A DNA stretch of 64,000 nt from a bacterium (GCA_963676395.1 OY781066.1:1120001-1184000); one strand, 5' to 3'; numbered from the stretch's first letter, positions 1 to 64,000 are shown. The notes: generated by a model from the letters alone, not told the origin. Program-made: numbers and translations.

Positions 1-653
1 TTGGCGTTGTTATGAGCAACATTCACCAGATCTTTGTAGAGCGGAAATTCTTTGGGAGCGGCCACGGTGACATCCATGCCATAACGAGGAAAAAGTAAAA
101 TTTGTGTCAGCGGTACGGATAAAGGTTTCGCATGCGAGGTGGCATAAGCCCAGGAAATCGTGATTTTGATATCTTTGAGTTCTTTACCAAAATATTCTTG
201 AATGGTCATCAGATCTGCCAATCCCTGCATGGGATGATAAAGGTCATCCTGCAATGACATGATAGGGATGCGTGAGTTATCGGCTAACTCGTTCAAATAC
301 TTATTTCCGATTCCGTAAAAGCAATTACGGCAGGCAATGCCGTGTCCCATTCTTGATAACACCATGGCGGTATCGCGAGCCGATTCACCGTGCGACAGCT
401 GCATCTTGTCGGGTGTCAGGTCATGCGCATGGCCGCCTAACTGAGTCATACCGGCTTCCATGGAATTACGAGTACGAGTGGATTGCTCAAAGAACATCAT
501 GAATAAAGTTTTATCTCGTAGCATGCGATGCGGTGTCCATTTATAATATTTCTTTTTGAGTGATCCCGCCAATTTTAGTGCATGATCGATCTCTTCTTTT
601 TTCCAATCTTGAAGGGTAATAAAATGTTTACCTTTAAAATCTTTGTTCTTCAT
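1..653 (-). CDS. ygeW: YgeW-like (knotted) carbamoyltransferase; 3' end runs off the window
   Basis: Not in the ORF track. Manual translation from ATG at 653 gives MKNKDFKGKHFITLQDW...FFEQSTRTRNS...HPMQGLADL...ISWAYATSHAKPLSVP. STRTR and HPxQ are transcarbamylase motifs and WAYxxSxxKPLSVP is YgeW-like. Directly follows ygeY. Confidence 0.75.
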   Translation of the reverse strand, partial: MKNKDFKGKHFITLQDWKKEEIDHALKLAGSLKKKYYKWTPHRMLRDKTLFMMFFEQSTRTRNSMEAGMTQLGGHAHDLTPDKMQLSHGESARDTAMVLSRMGHGIACRNCFYGIGNKYLNELADNSRIPIMSLQDDLYHPMQGLADLMTIQEYFGKELKDIKITISWAYATSHAKPLSVPLTQILLFPRYGMDVTVAAPKEFPLYKDLVNVAHNNA

Positions 654-668
654 TGAATATCCTTTTAT

Positions 669-1865
669 CTACAATTGTTTTTCTTCTAATACATAAGGTA
701 ACGCGGCATAAAATGCGCTGCATTTTTCTAAATGCTCTACCGGCACCTTTTCGTTGGGGGCGTGTGCCATTACTTCGTTACCCGGACCAAAGCCAATACA
801 AGGTATCTTATGTTGTCCGCAAAGCGCTACGCCATTGGTGGAGAAAGTCCATTTGTCAATGCGCGCATCTTCGTCAAACAAGGCTACATGCGCTTTTACA
901 CCGGCTTGCACTAGGGGATGATCTTCGGGGATCTTCCATGTGGGGAAATATTTTTCTTGTTTGAAAATTTTGCCGGTATAACTTTCGCGAGCATAAACAG
1001 GCACACTGACAACAGAGTCATCACCCAATAAATTTTGTACTTCAGCCACGGCAGATTCTTTGGTTTCACCCCAGGTTAATCGGCGGTCGATATGCATAAA
1101 AGCTTTATCGGGCACGGCGCAAAGCGAAGGTGATTCAGTATTTAATACCGTGGGAGCAATACTACCTTTTCCAAGAAATTCATCATCTTTTAACACTTCA
1201 TGCAATTTTTCAATTTTTAACGCTGTGCGTGCTGAGGAATAAATTACATTCTTACCACGTTCGGGAGCGGAACCGTGGCAGGATAATCCGGTGACATGGA
1301 TTTCCATTTCCATACGACCGCGGTGTCCGCGATACAATCCCAAATTGGTCGGTTCTGTGATCACAGCCAAATCGGGAACCAATTTTTCTTCTTCGATCAA
1401 ATATAACCAGCACATGCCGTCACAGTCTTCTTCCATAACGGTAAAAGTAAAATATATAGAGTAATCGCCATCGTAATTCATTTCTGTTAAAATACGAGCC
1501 GCTGTCACCATCGAAGCCGCGCCGCCTTCTTGATCGACCGTACCGCGTCCATGCACATAATCATCTTTAATTAATCCCGAAAAAGGAGGTATATCCCACT
1601 GATCAACATCGCCTGTATCAACGGTATCAATATGCGCATCAAAGGCCAAAACCTTAGGGCCCTTCCCTACGCGTGCAATCAAGTTACCCAATCCATCAAT
1701 GCGAACATCCTTCACACCGGCAGTTTCAAGTTGCTCTTTTATTTTTAATACAACATCTTTTTCTCCGGCTGATAATGATGGGATCTTTACCATCTCCGAT
1801 AGACATTCCGCAGAGTAGTCGCGGTAGTCTTTTGCCATTTTTCTAATTTCTTTAATTTTTTTCAA
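669..1865 (-). CDS. ygeY: YgeY family M20 metallohydrolase
   Basis: DAHIDTV, GRGTVDQEGG, VMEEDCDG, GHRGRME, DRRLT, KWTFSTNG and HAPNE motifs; purine-catabolism cluster context. Confidence 0.9.
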   Translation of the reverse strand: MKKIKEIRKMAKDYRDYSAECLSEMVKIPSLSAGEKDVVLKIKEQLETAGVKDVRIDGLGNLIARVGKGPKVLAFDAHIDTVDTGDVDQWDIPPFSGLIKDDYVHGRGTVDQEGGAASMVTAARILTEMNYDGDYSIYFTFTVMEEDCDGMCWLYLIEEEKLVPDLAVITEPTNLGLYRGHRGRMEMEIHVTGLSCHGSAPERGKNVIYSSARTALKIEKLHEVLKDDEFLGKGSIAPTVLNTESPSLCAVPDKAFMHIDRRLTWGETKESAVAEVQNLLGDDSVVSVPVYARESYTGKIFKQEKYFPTWKIPEDHPLVQAGVKAHVALFDEDARIDKWTFSTNGVALCGQHKIPCIGFGPGNEVMAHAPNEKVPVEHLEKCSAFYAALPYVLEEKQL

Positions 1866-1883
1866 TCTTGACCTCTACGATCT

Positions 1884-4800
1884 TTATTTTGTGACATTTT
1901 CTATGGCATCACGCATCACGCACATATCCACCACGCGATGCAGTGATATATCACCGACCCAATGATTCATTATTTCAACATCTTTTATTTGATAATCTTT
2001 ATCTAGTGTGATCCTGTAGTTGTCTGTAGAAAGCTTTAGCTCGTCAGCTTTCACTTCCAAACAATACACATCACCGTTTTCTTTGTACAGAATATGATCC
2101 GGTTTGCTCCAATACCCTTTATCCAAAGAATAAAAACTCTTTTCGCAAAGTGCGATATTCGGTTTGTCCGCAAAGGGACGACCGATACTCGGACAAAAAG
2201 TCGTACAGTTTCCACATTCGTTACAGTAGTCTGCAATATTTAAAATCTGATAACTTTGCTCAATAATAAAATCTTTATCTTGCTCAATCTTATAACCATC
2301 TTTATCCACAAGTACTTTACTCATCTCCTTACGAAAAGGAATAATTTCGTAGCCGGCATTGGCACGATTGGGACAAACCGTAATACAGATATCACAAACC
2401 TCATCACAATTCAAACAGCGTGCGGCTTCGATCTCTACCTCCCAATCTTCCATAGGCAGATCGACCAGCTCTTTTAATCCGCGTTTCTCCAAAGGAATAG
2501 TCCGCACTTCAACGTGTGGGATCACATGCGATAATTTTTGCGCATGTTTTTCACGCGTCCGTTTGATTCGCTCAATATTTTTATGTACCGGCTTTACACC
2601 CGATATTCTGGAAATGATCTCCAAGGCAACATCCTTACCATCGGCAATGGCTTTAATCAAAAAAGATGCTCCCCGGTGGGCATCACCGCCGATAAAGACA
2701 TTATCCATTTGTGTTTCGAAGCTATACTTGCTTCCCAATTCGTCATCGGATGCAAAATCAATATCTAGATCTTGACCAAAAGCCGGAATAACGGCATCAG
2801 CCTCTATCGTGAAGTCTTTACCGGGAATAATCATCGGTTTTGGACGACCACCCTGCTCATCTTTTTTCAGCTCCATTGTATGGCATACAAGCGCCGTGAC
2901 TTTTCCATCTTTGGAAATGACTTTTGCCGGCGATGCCAATTCAATTAACTTAACGCCCTCTTCCAAGGCGGCTTCAATTTCATCATAATCCGCCGGCATT
3001 TCATACTTGGTACGACGGTAAACAATGGTCACGCGGGCATCTTTGCTTGCCAGTCGCTTCACGGTCCGGCATACATCCATAGCGGTATTCCCACCACCCA
3101 AAATCAAAATATTCTCACCCAATTCGGGAGCGTTTCCCCTTCGTACTGCGGCAAGAAATTCCAAAGGATCCATCATGCCATGAACATGTTCACTACCCGG
3201 AATATTTGCATCGGATGACTTTTGTGCGCCTGCAGCAATATATACATAATCCGAGCCCTGTCGCAATTCGGTAAATTTCGCTTCATCGATCTTAGTATTC
3301 AAATGCACTTTCACACCGGTATCGAGAATGTTCTTGAGATCAAAATCCAGTGCTTCTTTCGATAATCTAAATTCCGGAATAGCCGAGGCCAACATACCGC
3401 CAATCTCGGATTTTGATTCATAAATATCAACATGACAACCGGCGAGTTGTAAATAGTAAGCACAGGACAAACCCGAAGGTCCGGCACCAATGATACTGAT
3501 CTTTTTATCGTTGTCATTTCCCGTATGCAGGATCTTGAGCTGACCGCTATTCTCTGCGATGAATCGCTTAATATCACGAATACGTAATGCGGAATCGTAG
3601 TTGATGCGCGTACACGTATCCTGACAAGAATGGTCGCAGATCATTCCGGTCGAAATGGGAAATGGATTCGTTTCGAGGATCGTTTTTAATGCCTTGAACC
3701 TGGAATTACTGTGAGCAAAATCCAGATACGCAGGAATATTTTGATGTGTGGGACACGTATGGGTACACGGTGCGAAGGTGCAATCGTATGGACCCAAGAG
3801 ATGATCCGTCTTAATGCTTTTGGGCTTATGGTGATATATGGTATCTTTCTTGACCTGCTCGGCATAAGTCGCCAAATGCCTATTATGGCCATCCTTTGGC
3901 CATGTGTCGATATTTTCAAGATACTGCAAAAGACGTGTATAGCCGCCAGGTCGTAACACATCGGAACAAACCGTTACGGGATTTAAACCACAGCTTAGAA
4001 CATTCATTACATTGTTGGCATTCACACCACCGCAAAAGGAAATAGCCAACTCAGGGAAAACATTACGTAACTTTGCCGCCACATTGATAGAGATAGGATG
4101 TAGGGCTTTACCGCTCATGTACATGGATTCCTCGGAAAAAACATGCTTGTGATTCACCGATTCCAGCGTGTTGGTTAACTTGATGCCAAAGAACAAGCCT
4201 TCCGCATCTCCGGTGTTTTGCAAAGAACGGATCAGATCGCAAGCGGCATCGAATTTAATATCATGTTCAAATGCCACATCGGGAACCGTGGTATCGTAAC
4301 CCATGGTTTTATTCAGGATCTCGTTGATCTCATCTTGACCCAACAGTGTGGGATTGAGCTTAATAAATGTATGGAGTTTTTTCTCGGTGAGTAAATATTG
4401 ACCAATGGTTTCTATCTCATCTGCGGGACAGCCGTGCATAGTGGATAAGGTAATATTGTTCGATATCATATTCGGAATCTCAATATGATCAATGTCAGGA
4501 TAGATGTCGCGGATCTCATCGATCATGGCGGCTTTCTCAACCGAACAATCATTCATTTTAGAAAAGAACCACTGAACATTATCATTCAGGATGCCCTTCA
4601 TATCGTAACCCACACTCATGTTAAATACGGTTCCAAGATCTTGCGAGTAATTTAATTCTTTGCGAAGAATATGAATGATGATCCACGCTTTCAGGTATTC
4701 TTTAAAAGATTGTTTTATCTTTAGCTCCTGCGACCACTCGCAGTTGTAACCTTCATCTGAGATATCAATACAGGGTTTTGATACCTCGATCTCGTCAAGA

Positions 4801-5063
4801 GTTTGCACGGTTTTTAATTCTATATAGCGTGCTCCGCACAACCAACCGGCAATAATATTCTGTGCCATCTGCGTATGAGGACCGGCAGCCAATCCAATGG
4901 GTGTTTCCAGATCCTGACCAAAGATCTGAGTCTTAAACACATCATTTGCGCTTGGCGTAAAAAACAAACTCCGATAAACACCAAAGATATTCCCTTTGTT
5001 TAAAGAGGATAAAACACCTTCAAGAAGAGGTTTGATCGCATGGGGATACATCATATCACGCAT
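1884..5063 (-). CDS. ygfK: YgfK family Fe-S flavo-oxidoreductase (often annotated putative selenate reductase)
   Basis: GLAAGPHTQMAQN, STMHGCP, KLNPTLLG, GIKLTNT, GAGPSG, GGGNTAMD, C-terminal CxxCxxCxxxCP ferredoxin motifs. Start placed at ATG 5063 (GAGG RBS); the track starts at 5075. Confidence 0.9.
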   Translation of the reverse strand: MRDMMYPHAIKPLLEGVLSSLNKGNIFGVYRSLFFTPSANDVFKTQIFGQDLETPIGLAAGPHTQMAQNIIAGWLCGARYIELKTVQTLDEIEVSKPCIDISDEGYNCEWSQELKIKQSFKEYLKAWIIIHILRKELNYSQDLGTVFNMSVGYDMKGILNDNVQWFFSKMNDCSVEKAAMIDEIRDIYPDIDHIEIPNMISNNITLSTMHGCPADEIETIGQYLLTEKKLHTFIKLNPTLLGQDEINEILNKTMGYDTTVPDVAFEHDIKFDAACDLIRSLQNTGDAEGLFFGIKLTNTLESVNHKHVFSEESMYMSGKALHPISINVAAKLRNVFPELAISFCGGVNANNVMNVLSCGLNPVTVCSDVLRPGGYTRLLQYLENIDTWPKDGHNRHLATYAEQVKKDTIYHHKPKSIKTDHLLGPYDCTFAPCTHTCPTHQNIPAYLDFAHSNSRFKALKTILETNPFPISTGMICDHSCQDTCTRINYDSALRIRDIKRFIAENSGQLKILHTGNDNDKKISIIGAGPSGLSCAYYLQLAGCHVDIYESKSEIGGMLASAIPEFRLSKEALDFDLKNILDTGVKVHLNTKIDEAKFTELRQGSDYVYIAAGAQKSSDANIPGSEHVHGMMDPLEFLAAVRRGNAPELGENILILGGGNTAMDVCRTVKRLASKDARVTIVYRRTKYEMPADYDEIEAALEEGVKLIELASPAKVISKDGKVTALVCHTMELKKDEQGGRPKPMIIPGKDFTIEADAVIPAFGQDLDIDFASDDELGSKYSFETQMDNVFIGGDAHRGASFLIKAIADGKDVALEIISRISGVKPVHKNIERIKRTREKHAQKLSHVIPHVEVRTIPLEKRGLKELVDLPMEDWEVEIEAARCLNCDEVCDICITVCPNRANAGYEIIPFRKEMSKVLVDKDGYKIEQDKDFIIEQSYQILNIADYCNECGNCTTFCPSIGRPFADKPNIALCEKSFYSLDKGYWSKPDHILYKENGDVYCLEVKADELKLSTDNYRITLDKDYQIKDVEIMNHWVGDISLHRVVDMCVMRDAIENVTK

Positions 5064-6330
5064 AATAGGCCTCATGTAATTTTTTAACGGCTTTTTTAAT
5101 ATCTGTATTCATTTCTTTTTCATTCACGGTCTTTATTTCATTGTTGGCAAAAATGATCTTTCCTTCGGAAACGGTCATATACATTTCCTTACCCTGAACC
5201 CCGAACATGAGATGATAAAACAGGTTGCCTAAATTCAAGGGTGTTACCGGCCGATAATTGGTGATCGCCAGATCGGCCGTACTGCCTTCTTGCAAGGTGC
5301 CGCTATTGGGGATGTATGATGCAACCATATCCGCAGCATTCTGGAACAGCACCCTATTTGCATCGGGAATATTGGCATGTCTCAGTAGAAAGTGCGAACG
5401 CATAGTACCAAGAATATTGCCCGTCATACCATCGGTTCCCAGTACATAGTCGTGGATCTTTTCCATGTCCATCACACCCACATTGTTATTGGCATTTGAT
5501 TCCGGATTGGAAATAACCCTGGGTTGAATTTCGTTTAACAATTTATAATCCTTACCGGAAAGATGAATACAATGTGCCAGCAATGAGTTTTTATCCAGCA
5601 AACCGAATTTATTCAATCGGTCCACCGGACCGGCATAGCCCAATCGACGGCAATAATCAAAATCCGCCGCATCTTCACCGCAGTGAATGTGGATAGGCAA
5701 TTCAACCGGTTTTTCTTTGGCGATAAGAGCCATACTTTCTTCACTCAGGGTAAAATTTGCGTGCATACCAAGCAGTCCCCTAAGGGTATCGCTCTCCCGA
5801 TTGACTTTCCAAAAATTGATATTCTCTTTAATCTGTTCTTTTAATGATACCTCACCCATACGATCGGAGATCTCATAACAAAGCACACCTTTGACCCCGA
5901 TCTCTTTGAAAGCTTTCGCAATAATATCCAGAGATCCACTCACGGCATTCATGGACGCATGATGGTCGATAACGGTAGTGACTCCATAGCGTACGGACTG
6001 CATTAAGCCATTGACCGCGGAATAATAAATAGATTCCCCATCTAAAGTTTTATCAAGATGCCACCAAAGGTTATCCAGTATTTCCTGAAAATTGCGAGTT
6101 GGTCCAATAGGTGCCAAACCCGTCGCCAAAGCCGAATAAAGATGATGATGCGGATTTAACAAACCCGGCAGAACCAATCTCCCGCCAAGATCAACCGTTT
6201 CAATATTTCTTTTTCCAAGTCCTTCGCCAATCTTTAAAATTTTATTGTCTTTGATCTCGATATCGCAGTTTTCCTGCAAGAAAGATTGACCGTCGGTGAC
6301 GGTTGCATTGCATAAAATATAATGACTCAT
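5056..6330 (-). CDS. ssnA: SsnA-like amidohydrolase (putative aminohydrolase)
   Basis: PGLLNPHHHLYS, GVTTVIDHHAS, LCYEISDR, HIHCGE, LAHCIH, NPESNANN, LGTDG; adjacent to ygfK. Confidence 0.8.
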   Translation of the reverse strand: MSHYILCNATVTDGQSFLQENCDIEIKDNKILKIGEGLGKRNIETVDLGGRLVLPGLLNPHHHLYSALATGLAPIGPTRNFQEILDNLWWHLDKTLDGESIYYSAVNGLMQSVRYGVTTVIDHHASMNAVSGSLDIIAKAFKEIGVKGVLCYEISDRMGEVSLKEQIKENINFWKVNRESDTLRGLLGMHANFTLSEESMALIAKEKPVELPIHIHCGEDAADFDYCRRLGYAGPVDRLNKFGLLDKNSLLAHCIHLSGKDYKLLNEIQPRVISNPESNANNNVGVMDMEKIHDYVLGTDGMTGNILGTMRSHFLLRHANIPDANRVLFQNAADMVASYIPNSGTLQEGSTADLAITNYRPVTPLNLGNLFYHLMFGVQGKEMYMTVSEGKIIFANNEIKTVNEKEMNTDIKKAVKKLHEAYYA

Positions 6331-6331
6331 C

Positions 6332-7681
6332 TTAAGCTCCGCCCTTTTGGGGTTTTATAAATTGTCCATATCCGGGTTTGGTGGTAATGCCTTTTTGATA
6401 ATCGTAAACAAATTCACCGCGAACCATGGTCTTAATTACCCGACCTGCAAACACAGTATTCTCGAAGGGTGTGGTTTTTCCCTTAGATAAAAATTCCTCA
6501 CCTCTAACGGTCCAGGTCATTGCCGGATCAACAAAAATCAAATCGGCATCTTTGCCTACTTCGATGGATCCTTTTCGATCCCAAATATGATATCGTTTTG
6601 CGGCATTTTCTGCCGTGACTGCCAATAATCTGCTCAATGACATCTTACGCTTGATCAATCCCCCGGAATACATATATGGAAAAATACTTCCACTGCCGGG
6701 GATGCCGGAATAATCGGTCCAAGCCGATCCGGTATTCTTTTGTGCTTTGGGTGCGGGTGCATGATCGGAAGCAATAAAATCCAAATCGCCTTCTATCAAC
6801 GCTTTCCACAATATTTCCGCGTTACCTTTTGATTTTACAACAGGTACAGTTTTCAGCGCAGCACCCATACGCTTAAGATCTTCATTGGAAAATTCCAAAT
6901 AATGTGGGCAAGTCTCACCACTGACATGCGTTTCCTTACCAATTAGCAGCGCCGCTTCTCCGGTTCCCACATGTACAATATGTAAGTCCGCACCAATAAC
7001 TTTTGCCATAGCGATAGCTTTTTTTACAGCAGATGTTTCGACCACCTCAGGACGAGAGCGGTAAAAGTTTATCCAGTTCTTACCCTTAGCTTTTTCTTCG
7101 ACTGTAAGTTTATTCACCATCTCAGGATCTTCGGCGTGCAATAAAACCGGGCGACCCAATTTTCTTGCCTCTGCCAAAACCATTTTAAATTGTTCAGAAC
7201 TTACAGCTCCAAAACTCTCCATACCGGAGATGAAATAAGTTTTAAAACCCATGACAAAATCCGCGAGCTCGGCCATGCTTTTTTCATAGTCGCCATCAAA
7301 CACTTGACTCGACACACCACCATGAAAACCAAAATCGATCACCGCGCGCCTGGACACCATAGCTAGCTTCGCGTTCAGGTTCGCCAAAGTAGTCACCGGC
7401 GGGATTGATGTGCATGGCATATCGATAATGGTTGTTACACCACCCGAAGCGGCACAGGCACAGCCGTGATAAAAGTCTTCCCTTTCGGTGAAACCGGGTT
7501 CATTAAAATGAACATGCGCATCGATCGCCCCGGGGAAAACTTGCAATCCAGATGCATCAAAGATATCCGGACCATCCAAATTTTCTCCTATATAGACAAG
7601 TTTCCCCTGATCTATTGCTATATCAAGGGAAATTAGTTCATTGCTTCCGGGCAATGCGATTTCACAATTTTTTATTATCAT
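6332..7681 (-). CDS. allB: Allantoinase/dihydroorotase-family cyclic amidohydrolase
   Basis: PGAIDAHVHFNEPG, GGVTTIIDMP, LLHAED, ETCPHYL, IASDHAP, KGSIEVGKDAD. Confidence 0.7.
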   Translation of the reverse strand: MIIKNCEIALPGSNELISLDIAIDQGKLVYIGENLDGPDIFDASGLQVFPGAIDAHVHFNEPGFTEREDFYHGCACAASGGVTTIIDMPCTSIPPVTTLANLNAKLAMVSRRAVIDFGFHGGVSSQVFDGDYEKSMAELADFVMGFKTYFISGMESFGAVSSEQFKMVLAEARKLGRPVLLHAEDPEMVNKLTVEEKAKGKNWINFYRSRPEVVETSAVKKAIAMAKVIGADLHIVHVGTGEAALLIGKETHVSGETCPHYLEFSNEDLKRMGAALKTVPVVKSKGNAEILWKALIEGDLDFIASDHAPAPKAQKNTGSAWTDYSGIPGSGSIFPYMYSGGLIKRKMSLSRLLAVTAENAAKRYHIWDRKGSIEVGKDADLIFVDPAMTWTVRGEEFLSKGKTTPFENTVFAGRVIKTMVRGEFVYDYQKGITTKPGYGQFIKPQKGGA

Positions 7682-9999
7682 GTTTTCTGTTTTTGCATTG
7701 CCCTGTAGACTTTCTCGGGTGTAAAGGGTGCTCCGACCATTCTTACCCCCACAGCATCATAAATGGCATTTGCAATGGCGGGCATAGGACCGTTGATGCC
7801 AATCTCGGAAACCGATTTGGCGCCATAGGGACCGGAGTCCTCATGTGATTCTACAACAAAGCTCTTCATCTTAGGTATATCTGCCGCCGTCGGGATCTTG
7901 TAGGATTTAAATCCTTTATTCAAAAGATTACCCTTGGCGGAGAAAATATATTCTTCGGTCATAGCATAGGCAATTCCGTTCACGGTAGCACCTTCGACCT
8001 GACCTTCGGCCAGCTGCGGGTTAATGGCTTGTCCGCAATCCACCGCCGATACAAATTCCAAAACTTTCACCTGACCCGTTTTGGTATCCACTTCCACTTC
8101 GGCAGCCTGACACATAAAGGGTGGCGGTGATTGTTCAACAATTTCCGAGGCCTCAGCCTGGATTTGGAATTGATTATGATCATACAAAGCGTAGCAACAT
8201 ATTTCGCCGTAACTTTTAGATATTTTTTGTCTTTTATCATAGACTACCGAATTCTCGGTAAAGAGGTCTTCGAGCTTCGCATCCATCATTTCTGCGGCAA
8301 CGCCAAGGATTTGATCTTTAACCTTAAGGGCACATTTCTTAACGGCCCGACCGGAAAGATAGGTCGTTGATGAAGCATATGCTCCCACATCAAAAGGTGT
8401 GCGATCGGTATCCGATGAATAAACTATGATCTTACTCAGCGGAATGTCTAGAGCCTCGGCCGCGATCTGGGCAAGAATGGTGTCCGAGCCTGTGCCAATA
8501 TCTGTGGCACCAATATTCATATTAAAGGAACCGTCTTCATTCATTTTCATATAAGCGGCCGCCATATCAACAAGTGGAATGGCCGAACCTTGCATTGATA
8601 CCGCCAATCCAACACCACGCACTTTATCACCGTTTGTGATCTTCTTATTATATTTATTGTACCAATCGATCTCTTTCACACAGATATCGATACATTCATC
8701 CAATTTACAGGAATTGACCACCTGAGGAACACCATCTTTTCCTTCACCCAATGCTTCGAAAACACCGGAGGTCTCACCGACCTGAATATGATATTTTTTA
8801 ATATATTCCGGCAGATCCAACTCAAGTCTACGCGTGATCATATCCAAATGCTGATTCAAGGCAAAATAACCCTGCGTAGCACCATAACCGCGATATGCAC
8901 CACCAACGGGCAGATTGGTATAGACAGAACGGCCCAGAAAGTGCATGTTCTCAATTTTGTTAAACAACGGTAATACCTTAGAACCGCAGTTAGATAACAC
9001 GGTTAAAGCATGCGAGCCGTAAGCACCGGAATTCAAAAGCGAATCCATTTCAAGGAAAGTGATCTCGCCGGTATTCTTTACGCCGGTTCTAAGACGAACA
9101 CGAATAGGATGGCGGGTACGGGAATTTTGAAATACTTCCGCACGCGAGATAACCAGTCGGGCCGGTCGCTTATGCCTAAGCGTTACCAATGAAGCTAAAG
9201 GCTCCAAAAATACTTCCTGCTTGGAACCAAAACCGCCACCGATACGCGGTTTGATCACACGAATTTTAGATAGCGGATAATCAATGGCCTGGGCCACAAT
9301 ACGGCGCACATGAAAAGGGACCTGAGTTGATGAAATAATCACCAATCGACCTTGCTCATCGAACATGGTTTTAACAGAATGCGGTTCAATGGCGCAATGC
9401 TGACCGTAGTGAGCATTGTAAGTTTCATCGATAACAAAGTCAGCTTCTTCTTCACCCTTCTTGATATCACCAAAGGCAATATCCACTTCGGCAGCCAAAT
9501 TCTTTTCGGGTTCGTATTTTGCACCAATAGGATAAGCATGGGAAGCATCGTGCAATTTGGGAGAATCTGGATCCATGGCTTTTTCCGCATCGAGAAGCGG
9601 TTCCATGACCTTGTACTTTACCTCAAGCATTTTTGCCGCCATGTGGGCTGTCTTGCGATCCTCAGCCACGATCATAGCAACGCGGTCGCCCACAAATCGC
9701 ATGGTGGTATCAAAGATCAAACAATCATAAGGAGACGGCTCAGGGAATCCTTGTCCCGCCGAAGTATGCAAAATTTGCTTTACATTCTTGTAATGCAGCA
9801 CATCCACCACACCTTCCACGGCACGAGCCTTGGAATCGTCGATATCCAAAATTTCGGCATAGGCGTGAGGGGAATACGCTAACTTACAATAGAGTGCATT
9901 CTTGATCTCGAAATCATCGACATACTTGGCTGAGCCGGTCGCAAGCGATAAAGCATCGACCTTTTTCTCAGGCTTACCTACGGTAGTATATTTTTTCAT
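7678..9999 (-). CDS. xdhD: Xanthine dehydrogenase family molybdopterin-binding subunit (XdhD-like)
   Basis: STQVPFH, KPRIGGGFGSKQE, YRGYGATQG, DIGTGSDT, AYASSTTY, GQVEG, GPYGAKSVSE. Confidence 0.85.
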   Translation of the reverse strand: MKKYTTVGKPEKKVDALSLATGSAKYVDDFEIKNALYCKLAYSPHAYAEILDIDDSKARAVEGVVDVLHYKNVKQILHTSAGQGFPEPSPYDCLIFDTTMRFVGDRVAMIVAEDRKTAHMAAKMLEVKYKVMEPLLDAEKAMDPDSPKLHDASHAYPIGAKYEPEKNLAAEVDIAFGDIKKGEEEADFVIDETYNAHYGQHCAIEPHSVKTMFDEQGRLVIISSTQVPFHVRRIVAQAIDYPLSKIRVIKPRIGGGFGSKQEVFLEPLASLVTLRHKRPARLVISRAEVFQNSRTRHPIRVRLRTGVKNTGEITFLEMDSLLNSGAYGSHALTVLSNCGSKVLPLFNKIENMHFLGRSVYTNLPVGGAYRGYGATQGYFALNQHLDMITRRLELDLPEYIKKYHIQVGETSGVFEALGEGKDGVPQVVNSCKLDECIDICVKEIDWYNKYNKKITNGDKVRGVGLAVSMQGSAIPLVDMAAAYMKMNEDGSFNMNIGATDIGTGSDTILAQIAAEALDIPLSKIIVYSSDTDRTPFDVGAYASSTTYLSGRAVKKCALKVKDQILGVAAEMMDAKLEDLFTENSVVYDKRQKISKSYGEICCYALYDHNQFQIQAEASEIVEQSPPPFMCQAAEVEVDTKTGQVKVLEFVSAVDCGQAINPQLAEGQVEGATVNGIAYAMTEEYIFSAKGNLLNKGFKSYKIPTAADIPKMKSFVVESHEDSGPYGAKSVSEIGINGPMPAIANAIYDAVGVRMVGAPFTPEKVYRAMQKQKT

Positions 10000-10005
10000 A
10001 ATGTT

Positions 10006-10473
10006 TTACTTTTTTTGAAGTCGTTTTGCCGCCAGCATGACCGCTTCCACGATCTTGACATAGCCGGTACAACGGCACAAATTTCCATCCATAGCCTTTG
10101 TTGCTTCGTCCTCTGTAGGATGTGGATTTTCCTGCAAAAGCGCATAGGTCGCAAGTACAATACCCGGCGTACAAAAACCACACTGCACGGCGCCGCAATC
10201 CACAAAAGCTTCTTGGATCACATGCGGTTCATGCAGATCGCCGATGCCTTTTACGGTGAGCAATGTATCATCTTCGCAGACCGAGGCTGTGAACATCAGA
10301 CAAGAATTGACCGGCTTACCGTTAAGCAACACAATACAGGCACCGCACTCACCCTCTTTGCAACCGCTTTTCACTTCGGTGAAACCGGCTTTACGCAGAG
10401 TAAAAAGCAAATGCTCCTCAGGCGTAAACTCTATTTTTACGGCTTTACCGTTTACATTTAATATTGAATTCAT
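10006..10473 (-). CDS. Xanthine dehydrogenase family 2Fe-2S subunit
   Basis: KSGCKEGECGAC...NSCL and QCGFCTPG...NLCRCTGY motifs. Confidence 0.92.
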   Translation of the reverse strand: MNSILNVNGKAVKIEFTPEEHLLFTLRKAGFTEVKSGCKEGECGACIVLLNGKPVNSCLMFTASVCEDDTLLTVKGIGDLHEPHVIQEAFVDCGAVQCGFCTPGIVLATYALLQENPHPTEDEATKAMDGNLCRCTGYVKIVEAVMLAAKRLQKK

Positions 10474-11285
10474 TGAACACTCTCCAGGGCAGAAATAATC
10501 GCGCGTTGTGTTTCGATCTTTGCCTTAATGCCCATATACTCGGGATCCGTAATGCGCGCACCCACAATACTTACATTCACCCGTTCTTGCACCTTGGCAT
10601 CCACAATTTCGTCCTTCTTTTTCCCAAGAAGATAGCTCTCGAGCTCAGACAGATGAGTGATGCGCTCTTTGGTACCCACAATATAGACCTTGGCACGCTT
10701 AATGACATCCGTCTCTAGCTCCAGCAATACCGTGATAGTGAACAAAGGCATATCGTTCACTGTTTTCACATCGCAATAATGTGCCGAGTAATGGGGCGTA
10801 TCTTTCACACGAACCGCAGTGATAAGAGTTTGCTCCCGCAATGCCGCATCGTTAAGATAGTCCTCAACCGCAACGACACCCTCATGTTTTCCCGCCAGAA
10901 CGATTTCAGCGTCAAGCGCCAAAAGGGCGCCGATCAGATCGGACCATGACGGCACGAAGGCGATCGAGCCGCCGATCGTGATGCGATTTCTACAAGGAGT
11001 ATTGGCTGCGTTTTTTAATGTTTTTACAAGAATGTGCTGAGGAGAAAGAGATGACAATACGTTTACCACATCGGCATAGGTGCTCATCGCCCCGATCTCC
11101 AGCATATCTTTGTCTTTTTTTACATAGTCCAACCCAAGCTTGCGCAGACAGATAATACCATCTACATCTCGCAACTCACGACCGCTGAGATGCGTGCCGC
11201 CACCATGGAGAACCACGTTTTTTATCTCTAGCAGAGAACGCGCCTCAGCCAGAGATACCGGAAAGTACCACTTAATTTTATTCAT
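10470..11285 (-). CDS. Xanthine dehydrogenase family FAD-binding subunit (YgfM/CoxM-like)
   Basis: GGGT, EIGAMST, RNRITIGGSI, SDLIGALLALDA. Start taken at ATG 11285 (MNKIKWYFP); the track extension to 11408 runs through the promoter and repeat DNA. Confidence 0.85.
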   Translation of the reverse strand: MNKIKWYFPVSLAEARSLLEIKNVVLHGGGTHLSGRELRDVDGIICLRKLGLDYVKKDKDMLEIGAMSTYADVVNVLSSLSPQHILVKTLKNAANTPCRNRITIGGSIAFVPSWSDLIGALLALDAEIVLAGKHEGVVAVEDYLNDAALREQTLITAVRVKDTPHYSAHYCDVKTVNDMPLFTITVLLELETDVIKRAKVYIVGTKERITHLSELESYLLGKKKDEIVDAKVQERVNVSIVGARITDPEYMGIKAKIETQRAIISALESVQ

Positions 11286-11321
11286 AATTAGAAATTTCCG
11301 ACAATGAGGGGCAAATGTCAA
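11286..11321 (-). promoter_or_regulatory. Sigma70-type promoter of the purine-catabolism operon (probably leaderless)
   Basis: Minus strand TTGACA (11321-11316), 17 nt, GAAATT, 7 nt, ATG 11285; no SD sequence. Confidence 0.5.
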
Positions 11322-11344
11322 GAAAATAATAGCCCCTACGGTGC

Positions 11345-11803
11345 AAGGCAAAGGGCAAAATTCAAAAGGCAAAGAAAGATCTATCCACAAATTGCTCTCC
11401 TTCAGCAAGCCTTCGAAAGGTCGGGTAGATAATAAATCTACATTATCTAATCAATATTTCTGAGATTCTTTTCCATTCTTCTCCAGAAAAAGAAGATTTT
11501 TCAGGTTTATATGAATTCCAGTCCGCACTTGATAAATCTTTAATTTTATCTCGCAATTCTTTTGCTGAATGCGGGCGCGTGCATAATTTTGTGTAAACGA
11601 TCTTTCAATCAAAGTTCCTCCTACGCTCTTCGAGCTTACATCTTCTCCGTCAGCCGACGGATTTGATGCACAGATCGGAAGGGCACGCAGATTTCTTTAC
11701 GTTTTTATCGGCAAAATCGATGCCCGACGACTTAAAATAATGCATCTATTTAATAAAATATTTTTGGGCGCATCGTGAACACTAAAGCTACGACCGGACA
11801 GGC
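11345..11803. repeat. Patch of short palindromes, REP-like remnants and degenerate heptamers
   Basis: AAGGCAA/AGGGCAA/AAAGGCA units at 11345-11374; hairpins CCTTCGAAAGG (11410-11420), GCTCTTCGAGC (11625-11635), TCCGTC-AGCC-GACGGA (11646-11661); CTAAAGCTACGACCGGACAGGC (11782-11803). Confidence 0.45.
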
Positions 11804-11896
11804 GAAATCCACACAATCTTGTCCTTTTATAAAAGCTATGACTTTTAGCTATCCCATTACATAATAATATTAGTTTTAGAAATACAATAAAAGGAC

Positions 11897-11925
11897 TTGA
11901 TGAATACGGGGGTTTAAGCTAGATT
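11897..11925 (+). promoter_or_regulatory. Repeated promoter module, copy 1
   Basis: TTGATG-aatacgggggtttaagc (17 nt)-TAGATT; spacer shared with the copies at 13570 and 14625. Confidence 0.6.
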
Positions 11926-11945
11926 CACATTAATTGCTATACAAA

Positions 11946-12117
11946 TAAGAATTGCAGAATTGCGTAGCTAAAAAAATGAACACTCGGATTCAAAATCGGG
12001 GGGACAAAATTTTTGGAGCATTCATGCAAAAATGCATGTACAAAACAGGCCTGATTTTAGTAAATTTAAACTCTGAAACCCAAAATTGGATGCTATTCTT
12101 ACACTTTGCCGTTAAAC
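11946..12117 (+). repeat. attC-like imperfect palindrome ending in a GTTRRRY core
   Basis: TAAGAATTGCA (11946-11956) is inverted with TGCTATTCTTA (12091-12101), followed by ...CC-GTTAAAC (12111-12117), 23 nt before the next ATG. Confidence 0.5.
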
Positions 12118-12140
12118 ACTATTAAAACAAGGATCCGCTA

Positions 12141-13274
12141 ATGAATAGATTATTTGGAAAAATGCGTTTGTCTCTTATAAATAAAGCCCAAAAGGGAAAT
12201 TATATTAAGTATGCAATTGGAGAAATTTTTCTTGTTGTAATTGGAATTCTTATTGCTCTTCAAATAAATAATTGGAACGAAGACAGAAAGGATAAAATAT
12301 ATAAACATAAAGTTTACGCTCAAATACAACAAGATTTACAAAGAGATACTCTGTATATCAGTGGCAGGATCGAATTTTATAAAGAAAAAAATGAACGGTT
12401 AGAAAAAATTATTAATAGAGAAATTCCAAAATCATACTACGATACACTTAATGCAAGCAATTATAAAAATTGCAGCAATTGTATTTGTGATTTAACAAGC
12501 AACTACTTTTTTCATTACTCTGATAAAGGATTTCAATTATTAAAATCATTGAATGAATCTCGCAATACCGAAAATGATTCGCTTTCGTATTTAATACTTG
12601 ATTTTTATAACGCTTACATACCCGCTTTGAAATTTGATAGTCAGATGCTAGCAGATATTATGAATGAAACAATTGATGAGTTTCAAAAATACGATTGGTA
12701 TGTTGATTGGGCTTATTATAACAGAGTTTACAACCAAGAATATCTGAAATACATTTTTGAAAGCGAAGAATATCGTAAAAAATGTGTCCGGTATTTAATC
12801 TATTCAAAATCGAACTACTTAAATAATTTGAAAATCTATAGAAGATATGCTGTAGAATTATTAAAGCTGCTGGATAAAGAATTATTTAACAAAAAGCTCT
12901 ACGAAAGAGAAAAACAGTTTATAGAAAAAATCAAAACAAAAGGAATTGATAAAGCCACTGACTATTATAAAACATTTAAAAAGAAGACAAAAAATGAAAA
13001 CAAGTTGCTATTTACTGAAAATGCAATGAATTTGTTGGGGTATTCCTATCTAAAGAAAAATGAGTTGATAACTGCCATTAAGATCTTTCAATTAAATGTC
13101 GCTGAACATCCAAATTCTTTTATTGTTTACGATAGTTTAGCAGAAGCATATTTAGCAAATGGAGAGAAGAAAAAAGCAATTGAAAATTATAAAAAATCAG
13201 TTGAACTAAATCCAAATAATGAAAATGCGATTAACATTTTAAAAACAATAACTGTGCCTACTATTGCTAAATAA
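12141..13274 (+). CDS. DUF6090-like membrane-anchored protein with C-terminal TPR domain
   Basis: N-terminal KYAIGEIFLVVIGILIALQINNWNE signature; C-terminal MNLLGYSYL...YDSLAEAY...AIENYKKSVELNPNN TPR. Confidence 0.75.
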   Translation: MNRLFGKMRLSLINKAQKGNYIKYAIGEIFLVVIGILIALQINNWNEDRKDKIYKHKVYAQIQQDLQRDTLYISGRIEFYKEKNERLEKIINREIPKSYYDTLNASNYKNCSNCICDLTSNYFFHYSDKGFQLLKSLNESRNTENDSLSYLILDFYNAYIPALKFDSQMLADIMNETIDEFQKYDWYVDWAYYNRVYNQEYLKYIFESEEYRKKCVRYLIYSKSNYLNNLKIYRRYAVELLKLLDKELFNKKLYEREKQFIEKIKTKGIDKATDYYKTFKKKTKNENKLLFTENAMNLLGYSYLKKNELITAIKIFQLNVAEHPNSFIVYDSLAEAYLANGEKKKAIENYKKSVELNPNNENAINILKTITVPTIAK

Positions 13275-13569
13275 TCATGATAACAGAAAAATCACAGTCA
13301 TTCATTTTATAGCACTAAACATTTGCAAGCTACAAAGCCAAGCCATCATGTATATCTCGTGATCTCGTCGAAAACATCTCGTTAAAGATGTCTTAAACAA
13401 TATCAATCAAGCGATCGATTTGACGGTGAAGGGCAATAAGAAATAGGTTCCGAATTCCAAATTTATGATTCTTGATTTAATCTAGATTGCGTCTCCTTTA
13501 ATCATATTTAATTATCTTTATTAATTATTTCTATATTTTTCATCTTATTCCCCAAAACACAAAAACAAG

Positions 13570-13598
13570 TTGCCGAATACGAGGGTTTTAATTATATA
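13570..13598 (+). promoter_or_regulatory. Repeated promoter module, copy 2
   Basis: AAAACAAG-TTGCCG-aatacgagggttttaat (17 nt)-TATATA, followed like copy 1 by AAATAAGAATTG. Confidence 0.6.
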
Positions 13599-13788
13599 AA
13601 CCCAGAAATAAGAATTGTTCATATTTCAGGTTTGCATATGACAATAGAATCAATTGAAAATTATAATAAATCAAAATATTTTAATGAATTGCTTAGAAAT
13701 ATGATTGATTATAAGCTAAGAAACTCTCGCCATCTGCCACTACCCATATAATTTACCGTCAGATGTTATAAATACCGGTAAGCGAAAA

Positions 13789-14442
13789 ATGAAGAAAACA
13801 ATGAAAAAAATACTATTATTAAGCGGATATGCATGTAAATCGTGGATATGGGACAAATTCATTGAGCTTAACAAGGCAGATTATATAGTAGATAAGGTTG
13901 ATTGGCCGCTTAACTTGACTAATCGATTCCATAGCTTAGAGGATTATGTGGTATGGCTGAATAAGGAGTTGAAGAAAAAGAACTATGATTATGACTTGTT
14001 CATTGGTCATAGCATGGGGGGATTGGTTGCTTTACAATTAGCCAACAAATTATCAATTAATGAGATTATTCTAGTCGAATCTTTTATTAAAACACCTGAT
14101 GCTTTTTTTAAAAATCTTTTATATGACAATAATAATGAACTTGCTTCTAAGATAGAAAATATGATAAAGAATGAAAGCATACACTATTCAAAAGAATTAG
14201 GATACAAATTAAAAAATTTAGACTTAACCGAGACGGCTGTCAATTTTGAAGGTACTATACGACTACTATACGGTGATAGAGGGTACAATAGTTTGAATAA
14301 AGTCATGTCTAATCTTGATTTAAGTGGAAGGCTGGCAGATAAAATGGAGGTATCCATTATAAAAAACAGTTGTCACTTTCCAATGGTGGAAAATCCATAT
14401 GAGTTCAGCTTGATAATCAATAATATTTTAACTGATCATTAG
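13789..14442 (+). CDS. Alpha/beta fold hydrolase
   Basis: GHSMGG nucleophile elbow; C-terminal SCHFPMVENP catalytic His. Confidence 0.85.
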   Translation: MKKTMKKILLLSGYACKSWIWDKFIELNKADYIVDKVDWPLNLTNRFHSLEDYVVWLNKELKKKNYDYDLFIGHSMGGLVALQLANKLSINEIILVESFIKTPDAFFKNLLYDNNNELASKIENMIKNESIHYSKELGYKLKNLDLTETAVNFEGTIRLLYGDRGYNSLNKVMSNLDLSGRLADKMEVSIIKNSCHFPMVENPYEFSLIINNILTDH

Positions 14443-14624
14443 TATAAGCCATTTCTATGACGCCTGGCAAATAATTATTAGCACGGCATGATATCTTTTG
14501 TCGGAATGTGAGATACAATTTGTTAAAAACAAAATTTCTTGTGATTTACTCTGACTTCTCGTTTCCGACCTCTAATTCCTCATCTCCACACCTTCATCTC
14601 CATCGAAATACATAAAAAAACAAG

Positions 14625-14653
14625 TTGTTGAAGGCGAGGGTTTTGGGTAAGTT
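14625..14653 (+). promoter_or_regulatory. Repeated promoter module, copy 3
   Basis: AAAACAAG-TTGTTG-aaggcgagggttttggg (17 nt)-TAAGTT. Confidence 0.55.
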
Positions 14654-14663
14654 TTATGAAATT

Positions 14664-14772
14664 AGTTAACACACATAAAAATGAAATACATAAAAAACAT
14701 ACGATATATGACGCATACACAGCCAAATTGGACAAGTATACGACATATATCGTATATGCAAACCTTAGATGA
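14664..14772 (+). repeat. attC-like long inverted repeat
   Basis: AGTTAAC at 14664-14670. Arms ATACGATATATGACGCATAC (14699-14718) and GTATACGACATATATCGTAT (14736-14755) are 18/20 complementary. The right end AACCTTAGATG resembles a mutated GTTAG core. Confidence 0.55.
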
Positions 14773-14795
14773 AATTATTTTTTTGAAGGATCAAT

Positions 14796-15062
14796 ATGAA
14801 AAGAAAAATATTACTCATGTTATTTATTATAAATACTATGATGATTCTTATATACTATATACCTTTTTGTCAACAGATTGCTCATGTTTTATTTAATAGT
14901 GAAGCAGCTTCAATTGGTATCATAGGTGGAGTAGATGGCCCAACTGTAATCTACATAGCATCACAAATAAATTGGTTCCCAATTATTATGTTTTCCATAG
15001 AAATTGTTTTAGGATTATACATATTGTTAACGCGTTCAAAAAATAAGAAAGATATTTTATGA
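14796..15062 (+). CDS. Small membrane protein carrying the Na+-translocating decarboxylase beta-subunit motif
   Basis: EAASIGIIGGVDGPTVIYIAS matches the OadB ASIGIIGGADGPT motif, in an 88-aa protein with two hydrophobic segments. Confidence 0.7.
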   Translation: MKRKILLMLFIINTMMILIYYIPFCQQIAHVLFNSEAASIGIIGGVDGPTVIYIASQINWFPIIMFSIEIVLGLYILLTRSKNKKDIL

Positions 15063-15634
15063 AATGGTTATATAACAATTGGTTTAAATCAACAATTTTT
15101 TTAGCGATATATATGCTCATACTATTATGCATATTCGTTATGAATAATAATTTTGGGTTATTTCTAATTTGGCTTCAAACTATAGTATACTTATTCCACC
15201 AATTTGAAGAATATGTTTTTCCAGGTGGATTTGGAGAATTCTTCAATACAAAAACGCTCGGTTCAAAAGATAAAGACTTTCCTGTAGATAAAAAGGTGTC
15301 TTTTTGGATTAATATCCCAATAATTTTTATTGGATTTCCTCTTTCAGCAATTCTATCAGGATTTATTGATATTTCAATTGGAATATGGACTGCTTATTTT
15401 TCAATAATTAACGCACTTTCGCATGTTGGAATGTTCTTTAAACATAGATATAATCCTGGATTTTTTGTTAGCTTGTTTCTAAATATTCCAGTCGGATTAT
15501 ACACGATATATTATTTTACAACGAACCAAATAATTTCAATAAATGCACATGTAATAGGACTAATTATAGGACTTATAGTTCAAGGAATTGTTATGGTTTA
15601 TGGGTTTAGAGTATTAAAACCAAAAATTAAATAA
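15059..15634 (+). CDS. HXXEE domain-containing membrane protein
   Basis: YLFHQFEEYVFPGGF and RYNPG motifs; several transmembrane segments; ATGA overlap with the upstream ORF. Confidence 0.85.
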   Translation: MKWLYNNWFKSTIFLAIYMLILLCIFVMNNNFGLFLIWLQTIVYLFHQFEEYVFPGGFGEFFNTKTLGSKDKDFPVDKKVSFWINIPIIFIGFPLSAILSGFIDISIGIWTAYFSIINALSHVGMFFKHRYNPGFFVSLFLNIPVGLYTIYYFTTNQIISINAHVIGLIIGLIVQGIVMVYGFRVLKPKIK

Positions 15635-15756
15635 ACTGTTGCTAACAGTGTGTATAAGTAATATCATGGCTTGTAGTTCGTATCAACATTATCACGGTTT
15701 GATAATTAATTGCTCCAAAGTCCGCCACTACTCATACACGAACCGGTAGCAGTAAG
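15635..15756 (+). repeat. Best-preserved attC-like site
   Basis: Starts directly after the stop codon. Left arm ACTGTTGCTAACAGTGTGTATAAGTAAT pairs imperfectly with right arm ACTACTCATACACGAACCGGTAGCAGTAAG. TGCTAAC is R''-like; GGTAGCA is a one-base variant of GTTAGCA. Confidence 0.65.
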
Positions 15757-15798
15757 TTGAGACATAAATAACCTAAACGATGGATTATAGAGATAACA

Positions 15799-16686
15799 AT
15801 GAATTATAGAGATATTGTATTTATTACCGTTGCCGAAAATCTTAGCTTCTCAAAAGCTGCTGCTGATTTGCATATAAGTCAACCGGCAGTAACCAATCAT
15901 ATAAAGGAATTAGAAATTAAGTTTAATTCTAATTTATTCGAACGTAAAGGAAACAAAATTTACCTTACCCATAAGGGAAAGGTTGTGTATAATAAATACA
16001 AGCAAATTGAACAGTACTACAGGGAACTCGATTTTGAAATAGGTCAATTAAACAATAGCATGTCTGGTGACTTTATAATTGGAGCCAGCTCCACCATATC
16101 GCAATACCTTATTCCCAAAATAATTGCTTCATTTCATAAACGCTTCCCGAAAGTAAATATGCACCTAATGAATGGCAATTCGTTTGAAATAGAGCAACTT
16201 TTACTTGATAGCAAAATTGACATGGCACTGGTAGAAAATCACGCATCTCAATCAGGAATCAGGTATAAAAATTTCCTTGATGACGAACTAATTTTTGTGA
16301 GTGGAGAAAATAGTGTTTTCGCAAAGCGAAAGAACATTAATAAAAATGACTTACTGCAAATTCCAATTGTATTAAGAGAAAAGGGGTCGGGCACATTAGA
16401 AGTAATAAAAGAAGCTTTTTTAAAGCAAAATATTGATTTTGAAAGTCTAAATGTGCCTATTCACCTAGGAGGAACCGAAGCTATAAAGAATTTTCTGCTC
16501 GATTTTGATGGTTTAGCAATTATTTCAAAACAAGCTGTCATAACTGAACTGAGTTTAAAAAAACTGGTAGAAATTAAAGTCGCAGGTTTTAGTATTCCAC
16601 GCAAATTTCGTATCGCTTACAAAATTGGATATATAAGCCGGCAGGTTGAATTATTTGAAAATTTTTTACTGCACTATAATTTATAG
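15799..16686 (+). CDS. LysR family transcriptional regulator (YeiE/CysL-like)
   Basis: SFSKAAADLHISQPAVTNHIKELE HTH; GASSTISQYLIP; REKGSGT; next to a YeiH-family gene. Confidence 0.92.
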   Translation: MNYRDIVFITVAENLSFSKAAADLHISQPAVTNHIKELEIKFNSNLFERKGNKIYLTHKGKVVYNKYKQIEQYYRELDFEIGQLNNSMSGDFIIGASSTISQYLIPKIIASFHKRFPKVNMHLMNGNSFEIEQLLLDSKIDMALVENHASQSGIRYKNFLDDELIFVSGENSVFAKRKNINKNDLLQIPIVLREKGSGTLEVIKEAFLKQNIDFESLNVPIHLGGTEAIKNFLLDFDGLAIISKQAVITELSLKKLVEIKVAGFSIPRKFRIAYKIGYISRQVELFENFLLHYNL

Positions 16687-16752
16687 TTATAGCATATAAC
16701 TATTTCGAATTTAATTATATTATAATCCAATTGTACTTTTGAACAAAAAAGT

Positions 16753-17712
16753 ATGAGAGGAATTATGACAATAAAAAGCCTAATAAATAGCAAAATAGAG
16801 TTTGTAAACATTAAATTGCTATATGTAATAATTATTAGTTTCTGTTTTCTACCGTTTGTATCTCCGGCAATTGCCTTATTTATAGGTTTAGTGCTTTCTC
16901 TTATCGGGATCAGGCACAAAAATATTCATAAATACACATCGCATATATTACAACTCTCTATTGTTTTATTGGGTTTTGGGATGAACCTAAGCGATGTACT
17001 TGCCGCTTCAAAAAGTGGTTTCCTCGAAACTGCAATTTCAGTTTCATGTGTAATGGCTTGTGGTATCTTATTAGGCAAGCTCTTTAAGGTTGAAAAAAAT
17101 ATCTCGCTCTTAATAGCAACAGGTACGGCTATTTGCGGAGGAAGTGCCATTGCTGCAGTTGCACCAATATTAAACAGTAAAAATTATCAAAATTCGTTTG
17201 CTCTTATTGTTGTATTTGTGCTAAATGCTGTCGCGCTATTTTTGTTTCCCCTAATCGGTCATAAGTTAGGCTTAAGCCAGGAAACATTCGGGAACTGGGC
17301 AGCTATTGCCATTCACGATACCAGCTCGGTTGTTGGTGCGGGGGCAAGTTATGGCGAAAAAGCATTGCAAGTTGCAACAACCGTTAAACTTATACGTGCC
17401 TTATGGATTATCCCGCTATCATTGGTTATCGCTTTTTTTAATAAACGTGACGAAAAAAAGAAGATTAAACTTCCATGGTTTATATTGATATTTGTCCTTG
17501 CCATCGTATTTGCTAATATATTTCCAAATTTTCAGACCAGCTATTCTCATTTTGCCTGGTTAGGCAAACGCGGAATGGTTGTCGCTCTGTTTCTAATTGG
17601 ATCAAACATCTCAATTGACCAAATCAAACAATCCGGAGTAAGGAGTTTTGCACTTGGAATTTCCTTGTGGGCAATAATTTCGGTTGGTTCATTATTTCTT
17701 TTGACCCGTTAA
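16753..17712 (+). CDS. YeiH family putative sulfate exporter
   Basis: LIATGTAICGGSAIAAVAP, AIHDTSSVVGA, TTVKLIRALWI. Confidence 0.9.
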   Translation: MRGIMTIKSLINSKIEFVNIKLLYVIIISFCFLPFVSPAIALFIGLVLSLIGIRHKNIHKYTSHILQLSIVLLGFGMNLSDVLAASKSGFLETAISVSCVMACGILLGKLFKVEKNISLLIATGTAICGGSAIAAVAPILNSKNYQNSFALIVVFVLNAVALFLFPLIGHKLGLSQETFGNWAAIAIHDTSSVVGAGASYGEKALQVATTVKLIRALWIIPLSLVIAFFNKRDEKKKIKLPWFILIFVLAIVFANIFPNFQTSYSHFAWLGKRGMVVALFLIGSNISIDQIKQSGVRSFALGISLWAIISVGSLFLLTR

Positions 17713-17715
17713 GCT

Positions 17716-17898
17716 ATGCCAAATATCTATATCATACTAACCCTTGTTGTTTCCAGCTTGACAAAGGGAATAACCGGATTTGGATTTGCATTATTTTTTC
17801 TGCCAATACTTTTAACCCGGTACGGGCAAAAAAAAATAATTTCCGTCCTGATGATTGATAAACCATCAATATTTTTTAATATTGATACCACTTGTTAA
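17716..17898 (+). pseudogene. Truncated TauE/SafE (TSUP) sulfite exporter fragment
   Basis: LTKGITGFGFAL...LPIL N-terminal TSUP motif, but only 60 aa. Confidence 0.6.
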
Positions 17899-18000
17899 AT
17901 CAATTAAATTTCTGAAAGTATTTGAAATGAATAGGAAATATGAACAATAATGTCAACAGCTAACATTGCACAGATTGTGCTAAAATTAAACGGATAAATC

Positions 18001-19002
18001 ATGAGATATAATAATTCTACATTTAAAGCATTTCGGGTTGAAGAGAAAAATGGCAACTACATCGGTTCCGTTAAAAACATTGAATTCAGTACTTTGGACA
18101 AAGATGAAATCTTGGTAAGAGTGCACTACAGTTCACTAAATTACAAAGATGCTCTGTCTGCTTCGGGAAACAAGGGCGTTACAAAAAATTATCCCCATAC
18201 CCCGGGTATTGATGCTGTTGGGGTAATTGAAAAATCGAACGATATAAATCTAGAAGTTGGTGAAAAAGTAATAGTAACCAGCTACGATTTAGGGATGAAC
18301 ACCGACGGAGGATTTGCCGAATATATCAAAGTCCCTGCTAAATGGGCCGTTAAATTGCCCGAGAACATGACCATGAAAGAAGCTATGGTATATGGAACGG
18401 CCGGATTAACTGCCGGTATGTCGGTTTTAAGACTGACTGAATTGATAAAACCGGAAGATGGAAAAATAGTGGTTTCAGGCGCTACCGGTGGTGTAGGTTC
18501 ATTAAGCGTTTCGATATTGAGTAAATTAGGATACACTGTCGTCGCAATAACAGGAAAAGAAGCAGAACGGGATTATTTAATGAACCTTGGGGCAAAAGAA
18601 ATAATATTGCGCAACGAAATTGAAAAGTTAGATAAAAAACCCTTGTTAAAACCTTTATTTGCAGGTGCAATAGATACTGTTGGTGGAACAATTCTTGAAA
18701 ACATTATTAAATCAACTGATTCGATTGGTGTCGTTACTTGTTGTGGCAATGTGGCATCACCCAAACTTGACTTAACAGTTTTCCCCTTTATCCTAAGAGG
18801 AATTACGCTCATTGGAATTGATTCTCAAAACTACCCAATGAAATACAGGACAAAAGTGTGGGAAATGCTATCGGATAAATGGAAACCAAAACAATTAGAG
18901 GATACTTGCTTCGAAGTTAAGCTTGAAGAAATACAAGAAAAAATTGCCTTAATGCTTCAGGGAAAGCTAAAAGGAAGAACCATTTTGAAATTGATCGAAT
19001 AA
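18001..19002 (+). CDS. YhdH/AcuI family NADPH-dependent quinone/acryloyl-CoA oxidoreductase
   Basis: YSSLNYKDAL, PGIDAVG, GTAGLTA, SGATGGVGS, DTVGG, PFILRG, GIDS. Confidence 0.92.
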   Translation: MRYNNSTFKAFRVEEKNGNYIGSVKNIEFSTLDKDEILVRVHYSSLNYKDALSASGNKGVTKNYPHTPGIDAVGVIEKSNDINLEVGEKVIVTSYDLGMNTDGGFAEYIKVPAKWAVKLPENMTMKEAMVYGTAGLTAGMSVLRLTELIKPEDGKIVVSGATGGVGSLSVSILSKLGYTVVAITGKEAERDYLMNLGAKEIILRNEIEKLDKKPLLKPLFAGAIDTVGGTILENIIKSTDSIGVVTCCGNVASPKLDLTVFPFILRGITLIGIDSQNYPMKYRTKVWEMLSDKWKPKQLEDTCFEVKLEEIQEKIALMLQGKLKGRTILKLIE

Positions 19003-19190
19003 ATACACAAAATTTTATGTCAGGTTCATCCTAATGTTGGATTCATGATCAATTATCTGTTCCTCACGGATGGATAACCATACGCATATCCCTGACTAAG
19101 CTTAAACCAACCGATAGCTGTAATGTGATAAAGAGCCATTTACTTATTGATACTCAAAGTTCAAAATTATTGAAAAACAAGGCAGAATAA

Positions 19191-19599
19191 ATGAACACAT
19201 GTAAAAAATGCGGTAATGAGTATAATATTTCAGTGGATAACTCAAAATTATGGTTATTCAAACATTTTAATGGCAGTTTTTGTGGCCATGTGGATTAAAA
19301 TATTTTATCGAAAATATATCTATAACTTTTATGAAATTCTAATTCTCTTGCTTTTTATAAGCGGAATGGAAATGTTAATGTTTTCGCTATTAGGCATGCT
19401 GAAGAGTCTAACAAAAATACATGTTATGAGCATTGGAGCTAACATTGTTTTAATTTATGCTTTCTGGGCAATTGGTCAATTTTTTGACAAAAGAAAAATA
19501 TTTAATTATATCAAAGCTCCTATTGCATATTTCTAAGGATTTATTTCTTTTACTATCGTGGCTTTAGGAATTGGATTTTTAATAGACTTGATAAAATAA
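19191..19599 (+). pseudogene. DUF3667-like membrane protein pseudogene (internal deletion, frameshift, premature stop)
   Basis: ATG 19191 gives MNTCKKCGNE (zinc-ribbon start). Another frame then gives IFQWITQNYGYSNILM...YNFYEILILL...WAIGQFF...IAYF*GFISF...LIDLIK*, with in-frame TAA at 19534-19536 and the natural stop at 19597-19599. Confidence 0.7.
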
Positions 19600-19601
19600 A
19601 A

Positions 19602-19670
19602 ATTACCGCTAACACGCTGTATAAGCAAAGACTGTTGATGTGCTAAATTTCAAGATTTGTGCAGGTTGAT
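19602..19670 (+). repeat. Left half of an attC-like site closing the AT-rich island
   Basis: ATTACCGCTAACACGCTGTATAAGCAA, with the same GCTAAC-N6-TATAAG spacing as 15641-15658; 2 nt after the stop codon. Confidence 0.55.
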
Positions 19671-19715
19671 AAGTTTTAAGCGAGGAAGAGAGTTATCTTG
19701 TCTCAAGTCTTTCTG

Positions 19716-20945
19716 TCAAACGATATCGTAAAACGTCCCATAATCGGGGTCATACAATCTCTTATAGATCTTCGGTAAGGAAATATCCGTCTGTTCGGCA
19801 AAGTAATCGCAAACCATCCGGGCGACGGCTACATAATCATTTGCATCGAGTTGTTTGAGTTTTTCCCTTAGAACTTTGGGAAGGATATTTTTATGAAGAG
19901 TAAAATTATCGGGACCACCTTGCAAGAAGGTTTCAAAAAGTCGTTTAAGGATATAGCGGCCTTTAAATTCCAGCTGTTCCAGTTGCGGAGAGCGGAAAAT
20001 AATATCAACCGCAAGGCGTTTGTATAGGGTATTCTCGATCTCGACATCGGGATCGATCTCAATGCCGTATTTATAGCGATTGGTTTTATCTGCCAAAGGG
20101 TGTTCGCGTTCTACAATACTGGCGCCCTGGATAAAGCGTCCCGTGCGGGAAGCCAGGTAACGATCGAAGTCTTCACGATGATCCAGTTTAGCGATCACAG
20201 TATCCAAATAACGGGCTTCATCTTTGCTGAGCTCATGCTCGTTGGCCCAGTGTTCTATTTCTTTGCGATTTACAAATCCGGCCAGATAACCATCCGACAG
20301 ATCATGTAACGAATACGCAACATCATCGGCCCAGTTCATGATCTGGCATTCCAGACTGCGTTCGGCATGACGTTCTTTGCCACCGTTAACGAATTCTAAG
20401 TACTTATCCTGATCATCGTAGAGAAATTTACTTTCTTTGGTTCTGTCCGACCACAGTACTTTATATTTCAACACACCATCCACAAAGGCGCGGCTGGGTT
20501 TCATACCCTGATCACCTTCGAGATCTTCATGTAATTGCTCGGTCACGATCTTTAGTGTCTGCGCATTGCCTTCAAATCCGCCGGCCTCTTTCATAAGCCC
20601 GTTCAACATGGCCTCACCGGGATGTCCGTAAGGTGGATTGCCCAAATCATGGGCCAAACAAATGCCTTCTACCAAATCTACATCAATGGCTCTTTCTTTA
20701 AAATGTGTCGTGTTCAAATAATGAACAATAGAGCGACCGATCTGTGCAACTTCTAAAGAATGAGTTAAACGAGTACGGTAAAAATCGTGAGCACCGGATT
20801 TAAAGACTTGGGTTTTATTCTGCAAACGACGAAAAGCACCGCTATACAAAATGCGGTCGCGATCAACCTGGAACACCGTACGATAATGATCATCGTGACG
20901 GGCTCCCAATGTTTCGCCGTCAAAGCGATTATAAAAGTGTGTCAT
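19716..20945 (-). CDS. dgt: dNTP triphosphohydrolase (dGTPase, HD domain)
   Basis: DRDRILYSGAFRRLQNKTQVF, RTRLTHSLEV, LAHDLGNPPYGH, FEGNAQT, WADDVAYSLHD. Confidence 0.93.
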   Translation of the reverse strand: MTHFYNRFDGETLGARHDDHYRTVFQVDRDRILYSGAFRRLQNKTQVFKSGAHDFYRTRLTHSLEVAQIGRSIVHYLNTTHFKERAIDVDLVEGICLAHDLGNPPYGHPGEAMLNGLMKEAGGFEGNAQTLKIVTEQLHEDLEGDQGMKPSRAFVDGVLKYKVLWSDRTKESKFLYDDQDKYLEFVNGGKERHAERSLECQIMNWADDVAYSLHDLSDGYLAGFVNRKEIEHWANEHELSKDEARYLDTVIAKLDHREDFDRYLASRTGRFIQGASIVEREHPLADKTNRYKYGIEIDPDVEIENTLYKRLAVDIIFRSPQLEQLEFKGRYILKRLFETFLQGGPDNFTLHKNILPKVLREKLKQLDANDYVAVARMVCDYFAEQTDISLPKIYKRLYDPDYGTFYDIV

Positions 20946-21175
20946 TAGCTTACATTAACGACTTCGACAACTTCCGGAATTTCGTTTTTAAGGACACGTT
21001 CGATGCCGGCTTTGAGAGTCATTGTTGACATTGGGCAACCTTTACAAGCACCTGTCAAGCGGACTTCAACGACATTATCTTCACGGACGTTGACCAATTC
21101 ACAATCACCGCCATCCATCTGCAAAGAAGGACGGACTTTATCTAAAACTTCTTGAACTTTTGCTCTATCTAACAT
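20945..21175 (-). CDS. NifU/Nfu-type Fe-S scaffold domain protein
   Basis: [11 protein letters not shown]...[20 protein letters not shown]; start placed at ATG 21175 behind AAGGA. Confidence 0.9.
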
Positions 21176-21257
21176 GATGTTTCCTTTATAGTTGATTCGT
21201 TTTTTCAAGACATAATATTAACACATAATTTTTATTATTCAAAGGAAATCGGGTGAA

Positions 21258-21312
21258 AGAATTTAGAATTTAGTATACAGTATTTAGTAGTTAGTAGGAG
21301 TAGTTAGAAGTT
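21258..21312 (+). repeat. Degenerate heptamer array (AGWADTT consensus), about 8 units
   Basis: agaattt agaattt agtatac agtattt agtagtt agtagg agtagtt agaagtt. Confidence 0.75.
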
Positions 21313-21604
21313 GGGTGAGCGATTTTACATCAACAAATTTTAGATCATGTATTAACTCTAAATAATTTTCCGTTTCATTTAATGATCCTTTTGAGATTAA
21401 ATAAAAACGAACCTTATCCTTTAGATGAAATCGTCCGAATCCTTCAGAAATATTTGCCGGAATTGAAAGAGCAGATCGTCTGATCTGACTTGTCAGGCCA
21501 TACTTTTCTTCTTTTGGGAGTTTATTCGTGACCTTGTAGATATTTTTTACGAGAATATGAGCTTTTTGCCACACAATCAAATCTTGATAGCGTTTTGCTT
21601 TCAT
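21284..21604 (-). CDS. Four-helix-bundle protein (23S rRNA IVP / bAvd-like family), probably C-terminally truncated
   Basis: YQDLIVWQKAH, LPKEEKYGLTSQIRRSALSIPANISEGFGR, SKGSLNE. The last helix is replaced by repeat-encoded LLTTPTNY. Confidence 0.85.
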   Translation of the reverse strand: MKAKRYQDLIVWQKAHILVKNIYKVTNKLPKEEKYGLTSQIRRSALSIPANISEGFGRFHLKDKVRFYLISKGSLNETENYLELIHDLKFVDVKSLTQLLTTPTNY

Positions 21605-21631
21605 TTTTCGTCCCTCAATTTATATTTCGTC

Positions 21632-21673
21632 CACTACTAACTACTGTATTCTAAATGCTAACGACTAACTACT
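21632..21673 (-). repeat. Degenerate heptamer array inverted relative to 21258-21312, 6 units
   Basis: Plus strand cactact aactact gtattct aaatgct aacgact aactact; includes the phoH stop codon. Confidence 0.75.
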
Positions 21674-22628
21674 TCTCTTCCTTTTTCTCCCCATCATACG
21701 CATCAATAATCTTTTTCACCAACGGGTGCCTGACAACATCGATCACATTGAGTTCACAAATGGCAATACCGTCAATATCGCGCAACAAATCAATCGCGGT
21801 ACAAAGTCCGGAGCGTTGATTGTAAGGAAGGTCAATTTGAGTTACATCACCAGTAATAAAGGCTTTAGAGTTCACACCGATACGGGTGAGAAACATCTTC
21901 ATTTGCAAATCGGTGGTGTTTTGCGCTTCATCTAAAATGAGGTAAGCGTTATCTAAAGTTCGTCCACGCATATAAGCCAGCGGTACGATCTCGATCACAT
22001 GTTGTTCGATATAAGCTTTAAATTTCTCAGGAGCGATCATACTGCGCATGGCATCGTACAAAGGCGCTAAATAAGGGTCAATCTTGTCTTTCATGTCACC
22101 GGGTAGAAATCCCAGTCGTTCACCGGCTTCAACCGCAGGACGAGTAAGTATAATACGCCCGATCTCGCGATTCTTGAGAGCGGCCACCGCACAAGCAACC
22201 GCCTGATAGGTTTTACCGGTACCGGCCGGACCGATCGCAAAGGTAATATCGTTTTCCAAAGAAGCACGGAAATAAGCTTCCTGTCCCTCAGTACGGGGTT
22301 TGATCACACCTTTATGAGTAAACAATATAATAGAGTCATCGGGACCCGAATACACTTTTTCGTTATGATCCGTTTCCATGTTGATCACGGTTTGGATATC
22401 TTTTTTATCCAGTTGTTTTCGCGCCGGGATCAGATGGATCAGCTCTTCCAGCACATGGTTGATTTGTTCTACGACCTCAAACTCACCATCGATGATCAGG
22501 CGTTCTCCACGTGCGGTAATGGTAGCATTAAAATGATTTTGCAATATCTTAAGGTTTTCATCCCGTACCCCAAGCAAAGCTATAGGATCAAAGCCTTTTA
22601 TGATGATCTCGCGTTTGGTGTTCGTCAT
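21669..22628 (-). CDS. phoH: PhoH family ATPase (YbeZ-like)
   Basis: GPAGTGKT, LTRPAVEAGERLGFLPGD, PLAYMRGRTL, DEAQN, GDVTQIDL, VVRHPLV. Confidence 0.95.
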   Translation of the reverse strand: MTNTKREIIIKGFDPIALLGVRDENLKILQNHFNATITARGERLIIDGEFEVVEQINHVLEELIHLIPARKQLDKKDIQTVINMETDHNEKVYSGPDDSIILFTHKGVIKPRTEGQEAYFRASLENDITFAIGPAGTGKTYQAVACAVAALKNREIGRIILTRPAVEAGERLGFLPGDMKDKIDPYLAPLYDAMRSMIAPEKFKAYIEQHVIEIVPLAYMRGRTLDNAYLILDEAQNTTDLQMKMFLTRIGVNSKAFITGDVTQIDLPYNQRSGLCTAIDLLRDIDGIAICELNVIDVVRHPLVKKIIDAYDGEKKEEK

Positions 22629-22641
22629 GGAGTCTCCCGGC

Positions 22642-25296
22642 CTATTTAGCCAATTTCCCGTAATTTTCTTTCAAGAGGGCCAGCGATTCTTCGTAGTTAG
22701 CCAATTTATTGCGCTCGTGCTGTACCACATTTTCCGGTGCGCGCGATACGAAATTCTCGTTATTTAATTTGCCTTTAATGCCTTTGATACGACCCTCGAA
22801 ACTGGCGATCTCTTTTTCGAGTCGCTCTTTTTCTTTATCGATATCGATCAAGCCTTCCAGCGATACAAATATCTCTAAATCACCTACCACGGCAGATGAT
22901 GATAGCTCGGGTTTGTCCACGCTTTCCGCAATGCTCAAATCTTTTACCTTTGCCAATGCCGACATATATTCGGCCTGTGTCTGCAGAATGCTTCTCGTCT
23001 CAACAGACCCACCACCGATCAACACATCCGCTTTCTTCGAAGGCGGTACGGTCATCTCGGAACGAATGGTACGAATCGCTGTGATCACATCCATCACCAG
23101 CCCCATTTCTTTCACGGCATTCGCCGAAGGCTTAAGTGCGTCGGTTGTCGGCCAATCGGAAACCATAATATCTTTTTCCTCATCGGCTTTTACGGACTGC
23201 CAAATTTCCTCGGTAATAAAAGGCGCATAAGGATGTAACAATTTGACGATGTTTCTTAAAACATAAATAGCCGTGTGAAGTGCGGCATTCTTTTTCCTGG
23301 CGTCATCACCATAAAGGCGTGATTTGATCAATTCGATATACCAGTCACAGAAATTATTCCATGTAAAATCATAAATATCTTTGGCTGCATCATTAAAACG
23401 GTACTCGCCAAGATTCTTATCAACGGATTCAATAGTGCTTTTAAGTTTCGCCAAAATCCATTTGTCAGCCGTTTCAAGATCAGCATCATCCGGAAGTATA
23501 CCCATTTGCGTGCTTTCGTCCACATTCATTAAAACAAAGCGTGATGCGTTCCACAATTTATTCATGAAGTTGCGGCCCAATTCAATTTGAGAAGTATCAA
23601 AAAGAATATCATGCCCCTTAGGTGCGATCAGCATCATACCGTAACGCAATGCGTCGGCACCGTATTGGTCGATCACCTCCAAAGGATCGGGGGAATTACC
23701 CAAAGATTTACTCATTTTGCGACCCTGCATATCACGGATCAATCCGGTAAAGTAAACATTCTTGAAAGGCAGTTCGCCCATAAATTCATAACCCGCCATG
23801 ATCATTCTTGCCACCCAAAAGAAAATAATATCGGGGGCCGTTACCAAATCATTCGTGGGATAATAATATTTTAAATCTTCATTGCTCTCGGGCCAACCCA
23901 AGGTAGAAAAAGGCCAAAGCCATGATGAGAACCATGTATCAAGAACATCGCTGTCCTGTTTGATACGCTTGCTACCACATACAGGGCAAATCGTAGGATC
24001 TTCGCGTTCGGCAGATTCCCAACCGCAATCGGTACACGTAAAAACCGGAATACGGTGTCCCCACCATAACTGGCGCGAGATACACCAATCGCGAATATTT
24101 TCCAACCAATGATTATAAGTCTTTACCCAACGTTCGGGATTAAATTTTATCTTGCCGCTGTTCACCGCTTCGAGCGCCGGTTTGGCAAGGGGTTCCATTT
24201 TTACAAACCACTGTTCACTCAAACGAGCTTCAACAGGAACATTTGCGCGTTCACTGTAACCGACTTTATGGATATGATCTTCAATTTTATCAAGAAGACC
24301 AAGCGCGTCAAGATCCGCTACAACAGCCTTACGACATTCGTAGCGATCCATACCCTTATACTTTTCGGGAACAACCTCATTCATGGAAGCATCTTCGTTC
24401 ATGATATTGATAAACTCAAGATCATGGCGCAAACCAATTTCATAATCGTTGGGGTCGTGAGCGGGAGTAATCTTCACAGCACCCGTACCAAATGCCATAT
24501 CCACATAATCGTCCTGCACAATAGGAATTTCGCGACCGACAAGAGGCAGAAGAATGCTTTTGCCGACCAAGTCCGTATAGCGATCATCTTTAGGATTCAC
24601 CGCGACCGCCGTATCACCCAACATGGTTTCTGGGCGAGTCGTAGCAATAACCAAGTAGCGGCCGTCTTCACCCTTAACGGGATATTTAAAATGCCAGAGC
24701 TTACCGTTCTTTTCCTGGTGAATTACCTCTTCATCCGAAAGGGCCGTATGCGAAACGGGGCACCAATTGATAATGCGTTTGCCTTTATAAATAAGAACTT
24801 TTTCGTAGAGCTGTACAAATACTTCGCGGACGGCCTTGGATAGACCTTCGTCCAACGTAAAGCGTTCTCTTTCCCAATCGCAAGAAACACCCAACTTACG
24901 CAGCTGGCGAATGATCATACCGCCGTATTGATCTTTCCAGTCCCAAATACGTTCCACAAATTTTTCGCGACCAAAATCATGGCGTGTTTTGTTTTCCGTT
25001 TCACGAATATGTTTTTCAACGCGGGCCTGAGTTGCAATACCGGCATGATCGGTACCCGGCAACCACATGGTTTCAAAACCTTGCATGCGGGCTTTACGGA
25101 CAAGTACATCCTGCAAGGTATTATTTAACACATGACCCATGGTGAGCATACCCGTCACATTAGGCGGAGGGATCATCACGCAAAAGGGCGCTTTTTTATT
25201 AGATGGTTCAGAATGAAAATACCCTTCTGTTTCCCAGTGGGTAAACCAGGCATCTTCAACTTTTTTCGGATCATAGGTTTTTGACAATTCCTTCAT
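22642..25296 (-). CDS. valS: Valine--tRNA ligase
   Basis: PPPNVTG, GTDHAGIATQ, ATTRPET, DWCISRQLWWGHRIP, KMSKS, C-terminal coiled coil (FVSRAPENVV). Confidence 0.97.
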   Translation of the reverse strand: MKELSKTYDPKKVEDAWFTHWETEGYFHSEPSNKKAPFCVMIPPPNVTGMLTMGHVLNNTLQDVLVRKARMQGFETMWLPGTDHAGIATQARVEKHIRETENKTRHDFGREKFVERIWDWKDQYGGMIIRQLRKLGVSCDWERERFTLDEGLSKAVREVFVQLYEKVLIYKGKRIINWCPVSHTALSDEEVIHQEKNGKLWHFKYPVKGEDGRYLVIATTRPETMLGDTAVAVNPKDDRYTDLVGKSILLPLVGREIPIVQDDYVDMAFGTGAVKITPAHDPNDYEIGLRHDLEFINIMNEDASMNEVVPEKYKGMDRYECRKAVVADLDALGLLDKIEDHIHKVGYSERANVPVEARLSEQWFVKMEPLAKPALEAVNSGKIKFNPERWVKTYNHWLENIRDWCISRQLWWGHRIPVFTCTDCGWESAEREDPTICPVCGSKRIKQDSDVLDTWFSSWLWPFSTLGWPESNEDLKYYYPTNDLVTAPDIIFFWVARMIMAGYEFMGELPFKNVYFTGLIRDMQGRKMSKSLGNSPDPLEVIDQYGADALRYGMMLIAPKGHDILFDTSQIELGRNFMNKLWNASRFVLMNVDESTQMGILPDDADLETADKWILAKLKSTIESVDKNLGEYRFNDAAKDIYDFTWNNFCDWYIELIKSRLYGDDARKKNAALHTAIYVLRNIVKLLHPYAPFITEEIWQSVKADEEKDIMVSDWPTTDALKPSANAVKEMGLVMDVITAIRTIRSEMTVPPSKKADVLIGGGSVETRSILQTQAEYMSALAKVKDLSIAESVDKPELSSSAVVGDLEIFVSLEGLIDIDKEKERLEKEIASFEGRIKGIKGKLNNENFVSRAPENVVQHERNKLANYEESLALLKENYGKLAK

Positions 25297-25504
25297 TTAT
25301 TCTCCCATATTTGAAGGCGTTAATAATAATGTGAAATTTAGTGAAAAAGCGGTCAGAATACAAGCGCAAGAGCAGGAAAGAACAACCAAAAACCGGAGAA
25401 CAGAAGTCAAAAGCTAAAGACCGGGATAATGTCTTATTCTTAATTCTTAATTAAATCCTCAACTCTCAATTATACATCCTACCATTTAATAGGACAATTT
25501 TTTA

Positions 25505-25533
25505 TTGACTTCCTGAAATTCTTCTGCCATATT
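25505..25533 (+). promoter_or_regulatory. Sigma70-type promoter, leaderless transcript
   Basis: TTGACT, 17 nt, CATATT, 5 nt, ATG 25539. Confidence 0.55.
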
Positions 25534-25538
25534 GTGGT

Positions 25539-26030
25539 ATGAAAGATTTTATTGACCTATCAGACTTAAAAATTCTATTCCCCGACAACGCAAGCTCGCT
25601 GAAATTTTTAGAAAAATTGCGATGGGGGAAAAAGCCTCAATGCCCGCACTGCGGTTCAGACAGGGTCACCTCATTCAAGAATGAAAACAGACATCATTGC
25701 AATGCCTGCAATGTCTCATTCTCGGCAACGGTCAAAACCATTTTTCACAACACACGCATACCTTTGCAAAAATGGTTTAAAGCCATTGCGTTGGTATTGC
25801 ATAGTGAAAAAAAAGTTTCTGTTCGTAAGCTTGCTCTAGTGATCAATGTAAATAAAAACACCGCTTGGCAGATGCTAAACAAGATCAATGAATCTATTAC
25901 ACACACAGGACAAAAACTTTCAGACGAGTTGAGGCTTGAAGAATTCGTGCTGGACGTAGAAAAACAACTTTCTATTCCACTGGAGTCTTTCAAGAAACTC
26001 GTCCTAAACATGATGGGAACACAGGAGTGA
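25539..26030 (+). mobile_element. IS1595-family transposase N-terminal derivative (zinc ribbon + HTH, no DDE domain)
   Basis: FLEKLRWG..PQCPHCGS...CNACNVSFSATVKTIFHNTRIPLQKWF...SVRKLA...NKNTAWQM. The E-x-D-E catalytic region is absent and replaced by an unrelated tail; no terminal IRs recognised. Confidence 0.75.
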
Positions 26031-26036
26031 ATAATC

Positions 26037-26297
26037 ATGAAAAACGAATTTGGGGGATAGACGCCGGTTCGGTCACGCCCTCGATCGTTGAGCTTGATTT
26101 GAAAGGCAAGCTACTTAGCGAGCGCTGTATTTCACACCCGGGAAAATCGGCCTTTTAACCCTTCATTAATTACCGAAGCTATGGGCAAAGATATTGAAAA
26201 TATAACGGGTGTTCCGATGCTGACTATCACCTACGATGATACCGAATCACCCAAGAATGATATTATCATTCCATACTTAAAATATGCTGAAATCTGA
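26037..26297 (+). pseudogene. Remnant of a CoA-substrate-specific enzyme activase (BadF/BcrA-type ATPase fusion) with the centre deleted
   Basis: N-terminal-like GIDAGSVTPSIVELDLKGKLL...HPGK is followed immediately by C-terminal-like PSLITEAMGKDIENITGVPMLTITYDDTESPKNDIIIPYLKY*, in different frames. Confidence 0.6.
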
Positions 26298-26375
26298 TAA
26301 AGCAAGGAACGAATTAAAATTCAATCACTTGACATTCTAAGATTGATACGCTAAACTCTGCCAAGGAGACAGAAA

Positions 26376-27545
26376 ATGAAACTTGATGCTATTCAGTTTA
26401 ATGAATCGTTCCCACCTCTTATGGATGGTGTGGCAAATGTAACACGAAACTATGCCCATTGGATAAAAAAGAAATATGGTAAAGCTTATGTTGTAACGCC
26501 GGAATATCCCGGATTTATTGACGATGAGATATTTCCCGTTCTGCGTTATCCGTCCTTACCTTTGGCTTTAAGAAAACCCTATCGACTGGGCGTAGGACAA
26601 CACAATCCAAATCTCTGGAAAAAATTAAATTCTCTGCATGTTGATATCGTTCATGCACAAAGTCCATTCTCTTCCGGTAATATCGCCCTGCAATATGCAA
26701 AGCAAAAAGATGTTCCGCTTGTAGCGACCTTTCATTCAAAGTTCTATGATGATTTTAAAGAAGCCACACGCTCCGATGTTATCTCATGGCTCATGACTCA
26801 CCTTGTCGTTGATTTCTTCAACTATGCCGATGCGGTTTGGGCGGTAAATGAAAGTACTCGTGAAACCTTAATATCATACGGCTATAAAGGTCAAATTGAT
26901 GTTGTACCAAATGGAGCGGATTTTGAGATCCCTCAAAATCTTGATCTTTTGGTGAAAAAGACAAATAAACAATACGGACTAGATGAAAATGGATTGGTTT
27001 TTCTTTTTGTCGGCCAAATGATCAAGCAAAAAAATATCCCCATGATCATTGATGCACTTTCAATTATAAAAAAAGCCGGTGTAAAATTTGATATGCTTTT
27101 TGTAGGCGAAGGAAAATCCAAGGATGAGTTTATGGAGCAAACTCAAAAGCTCGGCTTAAACGACACTGTTCAATTCCTCGGTAAGATCCTGGATCGCAAT
27201 ATGCTCAAAAGCATTTTTGCGAGAGCTGATCTTTTCCTATTTCCATCTGTCTACGACAACGCTCCTGTTGTTACGCGTGAAGCTGCCGCCGTCGGCACCG
27301 CTTCTCTTATCGTAAAGGGTTCCAATGCCTCCGAAGGGGTAATCCATGGTGAAAACGGTTACCTCTGTGACGAATCAGCCGAAAGCGTTGCCGAAAGTAT
27401 TCAAAAGATCATTACTGACCGCGAAGCCTTAAAGCAAGCCGGACTTAAAGCTCAAACCAGCATTTTTCGCTCATGGGAAAGCATTGTGGACGATGAAGTG
27501 GTCCCAAAATATTTAGATATTATTGAGCGATATAAGAAACAGTAG
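26376..27545 (+). CDS. Glycosyltransferase family 4 (diacylglycerol glucosyltransferase-like)
   Basis: NESFPPLMDGV, IVHAQSPF, VATFHSK, FLFVGQ, ADLFLFPSVYDNAPVVTREAAA. Confidence 0.88.
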   Translation: MKLDAIQFNESFPPLMDGVANVTRNYAHWIKKKYGKAYVVTPEYPGFIDDEIFPVLRYPSLPLALRKPYRLGVGQHNPNLWKKLNSLHVDIVHAQSPFSSGNIALQYAKQKDVPLVATFHSKFYDDFKEATRSDVISWLMTHLVVDFFNYADAVWAVNESTRETLISYGYKGQIDVVPNGADFEIPQNLDLLVKKTNKQYGLDENGLVFLFVGQMIKQKNIPMIIDALSIIKKAGVKFDMLFVGEGKSKDEFMEQTQKLGLNDTVQFLGKILDRNMLKSIFARADLFLFPSVYDNAPVVTREAAAVGTASLIVKGSNASEGVIHGENGYLCDESAESVAESIQKIITDREALKQAGLKAQTSIFRSWESIVDDEVVPKYLDIIERYKKQ

Positions 27546-27590
27546 TCAGTAGTCAGTAGTCAGTAGTCAGTAGTCAGTAGTCAGTAGTCA
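27540..27590 (+). repeat. Perfect heptamer tandem repeat (CAGTAGT)7
   Basis: Seven exact units plus CA; the first unit supplies the last codon and the TAG stop of the GT4 gene. Confidence 0.95.
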
Positions 27591-27674
27591 AAATATAAAA
27601 GCAATAAATCAGTAAACAGAAGAGAGAAATCCGTCTTCTGTGTTATTCTGCTTTCTGATCATTCTTGCTTCCGG

Positions 27675-28319
27675 CTATTGATCCACTCTTCTGTAGGTAT
27701 AAACTGCTATACCTTCATCGCCGGTACGTTTATAGCCCATGGCATTCAGATATTTCCTATGCACTTCATGAGGATCCTTGATAATAAGTTTTTTATTATC
27801 GTCAATGCCGACGCGTTTCAAACCTTCGTGGTAGAAATAATGACCGGTTTTAAGATCACGATATTCCGGAATTGTATAATCTAATTCAACCAGCAGTTCA
27901 TCTGAAGAGATTTCACTGAACATAACCAGACCAACGGGACGCATATCTCTCAAACAAAAATATGATTTATATGTTTTTTGTGGATCATATTTAAATTTTG
28001 GGAAAAACTTTTCAATATCATCCTTATAAAACTGCAAGAGATTGTGTGTAAACTGAGACTTTTTGATATCAATTTCAATAATATCAAAATACTCTTTCCT
28101 TCTGCTCATTGAGATTAAATAGTATACATCTACAATGGCCACAAAACCATTCAAGGCAAACACCGGCCAAGCCCCGATCAACGCACCGTAACATGAGAAA
28201 AAGGCAGAGCCAAAAAGATTTAACCAACGCAAACGTCGGATGTTTTTCATTGTTAATGAAACCGCAGTTACCACTGAAGCAACATAACCGATGATCTCAA
28301 ATATCATTTGCTTATCCAT
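27675..28319 (-). CDS. YgjV-like inner membrane protein with soluble C-terminal domain
   Basis: IIGYVASV..AVSLTM...RLRWLNLFGS...YGALIGAWPV three-TM N-terminus; LDYTIPEYRDLKTG C-domain. Confidence 0.7.
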   Translation of the reverse strand: MDKQMIFEIIGYVASVVTAVSLTMKNIRRLRWLNLFGSAFFSCYGALIGAWPVFALNGFVAIVDVYYLISMSRRKEYFDIIEIDIKKSQFTHNLLQFYKDDIEKFFPKFKYDPQKTYKSYFCLRDMRPVGLVMFSEISSDELLVELDYTIPEYRDLKTGHYFYHEGLKRVGIDDNKKLIIKDPHEVHRKYLNAMGYKRTGDEGIAVYTYRRVDQ

Positions 28320-28334
28320 ATTCTTACTCTTTCA

Positions 28335-29603
28335 TTATAATTGATATTGTTTTTTCAAGCTCTCATAAACAGACGAATCCAAAAACACTTTGAACAACAT
28401 TTTATCTTCGACAAAACGACTTTCCAACACTTCGCCCAAGCGATGAAGATCTGCGATCAATTTTCCTTCACCGGGATCCACATAAAAATGATGCACAAAA
28501 GAACTGTCGTCAATACGCTTAATAATCTCTTCTATAAGTTTTTCCAAGCCAATCCCGCGTTGCGCAGAAATACAGAAGCATCCGGGATACTCTCTTTTAA
28601 CATACTTTACCGCCTCGACGCTATCCAGCATATCAGTTTTGTTAAATACCGTCACGAATTTCTTTTCGGGAATATCAAACTCCTGCAAAACTTCATCAAT
28701 AGTATCCATGTGTTCTTTAAAATTCGGATCAGAAATATCTATGATCTTTAGTAACAAGTCCGCCGTTTCAGCTTCCTTTAAGGTAGAACGAAAAGATGCC
28801 ACCAATTGGTGAGGAAGCTTTTGAATAAAACCAACCGTATCGCTTAAATAGATGGTATGTGAACTATCAAGCTGAACACGTCGTACTGTTGTATCCAACG
28901 TTTTAAACAACTGATCTTCCACATCTACGGAAGGACCCGCAAGGTGATTCATCATAGTTGATTTTCCGGCATTGGTATATCCTACCAACGCTACATTAAA
29001 CCGACGAGAACGAGACTTGCGTTTTGTATCTAATTGTACGGATATTTTTTCCAGATCTTGTTTAAGTTTTTTAATACGATCTCTCAGCAATCGCCTATCT
29101 ATCTCAATCTGAGTTTCACCGGGGCCACCGCGCATACCGATACCACCTGCTTGACGCTCAAGATGAGTCCACTGTTTAGCTAACCTTGGTAACAAGTATT
29201 CCGCTTCAGCCAATTGGACCTGAGTTTTTGCTTCGCGCGTTCTTGCGTGCATGGTGAAAATATCTAAGATTAAAGCAGATCTATCTACGATCTTGAATCC
29301 GGGAAAATCCGCTTCAAGGAATTTCTGTTGAGAGGGTGATAATTCATCATCAAATATGATAACATCCGCATCGTGTTCCTGGGCTAACTTTCCCAGCATA
29401 TTCAGTTTACCGGTTCCAAAATAGTGTTTAGGATGAATGGTTTCTCTCGACTGGATCAAAGAGTCCACAACCGTAGCTCCTGCAGTCTCTGCCAATCTAC
29501 CCAATTCTTCAATTGACCGTTCCGTATGGTCTACTTTACCCGGTAATGCAACAGCACACAAGATGGCTGTTTCGGGTTTTTTTTGTATATCGTGCATTCC
29601 CAT
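28335..29603 (-). CDS. hflX: GTPase HflX
   Basis: FDDELSPSQ, DRSALILDIF, GPGETQIEIDRR, VGYTNAGKST, LDTTVR, DTVGFI, FNKTD. Confidence 0.96.
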   Translation of the reverse strand: MGMHDIQKKPETAILCAVALPGKVDHTERSIEELGRLAETAGATVVDSLIQSRETIHPKHYFGTGKLNMLGKLAQEHDADVIIFDDELSPSQQKFLEADFPGFKIVDRSALILDIFTMHARTREAKTQVQLAEAEYLLPRLAKQWTHLERQAGGIGMRGGPGETQIEIDRRLLRDRIKKLKQDLEKISVQLDTKRKSRSRRFNVALVGYTNAGKSTMMNHLAGPSVDVEDQLFKTLDTTVRRVQLDSSHTIYLSDTVGFIQKLPHQLVASFRSTLKEAETADLLLKIIDISDPNFKEHMDTIDEVLQEFDIPEKKFVTVFNKTDMLDSVEAVKYVKREYPGCFCISAQRGIGLEKLIEEIIKRIDDSSFVHHFYVDPGEGKLIADLHRLGEVLESRFVEDKMLFKVFLDSSVYESLKKQYQL

Positions 29604-31348
29604 TATTCGGTACTTTCTCCTTTTCGTATCAACAATAGCTCAAAGATAATACATAGCATTGCAAATAAGAAAAACAAAGTTTGCCCTTTTCTTCCTCTGA
29701 TCTGTTCCGCAATTCCTTTCGGATCCTCACGATCATACTCCAAAATATCATAAGATGCCAGATCCATCATCAATTGTTCACATTCATCCTTAGCCGGATT
29801 TACAGCAAAACTCCATTCCTTTTCATCACTCTTTAACATATAAAAACCAGGAATGTCAGTATGTGTAAACTGCTCCTTAACATTAAATATAGAGCCACCA
29901 GGTGTTGTCACTTCCACAAAACCTTTCCCTAAATCCACAACATCACCAAGTTCATATTGTAACAAGCTGTTATCGACAGATTGAATAATAAATTGATTTA
30001 AGCTTTGCAAAAAATAAGGAGATAAACCCATTTCATTCCATTTAAAATCAAGAGGCGATAATAATACATATAGTTTTTCGCTGGATCTAAACAATATCGG
30101 CTCTCCAGAATCCAACTCCCAAATATGTTCACGATTTTCTTTATCGGTCTTAAAATATTTATTGACCTTAAAACTACTTTCAGGATTATCTTTTGCTCTA
30201 AAATTCATATATCCATCAAGATTTGATTCTTTTTTTAATTTGCCACTATATTTTTCCCAAATCTTGCTTTGACTTTTTTCTCCTGAAACACTCAACACAA
30301 CGGGATGTTTTTGCGAAAATGCCAAAATACGATCTTGAAGTTTACCCTGCATATTTAAGAAAGCATTCAACCAAATCATATCAAAATTATTCAGGTCTTC
30401 TTTTGTCATATCTTCCATAGAACTAAGCTTAAGATCAACATTTTCCATAGCGCTAAGTGCTTTATACACATATGTGGAGTTTTGATTTTGATCATCAACC
30501 AGAAGGATGCGAATATTATTTTTCTTGTTTAAAATAAGGTAGCGCTTATTATCTTCCGGATAGTCATCCTGAGGGCCTTCAACCATACAAAATATTTGTT
30601 GATCGTTCAATCCCGTAACATGATAATCGATATACCCCGATCCGGTATTGTAAGCTTTTCCAATACGCTTAGAATTAACATAAACATTTGCACTTAGCTG
30701 CTCGACATCTTTATTCTTGCCTAAAAGAAAACTGATCTTCCGGGCACCCGAATCCTCTATATATTTTTCCTGCAAATCAACAATGGATATACTTAAGGCT
30801 TGTTTTGTTAAAGGAAGAACATACAGTGAAAGCTCAAGCTTATTCAGTTCAGATAATAGGTTCCGGTTTTGTTCGTTCTGTTGAAAGTCGCTAACAAAGA
30901 TCACATGACATACACCCGAATAATTTTCACAATAATCTTTTACTTTTAACAGCAAACTATCCTTCGAGGAATGTTCATTAAACATTATAAGATCCCAAGT
31001 ATTCAGTGCCTGAATCAACTGATCGGAATTGTCAATATAATCGGGATCTATCTGCGTGCTATAACTTTTATCAAGAATGATCAAACCTTTGTCCAAAGAT
31101 CTATTTGCTCTGTTAAAGAACGGTTGAGCTAAAATAAATACAAGCATTAAAATAAAGAGAGCTCTCAACAGCAAAATCAACCATCTCTGCCACTGCAGGC
31201 GTTGCATGGATTCGCGTTCTATTTCTCTTAAAAACTTTAAAGACGAAAAAGGTAACGGTCGGTAATTACGCTCACCAAAAAGATGAATGATAAAGGGCAC
31301 TGCGGCTAGTATACCAAGGAATAATAATGTTGGGAATAAAAAGCTCAT
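29603..31348 (-). CDS. BatA domain-containing membrane protein
   Basis: N-terminal MSFLFP..L....AVPFIIHLF...FSSLKFL...LLLLRAL double-TM BatA motif; ILDKSYS vWA-like start; C-terminal TM segment. Confidence 0.8.
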   Translation of the reverse strand: MSFLFPTLLFLGILAAVPFIIHLFGERNYRPLPFSSLKFLREIERESMQRLQWQRWLILLLRALFILMLVFILAQPFFNRANRSLDKGLIILDKSYSTQIDPDYIDNSDQLIQALNTWDLIMFNEHSSKDSLLLKVKDYCENYSGVCHVIFVSDFQQNEQNRNLLSELNKLELSLYVLPLTKQALSISIVDLQEKYIEDSGARKISFLLGKNKDVEQLSANVYVNSKRIGKAYNTGSGYIDYHVTGLNDQQIFCMVEGPQDDYPEDNKRYLILNKKNNIRILLVDDQNQNSTYVYKALSAMENVDLKLSSMEDMTKEDLNNFDMIWLNAFLNMQGKLQDRILAFSQKHPVVLSVSGEKSQSKIWEKYSGKLKKESNLDGYMNFRAKDNPESSFKVNKYFKTDKENREHIWELDSGEPILFRSSEKLYVLLSPLDFKWNEMGLSPYFLQSLNQFIIQSVDNSLLQYELGDVVDLGKGFVEVTTPGGSIFNVKEQFTHTDIPGFYMLKSDEKEWSFAVNPAKDECEQLMMDLASYDILEYDREDPKGIAEQIRGRKGQTLFFLFAMLCIIFELLLIRKGESTE

Positions 31349-31383
31349 TGGAGTAAGATAGGAAAATTATAGCTTAATATCAA
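31349..31383 (-). promoter_or_regulatory. Sigma70-type promoter, leaderless transcript
   Basis: Minus strand TTGATA, 17 nt, TATCTT, 6 nt, ATG 31348. Confidence 0.55.
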
Positions 31384-31417
31384 TAGCCTTGGGCTTTATT
31401 GAACCTGCGAAATATTT

Positions 31418-31599
31418 TATCATCTCAACCGGAGAAAACCACCAATGCCGGCAAACGAAGCAGAGAGCTCTATTCACGATTTGCAGTATAAAGAATGGAG
31501 TCGAAAGAGAAATTCAATTTAATTTTCTCAATAAATCAATACGTGGATAGATCTCTCCACTTCGTCCAACTTAATATCTGAACTTAGAGCAAGATGACA
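31418..31599. repeat. Degenerate REP/MITE-like palindromic element
   Basis: Ends TATCATCTCAA...CAAGATGACA are inverted; internal CGAAGCAGAGAGCTCT pairs with AGATCTCTCCACTTCG. Confidence 0.5.
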
Positions 31600-31615
31600 A
31601 TTAAAATCGCGTTTT

Positions 31616-32926
31616 TTAATACCGCTTTTCTATTTCACTCCCTCTGAAATAATGTGCGAGAATAGTTTTATAATCGCGACCGGCATTCGCCTGGGCGACG
31701 GCACCTGTCTGACACATACCCACACCATGTCCCCAACCCGCACCGGTAAAAATGAATGAAATGGGTTTTTCAATGGGGCCTACCTTATCTACATAAAAAC
31801 ATGAACTCTTTAGAGGAGATTCCCAAAGCATTCGAATATTCAATTCACCCTTCTGGCGACAGTGACCTTCAGTGCCGATATATAAAATATCATAAATTCT
31901 TCCCGACACACCTCGTTCGATAGGAATAATATCATAAATCAAACCGATATCTTTAATTTTCTCAGCGACAGCCTTACTTAATACGTCGGGCGTGATGGTT
32001 CTTTTCCATCGAAAATGATCCTTACTCCATTCGGGAGTATCACCTGATGGTTTACACCATACATCGGGTTCCGAGCCAATCCATTCTTTTATATCGTCTG
32101 CCTGTGTTAAGTCAAGTTCAATCTCACTATCCATATCCGGATGACCACTCCATTGTTCTGCATGCCCCGATCTATCCGGCCAAACATTTTCTATATTTTC
32201 TGAGTGTCCTCCACAATTCGAAGCATAGTATGCAGCCATAGTTTCCCCGTTTACAACTAAAACTTCACCACGAGTTTCAGAAACGGCTTTTTTTACCGCG
32301 TCATTCGCTTTTGTGATACCCGAATAAACCTGGCAATAAATATCAGCGGTTAACATATGATGTTCACCAGCATATTTGCCTGTTTCAAGACCAATCGTAG
32401 CTTCCGAGCGAGCACATAATGTCTGCGCCTTTAAAGCCTCTAAGGGTGCTGATGTGCCAATCTCTGATGGCACAACGCCCAATAAATAGGTTTCCATATC
32501 AAGAATTGAAACCACATCGATCTTATTGTTCTCATTAATGAAAAACTCAAGATCTCCAAGATATTTCCGGTCTTCTTTTCCTTCCCAAAACCAACCGATA
32601 CCATAAGGAACCGCTTTAATACCAATGGGATTATTTCTATCGCTATTCTTAATGGTTAATTCTGTACCCCTGATGAGAATTTTATCTTTTGAATCGATCA
32701 ATCGCAATTCATTACCTTCAAGCGTAATCCTAAATTCTTTGTTGCCTCGAAGGTTGGCTTTTTTATCATTCTGATTTTTTAACTGAATTTTAGAACTGGA
32801 ATTTAAATTAATGATATCTTCCGTATACATGATCCTGACCCTGACCTCAGGGTTTTCAGCATATAAAAACGAAATCGCAAATACCACAATCACAAATATG
32901 ATCAATAAAGATTTTTTCTTCATCAT
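31616..32926 (-). CDS. SpoIID/LytB domain lytic transglycosylase, exported
   Basis: Signal peptide; ETYLLGVVPSE, EALKAQ, CQVYSG, YYASNCGG, GAGWGHGVGMCQTGA. Confidence 0.92.
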   Translation of the reverse strand: MMKKKSLLIIFVIVVFAISFLYAENPEVRVRIMYTEDIINLNSSSKIQLKNQNDKKANLRGNKEFRITLEGNELRLIDSKDKILIRGTELTIKNSDRNNPIGIKAVPYGIGWFWEGKEDRKYLGDLEFFINENNKIDVVSILDMETYLLGVVPSEIGTSAPLEALKAQTLCARSEATIGLETGKYAGEHHMLTADIYCQVYSGITKANDAVKKAVSETRGEVLVVNGETMAAYYASNCGGHSENIENVWPDRSGHAEQWSGHPDMDSEIELDLTQADDIKEWIGSEPDVWCKPSGDTPEWSKDHFRWKRTITPDVLSKAVAEKIKDIGLIYDIIPIERGVSGRIYDILYIGTEGHCRQKGELNIRMLWESPLKSSCFYVDKVGPIEKPISFIFTGAGWGHGVGMCQTGAVAQANAGRDYKTILAHYFRGSEIEKRY

Positions 32927-33081
32927 TACTCCTTAATGTTAAGAGGAAATGTAATAAGAAAATGATCTTTATAAAAGAGTAAATCAATAGCCTGAGATTA
33001 AAATATAACTTCTTGAAACCTGACAAATGGATGGTTAAAATTATGCCAAGTTCGAAGTGATTTTAATTCGTTTAGTATTAA

Positions 33082-34023
33082 CTAAAACCTCTTCGTATAC
33101 CCATGACAATAAGGAAGGGTTCCTTTGCGGGTATAATAATCTTGATGGTAGTTTTCGGCCTCATAAAAGGGTTTTGCTTTAAGTACTTTGGTAGCAACTT
33201 TTAAACCCTTTTTCTCAAGAATATCAATCAAATTTTGAGCGACTGCTTTCTGCTCCTCGTCTTGATAAAAAACAGCTGATCTATATTGCTTACCAATATC
33301 AGGACCCTGACCGTTTTTTTGAGTAGGATCATGAATCTCAAAAAAGCGCTTGGCTATCGTTTCGTAATCTACAACCTTGGGATCAAAAACGATCTCAACC
33401 GCTTCATAGTGGCCGGTATGACGGTACAAAACATCTTGATAACTTGGGTTTTCCGTACGTCCACCGGTATACCCCGATACGACAGATTTTACACCATCAA
33501 GTTGTTGCATATAATACTCAACACCCCAAAAACAACCACCTGCAAAAATCGCTTTTTCTTCCAATTTTAAATCTCCCGGTATAAACTCCATCGAAATAGA
33601 ATTTACGCAATGTCGGGTGTTTTTTGGAGTGAAACCTTCACCCTTGAACACATGTCCCAAATGTCCTTTGCAATTGGCACAAATTATTTCGGTTCTCCTG
33701 CCATCAGCATCCGGCACATGCTCTACAGCCCCTTCAATTTCATCATCAAAACTTGGCCATCCGCAATGTGATTCAAATTTATCACTTGAATAGTATAAAG
33801 GTGTGCCACATTGCCTGCATACATAGGTACCTTCGCGTTTTTCGTTTAACAACTCACCGGTATATGGCCGTTCAGTACCTTTATCAAGTATAACATGCTT
33901 TTCGTTCTCATCTAAAATATTATATTTATTATCATTCATATCAGTCCCCTGAGATAAACTGACAACTAAAACTAATGCCAGTATAAATAAAAATAACTTG
34001 TTCATCGTTTTCGGACAGCTCAT
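33082..34023 (-). CDS. msrAB: Bifunctional methionine sulfoxide reductase MsrB-MsrA with N-terminal signal or anchor
   Basis: GTERPYTG, CGWPSFD, HLGHVF, RHCVNS (MsrB); FAGGCFWGVE, HDPTQ, AENYHQDY (MsrA). Start at ATG 34023 behind AAGGAGG. Confidence 0.93.
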   Translation of the reverse strand: MSCPKTMNKLFLFILALVLVVSLSQGTDMNDNKYNILDENEKHVILDKGTERPYTGELLNEKREGTYVCRQCGTPLYYSSDKFESHCGWPSFDDEIEGAVEHVPDADGRRTEIICANCKGHLGHVFKGEGFTPKNTRHCVNSISMEFIPGDLKLEEKAIFAGGCFWGVEYYMQQLDGVKSVVSGYTGGRTENPSYQDVLYRHTGHYEAVEIVFDPKVVDYETIAKRFFEIHDPTQKNGQGPDIGKQYRSAVFYQDEEQKAVAQNLIDILEKKGLKVATKVLKAKPFYEAENYHQDYYTRKGTLPYCHGYTKRF

Positions 34024-34084
34024 AACAGCCTCCTTTTTTAGGATTAAACGATACTCCAAGTTATTGTTCCCAATATAATTAGGT

Positions 34085-34456
34085 CTATTTTTTTAACAAT
34101 TCGTTTATTTTTTCAACAATCTCTGCACGCCTGATAGGTTTTGAAAAATAAGCATCAAATCCATCTTGAAGGATTTTTTCTTTTTCATTGTCCAGGGCAT
34201 ATGCGGTTTGTGCTATAATGGGAAGATCGGGACGAAGGGATTTTATTTGCTTCATTGCCGATCGACCATCAAGATAGGGCATTTTTATATCCATTAATAC
34301 AATATCAATCGCAGGATCATATTTGCACTTTTCAACTGCATCTTTGCCATTGTTTACCCCAACGAATTCAACTTGTCCGTCATTAAGTATTTCTTTCAGG
34401 TACTCGTGACTGACTCGATCATCTTCTGCAATTAGTATCTTTACCATAATTTTCAT
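34085..34456 (-). CDS. Single-domain response regulator (CheY-like receiver)
   Basis: ILIAEDD, VLMDIKMP, IAQTAYA, FSKP. Confidence 0.9.
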   Translation of the reverse strand: MKIMVKILIAEDDRVSHEYLKEILNDGQVEFVGVNNGKDAVEKCKYDPAIDIVLMDIKMPYLDGRSAMKQIKSLRPDLPIIAQTAYALDNEKEKILQDGFDAYFSKPIRRAEIVEKINELLKK

Positions 34457-34642
34457 CCGCCTACATGTATTATTCTGCTAGAGGAATATAAAGATTCGAA
34501 TTCGAATTGAAAAGTTAATTTTCTAAAGTAAAAAATCATTATTGGATGTTCAATATTCGACATTCTCATGAGCGCTTTCCGAATAGCTATTGGTTATACA
34601 TCGAAAAAAAGTTATATTTAAAAGCTATCGAGAAAGGAAACC

Positions 34643-35683
34643 ATGCGCGCTGCAGTTTTTCACCATTCATATGAACCTCTTTCAATAGAAGATGTTGCCA
34701 TCCCAAGTGTGGGAACTCACGAGGTTAAAGTTAAAATACAGACTTGTTCTATCTGTCATACCGACATACAATTCATTGATCAAGGTATGGCCCCAAACAT
34801 GAAACCTCCAATCATTCTTGGTCATGAAATAGCAGGCATTATTGATGAAATAGGTCCCGAGGTTAAAAAATTCAAGCCCGGAGACAGGGTGATTATTCCC
34901 GCAACAATTACCTGTAACACATGCCTTGCCTGTAAATCATGGAACGAAACTCATTGTGAAAATATCAAACGCATTGGTATAGATACCAATGGCGGCTTTA
35001 CCGAATATATCGTTGTACCGGATTTTCATCCCTATCGTTTGCCATATGAATATACTTTTGAAGCCGGCTCACTTATATCGAATGTTCTTGTTGGTGCCTA
35101 TCATGTAGTATTTGACCGTATTAATATTCGGGCAGGAGAAAAGGTCGTTGTATTTGGAGCAGGTGGTTTTGGCCTGAGCATCCTTCAAATGGCTAAGCTA
35201 AAAGAAGCCAAAGTCACGGTTGTAGATATTTTTGACTGGAAACTTGCCGAAGCAAAAAAACTTGGTGCAGATCACATCCTCAATTCAAATAAAGTTAATG
35301 TCTGTGAAGAAGCGGTTATTGATACGGTTGGCGGTAAGCCCGATATCGTGATTGAAACCATCGGAGCTCCACGTACACTATTACAATCAATGAATGCACT
35401 CAAGAAAGGTGGCCGTCTGGTATTATGTGGTCTTACAGATCATTCATTACCATTCTTGATCGACAGGGTTATAGAGAACGAGATCTCTCTGATCGGTGCT
35501 TCTGGAGCGCCCAGAAGAAAAATTCCCGAGATTATACATTTACTCGAAGACGGAAAAATCACCTTGGACCACATGGTAACAAAACGTTTTGATCTGGAAC
35601 ATATCAATGAAGCAATTAATACACTACGCATGGGGCAAACAATAAGAACAATGATTTACCCCTTTGGTGTCGATAATAAATAG
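34643..35683 (+). CDS. Zinc-binding alcohol dehydrogenase (MDR family)
   Basis: ICHTD, LGHEIAG, CxxCxxC...C structural Zn site, GAGGFG. Confidence 0.9.
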   Translation: MRAAVFHHSYEPLSIEDVAIPSVGTHEVKVKIQTCSICHTDIQFIDQGMAPNMKPPIILGHEIAGIIDEIGPEVKKFKPGDRVIIPATITCNTCLACKSWNETHCENIKRIGIDTNGGFTEYIVVPDFHPYRLPYEYTFEAGSLISNVLVGAYHVVFDRINIRAGEKVVVFGAGGFGLSILQMAKLKEAKVTVVDIFDWKLAEAKKLGADHILNSNKVNVCEEAVIDTVGGKPDIVIETIGAPRTLLQSMNALKKGGRLVLCGLTDHSLPFLIDRVIENEISLIGASGAPRRKIPEIIHLLEDGKITLDHMVTKRFDLEHINEAINTLRMGQTIRTMIYPFGVDNK

Positions 35684-35691
35684 GAAGAAGA

Positions 35692-36432
35692 ATGAAAAGA
35701 CTGGTAATTATCCCAACTTACAACGAAAAAGCCAATATTTCTAAATTGGTTAGCAAGATCCAGGCTCAAAAAATCGATGATTTGGATATTTTATTTATTG
35801 ATGATAATTCTCCCGACGGAACCGGAGAAATCTTAAAATCATTTCAAAAAGACAATTCAAATTTAAAATTGATCCAGCGCCCGGGCAAACTCGGTTTAGG
35901 GACAGCTTACATCATGGGTTTTAAATACGGACTTGAAAACGGATACGACCAGATCGCTCAAATGGATGCTGACTTTTCTCATAACCCTTCTGACCTTGTC
36001 CCTTTATTTGAAGAAGCGGAAAAACACGATTGGGTAATCGGCTCACGCTATGTCTCCGGCGTTAATGTGGTCAATTGGCCCATGCGCCGACTTTTCCTTT
36101 CAAAAGGAGCCAATGTTTATACTCAACTCATCACCGGTTTACCCATCAAAGACGGAACCGCCGGTTTTAAATGTTGGAATCGCAGAGTTCTTGAAACTAT
36201 AGATCTCGATGCGGTACAATCTCGTGGTTATTCTTTTCAAATAGAAATGAATTTTCGCGCATGGAAAGCTGGTTTCAAATCACATGAACACTCTATTGTT
36301 TTCATCGATCGTACCGTTGGCGAATCTAAGATGTCAAAAAATATTATTTGGGAAGCCATCTTCATGGTATGGAAACTATTATTCTGGAACATATTCGGAA
36401 AAATAAAAACCGTTAAACACATAGATGCCTAA
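35692..36432 (+). CDS. Polyprenol monophosphomannose synthase (GT2, Ppm1-like)
   Basis: IIPTYNE, IDDNSPDGT, KLGLGTAY, MDADFSHNP, GSRYV, GYSFQIE. Confidence 0.9.
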   Translation: MKRLVIIPTYNEKANISKLVSKIQAQKIDDLDILFIDDNSPDGTGEILKSFQKDNSNLKLIQRPGKLGLGTAYIMGFKYGLENGYDQIAQMDADFSHNPSDLVPLFEEAEKHDWVIGSRYVSGVNVVNWPMRRLFLSKGANVYTQLITGLPIKDGTAGFKCWNRRVLETIDLDAVQSRGYSFQIEMNFRAWKAGFKSHEHSIVFIDRTVGESKMSKNIIWEAIFMVWKLLFWNIFGKIKTVKHIDA

Positions 36433-38458
36433 TCCCAACATATCCGTCATCATCGTTTCATATAATGTAAAAGGCTTTTTACAGCACTGTATTAATTCGG
36501 TAAAAAAAGCTTCTGAAGGTCTTGATGTTGAGCTTTTTGTCGTGGATAATAATTCTATTGACGGAACCGGAGAAATGGTCAAGAAAAACTTCCCTGATGT
36601 TCATTTCATTGGTAATTCTGTAAATTATGGCTTTGGAAAAGCAAACAACCAAGCATTGAAGCTTTCAAAAGGCAAATATGTTCTTTTTCTTAATCCCGAT
36701 ACCTTGATCGAAGAAAATACATTAAAAGTCTTTGTTGATTTTATGGACCAAAACCCTAAAGTGGGAATGGTGGGACCAAAAATTCTCAATTCAGACGGAA
36801 CCCTTCAATTGGCCTGCCGCAGATCCTTTCCTTCTCCGGGAGTTGCCTTGCCCAAACTTTTGGGTTTAAGCACCCTTTTTCCCAGGCACAAAAAATTCGG
36901 TAAATACAATCTCACCTATTTAGATCCGGATGAATCTTACCCGGTGGATGCCATAAGTGGTTCTTTTATGTTTTGTCACGGTGATTTAATCAGAGAACTC
37001 AAGGGGTTTGACGAAGATTTCTTTATGTATGGTGAAGATTTGGACCTTTGTCGTCGTGTTCAATTAAAAGGTTATCATGTATATTATTTACCCGATACAA
37101 CCATTATTCATCACAAAGGTGAAAGCTCAAAATCAGCTCCTTTTGACAGCCTTCTTGCTTTTTACAAAGCGATGGACATTTTTTTCAGAAAGCATTTTTC
37201 ATCCCTGTTCTCATTTATTACCACACTTTTCTTCAGATTTGGTATCGTCGCCCATTTGACCTTAAACTTTCTTGGAAAGGCAATGAGTCTTTTAAAGCGA
37301 CCCTTTTTAGATTCGATCATTATTTCAATGTCTCTTCTTTTCGGTATGCTAATCCGCTTTTCTGAAAATCTCTTGAAAGAATTTTTACATTTCTTTCCGG
37401 TACTGGGAATTTACCTGCTCATATATTTATCTTTCTTGATATTGGGAGGAGCATATCGTCGATCAAAACAATATGATTTTATTCGAGCGGCGGCCAGCTT
37501 GATACCGGGATTTATTGTTAATGGTTTTCTAACATTCTTTTTTGTGCCCTCTGCTCAATCACGTATCGTATATGTTATTTCTTTTGCCTTTATTCTTATA
37601 TTGCTCCCGGCTTGGCGTATTATCGCCTCACGCCGAAAAAGCAAACATTATCAGGAACACTCCGAAGCCGCACGAAGAACTTTGGTTATTGGTGCCGGTA
37701 AAGAAGGTCATATCATTGCCAATACATTAGCCCAGCATCCTCAATTGGGTTATCTTTTTGTAGGCTTTGCCGATAAAGATCTAAGTCATCCTAAGACAAT
37801 CGGCTCTACAAAAGATCTTTCTCTTTTAGTGCGATCCAGAGGTATTGACCATGTTATTTTCTCATCGGATGTCTTTAGTCTTGCCGAAATCATTTCCATG
37901 ATGGCCGAATTGGCGCATTTCCCGATCAGCATTAAAATCATTCCCGAAAAAGAAAACATGATCTTCGGAAAAGCTGCAATAGAAAGCTTGGAAGATATTT
38001 CGCTGGTAGAAATGGAATATACTATATTAAAACCCTCGTGGGCATTTGCAAAAAGATTAACGGACATTGTCGTTTCACTTCTTTTGATCCTCGTTCTTGC
38101 TTGCTTAGCTTTTCCCTCTAAATGGCTTTCCGGTTCCAAATATATTCGCTTTTCAGAGGATATTCCCAAAGGAAAGATCTGGCGCAAGAAAAAAAACAAT
38201 AAAGAACCCTGGTTATATTGGTATCCCATGCTTTTTTCCGTGCTCAGAGGAAAAATGACAATTGTTGGAGATCTGAAAAACATACCCAAGGGATCGAAAC
38301 GGTTTTATAAACCCGGCATAACCAGTATCATGCGTTCTGAAAAACCTTCATTACCCTCTCCTGAAGAACATGAAAGATTTATCCATTATTACATGAGCAA
38401 TTTTTCTTTCGTTTTAGATGCTGAGATTATCTTTAAAACTCTGGCGGTAAATAAATAA
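36425..38458 (+). CDS. GT2 glycosyltransferase fused to TM segments, a CoA-binding-like domain and a degenerate sugar-transferase domain
   Basis: VVDNNSIDGT, GFGKANN, FLNPDT, FFMYGEDLDLC, HHKGES; LVIGAG; KRLTDI...VLRGKMTIVG...KPGIT. Confidence 0.85.
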   Translation: MPNPNISVIIVSYNVKGFLQHCINSVKKASEGLDVELFVVDNNSIDGTGEMVKKNFPDVHFIGNSVNYGFGKANNQALKLSKGKYVLFLNPDTLIEENTLKVFVDFMDQNPKVGMVGPKILNSDGTLQLACRRSFPSPGVALPKLLGLSTLFPRHKKFGKYNLTYLDPDESYPVDAISGSFMFCHGDLIRELKGFDEDFFMYGEDLDLCRRVQLKGYHVYYLPDTTIIHHKGESSKSAPFDSLLAFYKAMDIFFRKHFSSLFSFITTLFFRFGIVAHLTLNFLGKAMSLLKRPFLDSIIISMSLLFGMLIRFSENLLKEFLHFFPVLGIYLLIYLSFLILGGAYRRSKQYDFIRAAASLIPGFIVNGFLTFFFVPSAQSRIVYVISFAFILILLPAWRIIASRRKSKHYQEHSEAARRTLVIGAGKEGHIIANTLAQHPQLGYLFVGFADKDLSHPKTIGSTKDLSLLVRSRGIDHVIFSSDVFSLAEIISMMAELAHFPISIKIIPEKENMIFGKAAIESLEDISLVEMEYTILKPSWAFAKRLTDIVVSLLLILVLACLAFPSKWLSGSKYIRFSEDIPKGKIWRKKKNNKEPWLYWYPMLFSVLRGKMTIVGDLKNIPKGSKRFYKPGITSIMRSEKPSLPSPEEHERFIHYYMSNFSFVLDAEIIFKTLAVNK

Positions 38459-38778
38459 TCATTTACCACTAGGGCGCAATATGAAAAAATTGTTCCTGTA
38501 TTGGCAGCTCTTTTATCATCTTGTATCCATTATATAAACCGAATAACAATCCAACAAACGGCATTATGATCAAGTGTGCTCGCCTGCTTGAAAAATATGA
38601 ATATTATTCCTGAGCCGGAAGTATTCGGGCATAGCCGATACATAACAGATCATTTGAATTATCATCACTTTTATGTGAGCGATCAATCTGAAAAAATCGT
38701 ATTCAATGCCATAGACCCACAACTCAAAAATCATAAACGTGATTGTTTTTTATGAAATTTATTTCATGTAATTAAATC

Positions 38779-39756
38779 CTACAAACCCAACAAGTAAGCA
38801 AAAATCAATGGAGCTACAATTGTGGCATCAGATTCAATAATAAATTTAGGCGTATCGATACCTAATTTACCCCAGGTTATCTTTTCGTTAGGTACCGCCC
38901 CGGAATACGATCCGTAACTCGTTGTAGAATCAGATATCTGGCAAAAATAACTCCAAAAGGGTGTGTCGGTTCTTTCAAGATCCTGATACAACATTGGCAC
39001 AACACAAATAGGAAAGTCTCCGGCTATTCCCCCACCGATCTGAAAAAAACCAATTTGATTTGTTTCGGTGTTTTTTGTATACCAATCTGCCAATTGGATC
39101 ATGTATTCGATTCCAGATTTAACTGTTGATGGTTTTAGCTGACCTTTTATACAATAAGAAGCAAAAATGTTACCCATGGTTGAATCTTCCCATCCGGGAA
39201 CAATGATAGGTAAATTCTTTTCGGCTGCAGCAAGCATCCAACTATTTTTAGGATCTATTTCATAATATTGGTCAAGCACACCGGATAGCAACATCTTATA
39301 CATATATTCATGGGGAAAAAATCGTTCTCCCTTGCTCTCGGCATTTATCCAAATTTCAAATATATGGGACTGTAGACGGCGAAAAGCTTCCTCTTCGGGA
39401 ATACAGGTATCAGTAACCCGATTTAAGCCTTTTTCCAATAAATTCCACTCGTCTTCGGGTGACAGGTCGCGATACTGTGGAACTCGTTTATAATGCGAAT
39501 GTGCAACAAGATTCATTAGATCCTCTTCTAGATTCGCTCCGGTACACGTAATAATTTGAACTTTATCCTGCCGTATCATCTCTGCCAACGAAATACCAAG
39601 CTCCGCCGTACTCATTGCTCCGGCTAATGTGATCATCATTTTATTGCCTGTTTCTAACTGCTCTTCATAAGCTTTTGCCGCATCCACAACGGTTGCGGAA
39701 TTAAAATGCTTATAGTGCTTAAGCATAAATTGAGTAATTGCACCTTTTTTATTCAT
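38779..39756 (-). CDS. Deoxyhypusine synthase-like protein (probable homospermidine synthase)
   Basis: LAGAMSTAELG, CTGANLEED, GWEDST, QIGGGIAGDF, YGSYSGAVPNEKITWGK, ESDATIV. Start at ATG 39756, overlapping the speB stop. Confidence 0.9.
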   Translation of the reverse strand: MNKKGAITQFMLKHYKHFNSATVVDAAKAYEEQLETGNKMMITLAGAMSTAELGISLAEMIRQDKVQIITCTGANLEEDLMNLVAHSHYKRVPQYRDLSPEDEWNLLEKGLNRVTDTCIPEEEAFRRLQSHIFEIWINAESKGERFFPHEYMYKMLLSGVLDQYYEIDPKNSWMLAAAEKNLPIIVPGWEDSTMGNIFASYCIKGQLKPSTVKSGIEYMIQLADWYTKNTETNQIGFFQIGGGIAGDFPICVVPMLYQDLERTDTPFWSYFCQISDSTTSYGSYSGAVPNEKITWGKLGIDTPKFIIESDATIVAPLIFAYLLGL

Positions 39757-40612
39757 CGTTTTTACCTTTTTTAAATTTATAGGATAACATTTTATAGTAT
39801 AATTTTGCCACAAGAAAATCAGATGCCGGTTGGTTGGATATAGGAGCCAACTCAACAAGATCAAATCCCAACACATTCCGATTATTGAAAACTGCTTTCA
39901 TAAGATCGAGCACCTCATGCCAAAGAAGCCCACCCGGTTCGGGTGTTCCGGTGGCAGGCATGATCGAGGGATCAAAAACATCAAGATCCAATGTTATGTA
40001 TACCTCGGAACCAAGTTTTGATAATACATCATTGATCCAACTTTTATTAAGACGAAGATCCTGAGCAAAAAAACATTTATCTACATTAAGATATTCCTTT
40101 TCGGAAACATCCATGCTGCGAATTCCAACTTGAATTAAATTGGTCTTTTGTCCCGCTTCATGTAAAGCGCATGCGTGATTATAGGGAGTATCCATATAGA
40201 CATCTCTCAGGTCAGCATGAGCATCAAGATGCAAAATGCTTATATCGGGGTACACCTCCCTAAACGCCCGCATCACACCAATACTGATAGAATGCTCACC
40301 TCCAAAAAAGGTAAGGAACTTACCACTCGATATCAGCTCCTTTGTTTTATTATACACTGCCAATACCATTGCCTCGGGTGAGCTATCCTCTGTTATTGGA
40401 GGTAAAATATGAATCCCGCTCTTATAAACCTCACTGTCTGTTTCGATATCATAGAGTTCCATGTTTTCGGCGGCATCAAGAAATGCATCAAATCCTTGGT
40501 CCGCACCCTTTCCCCAAGTGCTTGTACCATCATAAGGAATAGATTGCAGTAAGGTTTTTGCAGTTTTAAAGTATGTGTATTTTTTGTCAATACCGGCAAA
40601 TTCTCTTATCAT
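39749..40612 (-). CDS. speB: Agmatinase
   Basis: GGEHSIS, HLDAHADLR, GIRS, DLDVFDPS...TGTPEPGG, DLVELAP. Confidence 0.93.
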   Translation of the reverse strand: MIREFAGIDKKYTYFKTAKTLLQSIPYDGTSTWGKGADQGFDAFLDAAENMELYDIETDSEVYKSGIHILPPITEDSSPEAMVLAVYNKTKELISSGKFLTFFGGEHSISIGVMRAFREVYPDISILHLDAHADLRDVYMDTPYNHACALHEAGQKTNLIQVGIRSMDVSEKEYLNVDKCFFAQDLRLNKSWINDVLSKLGSEVYITLDLDVFDPSIMPATGTPEPGGLLWHEVLDLMKAVFNNRNVLGFDLVELAPISNQPASDFLVAKLYYKMLSYKFKKGKNDE

Positions 40613-42015
40613 TTATCATACCCCAATATTTTAAACATTTCTTTGGCAGATTGCTCTTCGCGATAAACATGATGAGTAAAATTTCCTTTTTCATCGCGAT
40701 TTATGATCACATGTTTGGGAGAAGGTATTAAACAATGTTTTATTCCTCCATATCCGCTAATAGAATCCTGATAAGCGCCGGTATGGAAAAAACCAATATA
40801 TAGGGGTTCCTTGTCATCTTCGGAATATTTTGGAAGTAATATTTCTTGATTAAGGTCTTCTGAATTATAGTAATCAGAATGATCACAACTGATCCCACCT
40901 ATATTTACTCGTTGATATTCATTATTCCATTTATTAAGCGGTAACAAAATAAATTTTTCATGAATACTCCATGCGTCTGGGATCGTATTCATCAAACTAT
41001 TATTAATAATATACCATGCTTCAGCATCATTTTGTTTTTTCTGTTCCAATACCTTAAAAATTATTGCACCCGCCTCTCCAACGGTATATTTTCCAAATTC
41101 GGTGTATATATCGGGCTCTAAAACATTCTCTTGTTCACATGTTGTTTTGATGGTCTCAATAATAGTATTGATCATGTATTCATAGTTATATTCAAAACCC
41201 AAATGATTTCTAATCGGAAATCCTCCACCTAAATTAAATGAATCTAGCGATTCGCTCTCTTTTTTAAGTTCAATATATAACTTTAAAGCTTTTTGAAATT
41301 CACCCCAATAATAAAGCGTATCCTTAATGCCGGTATCCACAAAAAAATGCAACATTTTAAGTTCAACATTCTGGTCGTTTGTTATATTTTCTTTATAAAA
41401 ATCAAGTATTTCTTTATGTGGAATTCCAAGTCGAGAAGTATAATAAGCAGATTGAGCCTGTTCATTGACAGCCATTCGAATTCCAATTTTAAATTTATGC
41501 CCAGGTCGTATTTTTTTAATACGCAATAGTTCCTTTTTGCTATCTAATACAAGAATAGAATTCACAAATCCGGATTCCTGAAGCGCAATGATCTTTTCAA
41601 GATATTCATCCGTTTTGTAACCATTATGGATGATCGTACGCTCTTTATTTATTTTACCATCTTCAAGCAATTGTAAAATCAAGTCAATATCGTAAGCTGA
41701 AGAAGTCTCAATATTTACATCATGTTTCATGGCCTCATTGATTACATGATAAAAATGATTACATTTTGTACAATAACAATAATGATATCGACCTCTATAC
41801 TTAAACTTTTTAATAGATCTATTAAACAAATTGCGAGCCTTTTTTATCTGATCTCCAATTTTAGGAAGATAAATAAAACGGAAAGGTGTTCCATACTCTT
41901 CAACTAAATATTTAAGTGATACTCCATGGAATGTTAAAAATCCATCTCGTATATCAAAACCCTCTTGTGGAAAATAAAAACTTTGATCAATAAGATCAAA
42001 ATATGTGTTCTTCAT
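40609..42015 (-). CDS. speA: Arginine decarboxylase (short alanine-racemase-fold type)
   Basis: YCYCTKC (PLP Lys), ETSSAYD, YTSRLG, MLHFF, GGGFP, EFGKYTVGE, SCDHSDYY, TGAYQ; in operon with agmatinase. Confidence 0.88.
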   Translation of the reverse strand: MKNTYFDLIDQSFYFPQEGFDIRDGFLTFHGVSLKYLVEEYGTPFRFIYLPKIGDQIKKARNLFNRSIKKFKYRGRYHYCYCTKCNHFYHVINEAMKHDVNIETSSAYDIDLILQLLEDGKINKERTIIHNGYKTDEYLEKIIALQESGFVNSILVLDSKKELLRIKKIRPGHKFKIGIRMAVNEQAQSAYYTSRLGIPHKEILDFYKENITNDQNVELKMLHFFVDTGIKDTLYYWGEFQKALKLYIELKKESESLDSFNLGGGFPIRNHLGFEYNYEYMINTIIETIKTTCEQENVLEPDIYTEFGKYTVGEAGAIIFKVLEQKKQNDAEAWYIINNSLMNTIPDAWSIHEKFILLPLNKWNNEYQRVNIGGISCDHSDYYNSEDLNQEILLPKYSEDDKEPLYIGFFHTGAYQDSISGYGGIKHCLIPSPKHVIINRDEKGNFTHHVYREEQSAKEMFKILGYDK

Positions 42016-42281
42016 TAATGTTATTCCCTTTAATTTTCCTTTAATTATTAATACGTCTTTCTCTTCTTGAGATCTATTAAATATGTTTTTTATTCCTATT
42101 TTAACTTGTTGGTACTATGGCGTCGCGCCATTTAAACGAATATATTTATATGCATGTTTTTTTACAACAAAATTGAATATAATTTTTATTGTATAAAAAA
42201 ACCGACCACCCAAAGGCGGCCGATTCTTATATATAACAGAAGTTGCGTTAAGTCTATGTCATTCTAGTCGGGTGACATTTT

Positions 42282-42854
42282 TTAGAGCATCTTCAATATT
42301 TCATTTTTGTACTTTTCATACTCATATGAGCTAATCATCCCACGTCTGCGCAATCTGTGAAGATCAGCGATTTGCTCGACGATGTCCTCTATATGATCTT
42401 CGGCGTAGTCTCGGGGGTACATCTTGCCAACCATTTCACGAAGCTCTTGACTGACATAATAGTACTCTTTTTTATCGATCATACCTCGCTCATAGTATCT
42501 TTCCAGCCTATCTATTAGTGGCTCAATGTCGTGTCGCCTGATTACTTCTAAATTATTGTAACGATAGTGACGATGGTTATCACAAGAATTATAGCGATCA
42601 TATTTATCATGTCGATCATAATAATCATTATATGAACGACGTTTACTATAATTGCGATAGCCATAGTAACGATCATATGGATCGACATCAAAACGTAGAA
42701 CAAATTTTGGGGTTCTGGGTTTTACAATAATTACCTTTCTTCCATTCTGCGTTTTGTAACGAACTTGTCCATGGTGATCAATACGATATCCGGGGTTAGC
42801 GAGAAGAATACCCGTCATCAGCATCAGTGAAATAATTAGCAGTCTCTTTTTCAT
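42282..42854 (-). CDS. Exported hypothetical protein with Tyr/Arg/Asp-rich linker and two SHOCT-like repeats
   Basis: Signal peptide MKKRLLIISLMLMTGILLA; repeats LERYYERGMIDKKEY and LHRLRRRGMISSYEYEKYKNEIL. Confidence 0.65.
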   Translation of the reverse strand: MKKRLLIISLMLMTGILLANPGYRIDHHGQVRYKTQNGRKVIIVKPRTPKFVLRFDVDPYDRYYGYRNYSKRRSYNDYYDRHDKYDRYNSCDNHRHYRYNNLEVIRRHDIEPLIDRLERYYERGMIDKKEYYYVSQELREMVGKMYPRDYAEDHIEDIVEQIADLHRLRRRGMISSYEYEKYKNEILKML

Positions 42855-42977
42855 GGTATCTCCTTTCTATCTTGTTTCTTCTTCTATTATTAAGACACGT
42901 AAAAAGAGAAAAAAGGTTAAGAATAAAATAAAATTTATCATTATTGTGCTTTGAGATTATTTTTATATATTATCCTC

Positions 42978-43066
42978 GGAGAGATGGCAGAGTCTGGTCG
43001 AATGCGCCGCACTCGAAATGCGGTGTCCGCGTAAGTGGACCGGGGGTTCGAATCCCTTTCTCTCCG
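42978..43066 (+). tRNA. tRNA-Ser (anticodon CGA)
   Basis: GGAGAGA acceptor stem with TCTCTCC-G; anticodon arm CCGCA-CT-CGA-AA-TGCGG; long variable arm; GGTTCGAATCC T-loop; CCA not encoded. Confidence 0.96.
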
Positions 43067-43075
43067 CACTGGAAT

Positions 43076-43104
43076 AAAGCCCGTTAAACATTAACGGGTT
43101 TTTG
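43076..43104. terminator. Bidirectional intrinsic terminator
   Basis: AAAGCCCGTTAA-ACA-TTAACGGGTTTTT between the converging tRNA and DUF523/DUF1722 gene. Confidence 0.8.
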
Positions 43105-43106
43105 TT

Positions 43107-44048
43107 TTATACATGATTTCTCAATTTTAATTCATCCGGATGAGGGTGCAAATACCATTGTTTTAACAGATAGGATTCCTGGTATTTTCGCACATAATGT
43201 TGCAATAAAACGATGGGAACGATCAGGGGCACTAAATTATCATAATATCTATTAAACACTTCAAGCAGTTCACTTTTTTCATCGCTACTAAGTTGTTTCT
43301 TGAAATAACCCATAATATGTTGAAGAACGTTGGTATGTTTTTTCACCGAAGTCTTTAAATTTAGAATCTTTAGCAAAACCGGCTCATATAATTCAAAGTC
43401 TTTATTCAGCTTTGACCTTTGTGCCGCCGCCACGATCTTTCCCAATTCTTTTAACAGAGCGGGTGAGTGAGCCATAAACAAATATTTATGAGTAGCATGA
43501 AATTCAATAAAGCCTGAAATACTTCCATCGTTTTCACGAAATTCCAGCCAACGATCATAAACATAGATCTTTTCAATAAAATTTTCTCGTATTCCGGCAT
43601 CGTGCAACCGACCTTCATCCTCAATAGGAATATTCGGAAAACGCTTCATAAATTCCCTGGCGAATATCCCGGCTCCTCGATGAGAGGGCATCCCGGTTTC
43701 GGTGTAGATTTTTACTCCCCGCATTCCGGAGGTAGGTGATTTCGTTTTAAAAATAAAACCTCTCAGATTTTCTTTTTCAAGCTCATCCAATTTTTCATAA
43801 GTAAAATCAAGTATTTGATCTGTTTTATCCACAAAAGTTTTATTGGTAAATAATCTGGCGCTTTCGGTATCTTTTCCCACCAATCTCATTGCTTCTCGTG
43901 GTATACCCAAACCACATTCCGTTTCGGGACAAACGGGCACCCAGTCTACAAAAGAACCCAGCTCGTCTCTTAAAAAACGATCAAGTTTATGTTGTCCATC
44001 ATAACGTACTTTATCACCAAGTAAGCAGGTACTGATGCCAAGCTTCAT
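43107..44048 (-). CDS. DUF523 (TudS-like 4Fe-4S desulfidase) + DUF1722 (YbgA) protein
   Basis: GISTCLLGDKVRYDGQH, PVCPE..CGLGIPRE, EDEGRL, FHATHKY.FMAHS, NVLQHIMGYFK, YLHPHP. Confidence 0.9.
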   Translation of the reverse strand: MKLGISTCLLGDKVRYDGQHKLDRFLRDELGSFVDWVPVCPETECGLGIPREAMRLVGKDTESARLFTNKTFVDKTDQILDFTYEKLDELEKENLRGFIFKTKSPTSGMRGVKIYTETGMPSHRGAGIFAREFMKRFPNIPIEDEGRLHDAGIRENFIEKIYVYDRWLEFRENDGSISGFIEFHATHKYLFMAHSPALLKELGKIVAAAQRSKLNKDFELYEPVLLKILNLKTSVKKHTNVLQHIMGYFKKQLSSDEKSELLEVFNRYYDNLVPLIVPIVLLQHYVRKYQESYLLKQWYLHPHPDELKLRNHV

Positions 44049-44268
44049 AACAACTCCTGAATATTTATTGTTTGTACATTATTATACGCAATAAAATCTC
44101 AATATAACAGAAAAAGGCAGGATCGTCGTTTTAGCTTCAGCGAAAAGAATTGTTGATTATTTTTTTCTCTTCTCGACGGCAAATTATCTATCACTGATAT
44201 TTCTTCCAGGATATTTTGCATATACCTTAATTTTTAGTATATTTATTAAAACATAATGGAGGTAATAT

Positions 44269-44775
44269 ATGATTAATAAAAAGCTGGAAGGTCAAATCAA
44301 CCACCAGATCAATCGAGAACTATATTCACAAAATCTATACTTAGCCATGGCAGCTTACCTTGAAGATAAAGGCTTATCAGGCATGGCAAATTTCATGTAT
44401 GTTCAGGCGGAAGAAGAACGCTTTCATGCCATGAAACTATTTAAATATCTAATTGAGCGCGGTGGCCGAGTTATTATGGAAGCCCATGAGCAACCTCCCG
44501 TAGAATTCGAGTCTCCCTTGGCTGTTTTTGAAGAAGGTTTACAACACGAAGGTCTTGTAACGTCCTTAGTCAACAAACTGATGGATGTGGCTATCGAAGT
44601 TAACGATCATGCTGCCAAAAGCTTTTTAAATTGGTATGTTGATGAACAAGTTGAAGAAGAAGCAACTTTTCAGGGACTTCTTGATCAATTGAAATTAATA
44701 GACGGTAAAGGTCACGGTATGTTAATGCTTGATAAAGAATTGGCAACACATACATTTACCGCCCCTGCAGAATAA
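44269..44775 (+). CDS. ftn: Non-heme ferritin
   Basis: QINRELYS..LYLAMA, EEERFHAMK, HEGLVT, FLNWYVDEQVEEE. Confidence 0.95.
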   Translation: MINKKLEGQINHQINRELYSQNLYLAMAAYLEDKGLSGMANFMYVQAEEERFHAMKLFKYLIERGGRVIMEAHEQPPVEFESPLAVFEEGLQHEGLVTSLVNKLMDVAIEVNDHAAKSFLNWYVDEQVEEEATFQGLLDQLKLIDGKGHGMLMLDKELATHTFTAPAE

Positions 44776-44793
44776 TTAATAAAGAGGTGAAAT

Positions 44794-45174
44794 ATGACAA
44801 AACTAAGAGAAATCTACTATTGCTCAGTATGCGGCAATGTCATTGAAGTTTTCAATGAAGGCGCATCAGCCTTGGTTTGCTGCAATCAGAAAATGCAGAA
44901 ACTTGAAGCCAAAACCGAAGATTCAGCGGTTGAAAAACATGTTCCTTTTGTGGAAGAAGTTGAAGACGGAGTTATTGTTCGTGTTGGCGAAAACACAGCT
45001 CATCCAATGAATGAAGATCATCATATCAAATTCATTGAAGTCCATACAAAAGATATGGTTCTCAAAGCCGAGCTCGACCCCGAAGGTAAACCGGAAGCAA
45101 AATTCCCGGTAAAAAAAGCTGACATTGTAAAAGTTCGCGAATGGTGTAACCTCCACGGTCTGTGGGAAGCGTAA
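44794..45174 (+). CDS. dfx: Desulfoferrodoxin (superoxide reductase)
   Basis: CSVCGN...LVCC N-domain; EKHVP, HPM, CNLHGLW. Confidence 0.95.
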
Positions 45175-45184
45175 GGAGAAAATA

Positions 45185-45769
45185 ATGGATTTTAAAAACA
45201 GTAAAACCTGTGAAAACTTAATGAAAGCCTTTGCCGGCGAAAGTCAGGCACGTAACCGTTATACATATTATGCTTCAGTAGCAAAAAAAGAAGGGTATCT
45301 GCAAATAGCAGAAATTTTCACCGAAACCGCAGATAACGAAAAAGAACATGCAAAGTTGTTCTACAAACAACTTCTGGCAAACGGCATGAATGAAAGTGTC
45401 ATTGAGATCACAGCCGGCTATCCTGTTGGTTATGAGGACACAATTAAAAACCTTGAATACGCAGCTGATGGCGAAAAAGAAGAATGGGAAGAACTATATC
45501 CCATGTTTGCCGATATTGCCGAAGAAGAAGGTTATCCCGAAGTTGCTCGCGTTTTTCGCGGCGTTGCCGAAGTGGAGGTTCGTCACGAAAACAGATACCG
45601 CAAGCTTCTTGCAAATGTCAAAGATCATAAAGTCTTTAAAAAAGACGGTAAGGTTCTTTGGATCTGTAAAAACTGCGGACATATCGTTGAAGATATTGAA
45701 GCTCCCGAAATATGCCCTGTGTGCGCACATGGCCAAAAATACTTTGAACTTTGGACAGAGAACTATTAA
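45185..45769 (+). CDS. rbr: Rubrerythrin
   Basis: [28 protein letters not shown]-terminal CKNCG...CPVCAH. Confidence 0.95.
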
Positions 45770-45986
45770 ACATTTGGTTATTGTACAAAGATGAGTTATG
45801 TAAGGAACGGCAGTGACCGTTCCTTACTTTTTCTTTTGCTTTTTCCTCATATAAATTTTCAATTTTGCACTTCATTTCTAAGGCTTTCAACTTCTCTCGA
45901 CTTTTGCCTTTTATCTTTTGCCTTTTGCCTTAGTATTTATGTATATTACTTGGCTTATTTAGTTTATTTATAGGAGATTGTAAAAA

Positions 45987-47801
45987 ATGGGAATTATGGA
46001 TAAAATGCGCGAGCGTATGGGAGTGATCATGATCATCCTTGTCGCAGCTTTTGTTATAACCATTGTATTTAACTGGGGCGCCGGTGGCTTTGATACCTTT
46101 GCAAAACAAGGTGATGTTGTTGGTGTTGTAAATGGCGAAAAAATCACCATTCAGGAGTTTTATAAAAACTACAACAATGCCTTAGAACAATATCGTAACG
46201 CAGGTGTCACTGTAGATGCACGCACGTCAGAAGCTCTTCTTCAGCAAACATGGGAAACTGTTGTTTCTCAAACACTTTGGAATCAGGAAATCAAAAAACT
46301 TAACATCACGATTTCTGATGAAGAACTATATCATTATTTGGAATCAAATCCCCCTGAATTCCTAATGAATCAGGAAGCTTTCTTGACTGATGGTGTTTTT
46401 GATTACAGCAAGTACATTAACATTCTTAGAAATCCTCAAGGTAATGAGTGGATTGAGATCGAAAGATACTTACGTGACAATGTGCTACCATATCAGAAAT
46501 TAAACGATATGATCGTTTCTTCTGTTGTTGTTGATGAAAGTGACATTCTTCAAAAATATTCCGATCAATCATTATTATATACGGTTAACTGTTTAGCAGC
46601 TCCAGTACACATGATCGAAGATTCACTTGTTGAACTATACGATGAAGATGTGATTGAAAATTATGAAGCAAATAAAGACGAACTATACAAAAGCGATGAA
46701 GAACGTTACATTCGCGTTGTGTATTGGATGAAGGTTCCTTCTTCAGATGATACCGCTGCAGTTCTATTTGACCTTAACGATATTGTGCTCCGTCATGAAG
46801 AAGGTGAAGATTTTGATGAACTGGCTACTATTTTTTCAGAGTCATTCGAAGAAGGTTTAGCCGGAGATCTTGGTTGGTTTACAAAAGAAGATCTTCGCAA
46901 GGAATATCAGGAACCTGTATTTGCGGCCAAAGCCGGAAATGTTCTTGAACCGATTTTGATTGGTGATGAATACCATCTCATCAAAGTTACAGATACTCGC
47001 AAAGAAAAAGGTATTAAAGAGGTAAAGATCTCATTAATAACAAGAAAAATCGACCCACTTAACACTTATGACTACTTTGCTACGGAAGCTGAAGCCTTTG
47101 TTTTAGATTATGAAAGCTATGGCTTCGATAAAGCCCTTGATAATGTAGATGCTAAACTTGATACGATCAAAGGTGGTTTCAGTAAAGAATTTCCTTATTT
47201 TGCCACACTGGGTTACTTCCCCTCATTGGCAAAATGGATTTACCGTTCAGAAACAGGTGAATTGAGTCCTGTTTTCGAAAGCGAAACTGCAATTGTTGTT
47301 GCCCAACTTATTGATATTATCCCCGAAGCATACATGCCTTTAGAGGAAGTTAGAGAATCGGTTGAACGAGCTGTTCTAAGCGAGCTTAAAGCGGAAAAAG
47401 CCTTTGAAGTCCTTGAAGATGCTTACAACACTTTCAAAACAAAGGGAACCGATCTGGAAACATTGGCAGATAACAACGAACTTTTGGAATACACTGAAAT
47501 TTCTTCCAGTATTGATGAATTACCCTATCCCTATGGTTCATCTCCCGTCTTTGCTGATGTATTGCGTAATTTAACCATTTCTTCAACTTCACGTCCTTTT
47601 GAAACAGGTCGTTATGGGGCAGCTTTTATTGAATTAAAAGGACGCACAGCGATTGATGAAGAATTGTATAATCAAAAACATGATGAAATACAGAAAGCTC
47701 TGCTAGAAGAAAAACAACAGGAAGCTTACCAAGCTTGGATGGATGCTCTTCGTGAAAAAGCTGACATCAAAGATAATCGTGTTGATTTTGGATTGAATTA
47801 A
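45987..47801 (+). CDS. SurA N-terminal domain / PpiD-like periplasmic chaperone-PPIase
   Basis: N-terminal MDKMRE + TM; VGVVNGEKIT; FDELA..FSE....AGDLGWF rotamase. Confidence 0.85.
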   Translation: MGIMDKMRERMGVIMIILVAAFVITIVFNWGAGGFDTFAKQGDVVGVVNGEKITIQEFYKNYNNALEQYRNAGVTVDARTSEALLQQTWETVVSQTLWNQEIKKLNITISDEELYHYLESNPPEFLMNQEAFLTDGVFDYSKYINILRNPQGNEWIEIERYLRDNVLPYQKLNDMIVSSVVVDESDILQKYSDQSLLYTVNCLAAPVHMIEDSLVELYDEDVIENYEANKDELYKSDEERYIRVVYWMKVPSSDDTAAVLFDLNDIVLRHEEGEDFDELATIFSESFEEGLAGDLGWFTKEDLRKEYQEPVFAAKAGNVLEPILIGDEYHLIKVTDTRKEKGIKEVKISLITRKIDPLNTYDYFATEAEAFVLDYESYGFDKALDNVDAKLDTIKGGFSKEFPYFATLGYFPSLAKWIYRSETGELSPVFESETAIVVAQLIDIIPEAYMPLEEVRESVERAVLSELKAEKAFEVLEDAYNTFKTKGTDLETLADNNELLEYTEISSSIDELPYPYGSSPVFADVLRNLTISSTSRPFETGRYGAAFIELKGRTAIDEELYNQKHDEIQKALLEEKQQEAYQAWMDALREKADIKDNRVDFGLN

Positions 47802-47820
47802 TCTAATTAGAAATACTTTT

Positions 47821-47852
47821 AAAAAGCCTCGATGCATATCGGGGCTTTTTTT
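47821..47852 (+). terminator. Intrinsic terminator
   Basis: AAAAAGCCTCGAT-GCAT-ATCGGGGCTTTTTT. Confidence 0.8.
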
Positions 47853-47880
47853 GTATACCTGTCATTTAAAACTTTTTCTA

Positions 47881-47911
47881 AAAAAAAAGAGACGCAAATT
47901 TTGCGTCTCTT
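47881..47911 (-). terminator. Intrinsic terminator of the radical SAM-rng operon
   Basis: AAAAAAAAGAGACGCAA-AT-TTTGCGTCTCTT; U-tract on the minus strand. Confidence 0.8.
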
Positions 47912-47934
47912 ATATCTGCATCTAACTTTATGCA

Positions 47935-49425
47935 TTAATACATATTCGTAACATCCTGCTTATCTTTTCTTCTTAGAAAACGAAAAGATCCAACACCTAA
48001 TGATTCTTCTTTTATTATATCAATCTTAATACCATATTTAAACTGTGTTTTCCGCAGAACCTTTTTATTCTCTCTGATAAAATCATAAAGAAAAGGGTGA
48101 ACCTGTAATTCTACGCGACGTTCTTTTGTGTGCTGTCTAAAATTACGCACCCAACTGTCGATCTTTGTGATCATGCTTTCTTTACTGGGAATACGTCCAT
48201 AACCATGACACATTGGGCATTCATCTGAAAGTGAGAACATAATCGATAAGCGTATTCTTTCGCGCGTCATTTCAAGCAAACCATATCTTGAAAGATCACT
48301 CACACTCACAGAGGCCCTGTCTTTAGCTAACTCATCTTTAAATGTTTTTACAAGAATCTTTTTATTCTCAGGGATCTGCATATCAATAAAATCAATTACG
48401 ATCAAGCCGCTGATATCTCTTAAGCGCAATTGTCTGGCAATCTCTATGGCAGCCTCAAGATTCACTTTTAAGATGTTCTTTTCCTGATCTTTTTGACCTA
48501 TATATCGTCCACTATTAACATCGATCACGAACATTGCTTCTGTATGGTCAATGATCAAATGTCCACCACTTTTTAACCAAACTTTTCGCCTTAATAATTT
48601 ATCGGTTTCATCTGTGATACCATGTGCTGAGAACAGAGAACCTTCTTTATGAAAAAATATTCTTTCAAATAATTCCGGTGCCACATCTTTTACATAATTT
48701 TGAATGGCTCTAAATTTTCTTCGATTATCAACAATGACCGATTCAACTTCTTTGGTAAACATATCTCGAATAACAGATGATGTCATCGAATCGTTTTCGT
48801 AAACACGAATTGGATCTTTACCATCGGCTTTTACAGCACTTACAATTTGATCCCAGGCATTTGTTAATTGTTTAATATCACTTTTGATATCTTTTTCTTT
48901 TTTACCATCAGCAACGGTTCTGATAATAATACCAAAGCCCTTGGGCTTTATCGCCTTAGCAATCTCTTTTAATTTTGCGCGATGCTTATAATTCTTGATC
49001 TTTTTGGAGATTCCAATCACATCATGAAAGGGAGTTAATACGGCAAACCGACCCGGTATGGCAATATCTGTCGTTAAGCGTGGACCTTTGTTTGCGTAAG
49101 CATCCTTCACAACCTGCACCAAAATGCTTTGCCCTTTTTTTAGATCCTTTGCGGAATTGAATGTACGTGGAACCAGACTACCATTTTCAAAAGTGATATA
49201 ATCATTGATCTCCGAAAAGCCAAGAAAACCATTTTGATCTGTTCCCATGTCCATAAAACAGGCATGTATACCCGCTTGAACGTTTTCTACTTTTGCCAAG
49301 TATACATTCCCCACTGTTGAGACATCTTCAGGGGTTTCTATATAAAACTCGACAAGTTGCTTGTCTTCCATAATCGCAATTCTGGATTCCAGAGGCGTTT
49401 CACTGATATAAATATTTCGTTTCAT
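47935..49425 (-). CDS. rng: Rne/Rng family ribonuclease
   Basis: GNVYLAKVENV S1 domain, KGPRLTT, GIIIRT, IDVNSG, RQLRLRDISGLIVIDFIDM, EMTRER, CPMCHGYG. Confidence 0.93.
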   Translation of the reverse strand: MKRNIYISETPLESRIAIMEDKQLVEFYIETPEDVSTVGNVYLAKVENVQAGIHACFMDMGTDQNGFLGFSEINDYITFENGSLVPRTFNSAKDLKKGQSILVQVVKDAYANKGPRLTTDIAIPGRFAVLTPFHDVIGISKKIKNYKHRAKLKEIAKAIKPKGFGIIIRTVADGKKEKDIKSDIKQLTNAWDQIVSAVKADGKDPIRVYENDSMTSSVIRDMFTKEVESVIVDNRRKFRAIQNYVKDVAPELFERIFFHKEGSLFSAHGITDETDKLLRRKVWLKSGGHLIIDHTEAMFVIDVNSGRYIGQKDQEKNILKVNLEAAIEIARQLRLRDISGLIVIDFIDMQIPENKKILVKTFKDELAKDRASVSVSDLSRYGLLEMTRERIRLSIMFSLSDECPMCHGYGRIPSKESMITKIDSWVRNFRQHTKERRVELQVHPFLYDFIRENKKVLRKTQFKYGIKIDIIKEESLGVGSFRFLRRKDKQDVTNMY

Positions 49426-49426
49426 T

Positions 49427-51901
49427 TTAATCCTTTATGAGGGCGTATTTTCGCTCGCCTATAAAATACGGGATATTTTCGCCAAAAGCCAGTTTTAGAA
49501 ATTCATCGGGCCTACCGGTTTGAGAATTAATTACTTTATAGCAAACACTTAATTCATTATTAGCATACTCGCACGTACGAATAAAAGGACGAAGATCTAT
49601 AGTCTTAGTACCCTTCTTCTTGTTCTTACGTTCTAATATGATACTGTCACTTTGATTGATCTCTTCAATTCTTGCAAGAAGTCTGCCCTCGTCAATTTCT
49701 TCCAAAAATTTAAAAGCATATTTCAGCTCTGTTGTTTTTTCCATGATCGATGAACGTTTTCCTGAAACAAGATCTGCACCTAATACCTTAATCCCTTCGG
49801 GAAAGATCATATTTAACTTATTCACAGGATCTGTAACTTTGGCATTCAAAACTATATCGATTGTTTCTGCTCCGGCATCATATCCCATGGGAATTGGATA
49901 ACCGGCTGCAATTCTTGGACGACGATTATATCCTTGAGTAAACCGAAATGGCCAACGTAATATATTGCATACACGATAGATCAATCTAAGAAAATCATGA
50001 TGAGCAATGTATCGCATCATCCCTCTTTTCTCCAAAGTTAATCTCAAGGTAAAATAGTCAACCGGATGATCATCGCTTTTTATTTGTTTCTCTACCGCTT
50101 TTTTAATTTTGCTTTCTTCGGCAATTAAAGTCTTTAATTCTGAATTGCATAAACCACAAATCGAGCATTGATCGCGACAATCTGTCGTCGTCTCTGCTCG
50201 CTCTGCCCGCTCCATTTCGGCTCTTAAATAATCTTCCTCAACACCGGTATGAATAAATGACCAAGGCAAGGGTTTAAAGCGATCTTTCTTATCGATCAAA
50301 GCCATAACATCATGCTCACTTTCAGCAATGGCTTTATCCCAAATATCTTGTTTAAAATGTTCTGACCAAGCATCGAATTTAGCGCCATTCTTCCAGGCAT
50401 TGTAAAGGACTTCACCGGTAGACCGATCACCCCGAGACATTATACTTTCGTAGATCGAAAAAGCCGGATCTCTGTGCATTAGTTTTAAACCGGGATATTT
50501 TAATTGATTCCTGATAAAATATATTCTGCGTTCCAATTCTTCGGGTTCAATATGAGCTTCCCATTGAAAAGGTGTATGCGCTTTAGGAATAAAACTGGAA
50601 AGCGTAACATTAATATTTGTATGAGGATACGATTTCGCATGACCATAAATCTTTTTAACCAGATCAACCACACCTTGCAAATCTTCATCCGTTTCGGTCG
50701 GAAGACCAACCATAAAATAAAATTTCAAGGTCTTAAAGCCATTCTCAAGCACCAGGTCAACAGATGAAAAAATATCTTCTTCAGAAATATTTTTATTGAT
50801 CACATCTCTTAATCTTTGGGTTCCAGCCTCAGGAGCAAACGTAAGCCCAGATCGTTTTCTTCCCCCGGCTGCCTCTAAGATCTTCATATTAAAACTATCA
50901 AGGCGCATTGAAGGAAATGATATGGCCACATTATCTTCATCGCATGCGGGAGAAATACCATCAACCAGACTTTCCAACTGACTGTAGTCTGATGTTGAAA
51001 GACTTAACAATGACATTTCTTCATAACCGGTGTTTTTTAAAGTTGCTTTCGTTTGCTCTATTAGATCATCTACTTCACGTTCTCTAACGGGGAGATAAAT
51101 TATACCGGCATGACAAAAACGACAACCGGCACCACAACCACGTTGGATCTCTAAAGCAAATCGATCCTGAGCAACCTCCAATAATGGAATAATAGGTTTA
51201 TGACTATAATTGTCCTTGTATAAAGAGCCAACTTTGGCAGCTTGCAACTTGCCGTCTTTCTCTTCGTTATATACAGCCGGCACATATACACCTTTATCCG
51301 GCAATGAACAGGCTTTTAATATGGTTTCTCTATCTGATCCTTTTTCTCTATGTTCTTTAATGATCTTTGCAATCTTCAGTGTTACTTCTTCACCATCTCC
51401 GATTACAAACATGTCAATAAAATCAGCTAGCGGTTCAGGATTAAATGCACAAGACCCTCCGGCAATTGTAAAAGGATCATCATCTCGTCTATCACTGTTT
51501 CTTATCGGTATGCCTGAAAGATCCATGATATTTAAAATATTTGAATAGATCATTTCGTATTGGAGCGTAAAGCCAACAAGATCAAATTCCTTAAGTGCAT
51601 GTTTAGATTCCAATGAAAACATGGGAATATTTTCATTGCGAAGCAATTCCTCCATGTCTACCCAGGGGGCAAAAGCCCTTTCTGCAAGAATGCCTTCGCT
51701 TCGATTTAATATATTATACAAGATCGGATAACCAATAAAAGGCATGCCAACTTCATATGAATCCGGATACACAAGACAAACGCGCATTGGATTTTCTGAC
51801 CAATCCTTTTTCACCACATTGATCTCATTGCCGGTATATCGACCGGGCTTTTCTACCTGTGTTAGTAAGTAGGGTAGTTTTTGATTTATTCTATCAGTCA
51901 A
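49427..51901 (-). CDS. TIGR03960-type B12-binding radical SAM protein fused to a TIGR03936/DUF2344 domain
   Basis: VEKPGRYTGNEIN, ERAFAPWVD, GFTLQYE, RGCGAGCRFC, TFAPEAG, PKAHTPFQW, FDAWSEHF; C-terminal RYIAHHD...FTQGYN; TTG start. Confidence 0.9.
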   Translation of the reverse strand: MTDRINQKLPYLLTQVEKPGRYTGNEINVVKKDWSENPMRVCLVYPDSYEVGMPFIGYPILYNILNRSEGILAERAFAPWVDMEELLRNENIPMFSLESKHALKEFDLVGFTLQYEMIYSNILNIMDLSGIPIRNSDRRDDDPFTIAGGSCAFNPEPLADFIDMFVIGDGEEVTLKIAKIIKEHREKGSDRETILKACSLPDKGVYVPAVYNEEKDGKLQAAKVGSLYKDNYSHKPIIPLLEVAQDRFALEIQRGCGAGCRFCHAGIIYLPVREREVDDLIEQTKATLKNTGYEEMSLLSLSTSDYSQLESLVDGISPACDEDNVAISFPSMRLDSFNMKILEAAGGRKRSGLTFAPEAGTQRLRDVINKNISEEDIFSSVDLVLENGFKTLKFYFMVGLPTETDEDLQGVVDLVKKIYGHAKSYPHTNINVTLSSFIPKAHTPFQWEAHIEPEELERRIYFIRNQLKYPGLKLMHRDPAFSIYESIMSRGDRSTGEVLYNAWKNGAKFDAWSEHFKQDIWDKAIAESEHDVMALIDKKDRFKPLPWSFIHTGVEEDYLRAEMERAERAETTTDCRDQCSICGLCNSELKTLIAEESKIKKAVEKQIKSDDHPVDYFTLRLTLEKRGMMRYIAHHDFLRLIYRVCNILRWPFRFTQGYNRRPRIAAGYPIPMGYDAGAETIDIVLNAKVTDPVNKLNMIFPEGIKVLGADLVSGKRSSIMEKTTELKYAFKFLEEIDEGRLLARIEEINQSDSIILERKNKKKGTKTIDLRPFIRTCEYANNELSVCYKVINSQTGRPDEFLKLAFGENIPYFIGERKYALIKD

Positions 51902-52289
51902 GTAGTTATCTCTTTCGCATGATCGGTTAACTCTGCTGCTTTACCGAGCATGATCTATTATTTTTCTTGGAGTGAATTACTATCAATTATCAGAATATGG
52001 ATTTGTTTTTAACCAAGCTCAAAGCACATCGGTTAATATATCTATTTGTCAAGGGATTAGCCACTGAATAATGCAAGTGTAAGAGGTAGAGCAAATGGGT
52101 AAAAGAAAGAATAATGATCTTAATAATATATTGAATGAAATATGATTATCGTCCCTCTATTCATGATAATAATTATACAAAATGATATTCATATTAATAT
52201 TATGTACTTTCTTGTTATTTTCAATCCTCATATTTCTCTTGTTTTCATTGACTTTAAGCTATCTTCAAGCTATTTTACTTAGCTTTTTT

Positions 52290-52379
52290 GGAAAGGTGAC
52301 CGAGCTGGCTGAAGGTGCACGATTGGAAATCGTGTGTACTGTTAACGCGGTACCCCGGGTTCGAATCCCGGCCTTTCCG
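52290..52379 (+). tRNA. tRNA-Ser (anticodon GGA)
   Basis: GGAAAGG/CCTTTCC-G acceptor stem; CACGA-TT-GGA-AA-TCGTG anticodon arm; long variable arm; GGTTCGAATCC; CCA not encoded. Confidence 0.96.
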
Positions 52380-52387
52380 CATCATGA

Positions 52388-52415
52388 AATCCCGCCCTCT
52401 GGGCGGGATTCCTTC
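52388..52415 (+). terminator. Hairpin after tRNA-Ser
   Basis: AATCCCGCCC-TCT-GGGCGGGATT followed by CCTTC. Confidence 0.65.
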
Positions 52416-52491
52416 ATATATAAGGGATTTAGAATTGTTATTCTATTTCTTTTTAATTGACTTTGGCTCAGAATTGACTTAATATTTTCAG

Positions 52492-52572
52492 CAATTAAAA
52501 CATGTCCCGAAAGGGTTCAAATAAAGTTTTCGTCCCCCTCTTGAGAAGTCCCTTTTGGGGCTTCTCTACTAT
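52492..52572 (+). ncRNA. Candidate ~80-nt small RNA
   Basis: Promoter TTGACT (52457), 17 nt, TAATAT; CCC-GAAA-GGG hairpin; C-rich CGTCCCCCTC; terminal hairpin GAGAAGTCCC-TTTT-GGGGCTTCTC; no ORF. Confidence 0.35.
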
Positions 52573-52781
52573 ATAGTGTGAAATTTCGAATGTCAAATAT
52601 ACAATTTTACCTCTTAGTTTTAATAAGATATACCAAGGTTTTTTACTGTAATCTCAGCTATTCTTTATTCATAAACACAAGAATTTTCTACTAATTTTTT
52701 ATTCTTAATCATAAGCATTAATTGTCTCTTGGAATTTATATCTTGTTTCTTTATTTTTAGCCCAATACACAGGAGAAATTC

Positions 52782-53675
52782 ATGAATATTCAACTTATCT
52801 ACAACCCGAATTCGGGTGGTGGAAAGGGCGCAAAGCTTTATCCACAAATCCATAAGGCACTCAATGAAGCGGGGCACGAAGTCATTCCATATCGTACGCT
52901 TTACCGTTTTCATGCTTTAGAAATTGCCAAGCACTTGGATCTTAATGCAACAGATTTGGTTTTATCTGCCGGTGGCGATGGAACTATGCATGAAGTATTA
53001 AATGGTTTGATGCAAAATACATCCTCCGATAAGCATCCAACTTTTGGCCTTATTCCTGTTGGCACGGGCAATTCATTTTCCCGTGACTTGAATTTTTGGA
53101 AATGGCAAGATGGTGTTGAAGCCATTATAAATGGTAAAGTTATTGATGTTGACATCATGAAAATTATGTCTGACAAGGAGCCTCACTATTCACTAAATTG
53201 TACCGGCTTTGGCTTTGTTGCCGACGTTAATGTCACCGGTAATAAAATGAAAAAATTCTTTGGTAAAACAGCTTATACGCTTGGTGCTCTAATTGAGATT
53301 CTTCGCTTTAAGCCCCATAAATGCAAGGTTGAAGTTGATGGTGTTCTATATGAATACGATGGTGTTCTAACTAATTTCTCAAACTCTGTGTGGATTGGCG
53401 GCAATATGAAAATTTCACCAACATCCAACATAAGCGATGGGATTGCAGAATGCTTGATATTACATGACCTGCCCAAGAAAAAACTTATGAAAGTGTTTCC
53501 AAAGGTATTTGATGGTTCACATCTTGAAGTAGAGGAATTTGAAATCCTACGCGGAAAACATTTTAAAGCATGGTCTGAACCAGTAAAAGTAACAAACCCC
53601 GATGGTGAAATGTTTGGCGTAACACCTCTTGAAATTACCATGATGCCAAAAGAATTGAGAATGTTAAGTTTATAA
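52782..53675 (+). CDS. Diacylglycerol kinase family lipid kinase (YegS/DagK/BmrU)
   Basis: YNPNSGGG, AGGDGTMHEVLNG, IPVGTGNSF, IGGNM, PDGE. Confidence 0.92.
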   Translation: MNIQLIYNPNSGGGKGAKLYPQIHKALNEAGHEVIPYRTLYRFHALEIAKHLDLNATDLVLSAGGDGTMHEVLNGLMQNTSSDKHPTFGLIPVGTGNSFSRDLNFWKWQDGVEAIINGKVIDVDIMKIMSDKEPHYSLNCTGFGFVADVNVTGNKMKKFFGKTAYTLGALIEILRFKPHKCKVEVDGVLYEYDGVLTNFSNSVWIGGNMKISPTSNISDGIAECLILHDLPKKKLMKVFPKVFDGSHLEVEEFEILRGKHFKAWSEPVKVTNPDGEMFGVTPLEITMMPKELRMLSL

Positions 53676-53700
53676 ATAATGTCAGTATAAAAATAGTTTA

Positions 53701-53740
53701 AATAAACAAAAGGCCCGAAATTCGGGTCTTTTTGTTTATT
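53701..53740. terminator. Bidirectional intrinsic terminator
   Basis: AATAAACAAAAGGCCCGAA-A-TTCGGGTCTTTTTGTTTATT between converging genes. Confidence 0.85.
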
Positions 53741-53778
53741 AAATTTGATATTCGAGGTCTTATAAGCCGTATAGTAGA

Positions 53779-54774
53779 TTAATCTCCCAGCGTTGCAATC
53801 ATAACTGCTTTAATTGTATGCATACGATTTTCCGCTTCATCCCACACGCAGCTAGCATCAGATTCAAATACTTCATCAGATACTTCCATAGCATCAATTC
53901 CATGCTTTTCAAAAATTTCTTGGCCAACTGTTGTTTTTATATCGTGGAAAGCCGGAAGACAATGTAAAAAGATCGTATCACTTTTCCCTGTTTTTGACAT
54001 CATATTTGCATTTACCTGATAGGGAAGTAAAAGTTTAATTCTTTCTTCAAATTGATCTTCTTCGCCCATAGATACCCACACATCCGTATAAATTACATCG
54101 GCATCTTTTACGCCTTCGGTAATATCATCGCAGAGTGAAATCTTTGCTCCGGTATCTTTGGCGATCTCATTTGCTTTTTCAACAAGTTCATCTTGAGGAA
54201 ACAAGTTCTTGGGAGCTACGATCCTAAAATCCATCCCCATCTTGGCGGCACCCACCATCAACGAATTTGCCATATTATTTCTACCATCACCTACAAAAGC
54301 AAAAACGATGTCTTTCAAATAGCCTTTTTGTTCTTTAATGGTTAAAAAATCTGCCAGAATCTGAGTTGGATGAAATGCGTCTGTCAAACCGTTCCAAACA
54401 GGAACTCCGGCATACTCTGCAAGCCCTTCGACTGTTTCATGTTTAAAACCGCGAAATTGAATACCATCAAACATTCTTCCAAGAACGCGTGCGGTATCGG
54501 CTACCGATTCCTTTTTACCAAACTGTACATCATTCTTACCAAGAAATTCAGGATGGGCGCCCTCATCAATCGCAGCAACGGTAAAGGCACATCGGGTACG
54601 GGTTGAGTTCTTTTCGAATAATAAGGCTATATTTTTATTTTCAAGACGGCGAGGAAACTTGCCTTCCTTTTTTTCTTGTTTAACCTGAGCGGAAAGATCA
54701 ATCAGTTCATGGATCTCCTCGGGTGTGTAGTCAAGCAGACTTAGAAATGAACGTCCTTTGAAATTGTTTTTCAT
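53779..54774 (-). CDS. argF: Ornithine carbamoyltransferase
   Basis: [54 protein letters not shown]. Confidence 0.94.
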
Positions 54775-55033
54775 ATGTATACTCCTTTTTGATAGGGTAA
54801 TATACGGAATAGTTTTTTATAAAAAAGTATTCGAGCACAATATTTATCAATTTTATCTAAAGTGGATATATTCGGATAAAGTGCCTTAAGCACATCTCGC
54901 CACTCTGAAAGTGCATTAATCAACAATGCATTTTTTTCATTTCGACCTCTTAAATATACTTTCTGTTTCAAATCCAAGTTCATATAACTAACAATAAAGT
55001 CCAAAATTAATATCAATTATTTAATTTTCAGTT

Positions 55034-56158
55034 TTACCGCCAATCCAAAAAACAGGAGCTTGGAGTCTTCTTGCAAAAAGAAAGATCAGCATTATCCAGG
55101 CCAAAAACCTGAACGAACATTTTCTTTGGAAACGGCAGAAAGTTTGCCTTTAACATTGGCGTGATGGGGAAATAAGGGATATAGGGCGTTTGTATACCTT
55201 TCCAACCGGCTTCTTTAGCCTTAAAGTTAAGCAGGTGAATTAGATTGACTGCAGAGCGCTTAGAAAGGTGATCCATATTGATCAGATCGACCCAGCCAAA
55301 AGGAATAATGTTGCGAAAGCCGGCAAAATTAAATTTCCAAGCGAGTACAAAACCATCAACTTTGCCCTTGTTGTTTTCGTGCACACAACAAATAATCCCG
55401 GGCTGGTCCATATACCAATTAAAATCATCGCGATCCTTAATGATCGAAGCATCTTTTGTAGAACGATATTCATCTAACAATTCAAAGATCGTATTTTTAT
55501 CTTCCGGCTTGTAAAGACGAACCAAGTTACCGGTTTTCATCGGCTTAATTTTTTTAATTCGCGGAGGTGAAATCAAACGAATAATCCAGCGCTCGTAGAA
55601 TTTTAATTTCATAACCTTTCGCACCGCGGGAATATCAAAGATACGAATGATAAACCAATTGATATCGAACCATTTTATTGTTTTAACTCCTTTATTCCGA
55701 TTGGCGGTAGCAGACCCAAGATCTTTACCGTGCTGCTCTGGTTCAAAGATAGCATAGGCATGTGTAAAGCATCTCTCCTTAAATCCTTCAATAAACTTTG
55801 AGACCAAAAGTGAGCCTACACCCTTGCGTTTATGGTCGGGATGAACAGCTGCCCAGGAAGGCACCATAACCCGAATGGTTTTAGTTAAATCTTTTTCATT
55901 GATGACAAGATCCCGGGGTAAACCTCCCATAAAGCCGACAATATCTCCGCTTCCCACATAAGTAACTTTTACAAAAAACTGCCCCTTTAAATAGGGTGAA
56001 CCAAAAAGTCGCCTTAACATCATGGCATCAAATACGATGGTAGTACCTTCTTTTTGAGCCGCATCGTCTGAAAGAAATGCCTCGGAGATGAGCTCAGAAA
56101 ACATCTCGATATTATCTTTATTCAGATCGAATATTTCCGCTTTATAATCGTTAAACAT
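55034..56158 (-). CDS. Tandem-GNAT acyltransferase (N-myristoyltransferase-like)
   Basis: Motif A VHPDHKRKGVGSLL; second GNAT-like half VRLYKPEDKNTIFELL...GKVDGF. Start placed at ATG 56158 behind AGGGG. Confidence 0.7.
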   Translation of the reverse strand: MFNDYKAEIFDLNKDNIEMFSELISEAFLSDDAAQKEGTTIVFDAMMLRRLFGSPYLKGQFFVKVTYVGSGDIVGFMGGLPRDLVINEKDLTKTIRVMVPSWAAVHPDHKRKGVGSLLVSKFIEGFKERCFTHAYAIFEPEQHGKDLGSATANRNKGVKTIKWFDINWFIIRIFDIPAVRKVMKLKFYERWIIRLISPPRIKKIKPMKTGNLVRLYKPEDKNTIFELLDEYRSTKDASIIKDRDDFNWYMDQPGIICCVHENNKGKVDGFVLAWKFNFAGFRNIIPFGWVDLINMDHLSKRSAVNLIHLLNFKAKEAGWKGIQTPYIPYFPITPMLKANFLPFPKKMFVQVFGLDNADLSFCKKTPSSCFLDWR

Positions 56159-56331
56159 CGTATTACCCCTAATATTTATTTTACTGCCATGTAATATATT
56201 TGTTTTTAGCAAATTATCTCTCGTATTTTATAAATATTCATGTTTCATGTTTTAGCACAATTACGCAAATATTTGTCGCTTCTTATACTTTTGCCTTTTG
56301 CCTTTTGTCTTGAAATATGTATTTTCCCACC

Positions 56332-57591
56332 ATGAGTGAATTACGTCAATTGGCCAAACGCTATCTTTCTATACCAAAGTCGATCAAACTTTTGATCCTT
56401 GGTGCATTTCTTTTGCAGCTGTTAAATGCAACCGCAATGCTTATCATGAATATTTACCTTAGTAAGCTTGGATATGTTGATTCTGAGATAGCCGATTTTG
56501 TATCCTATCGTTTTATCAGTATTCTACTTTTTAGTATTCCTTTTGGATTAATCATTAAGGGTAAAAAATTAAAACCTTTTTTCATTACCGGAGCCTTAAT
56601 TGTTCCCATATCTGGAGTAGCATTACTTTTTGCGGCCAATGCACATATGGATATTTATATAAAGATTCTATTTTTCATCAGTAGTCTTGGATTCATGTTA
56701 ATGCATGTCACTGCATTACCTTTTATTTTGAGACATGGTAAAGAAGAAACACTTTCGGAAAGCATTGCTCTTAATTTTGCGGTTTGGAGTCTTGCAACTA
56801 TTGTTGCCGGTTTTCTTATAAAATTTATTTTTAGTATTGCTCCCAATATTGGCTTAACACAGATTGGTGAATTTGAGGTCATTCTTGGAATATCCTTGAT
56901 AGGAACCTTAAGTATTATACCTTTTTCGTTAATTAAAGAAATTGCCCCAAAACCAGTTGAGCATCATAATGTTTTTCAACATTTAAAAAGCTATAATTGG
57001 AATAGGATCTTCCGCGGATTAGCACCTATGTTCCTTATCTCTATCGGCGCCGGTTTGACCATACCTTTTATGAATCTTTACTTCCATTCTGTATTTAAAA
57101 TGGATTCTGATTCATTTGCACTTATGGGCTCGATTGCCGCTATTATAGTTTTTATTGGTGGAATCATAACGCCATTATTGAGACGGAAACTTGGGTATGG
57201 GTTATCAATTGCTATCACACAATTTTCGGCAATTATTATGCTATTAGCTCTTGCTTCTACACAACTATATTCACATCTTGGTTTTGCCATATGGTTGGCG
57301 GGAGGCACCTTTATACTCAGACAACCATTAATGAATATGGCTTCTCCCATTACGTCTGAATTGGTTATGAAGTATGTCGGTGAACAAAATCGCGAACTAA
57401 TATCTGCTATTGAATCAGGCTTATGGAATGCCTCTTGGTTTGTATCTGCCAAAATCTTTCAATATCTAAGAAGCTTAGATTTAGCATACTACAAAATTTT
57501 TGTTATTACTGCAATTCTCTACAGTTTTGGCACGATAACATATTTGTTTCTGGTTCGAAGATATAATAAAGAAGTAAAACAAAATTCATAA
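56332..57591 (+). CDS. MFS transporter
   Basis: About 12 hydrophobic segments; GAGLTIPFMNLYF motif. Start probably ATG 56332 (TTGCCT, 16 nt, TATTTT, 6 nt); the track gives 56317. Confidence 0.88.
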   Translation: MSELRQLAKRYLSIPKSIKLLILGAFLLQLLNATAMLIMNIYLSKLGYVDSEIADFVSYRFISILLFSIPFGLIIKGKKLKPFFITGALIVPISGVALLFAANAHMDIYIKILFFISSLGFMLMHVTALPFILRHGKEETLSESIALNFAVWSLATIVAGFLIKFIFSIAPNIGLTQIGEFEVILGISLIGTLSIIPFSLIKEIAPKPVEHHNVFQHLKSYNWNRIFRGLAPMFLISIGAGLTIPFMNLYFHSVFKMDSDSFALMGSIAAIIVFIGGIITPLLRRKLGYGLSIAITQFSAIIMLLALASTQLYSHLGFAIWLAGGTFILRQPLMNMASPITSELVMKYVGEQNRELISAIESGLWNASWFVSAKIFQYLRSLDLAYYKIFVITAILYSFGTITYLFLVRRYNKEVKQNS

Positions 57592-57643
57592 TAAATATTA
57601 TACTACGACTTTACCGCAGTATAATATTATTTCATAAACTCAA

Positions 57644-59131
57644 TTATTTATTTAAGTATGTTTTTCTTGCTGTAATGGCTTTAGCATAGGCAATTTCGTA
57701 GTGTTCTGCCGAATCATCCCAAGAAAATGATTTTAACATCGCGCGTTTTTGCATTGCCTTATAATGCTTGGGTCTATCATACCATGTTGATACAGCCCAA
57801 CCAATAGTATCGTAAATAGCGCGCTCTTGTAAATCATAAAACTTAAAGCCCGTGCCTTCACCATTTTGTTCGTTATACTGTTCAACCGTGTCTTCTAATC
57901 CACCCGTTGCACGTACAATTGGCAATGTTCCATAACGAAGTGAATAAATTTGATTTAAACCACAGGGTTCGTAACGAGATGGCATAATGAAGAAATCGGA
58001 ACCGGCTTCAATTTTATGAGCCAATATATTGTTATAACCTATCTGCACACCAATTTTACCGGGATATTTTTTAGACAAGGATGTAAAATAGTTTTCAAGG
58101 TATTTATCACCGGATCCCAAAACAGCAAATTGGACATGCATATTATTAACGATAGCTTCAATCGTATTAGCAAGAATATTTAAGCCTTTTTGTTCAGCCA
58201 TTCTTGAAACAATACCAATGATCGGGGCTTCATTATCATCTAATTGATAATAATTTCTTAAATCCTTTTTGCAAGCTGGTTTCCCGGTCATATTACGTGT
58301 ACTATACTTCTTTGCAATAAGAGTATCCACAGATGGATCCCATTCACTATAATCAACCCCATTTAGAATACCGACGTAATTTTCACCTTTATTTAATAAA
58401 TACTCATGTAAACCAAATGACTGCTCTTCATACAATGTTTCATTTGCATATGTAGGAGATACGGTGTTAACAAGATCGGCAAAATGAATTCCCCCTTTTA
58501 GTAAATTGATTTCACCGTAATCTTCAAAAACATAAGGATTAAAATCACCTTCGCGAAAACCAAGGTACTCATAATCTTTCTTGGGATACTTGCCTTGATA
58601 GCCAATATTGTGGATTGTTAAAATTCCGGCAGAATTTCCGAGGCAAGCATCATTCCAGTGATGTGTTTTTAAATAAGCCAATGCTGCTGATGTTTGCCAA
58701 TCATGCGCATGAACAATATCAACTTTGATTTGTTTTGTTCTACACAAGTAGAGAGCTGCTTGGGATAAAAAAGCAAATCGTTGAGGATTGTCTAAATAAT
58801 CATGTTGGGCTCTATTACAGTACATTCCCTCACGATAAAAATATTTCTGAAAATCTATAAAATAATATTCAAGGTTTGAGTTGATTTTTTTGGGATGGAC
58901 AAGACACCATTCTTCTGTACTTCCCATCCATAAATTCATGGAAAATGGAGCTTCATCTGATTTAATGAATTCTGACGGTATAGAAGCATAAAGAGGCATT
59001 ACAACAATAACTTTGTGACCTCTTTCGGCTAAAGTTTTAGATAGTGCTCCACTAACATCCGCTAATCCACCGGACTTAGCGTAGGGTACGCTTTCAGAAG
59101 CTACAAAAAGAATTGTGTGACGCTTTGCCAT
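57644..59131 (-). CDS. glgA: Glycogen synthase
   Basis: KSGGLADV, HAHDWQ, TIHNIGYQG, TVSPTYA, GILNGVD, SRMAEQKG, MPSRYEPCGLNQ, RATGGL. Confidence 0.96.
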   Translation of the reverse strand: MAKRHTILFVASESVPYAKSGGLADVSGALSKTLAERGHKVIVVMPLYASIPSEFIKSDEAPFSMNLWMGSTEEWCLVHPKKINSNLEYYFIDFQKYFYREGMYCNRAQHDYLDNPQRFAFLSQAALYLCRTKQIKVDIVHAHDWQTSAALAYLKTHHWNDACLGNSAGILTIHNIGYQGKYPKKDYEYLGFREGDFNPYVFEDYGEINLLKGGIHFADLVNTVSPTYANETLYEEQSFGLHEYLLNKGENYVGILNGVDYSEWDPSVDTLIAKKYSTRNMTGKPACKKDLRNYYQLDDNEAPIIGIVSRMAEQKGLNILANTIEAIVNNMHVQFAVLGSGDKYLENYFTSLSKKYPGKIGVQIGYNNILAHKIEAGSDFFIMPSRYEPCGLNQIYSLRYGTLPIVRATGGLEDTVEQYNEQNGEGTGFKFYDLQERAIYDTIGWAVSTWYDRPKHYKAMQKRAMLKSFSWDDSAEHYEIAYAKAITARKTYLNK

Positions 59132-59233
59132 TCATGCTCCAAAATATTCTCTATCAAATATAGTTGATACAAATAAAAAAACCTGCGTTTTTTCAACAAA
59201 TCGTTAAAAAAGACACAGGTTTAAATAATTAAA

Positions 59234-59890
59234 CTATTTTGTGTTCAGCTTGAATGTGACGGGAATCGAAATCCACACGCCAACATTTCTATCACGCTGT
59301 TTTGCCGGTTTGAACTTGGTCTTTTTAATCGCAGAGATCGCGGCTTCGTCCAATCCGGTACCGGGCATACCTTTCAAAACAACACAGTGTTCTACAATTC
59401 CTTTATCATTGATAAATGATTGAATATTCACTGTACCCTCAATACCGGCTTCTTTAGCAATTTCGGGATAAACCACATTGCGTGAGATAGCGGCCTGACC
59501 ACCGATAGGTGTAGGAGGTTCATCATATGCAATAAACTCAACCACAATACCACCATCACCTTCACTGGGAGGGGGAGGAGGAGCATCAATAGCTTCGTAA
59601 TCATCAAAATCCATATCATCAATAGTGAAGTCTTCAGAAATCTCTTCATCTTCACTAATAACAGGGATAGATGGACGTTGTTGAGGTGCTTGCATTTGTT
59701 GCAAGTCAACCTGAGGTATTTCCTCTGATTGAATAAACTCAATGACTGTTTCTTTTTGTATTTCTACTTCGCGTTCAAACTTTGGAAATAGATAGACCAC
59801 TAAAACAGCAATAGCTAACACAGCAACGATCGCGATTTCCGTCATGAAACCGGAACGAGCTTTAAAGCGTTCAAATTGTTTTGCTGGCAT
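59234..59890 (-). CDS. tonB: Energy transducer TonB
   Basis: N-terminal TM, Pro-rich linker, YPEIAKEAGIEG, FKPAKQR...V.ISIPVTF. Confidence 0.9.
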   Translation of the reverse strand: MPAKQFERFKARSGFMTEIAIVAVLAIAVLVVYLFPKFEREVEIQKETVIEFIQSEEIPQVDLQQMQAPQQRPSIPVISEDEEISEDFTIDDMDFDDYEAIDAPPPPPSEGDGGIVVEFIAYDEPPTPIGGQAAISRNVVYPEIAKEAGIEGTVNIQSFINDKGIVEHCVVLKGMPGTGLDEAAISAIKKTKFKPAKQRDRNVGVWISIPVTFKLNTK

Positions 59891-59909
59891 TTAATTACTC
59901 CTGTTCTAT

Positions 59910-60317
59910 CTACTTAGGTTTCGCTGAATAATTTACTTTCAACGCCGAAGCATCCCTTAGTTCATTCTGTACATCTGAAACCACACCCATCTGAGTCTCT
60001 TGGTCGGAACGCATAGAGATCGTCAGCATATTATCATTTCTTCGCAAAGGATAAATCACCTCAGATACATCTTCAACATTTAGAAGCTTATCTTGAATAC
60101 TAATACGACCCGTACGATCAATAAAGACATAAAGTACAGATTGCTTAGGTGTATCAAGCTTTGCAATAGAACGAGCACGAGGAAGTTTGACTTTCAAACC
60201 CTCGACGGTCTTCAATGATGTTGCCGCCATAAAAAAGATCAGCAACATAAAGATAATATCAGACATAGAGGAAGTGGGAATTCCCGCTTTGGGCTTTTTA
60301 TTTTTTTTAATCGCCAT
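59910..60317 (-). CDS. exbD: Biopolymer transporter ExbD
   Basis: SSMSDIIFMLLIFFM. Confidence 0.9.
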   Translation of the reverse strand: MAIKKNKKPKAGIPTSSMSDIIFMLLIFFMAATSLKTVEGLKVKLPRARSIAKLDTPKQSVLYVFIDRTGRISIQDKLLNVEDVSEVIYPLRRNDNMLTISMRSDQETQMGVVSDVQNELRDASALKVNYSAKPK

Positions 60318-60325
60318 AATTCCTC

Positions 60326-60724
60326 CTACTCAGTACCGATAAGTGCTAGTTTCTTGACTTTTGCTTTGGTCAATTCATCAACCACATCGATATAATCCTG
60401 ATATTTCGTTTTTCTGTCTGTTTGAACAGAAAATACCATATTGGGATTACCCGCTTCCAACTGGCGTGCTCGAACTGAGATCTCGTCAACCGGGATCACA
60501 TCCTCATTAAACAAAACATCACCATTGGCATTAACCAATACCATCGTAATATTCTTTGGATTCAATTTAATTTCAGCATCACCTGGTGGTGGCAGAACAA
60601 CACCAAGGCCTTTATCAGTATCAACATTTGATACCAATAAGAAAAATATCAGTAACAGAAACGCAATGTCAGACATTGACGAAGATGGGATCTCCGGAGG
60701 TGTTCTTTTTTTCTTAACTAACAT
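60326..60724 (-). CDS. exbD: Biopolymer transporter ExbD
   Basis: SSMSDIAFLLLIFFL; TKYQDYIDVVDEL. Confidence 0.9.
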   Translation of the reverse strand: MLVKKKRTPPEIPSSSMSDIAFLLLIFFLLVSNVDTDKGLGVVLPPPGDAEIKLNPKNITMVLVNANGDVLFNEDVIPVDEISVRARQLEAGNPNMVFSVQTDRKTKYQDYIDVVDELTKAKVKKLALIGTE

Positions 60725-60754
60725 ATGAACATCCTGTCATTACTGTTATGGTTA

Positions 60755-61366
60755 TTATTTGACCTTTTTGTTTTCAAGGGTATCAAGTAGATCCAATGAA
60801 GCTCTTTCCATATCAATGACAAGATTGTCAATCTGAAATAGGAAAAAGTTCTGGAAAACCTGAATGATCATCGCAACAACAAGACCGAATAGAGTTGTTA
60901 AAAGAGCCTGTGAAATACCAACCGCAACAACTGCAGGTGACATATCATTGGCAGCAGCAATATCCTGGAATGCTGTAACCATACCGGCAACTGTTCCGGT
61001 AAAACCAAGCATAGGTGCAATAACGATAACTGTTGATAACCAAATCTGATTCTTTTCGAGGAAAGTCATTTCCAATGAACCAATGGTATCCAAAGTTTTT
61101 TCAACTCTGGCCAATCCTTTATCGGCATGACGAAGAGCTTCAGCATACATAACGGCAATAGGACTTGTTGAATTTTCACATTCTTCCATTGCGGCTTTAA
61201 TGCCTTGTTCTTCTAAAGTTACTTTAACGGTTTTGGTGAAAGCTTTTGTTTTTGTCGTAATTGTAATAAGAGCGTAAAGACGTTCAAATACAATGACAAG
61301 ACCAACAATAAAAACACCCAGAATGGGCCACATAAAGGGACCACCATCTAAAAAGAGCTTTACCAT
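60755..61366 (-). CDS. exbB: MotA/TolQ/ExbB proton channel
   Basis: GGPFMWPI, APMLGFTGTVAGM, GISQALLTTLFGL. Start at ATG 61366 behind GGAGG. Confidence 0.92.
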   Translation of the reverse strand: MVKLFLDGGPFMWPILGVFIVGLVIVFERLYALITITTKTKAFTKTVKVTLEEQGIKAAMEECENSTSPIAVMYAEALRHADKGLARVEKTLDTIGSLEMTFLEKNQIWLSTVIVIAPMLGFTGTVAGMVTAFQDIAAANDMSPAVVAVGISQALLTTLFGLVVAMIIQVFQNFFLFQIDNLVIDMERASLDLLDTLENKKVK

Positions 61367-61523
61367 AAATTTAACCTCCAAATTAGCGTTTTAATTTACG
61401 TATACAACATATCATATTAAACAAATACGATTCTAAAGTCAATATATTATTATTCACAGTACCAATAATAACAGCTTGTAAATATAAGGTCAAAAGCTAT
61501 CTTTTCCCTAATATTTTCTATTG

Positions 61524-63143
61524 TCATTCAAGAAACTTCTTTGCCTCAGGAATTGACTCAAATGCTCTCTGAAATTGATTGTCATTTAACAACCGGGCTT
61601 CATAAAACGCATTATTATCCCACCAAATCTTAGTCATTTCAGACTTAATTTGCATTTCAATATAATCTTTATCTTTTTTCAGTTCTTCGAGCTTCAATTT
61701 ATCCACTTCTTTTGAAGCAAACTCATAAAATTCCAAAATAAAGTTCTCATCAAAATGAATGTCATAAATAAAAGTATCTGCATTGGTATTATATTCTTCA
61801 TGTTGGCGTGCATATTTTTGTGCAAACTTGAAAAATGTACGTGACGTCTCATTAAAAATTCGCATAGTGCTTTTACTTAAATCAAAATTTCGTTTAATGA
61901 TAATGTCAGGGGTAATGCCACCGCCACCATACACGGTACGTCCGCTTTTCGTGTCAAATTTAGGTCTGCTGTTCAAATGTTTATCTAAAGAATCACTAAA
62001 TACCGAATCGGGTAAAATATAGAGGTCTTCATAATATTGAGCAACACCATCTTCGTATGAACGCTGGATCAATCTTCCCGAAGGAGTAAAATATCTTGCT
62101 ATTGTAACACGAACCGCCGAACCATCTCGCATGTTCCATTGTCTTTGAACCAAGCCCTTGCCAAAAGATGTTTCCCCTACGATCAATCCACGATCAAGAT
62201 CTTGCAGTGCGCCCGATACAATTTCGGAAGCAGATGCTGAGCCGCGATTGATCAAAACACAAACAGCAATATCTTCGTATTTACCTTTTTTAGTGGCAAT
62301 GTGGTATCTGTTTGCTGAACGAATACGACCTTTAGTGTATACCAAAGTATCTCCGGCGGAAACAAATTCATCAAGAATATTCACAGCTTGATTCATGTAA
62401 CCACCGCTGTTATAGCGAAGATCAAGAATTAGGTTTTTCATACCCTTTGCCTTAAGATCTTCCATGGCATCATTGAATTCTTTAAACGTCTTTTCAGCAA
62501 AACGATTTAATAGAATATAACCGATTTCATCATCTAGCATAAAATGACCATATACCGAATATAAAGGGATGTCATCGCGAATGATCGTAACGTCAAAAGG
62601 TTTTTCTTCACCCTGACGCAAAACATTAACGACCACCTTTGTTCCCTTTTTACCACGAAGTCGTTTTTTTGTTTGTGATCGAGTGATTTTGTATGCCGAT
62701 TCATTATCAATCTTTAAAAACTTATCCCCCGATTGCAAACCTACTCGCTCTGCCGGTGTCCCCATAATGGGTGAAATAACGGTAATATATCCGTCAATAA
62801 TATCATACTCTATACCTATACCCTGAAATTCACCTTCAAAAGATTCCTGGACAGATTTAAATTTCTTGGCAGGAATATAAGTGGAATGCGGGTCCAGTTC
62901 CTCAAGTAAACCGCGGTAAGCACCTTCCATGGTTTTATCCCATTCAACATCTTCTACATAGTTTTCGTTAACAATTCCAATGATATCTGTAAGAACTTGA
63001 AGCTTTTCATAGATGTCTTTTGCACTCGCACGAAGTTTATTAACATGCACAATACTAAAAAGTAAAACCAACGCAACCAGCGAAAGTATAAGGGTCTTCT
63101 TATTTCGTTTAAAAAATGCCATGATCTTTTCTTTCTCCATCAA
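61524..63143 (-). CDS. S41 family carboxyl-terminal processing protease
   Basis: LDPHSTY, GIGI PDZ, ILDLRYNSGG, SASASEIVSGALQD, SFGKGLVQ, ARYFTPSGR. Confidence 0.94.
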   Translation of the reverse strand: MMEKEKIMAFFKRNKKTLILSLVALVLLFSIVHVNKLRASAKDIYEKLQVLTDIIGIVNENYVEDVEWDKTMEGAYRGLLEELDPHSTYIPAKKFKSVQESFEGEFQGIGIEYDIIDGYITVISPIMGTPAERVGLQSGDKFLKIDNESAYKITRSQTKKRLRGKKGTKVVVNVLRQGEEKPFDVTIIRDDIPLYSVYGHFMLDDEIGYILLNRFAEKTFKEFNDAMEDLKAKGMKNLILDLRYNSGGYMNQAVNILDEFVSAGDTLVYTKGRIRSANRYHIATKKGKYEDIAVCVLINRGSASASEIVSGALQDLDRGLIVGETSFGKGLVQRQWNMRDGSAVRVTIARYFTPSGRLIQRSYEDGVAQYYEDLYILPDSVFSDSLDKHLNSRPKFDTKSGRTVYGGGGITPDIIIKRNFDLSKSTMRIFNETSRTFFKFAQKYARQHEEYNTNADTFIYDIHFDENFILEFYEFASKEVDKLKLEELKKDKDYIEMQIKSEMTKIWWDNNAFYEARLLNDNQFQRAFESIPEAKKFLE

Positions 63144-63449
63144 AAAATACCAATTTTCAGCAATTATATTAATTTTATAGCGATTGTCCTAAAGAATGTT
63201 TCAATTAATTTCAATAATCAAAAACCAAAGGCTGGATATTATATTGATTATTACATGGTTAATTTTATTTGTCAAAACAAAAATATAATCTGAGTTTCAC
63301 TTGATATTTTTAAATTGAAGTTAATTTATATGCAATGTATCGTAATAGAAAATACCGGGTGATAAAATGATAACTCATCTGATTAATCCGCTATATTGTA
63401 AAACAAGATCAATAAACTACCCTTATTTTTCTTCCGGTTTTTCTAACAC

Positions 63450-63479
63450 AAAAACCCCGTGTCTTTCAACACGGGGTTT
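63450..63479 (-). terminator. Intrinsic terminator
   Basis: AAAAACCCCGTG-TCTTTCAA-CACGGGGTTT downstream of the PPIase gene. Confidence 0.75.
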
Positions 63480-63539
63480 AAATCATTTCTACGTATTACG
63501 CATCACGAGTTAAAACAACTCATGACTCATTTATTACGA

Positions 63540-64000
63540 TTAGAGTGTAAACTTGAATTCGTATTCCGCTACAAGAGAATCTAACACAGGCGGAAAAGCC
63601 GCTTCGCGTTTTTGTTCTTCAAGAGCCACTTTGACTTCTTCGCGTACATCTTCAAGTTTCTTGCCCTCTTTGCGATCCAGGATCTTAATAATATGATATC
63701 CGTAGGGAGTTTCAACAAGATCAGAGATACTGCCGATTGGCAATGTAAAAGAGGCATCTTCAAAAGTTTGAACCATGCGTCCGCGTGGAAAATCTTCATA
63801 AATTCCGCCGTTCTTGTTAGAACCGGGATCTTCTGAATATGTTTCAACGAGCGAAACAAAATCTTCACCGGATTTAGCGCGATCACAAACTTCTTTTGCC
63901 AACGCCTTAATACTGTCTACTTCAGCTTCTTCTTTACCTTGTGTCAAAAATAAAATATGACGCACACTTGCGGTTTCTTGTGAATATGTTTCTTTATTAG
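63540..64000 (-). CDS. Parvulin-type peptidylprolyl isomerase (PrsA/SurA-like); 5' end outside the window
   Basis: The frame stays open to the window edge (NKETYSQETASVRHIL); YSEDPGS..NGG, MVQTFEDASF, VETPYGYHIIK. Confidence 0.9.
   Translation of the reverse strand, partial: NKETYSQETASVRHILFLTQGKEEAEVDSIKALAKEVCDRAKSGEDFVSLVETYSEDPGSNKNGGIYEDFPRGRMVQTFEDASFTLPIGSISDLVETPYGYHIIKILDRKEGKKLEDVREEVKVALEEQKREAAFPPVLDSLVAEYEFKFTL

Follow-up and report, generated by a model that had tools for sequence, protein, structure and literature searches.

An AT-rich island with attC-like sites: a probable eroded, recombinase-distal cassette cluster of an integron-like system with a Xer-type recombinase

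How did a block of functionally unrelated, co-oriented genes come to lie between two conserved bacterial genes, and do the palindromes in its spacers mark it as an array of gene cassettes? We addressed this question in a window of 64,000 nucleotides (the whole stretch of DNA analysed, OY781066.1:1120001-1184000) and in the genome around it. A preliminary description made from the sequence alone had proposed a decaying, integrase-less, integron-like array, possibly served by an uncharacterised tyrosine recombinase encoded elsewhere. The block is AT-rich and coded on one strand, as that description had it: overall GC is 0.32 against 0.45-0.48 in the flanks, 1-kb windows have 0.278-0.316 at 12001-17000, 0.467-0.483 at 9001-11000 and 0.452 at 20001-21000, cargo genes have 0.27-0.375 each and flanking genes 0.446-0.48, and all named open reading frames from 12141 to 19536 are on the plus strand (Table 1). 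Within the island, composition is uneven, the left part having a GC of 0.27 and the right part 0.37.

Comparison with relatives, which the preliminary description had proposed as a check, identifies the block, as far as the aligned sequences go, as an insertion relative to the congeners. Six congeners (G011, G015, G002, G004, G012 and G010) lack the island and have the flanking genes as neighbours, with a flank-to-flank spacer of 150-1000 bp that cannot be aligned among them, and alignments to four congeners stop at 11330-11332 and restart at 19720-19723. Congener alignment also places the true start of the left-flank gene near 11285, not at the TTG at 11408. Among the gene names proposed earlier, Pfam supports DUF6090 with TPR, the alpha/beta hydrolase, the OAD_beta fragment, HXXEE, LysR, YeiH and ADH_N/ADH_zinc_N, but neither DUF3667, which has no Pfam match in the island even at E<=10, nor the TauE fragment, which falls short of its cut-off.

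Table 1. Features of the island, its flanks and the related arrays (window positions; arrays A to C in genome coordinates)
Feature	Coordinates	Strand	Evidence and remarks
Left flank, FAD-binding subunit of molybdopterin dehydrogenase operon	10470..11285	-	Pfam FAD_binding_5 5e-25
Variable region	11333..19719		Takes the place of the congeners' 150-1000 bp spacer
Low-GC island proper	about 11831-19719		GC 0.317
D1 box copies	11888..11916, 13561-13589, 14616-14644	+ (copy 1)	Direct-repeat search
DUF6090 + TPR protein gene	12141..13274	+	Pfam DUF6090 26.9 bits, TPR_2 34.3 bits; GC 0.270
Right-half (L'-R') relic	13727..13771	+	Right-half profile 19.5 bits, E 1.7e-3 genome-wide
Alpha/beta hydrolase gene	13789..14442	+	Pfam Abhydrolase_6 28.5 bits
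88-aa OAD_beta-like membrane protein	14796-15062	+	Pfam; overlaps HXXEE gene
HXXEE protein gene	15059-15634	+	Pfam
Whole attC-like site	15633..15754	+	R1 103.7 bits, E 2.4e-24
LysR regulator	15799-16686	+	Pfam; GC of 15799..19002 cargo 0.32-0.375
YeiH-type membrane protein (Cons_hypoth698)	16753-17712	+	Pfam
TauE-like fragment	17716-17898	+	Pfam 17.1 bits, cut-off 32.6
YhdH-type quinone oxidoreductase	18001-19002	+	Pfam ADH_N/ADH_zinc_N
Possible strongly decayed right half	19087..19125	+	Right-half profile 7.0 bits
Left half + part of loop, right island edge	19597..19660	+	Left-half profile, match 19597-19640: 13.5 bits, E 0.16
Right flank, HD-domain phosphohydrolase gene	19716..20945	-	Pfam HD + HD_assoc; conserved in congeners
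Array A	715-724.6k		5 strong sites + one weak at 728k
Array B	1832-1839.7k		5 sites in R1 genome scan; sixth found separately
Array C	1104.8-1107.4k		2 sites

The spacers were searched with R1, a whole-site covariance model for which this genome supplied the copies, and with half-site profiles; the latter were trained on 12 copies from beyond the window and scored genome-wide on both strands (4.67 Mb). Between positions 10000 and 22000, R1 has one significant match, the whole attC-like site, and its other 28 matches at E<=10 reach at most 14.1 bits. The boxes of this site are R'' GTTGCT|AAC, L'' TATAAGTAAT, L' ACTACTCATA and R' GGT|AGCAGT; relative to the family it has a 19-nt deletion and the core triplet GGT in place of GTT, and its halves are also matched separately, at 15633-15665 (left, 20.0 bits, E 1.4e-3) and 15711-15757 (right, 24.9 bits, E 3.3e-5). 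The right-half relic (CTGCCACTACCCATATAATTTACCGTCAG against CTGCCACTACTCATACAATTTACCGTTG in the family; core GTC) ends 18 nt upstream of the hydrolase start codon. Where the island ends on the right, a left half (R'' ACCGCT|AAC, L'' TATAAGCAAAGAC) is borderline taken alone, its score standing against 12.8 bits for the best background match; positions 19618-19660 are 84% identical to G023:C62:1497-1539, which lies within an R1 match of 104.4 bits. The remainder of the site is unrecognisable and would extend into the HD gene's stop codon, and R1 gives a whole site there (about 19600) only 9.5-14.2 bits. The possible right half upstream of it (..AACCGATAGCTGTAAT; core GAT) is weak, but no more than 5 background matches in 4.67 Mb attain 7 bits or above.

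The left halves claimed at 17949-17970 (2.2 bits) and 13245-13260 (1.3 bits) are noise, because 565 background matches reach at least 1 bit, and the half-site profiles have no match at 14664 (left) or at 12109 and 14761 (right). Of the ten half-sites in the preliminary description, four are therefore real (those at 15633, 15711, 13727 and 19597), one is weak and five are at background level; the recurring bipartite layout it saw in the spacers, R''(..AAC)-L''...L'-R'(GTT..), stands, but with a single whole site and with half of the motifs due to chance. Family sites occupy 3 to 4 of the 7 island spacers, and within 6 kb of the window the whole site is accompanied by two significant half-sites and a weak relic. 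In the 2.34-Mb genome, an exact GCTAAC-N6-TATAAG is present at just two places, and both are inside the island. The decay ascribed to the locus is visible in the GGT core of its sole whole site and in the half-site relics.

Scanning the genome with R1, as had been suggested, gives 17 matches at E<=10 and finds the same family in three arrays elsewhere (Table 1). The family is an imperfect palindrome of about 140 nt, R''-L''...L'-R', with conserved AAC...GTT cores, which are present in nearly all of 66 sites; the window site can be aligned with the genome copies at 715k, 718k, 720k, 723k and 1833k, and 14 of 30 predicted stem pairs contain compensatory changes. In four of four sites, folding is more stable for the bottom strand than for the top (-21.8 against -18.6, -21.2 against -17.1, -14.5 against -10.1 and, for the window site, -15.8 against -9.3 kcal/mol, with z -2.58 and 0.01, respectively), and an A systematically faces C between L'' and L' on the top strand, which becomes G-T on the bottom strand. 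No Rfam family matches the sites. Imperfect inverted repeats, AAC/GTT cores and single-strand folding, the features of attC-type sites, are thus found in the family and, in the window, in one site. The cargo of array A includes defence genes (Abi_alpha, SIR2_2, AAA_15/21 with HNH, and HD-CE/HATPase).

Fifteen arrays (3 in this genome, 12 in other species) provided 50 pairs of adjacent sites for an analysis of the junctions. In each pair we reverse-complemented the 6 nt preceding AAC in the second site and compared them with the 6 nt after GTT in the first; the two words match 6/6 in 33 pairs and 5/6 in 5, with a mean of 5.02. Controls gave means of 2.45 for the site's own word (6/6 in 1 of 66), 2.52 for the previous site and 2.48 for other sites of the same array (6/6 in 8 of 214). 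Judged by sequence, this complementarity from R' to the next R'' is the signature of integron cassettes, with cassette ends that lie within the GTT/AAC cores. The island offers a single testable pair, in which the R' word AGCAGT of the window site and the right-edge R'' (reverse complement AGCGGT) match at 5/6, a level also reached by 20 of 214 unrelated pairs. The expected 5' boundary of the HXXEE cassette, GTT|AGCAAC, is absent from the island, where no clean junction was found, and the native HD-gene end has no score as a docking site.

That boundary word does occur elsewhere. In the metagenome locus L229, family sites flank an HXXEE gene on either side, and the cassette begins with GTT|AGCAAC, the reverse complement of R'' GTTGCT|AAC in the window site; in L222, the HXXEE cassette spans GTT|GGCAAC to GTTGCC|AAC. 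In both loci the homologues are directly bounded by family sites, in L250 and L262 the sites are farther away or weaker, and 42 of the 46 scanned loci have no family site nearby. HXXEE is thus found again, outside the island, as a single-gene cassette that has this boundary word too.

Which enzyme could act on these sites? The genome codes for three full-length tyrosine recombinases and two fragments. None lies within the searched 64-kb window region, the nearest being about 400 kb away, and the locus is integrase-less, as claimed. P0001, a 279-aa XerA-like tyrosine recombinase (C1:712955-713794; L007 6955-7794), heads array A: its gene is followed by a spacer ending in CATACACTAACGTT|GTGCCC, an attI-like site, and then by the cassettes. 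A search for tyrosine recombinases next to such arrays had been proposed, and P0001 is the candidate for the enzyme postulated elsewhere in the genome, serving the island's sites if at all. It aligns end to end with archaeal XerA. With the IntI model TIGR02249 it reaches 209.8 bits (cut-off 265), the best score in the complete genome, which has no match over that cut-off; its alignment to the model is split in two, with model positions 182-238 left unmatched. Against VchIntIA (2a3v), its residues 179-204 face chain residues 180-248, about 43 residues being skipped. Relatives of P0001 have adjacent family sites at 26 of 68 loci in one survey and 14 of 79 in another. Recombinases of Bacteroidales MAGs share 46-54% identity with P0001, and three of them (L044/L038, L153 and L159) adjoin sites recognised by R1.

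We consider it probable that the island is a recombinase-distal, partly eroded gene-cassette cluster of an integron-like system run with the Xer/XerA-type P0001. Were the palindromes instead structural or regulatory hairpins (terminators or REP-like) and the arrays operons of accessory genes, the location of sites directly 3' of stop codons and the stable hairpins they form would fit, and the native spacer at 11640-11830 also carries unrelated palindromic repeats. Terminators, however, do not predict word complementarity across cassettes, perfect in so many pairs and in so few sites taken by themselves; the same site family adjoins homologous recombinases in many genera, its members bound a gene that recurs in unrelated contexts, and Rfam has no match, and we regard this account as very improbable. 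It seems exceedingly improbable that the island is a classical CALIN, with the attC sites of a true integron after IntI loss. CALINs, in the available extracts, are at least two attC sites close together without an integrase nearby; such clusters reportedly are known, and the architecture R''-spacer-L''...L'-spacer-R' with AAC/GTT cores agrees. Against this stand the lack of any protein over the IntI cut-off, the unmatched model positions in the best one, the short list of tyrosine recombinases, and the alignment of the array-heading enzyme with XerA throughout. Classical integrons are reported to be nearly absent from Bacteroidetes, with a single complete one on record, in Salinibacter ruber (IntegronFinder 2.0 preprint, in the part available). 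Because there is no IntI in the genome and no IntI insert in the associated recombinase, the island does not qualify as an integron and probably not as a CALIN, strictly defined; its sites are not of the IntI type.

Rather unlikely, in our view, is an ordinary horizontal block at an intergenic hotspot, in which a stretch of a foreign array arrived by linear import through homologous or illegitimate recombination and its sites are passengers unused here by the resident recombinase. A variable block between conserved genes that are neighbours in relatives is what integrase-free hotspots of horizontal transfer look like, and the congeners' variable and unalignable spacer, the heterogeneous GC and the lack of recognisable recombination junctions suit this account. 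So do the D1 repeats, confined to the island (the D1 profile matches the genome at the 3 copies of Table 1 alone and has no match in 79 loci searched), and a 68-nt piece of native spacer inverted within the island at 13289-13356, which is indicative of rearrangements that the cassette model leaves unexplained. Each of the first three gene units has a D1 box 175-250 nt before it; the boxes are outside the site family and do not pair with right halves. Unlike such hotspots, the island carries resident site-specific recombination sites at gene boundaries and at its edge: the whole site scores as high against the own-genome model as members of arrays A and B, which marks it as resident family and not foreign, and the right edge coincides with a family half-site in cassette orientation.

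Under the cassette-cluster reading, the recombinase would make its cut at the AAC/GTT core of a folded bottom strand, and cassettes would exit as circles that normally enter at attI. Those in the island may have come by off-target insertion or array rearrangement, beside the 3' end of the HD gene, with later site deletion and mutation (GGT, GTC and GAT cores; lost halves) and a build-up of gene fragments. The block is probably now immobile, a relic with little activity of its own.

Chances are about even that, more broadly, an enzyme of the Xer/XerA type drives a genuine integron mechanism in Bacteroidota at large without the IntI-specific domain, and that it seeds recombinase-less satellites like the island at ordinary places in the chromosome; we are equally divided on its proposed workings, with folded hairpin sites, GTT/AAC crossover, circular cassettes, attI and a cargo of metabolic, regulatory and defence genes. 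The system resembles integrons in its site architecture, better-folding bottom strand, cassette ends within a conserved triplet, attI-like site beside the recombinase gene and satellite clusters without recombinase. It differs in that P0001 lacks the IntI-specific additional domain, in that recombinase and cassettes share one orientation in this genome, and in the A-opposite-C positions of L'' and L'. Recognition of folded attC sites is held to depend on this extra domain of IntI, located around patch III, which the literature treats as defining the integron integrase. If the broader reading is true, the domain is dispensable for hairpin-site recombination, and integron-like gene capture arose twice or predates IntI. 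This genome combines attC-like hairpins and integron-style junctions with a candidate recombinase without that domain, and shows such cassettes far from the recombinase, decaying there. The intact and mutated cores (GTT, GGT, GTC and GAT) form a natural series for recombination assays. The defence cargo of array A fits an integron preprint (10.1101/2024.07.02.601686), in the portion available.

Among systems in print, as far as the available portions of the texts go, the closest is rAID-1, recombinase-associated acquired interbacterial defence of gut Bacteroidales (Ross et al. 2019, bioRxiv 10.1101/471110; follow-up 10.1101/2025.05.03.651265), in which accessory genes of low GC (<41%) lie in one orientation behind the gene of a predicted Xer-family (XerD-family) recombinase, with repeats in the intergenic spacers that are likened to integrons. 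As a kind, the system is not "uncharacterised", the label given earlier to its recombinase: XerD-family-led integron-like arrays are already published. The layout of rAID-1 is exactly that of array A. The reference recombinase of rAID-1 is BF9343_RS08045 of B. fragilis, and neither a scan with P0001 nor one with a profile of 11 sequences had a B. fragilis record among its matches. As in rAID-1, the island genes are low in GC (0.27-0.375, below 0.41) and on one strand, and conserved intergenic motifs occur in arrays A to C and at part of the window's spacers; a recombinase lies directly upstream in array A, the only array downstream of one, and none adjoins the island. The available rAID-1 text makes no mention of hairpin structure, strand bias or crossover point, and "hairpin" and "attC" are absent from the 2025 text as available (10.1101/2025.05.03.651265); our covariance model and junction test (R' against the next R'') are usable on rAID-type arrays, and surveys of these systems' gene pool have reason to include recombinase-less clusters. 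Unlike rAID-1, the host is not a gut Bacteroides, and the cargo is not short orphan immunity genes: the island holds a regulator, transporters, an oxidoreductase and a hydrolase, and Pfam finds no immunity-protein family in it. The sole immunity-type hint genome-wide is a 17-bit WapI-like match adjoining array B.

The best example among the sites proposed earlier, at 15636-15756, is real. Starting from it, exact-word scans of the 2.34-Mb genome located near-identical copies of its right arm at 715.5k, 718.4k, and 1833.8k (whole-genome coordinates), and the four sequences could be aligned over ~140 nt, with two more copies added afterwards. All follow one order. R'' (six variable bases and AAC) is separated by 4-6 nt from L'' (TATAAGTAATGGCAG or a variant that covaries); a loop that has conserved blocks leads to L', and after 8-9 nt comes R' (GTT and six variable bases). 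The top strand has A in L'' where C stands in L', so that the bottom strand forms G-T pairs; the bottom strand was the better fold in all four sites tested, and of the 30 pairs that RNAalifold predicted on bottom strands, 14 carry compensatory changes. In the genome scan, a covariance model of the family, R1, had 17 matches at E<=10, including three arrays (see table). Two array loci and window 11000-20500 were without an Rfam match at E<=1. The cargo of arrays B and C includes a PHP+AAA protein, two S41 peptidases, a thioredoxin-domain protein, and a GNAT protein.

Coordinates of the whole site, the site arrays, and the genes that flank the island (C1, whole-genome coordinates; bare numbers, window positions)
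Feature	Position	Strand	Remarks
Whole site	15633-15754	+	R1 score 103.7 bits
Array A	C1:715-724.6k		Five strong sites by R1; weak sixth at 728k
Array B	C1:1832344-1839650		Five sites by R1, sixth found later; without recombinase
Array C	C1:1104784-1107423		Two sites by R1, ~13 kb before window start; without recombinase
Molybdopterin-dehydrogenase operon, left flank	ends near 11285	-	
HD-domain phosphohydrolase gene, right flank	19716-20945	-	

The AT-rich island between these two flanking genes is an insertion. When a 13.7-kb query was searched against 30 relatives, matches were confined to the flanks, which lie on one contig, 150-1000 bp apart, in six congeners (G011, G015, G002, G004, G012, and G010); by finer BLAST in four congeners, homology stops at window 11330-11332 and restarts at 19720-19723. 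The island cargo was not found at the DNA level in any of the 30 relatives, and no tRNA gene that might have served as an insertion target lies within 9000-23000. The preliminary description of an AT-rich island with every gene on the plus strand was borne out, the latter for all named ORFs: the GC content of 1-kb windows is 0.278-0.316 across 12001-17000 versus 0.467-0.483 and 0.452 in the flanks, and that of single genes is 0.27-0.375 versus 0.446-0.48. Most of its gene names also held in Pfam (DUF6090+TPR, alpha/beta hydrolase, HXXEE, LysR, YeiH-type, and YhdH-type oxidoreductase, with an OAD_beta-like fragment of 88 aa that overlaps the HXXEE protein), but the TauE fragment is weak (17.1 bits, cut-off 32.6) and DUF3667 was absent from the Pfam search of the island.

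Within the island, the whole site begins at the stop codon of HXXEE and ends 45 nt before LysR. Apart from it, R1 gave a 14-bit match near 19600 and otherwise at most 14.1 bits (window 10000-22000, filters off). Its scores on short half-site stretches (1.3 and 4.3 bits; truncated alignment is not used with filters off) are uninformative, and we therefore trained left-half and right-half sequence profiles on 12 copies that lie outside the window, and ran them genome-wide. Ten half-sites had been proposed earlier, and the profiles uphold four, the left halves at 15633 and 19597 and the right halves at 15711 and 13727; a fifth, the right half at 19087, is weak at 7.0 bits, a score that only five background matches in 4.67 Mb attain, and the left halves at 13254, 14664, and 17957 and the right halves at 12109 and 14761 were at noise level or not found. 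The left-half relic at 19597, which marks the right edge of the island, is backed independently, as 19618-19660 shares 84% identity with sequence of the relative G023 that falls inside a 104-bit R1 match, and the right-half relic at 13727 ends 18 nt upstream of the hydrolase start codon. These positions fit cassette boundaries. Decay is evident from the 19-nt deletion and GGT core of the whole site, the GTC and GAT cores of the relics, three spacers without a recognisable site, and the presence of gene fragments; a search with the partner words of the R' and R'' boxes in the window yielded no further sites.

Three further features of the spacers may be recorded here. Outer-box words at 17956-17964 (ACAGCT-AAC, before yhdH) and 19113-19121 (GAT-AGCTGT, after yhdH) are perfectly complementary. 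They stand as R''...gene...R', opposite to the arrangement in a cassette, and the profile gives 17956 no support; the pair represents a split site or else arose by chance, as a 6/6 match does in about 2-4% of unrelated pairs. A 20-nt inverted repeat (14699-14755, 90% complementary, 17-nt loop), unrelated in sequence to the site family (R1 11.8 bits, E 0.2), lies in the spacer that precedes the OAD_beta-like ORF. Lastly, the fourth site in array A has an R' (C1:723249-723262, GTTAGCGGTAATTT) that is the reverse complement of the right-edge R'' at 19595-19608 (AAATTACCGCTAAC) at 14/14 positions, versus 1/6 with the next site in array A; the match may be the trace of an exchange between the island and array A, but words of the class GCGGTAATT are frequent in the family.

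In integrons, crossover within the GTT of R' makes the bases after GTT those of the next cassette, so that they pair with the R'' of that cassette. In 66 distinct sites (70 alignment rows) from the three arrays here and twelve in other species, we scored the six bases after GTT against the reverse-complemented six bases that precede AAC. Against the next downstream site, agreement was 6/6 in 33 of 50 pairs and 5/6 in five (mean 5.02), versus control means of 2.45 within the same site (perfect in 1/66), 2.52 for the previous site, and 2.48 for other sites within one array (perfect in 8/214). Adjacent pairs that agree poorly are mostly 2.3-4.9 kb apart, and in such gaps a site has probably been missed. 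This pattern in the sequences strongly indicates site-specific exchange at the core, with the cassette as its unit, and the predicted working of the system is integron-like. By analogy with integrons, and given the strand asymmetry of the sites, the substrate would be single-stranded and circles would serve as intermediates.

A candidate enzyme heads array A. The genome encodes three full-length tyrosine recombinases and two fragments (Pfam PF00589), and none of its proteins passes the integron-integrase model TIGR02249. One full-length protein is a clear XerD (362 bits) among housekeeping genes; two kilobases downstream of its gene lies that of P0001, 279 aa, which aligns end to end with Pyrococcus XerA (4a8e, 1.6e-44) and passes NCBIfam NF040815 'XerA / integron integrase' (237.9 bits, cut-off 220). 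Against TIGR02249, P0001 scores 209.8 bits (cut-off 265), with model positions 182-238 unmatched, and against VchIntIA it skips ~43 residues between chain positions 180 and 248, which are the IntI-specific domain. Directly 3' of its stop codon is an attI-like 100-nt spacer that ends in CATACACTAACGTT followed by GTGCCC and fits the junction rule (GGGCAC in the first site). Cassettes follow, split by family sites and carrying Abi_alpha with an unknown protein, a 930-aa SIR2_2, AAA_15/21+HNH, HD-CE/HATPase, and more. The earlier suggestion to search for tyrosine recombinases beside such arrays leads to P0001, in a genome without IntI.

Relatives of P0001 were found at 68 loci, almost all labelled Bacteroidota, and R1 matches accompany 26 of them, mostly downstream and co-oriented, in some upstream and divergent (L070, with six sites). 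Counts reach 11 in an Algibacter MAG, 9 in Algibacter sp. R77976, and 8 in Psychroserpens jangbogonensis (E<0.1). A profile search added 79 loci, 14 with sites, whose recombinases are all at least 39% identical to P0001; the proteobacterial, acidobacterial, and archaeal loci among the 79 had no sites by R1. Many contigs from other genomes (L014, L015, L017, L022, L029, L030, and others) end ~50-300 bp past the recombinase gene, as expected if repeated sites break assemblies, and arrays in MAGs are therefore probably under-counted. Scanning the genome and its relatives with a model of the sites, as the preliminary description had proposed, recovered the family in arrays A-C and in 14 of 30 relatives (10 of the 18 congeners among them), but only one whole site in the window. 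A P0001 homologue is present in 8 of the 30; sites occur in 5 of these versus 9 of the 22 lacking one, most of the genomes being incomplete MAGs. In G005, a relative assembled into five contigs, six sites occur and no homologue reaches E<=1e-40, so recombinase-less clusters are not peculiar to the window.

One cargo gene of the island also recurs between such sites. HXXEE had no match at E<=1e-10 in 400 other genomes of the phylum sample, and 60 homologues turned up in metagenome contigs. Family sites were present in 4 of 46 loci scanned (45 of the 60 HXXEE loci and one hydrolase locus): in L229, HXXEE stands alone between two sites, and the cassette start GTT-AGCAAC mirrors GTTGCT-AAC of the window, while in L222 the HXXEE cassette words are GGCAAC and GTTGCC. 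Hydrolase relatives occur at only 2 loci in genome contigs, and the one scanned, L281, has no family site; the expectation that homologues elsewhere would be flanked by the same palindrome is borne out for one gene, HXXEE.

The island is probably a decayed, recombinase-distal cassette cluster of a Xer-type, integron-like (rAID-like) system. An alternative, which we think less likely, is that ordinary recombination brought the block into a hotspot and its sites came along as passengers; it is kept alive by three observations. One is D1, a 29-nt direct repeat (AAAAACAAGTTGccGAAtaCGAGGGTTTT) at 11888-11916, 13561-13589, and 14616-14644, located 175-250 nt ahead of the first three gene units and confined to the island: a profile built on these copies gave no further match in the genome or in a set of 79 loci, and the 48 single exact matches in genome contigs of unrelated phyla, versus an estimated ~35 by chance, are at chance level. 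D1 is outside the site family; it may serve as a shared promoter, or be left over from a different type of site. Another is a 68-nt stretch (13289-13356), 2 kb inside the island, that is 91% identical, inverted, to the native spacer adjoining the dehydrogenase operon in G011; this suggests an inversion of about 11333-13356, which may have turned the DUF6090-TPR unit round, and no inverted repeats were found at its presumed ends. The third is that no junction showing the entry of the block was found at the island.

On the cassette-cluster reading, then, a decaying cassette locus and a candidate tyrosine recombinase elsewhere, P0001, stand as initially interpreted, but an entry junction is missing and the half-sites are partly noise. 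Two ideas on D1 and on docking were set aside: as the left arm of long sites, D1 stayed unpaired with the right halves in bottom-strand folds of 13555-13775 and 11885-12122 (z -2.31 and 0.01), and the native HD-gene end, where CTA(C/T)ACAATATCGTA recalls CTCATACAATTTACCGTT by eye, scored <2 bits with the right-half profile in four congeners.

Among known systems, the island differs from integrons in its integrase, P0001 failing the IntI model and skipping the IntI-specific domain, and from rAID-1 proper, the recombinase-led arrays of Bacteroidales (Ross et al. 2019), in its cargo. A 2025 preprint (10.1101/2025.05.03.651265) defines rAID as a recombinase with at least two co-directional genes of <41% GC and intergenic motifs, and the terms hairpin and attC do not occur in its text. 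Reviews count Bacteroidota among integron-bearing phyla, and the text of IntegronFinder 2.0 gives one complete integron in Bacteroidetes, in Salinibacter. Leaving aside the supplementary figures of Ross et al. 2019, we found no account in the literature of the hairpin structure of these sites, of where crossover takes place in them, or of clusters of this system that lack a recombinase.

A minor element lies near the left end of the island. The 48 nt at 11580-11627 (GTGCATAATTTTGTGTAAACGATCTTTCAATCAAAGTTCCTC.TACGCT), without an Rfam match, are 87-96% identical to at least one copy in at least 12 of 18 congeners, and these copies sit on contigs other than the flank-bearing one, in surroundings only ~75% identical. 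Its TAATTTTG box resembles the Bacteroidota -7 promoter element.
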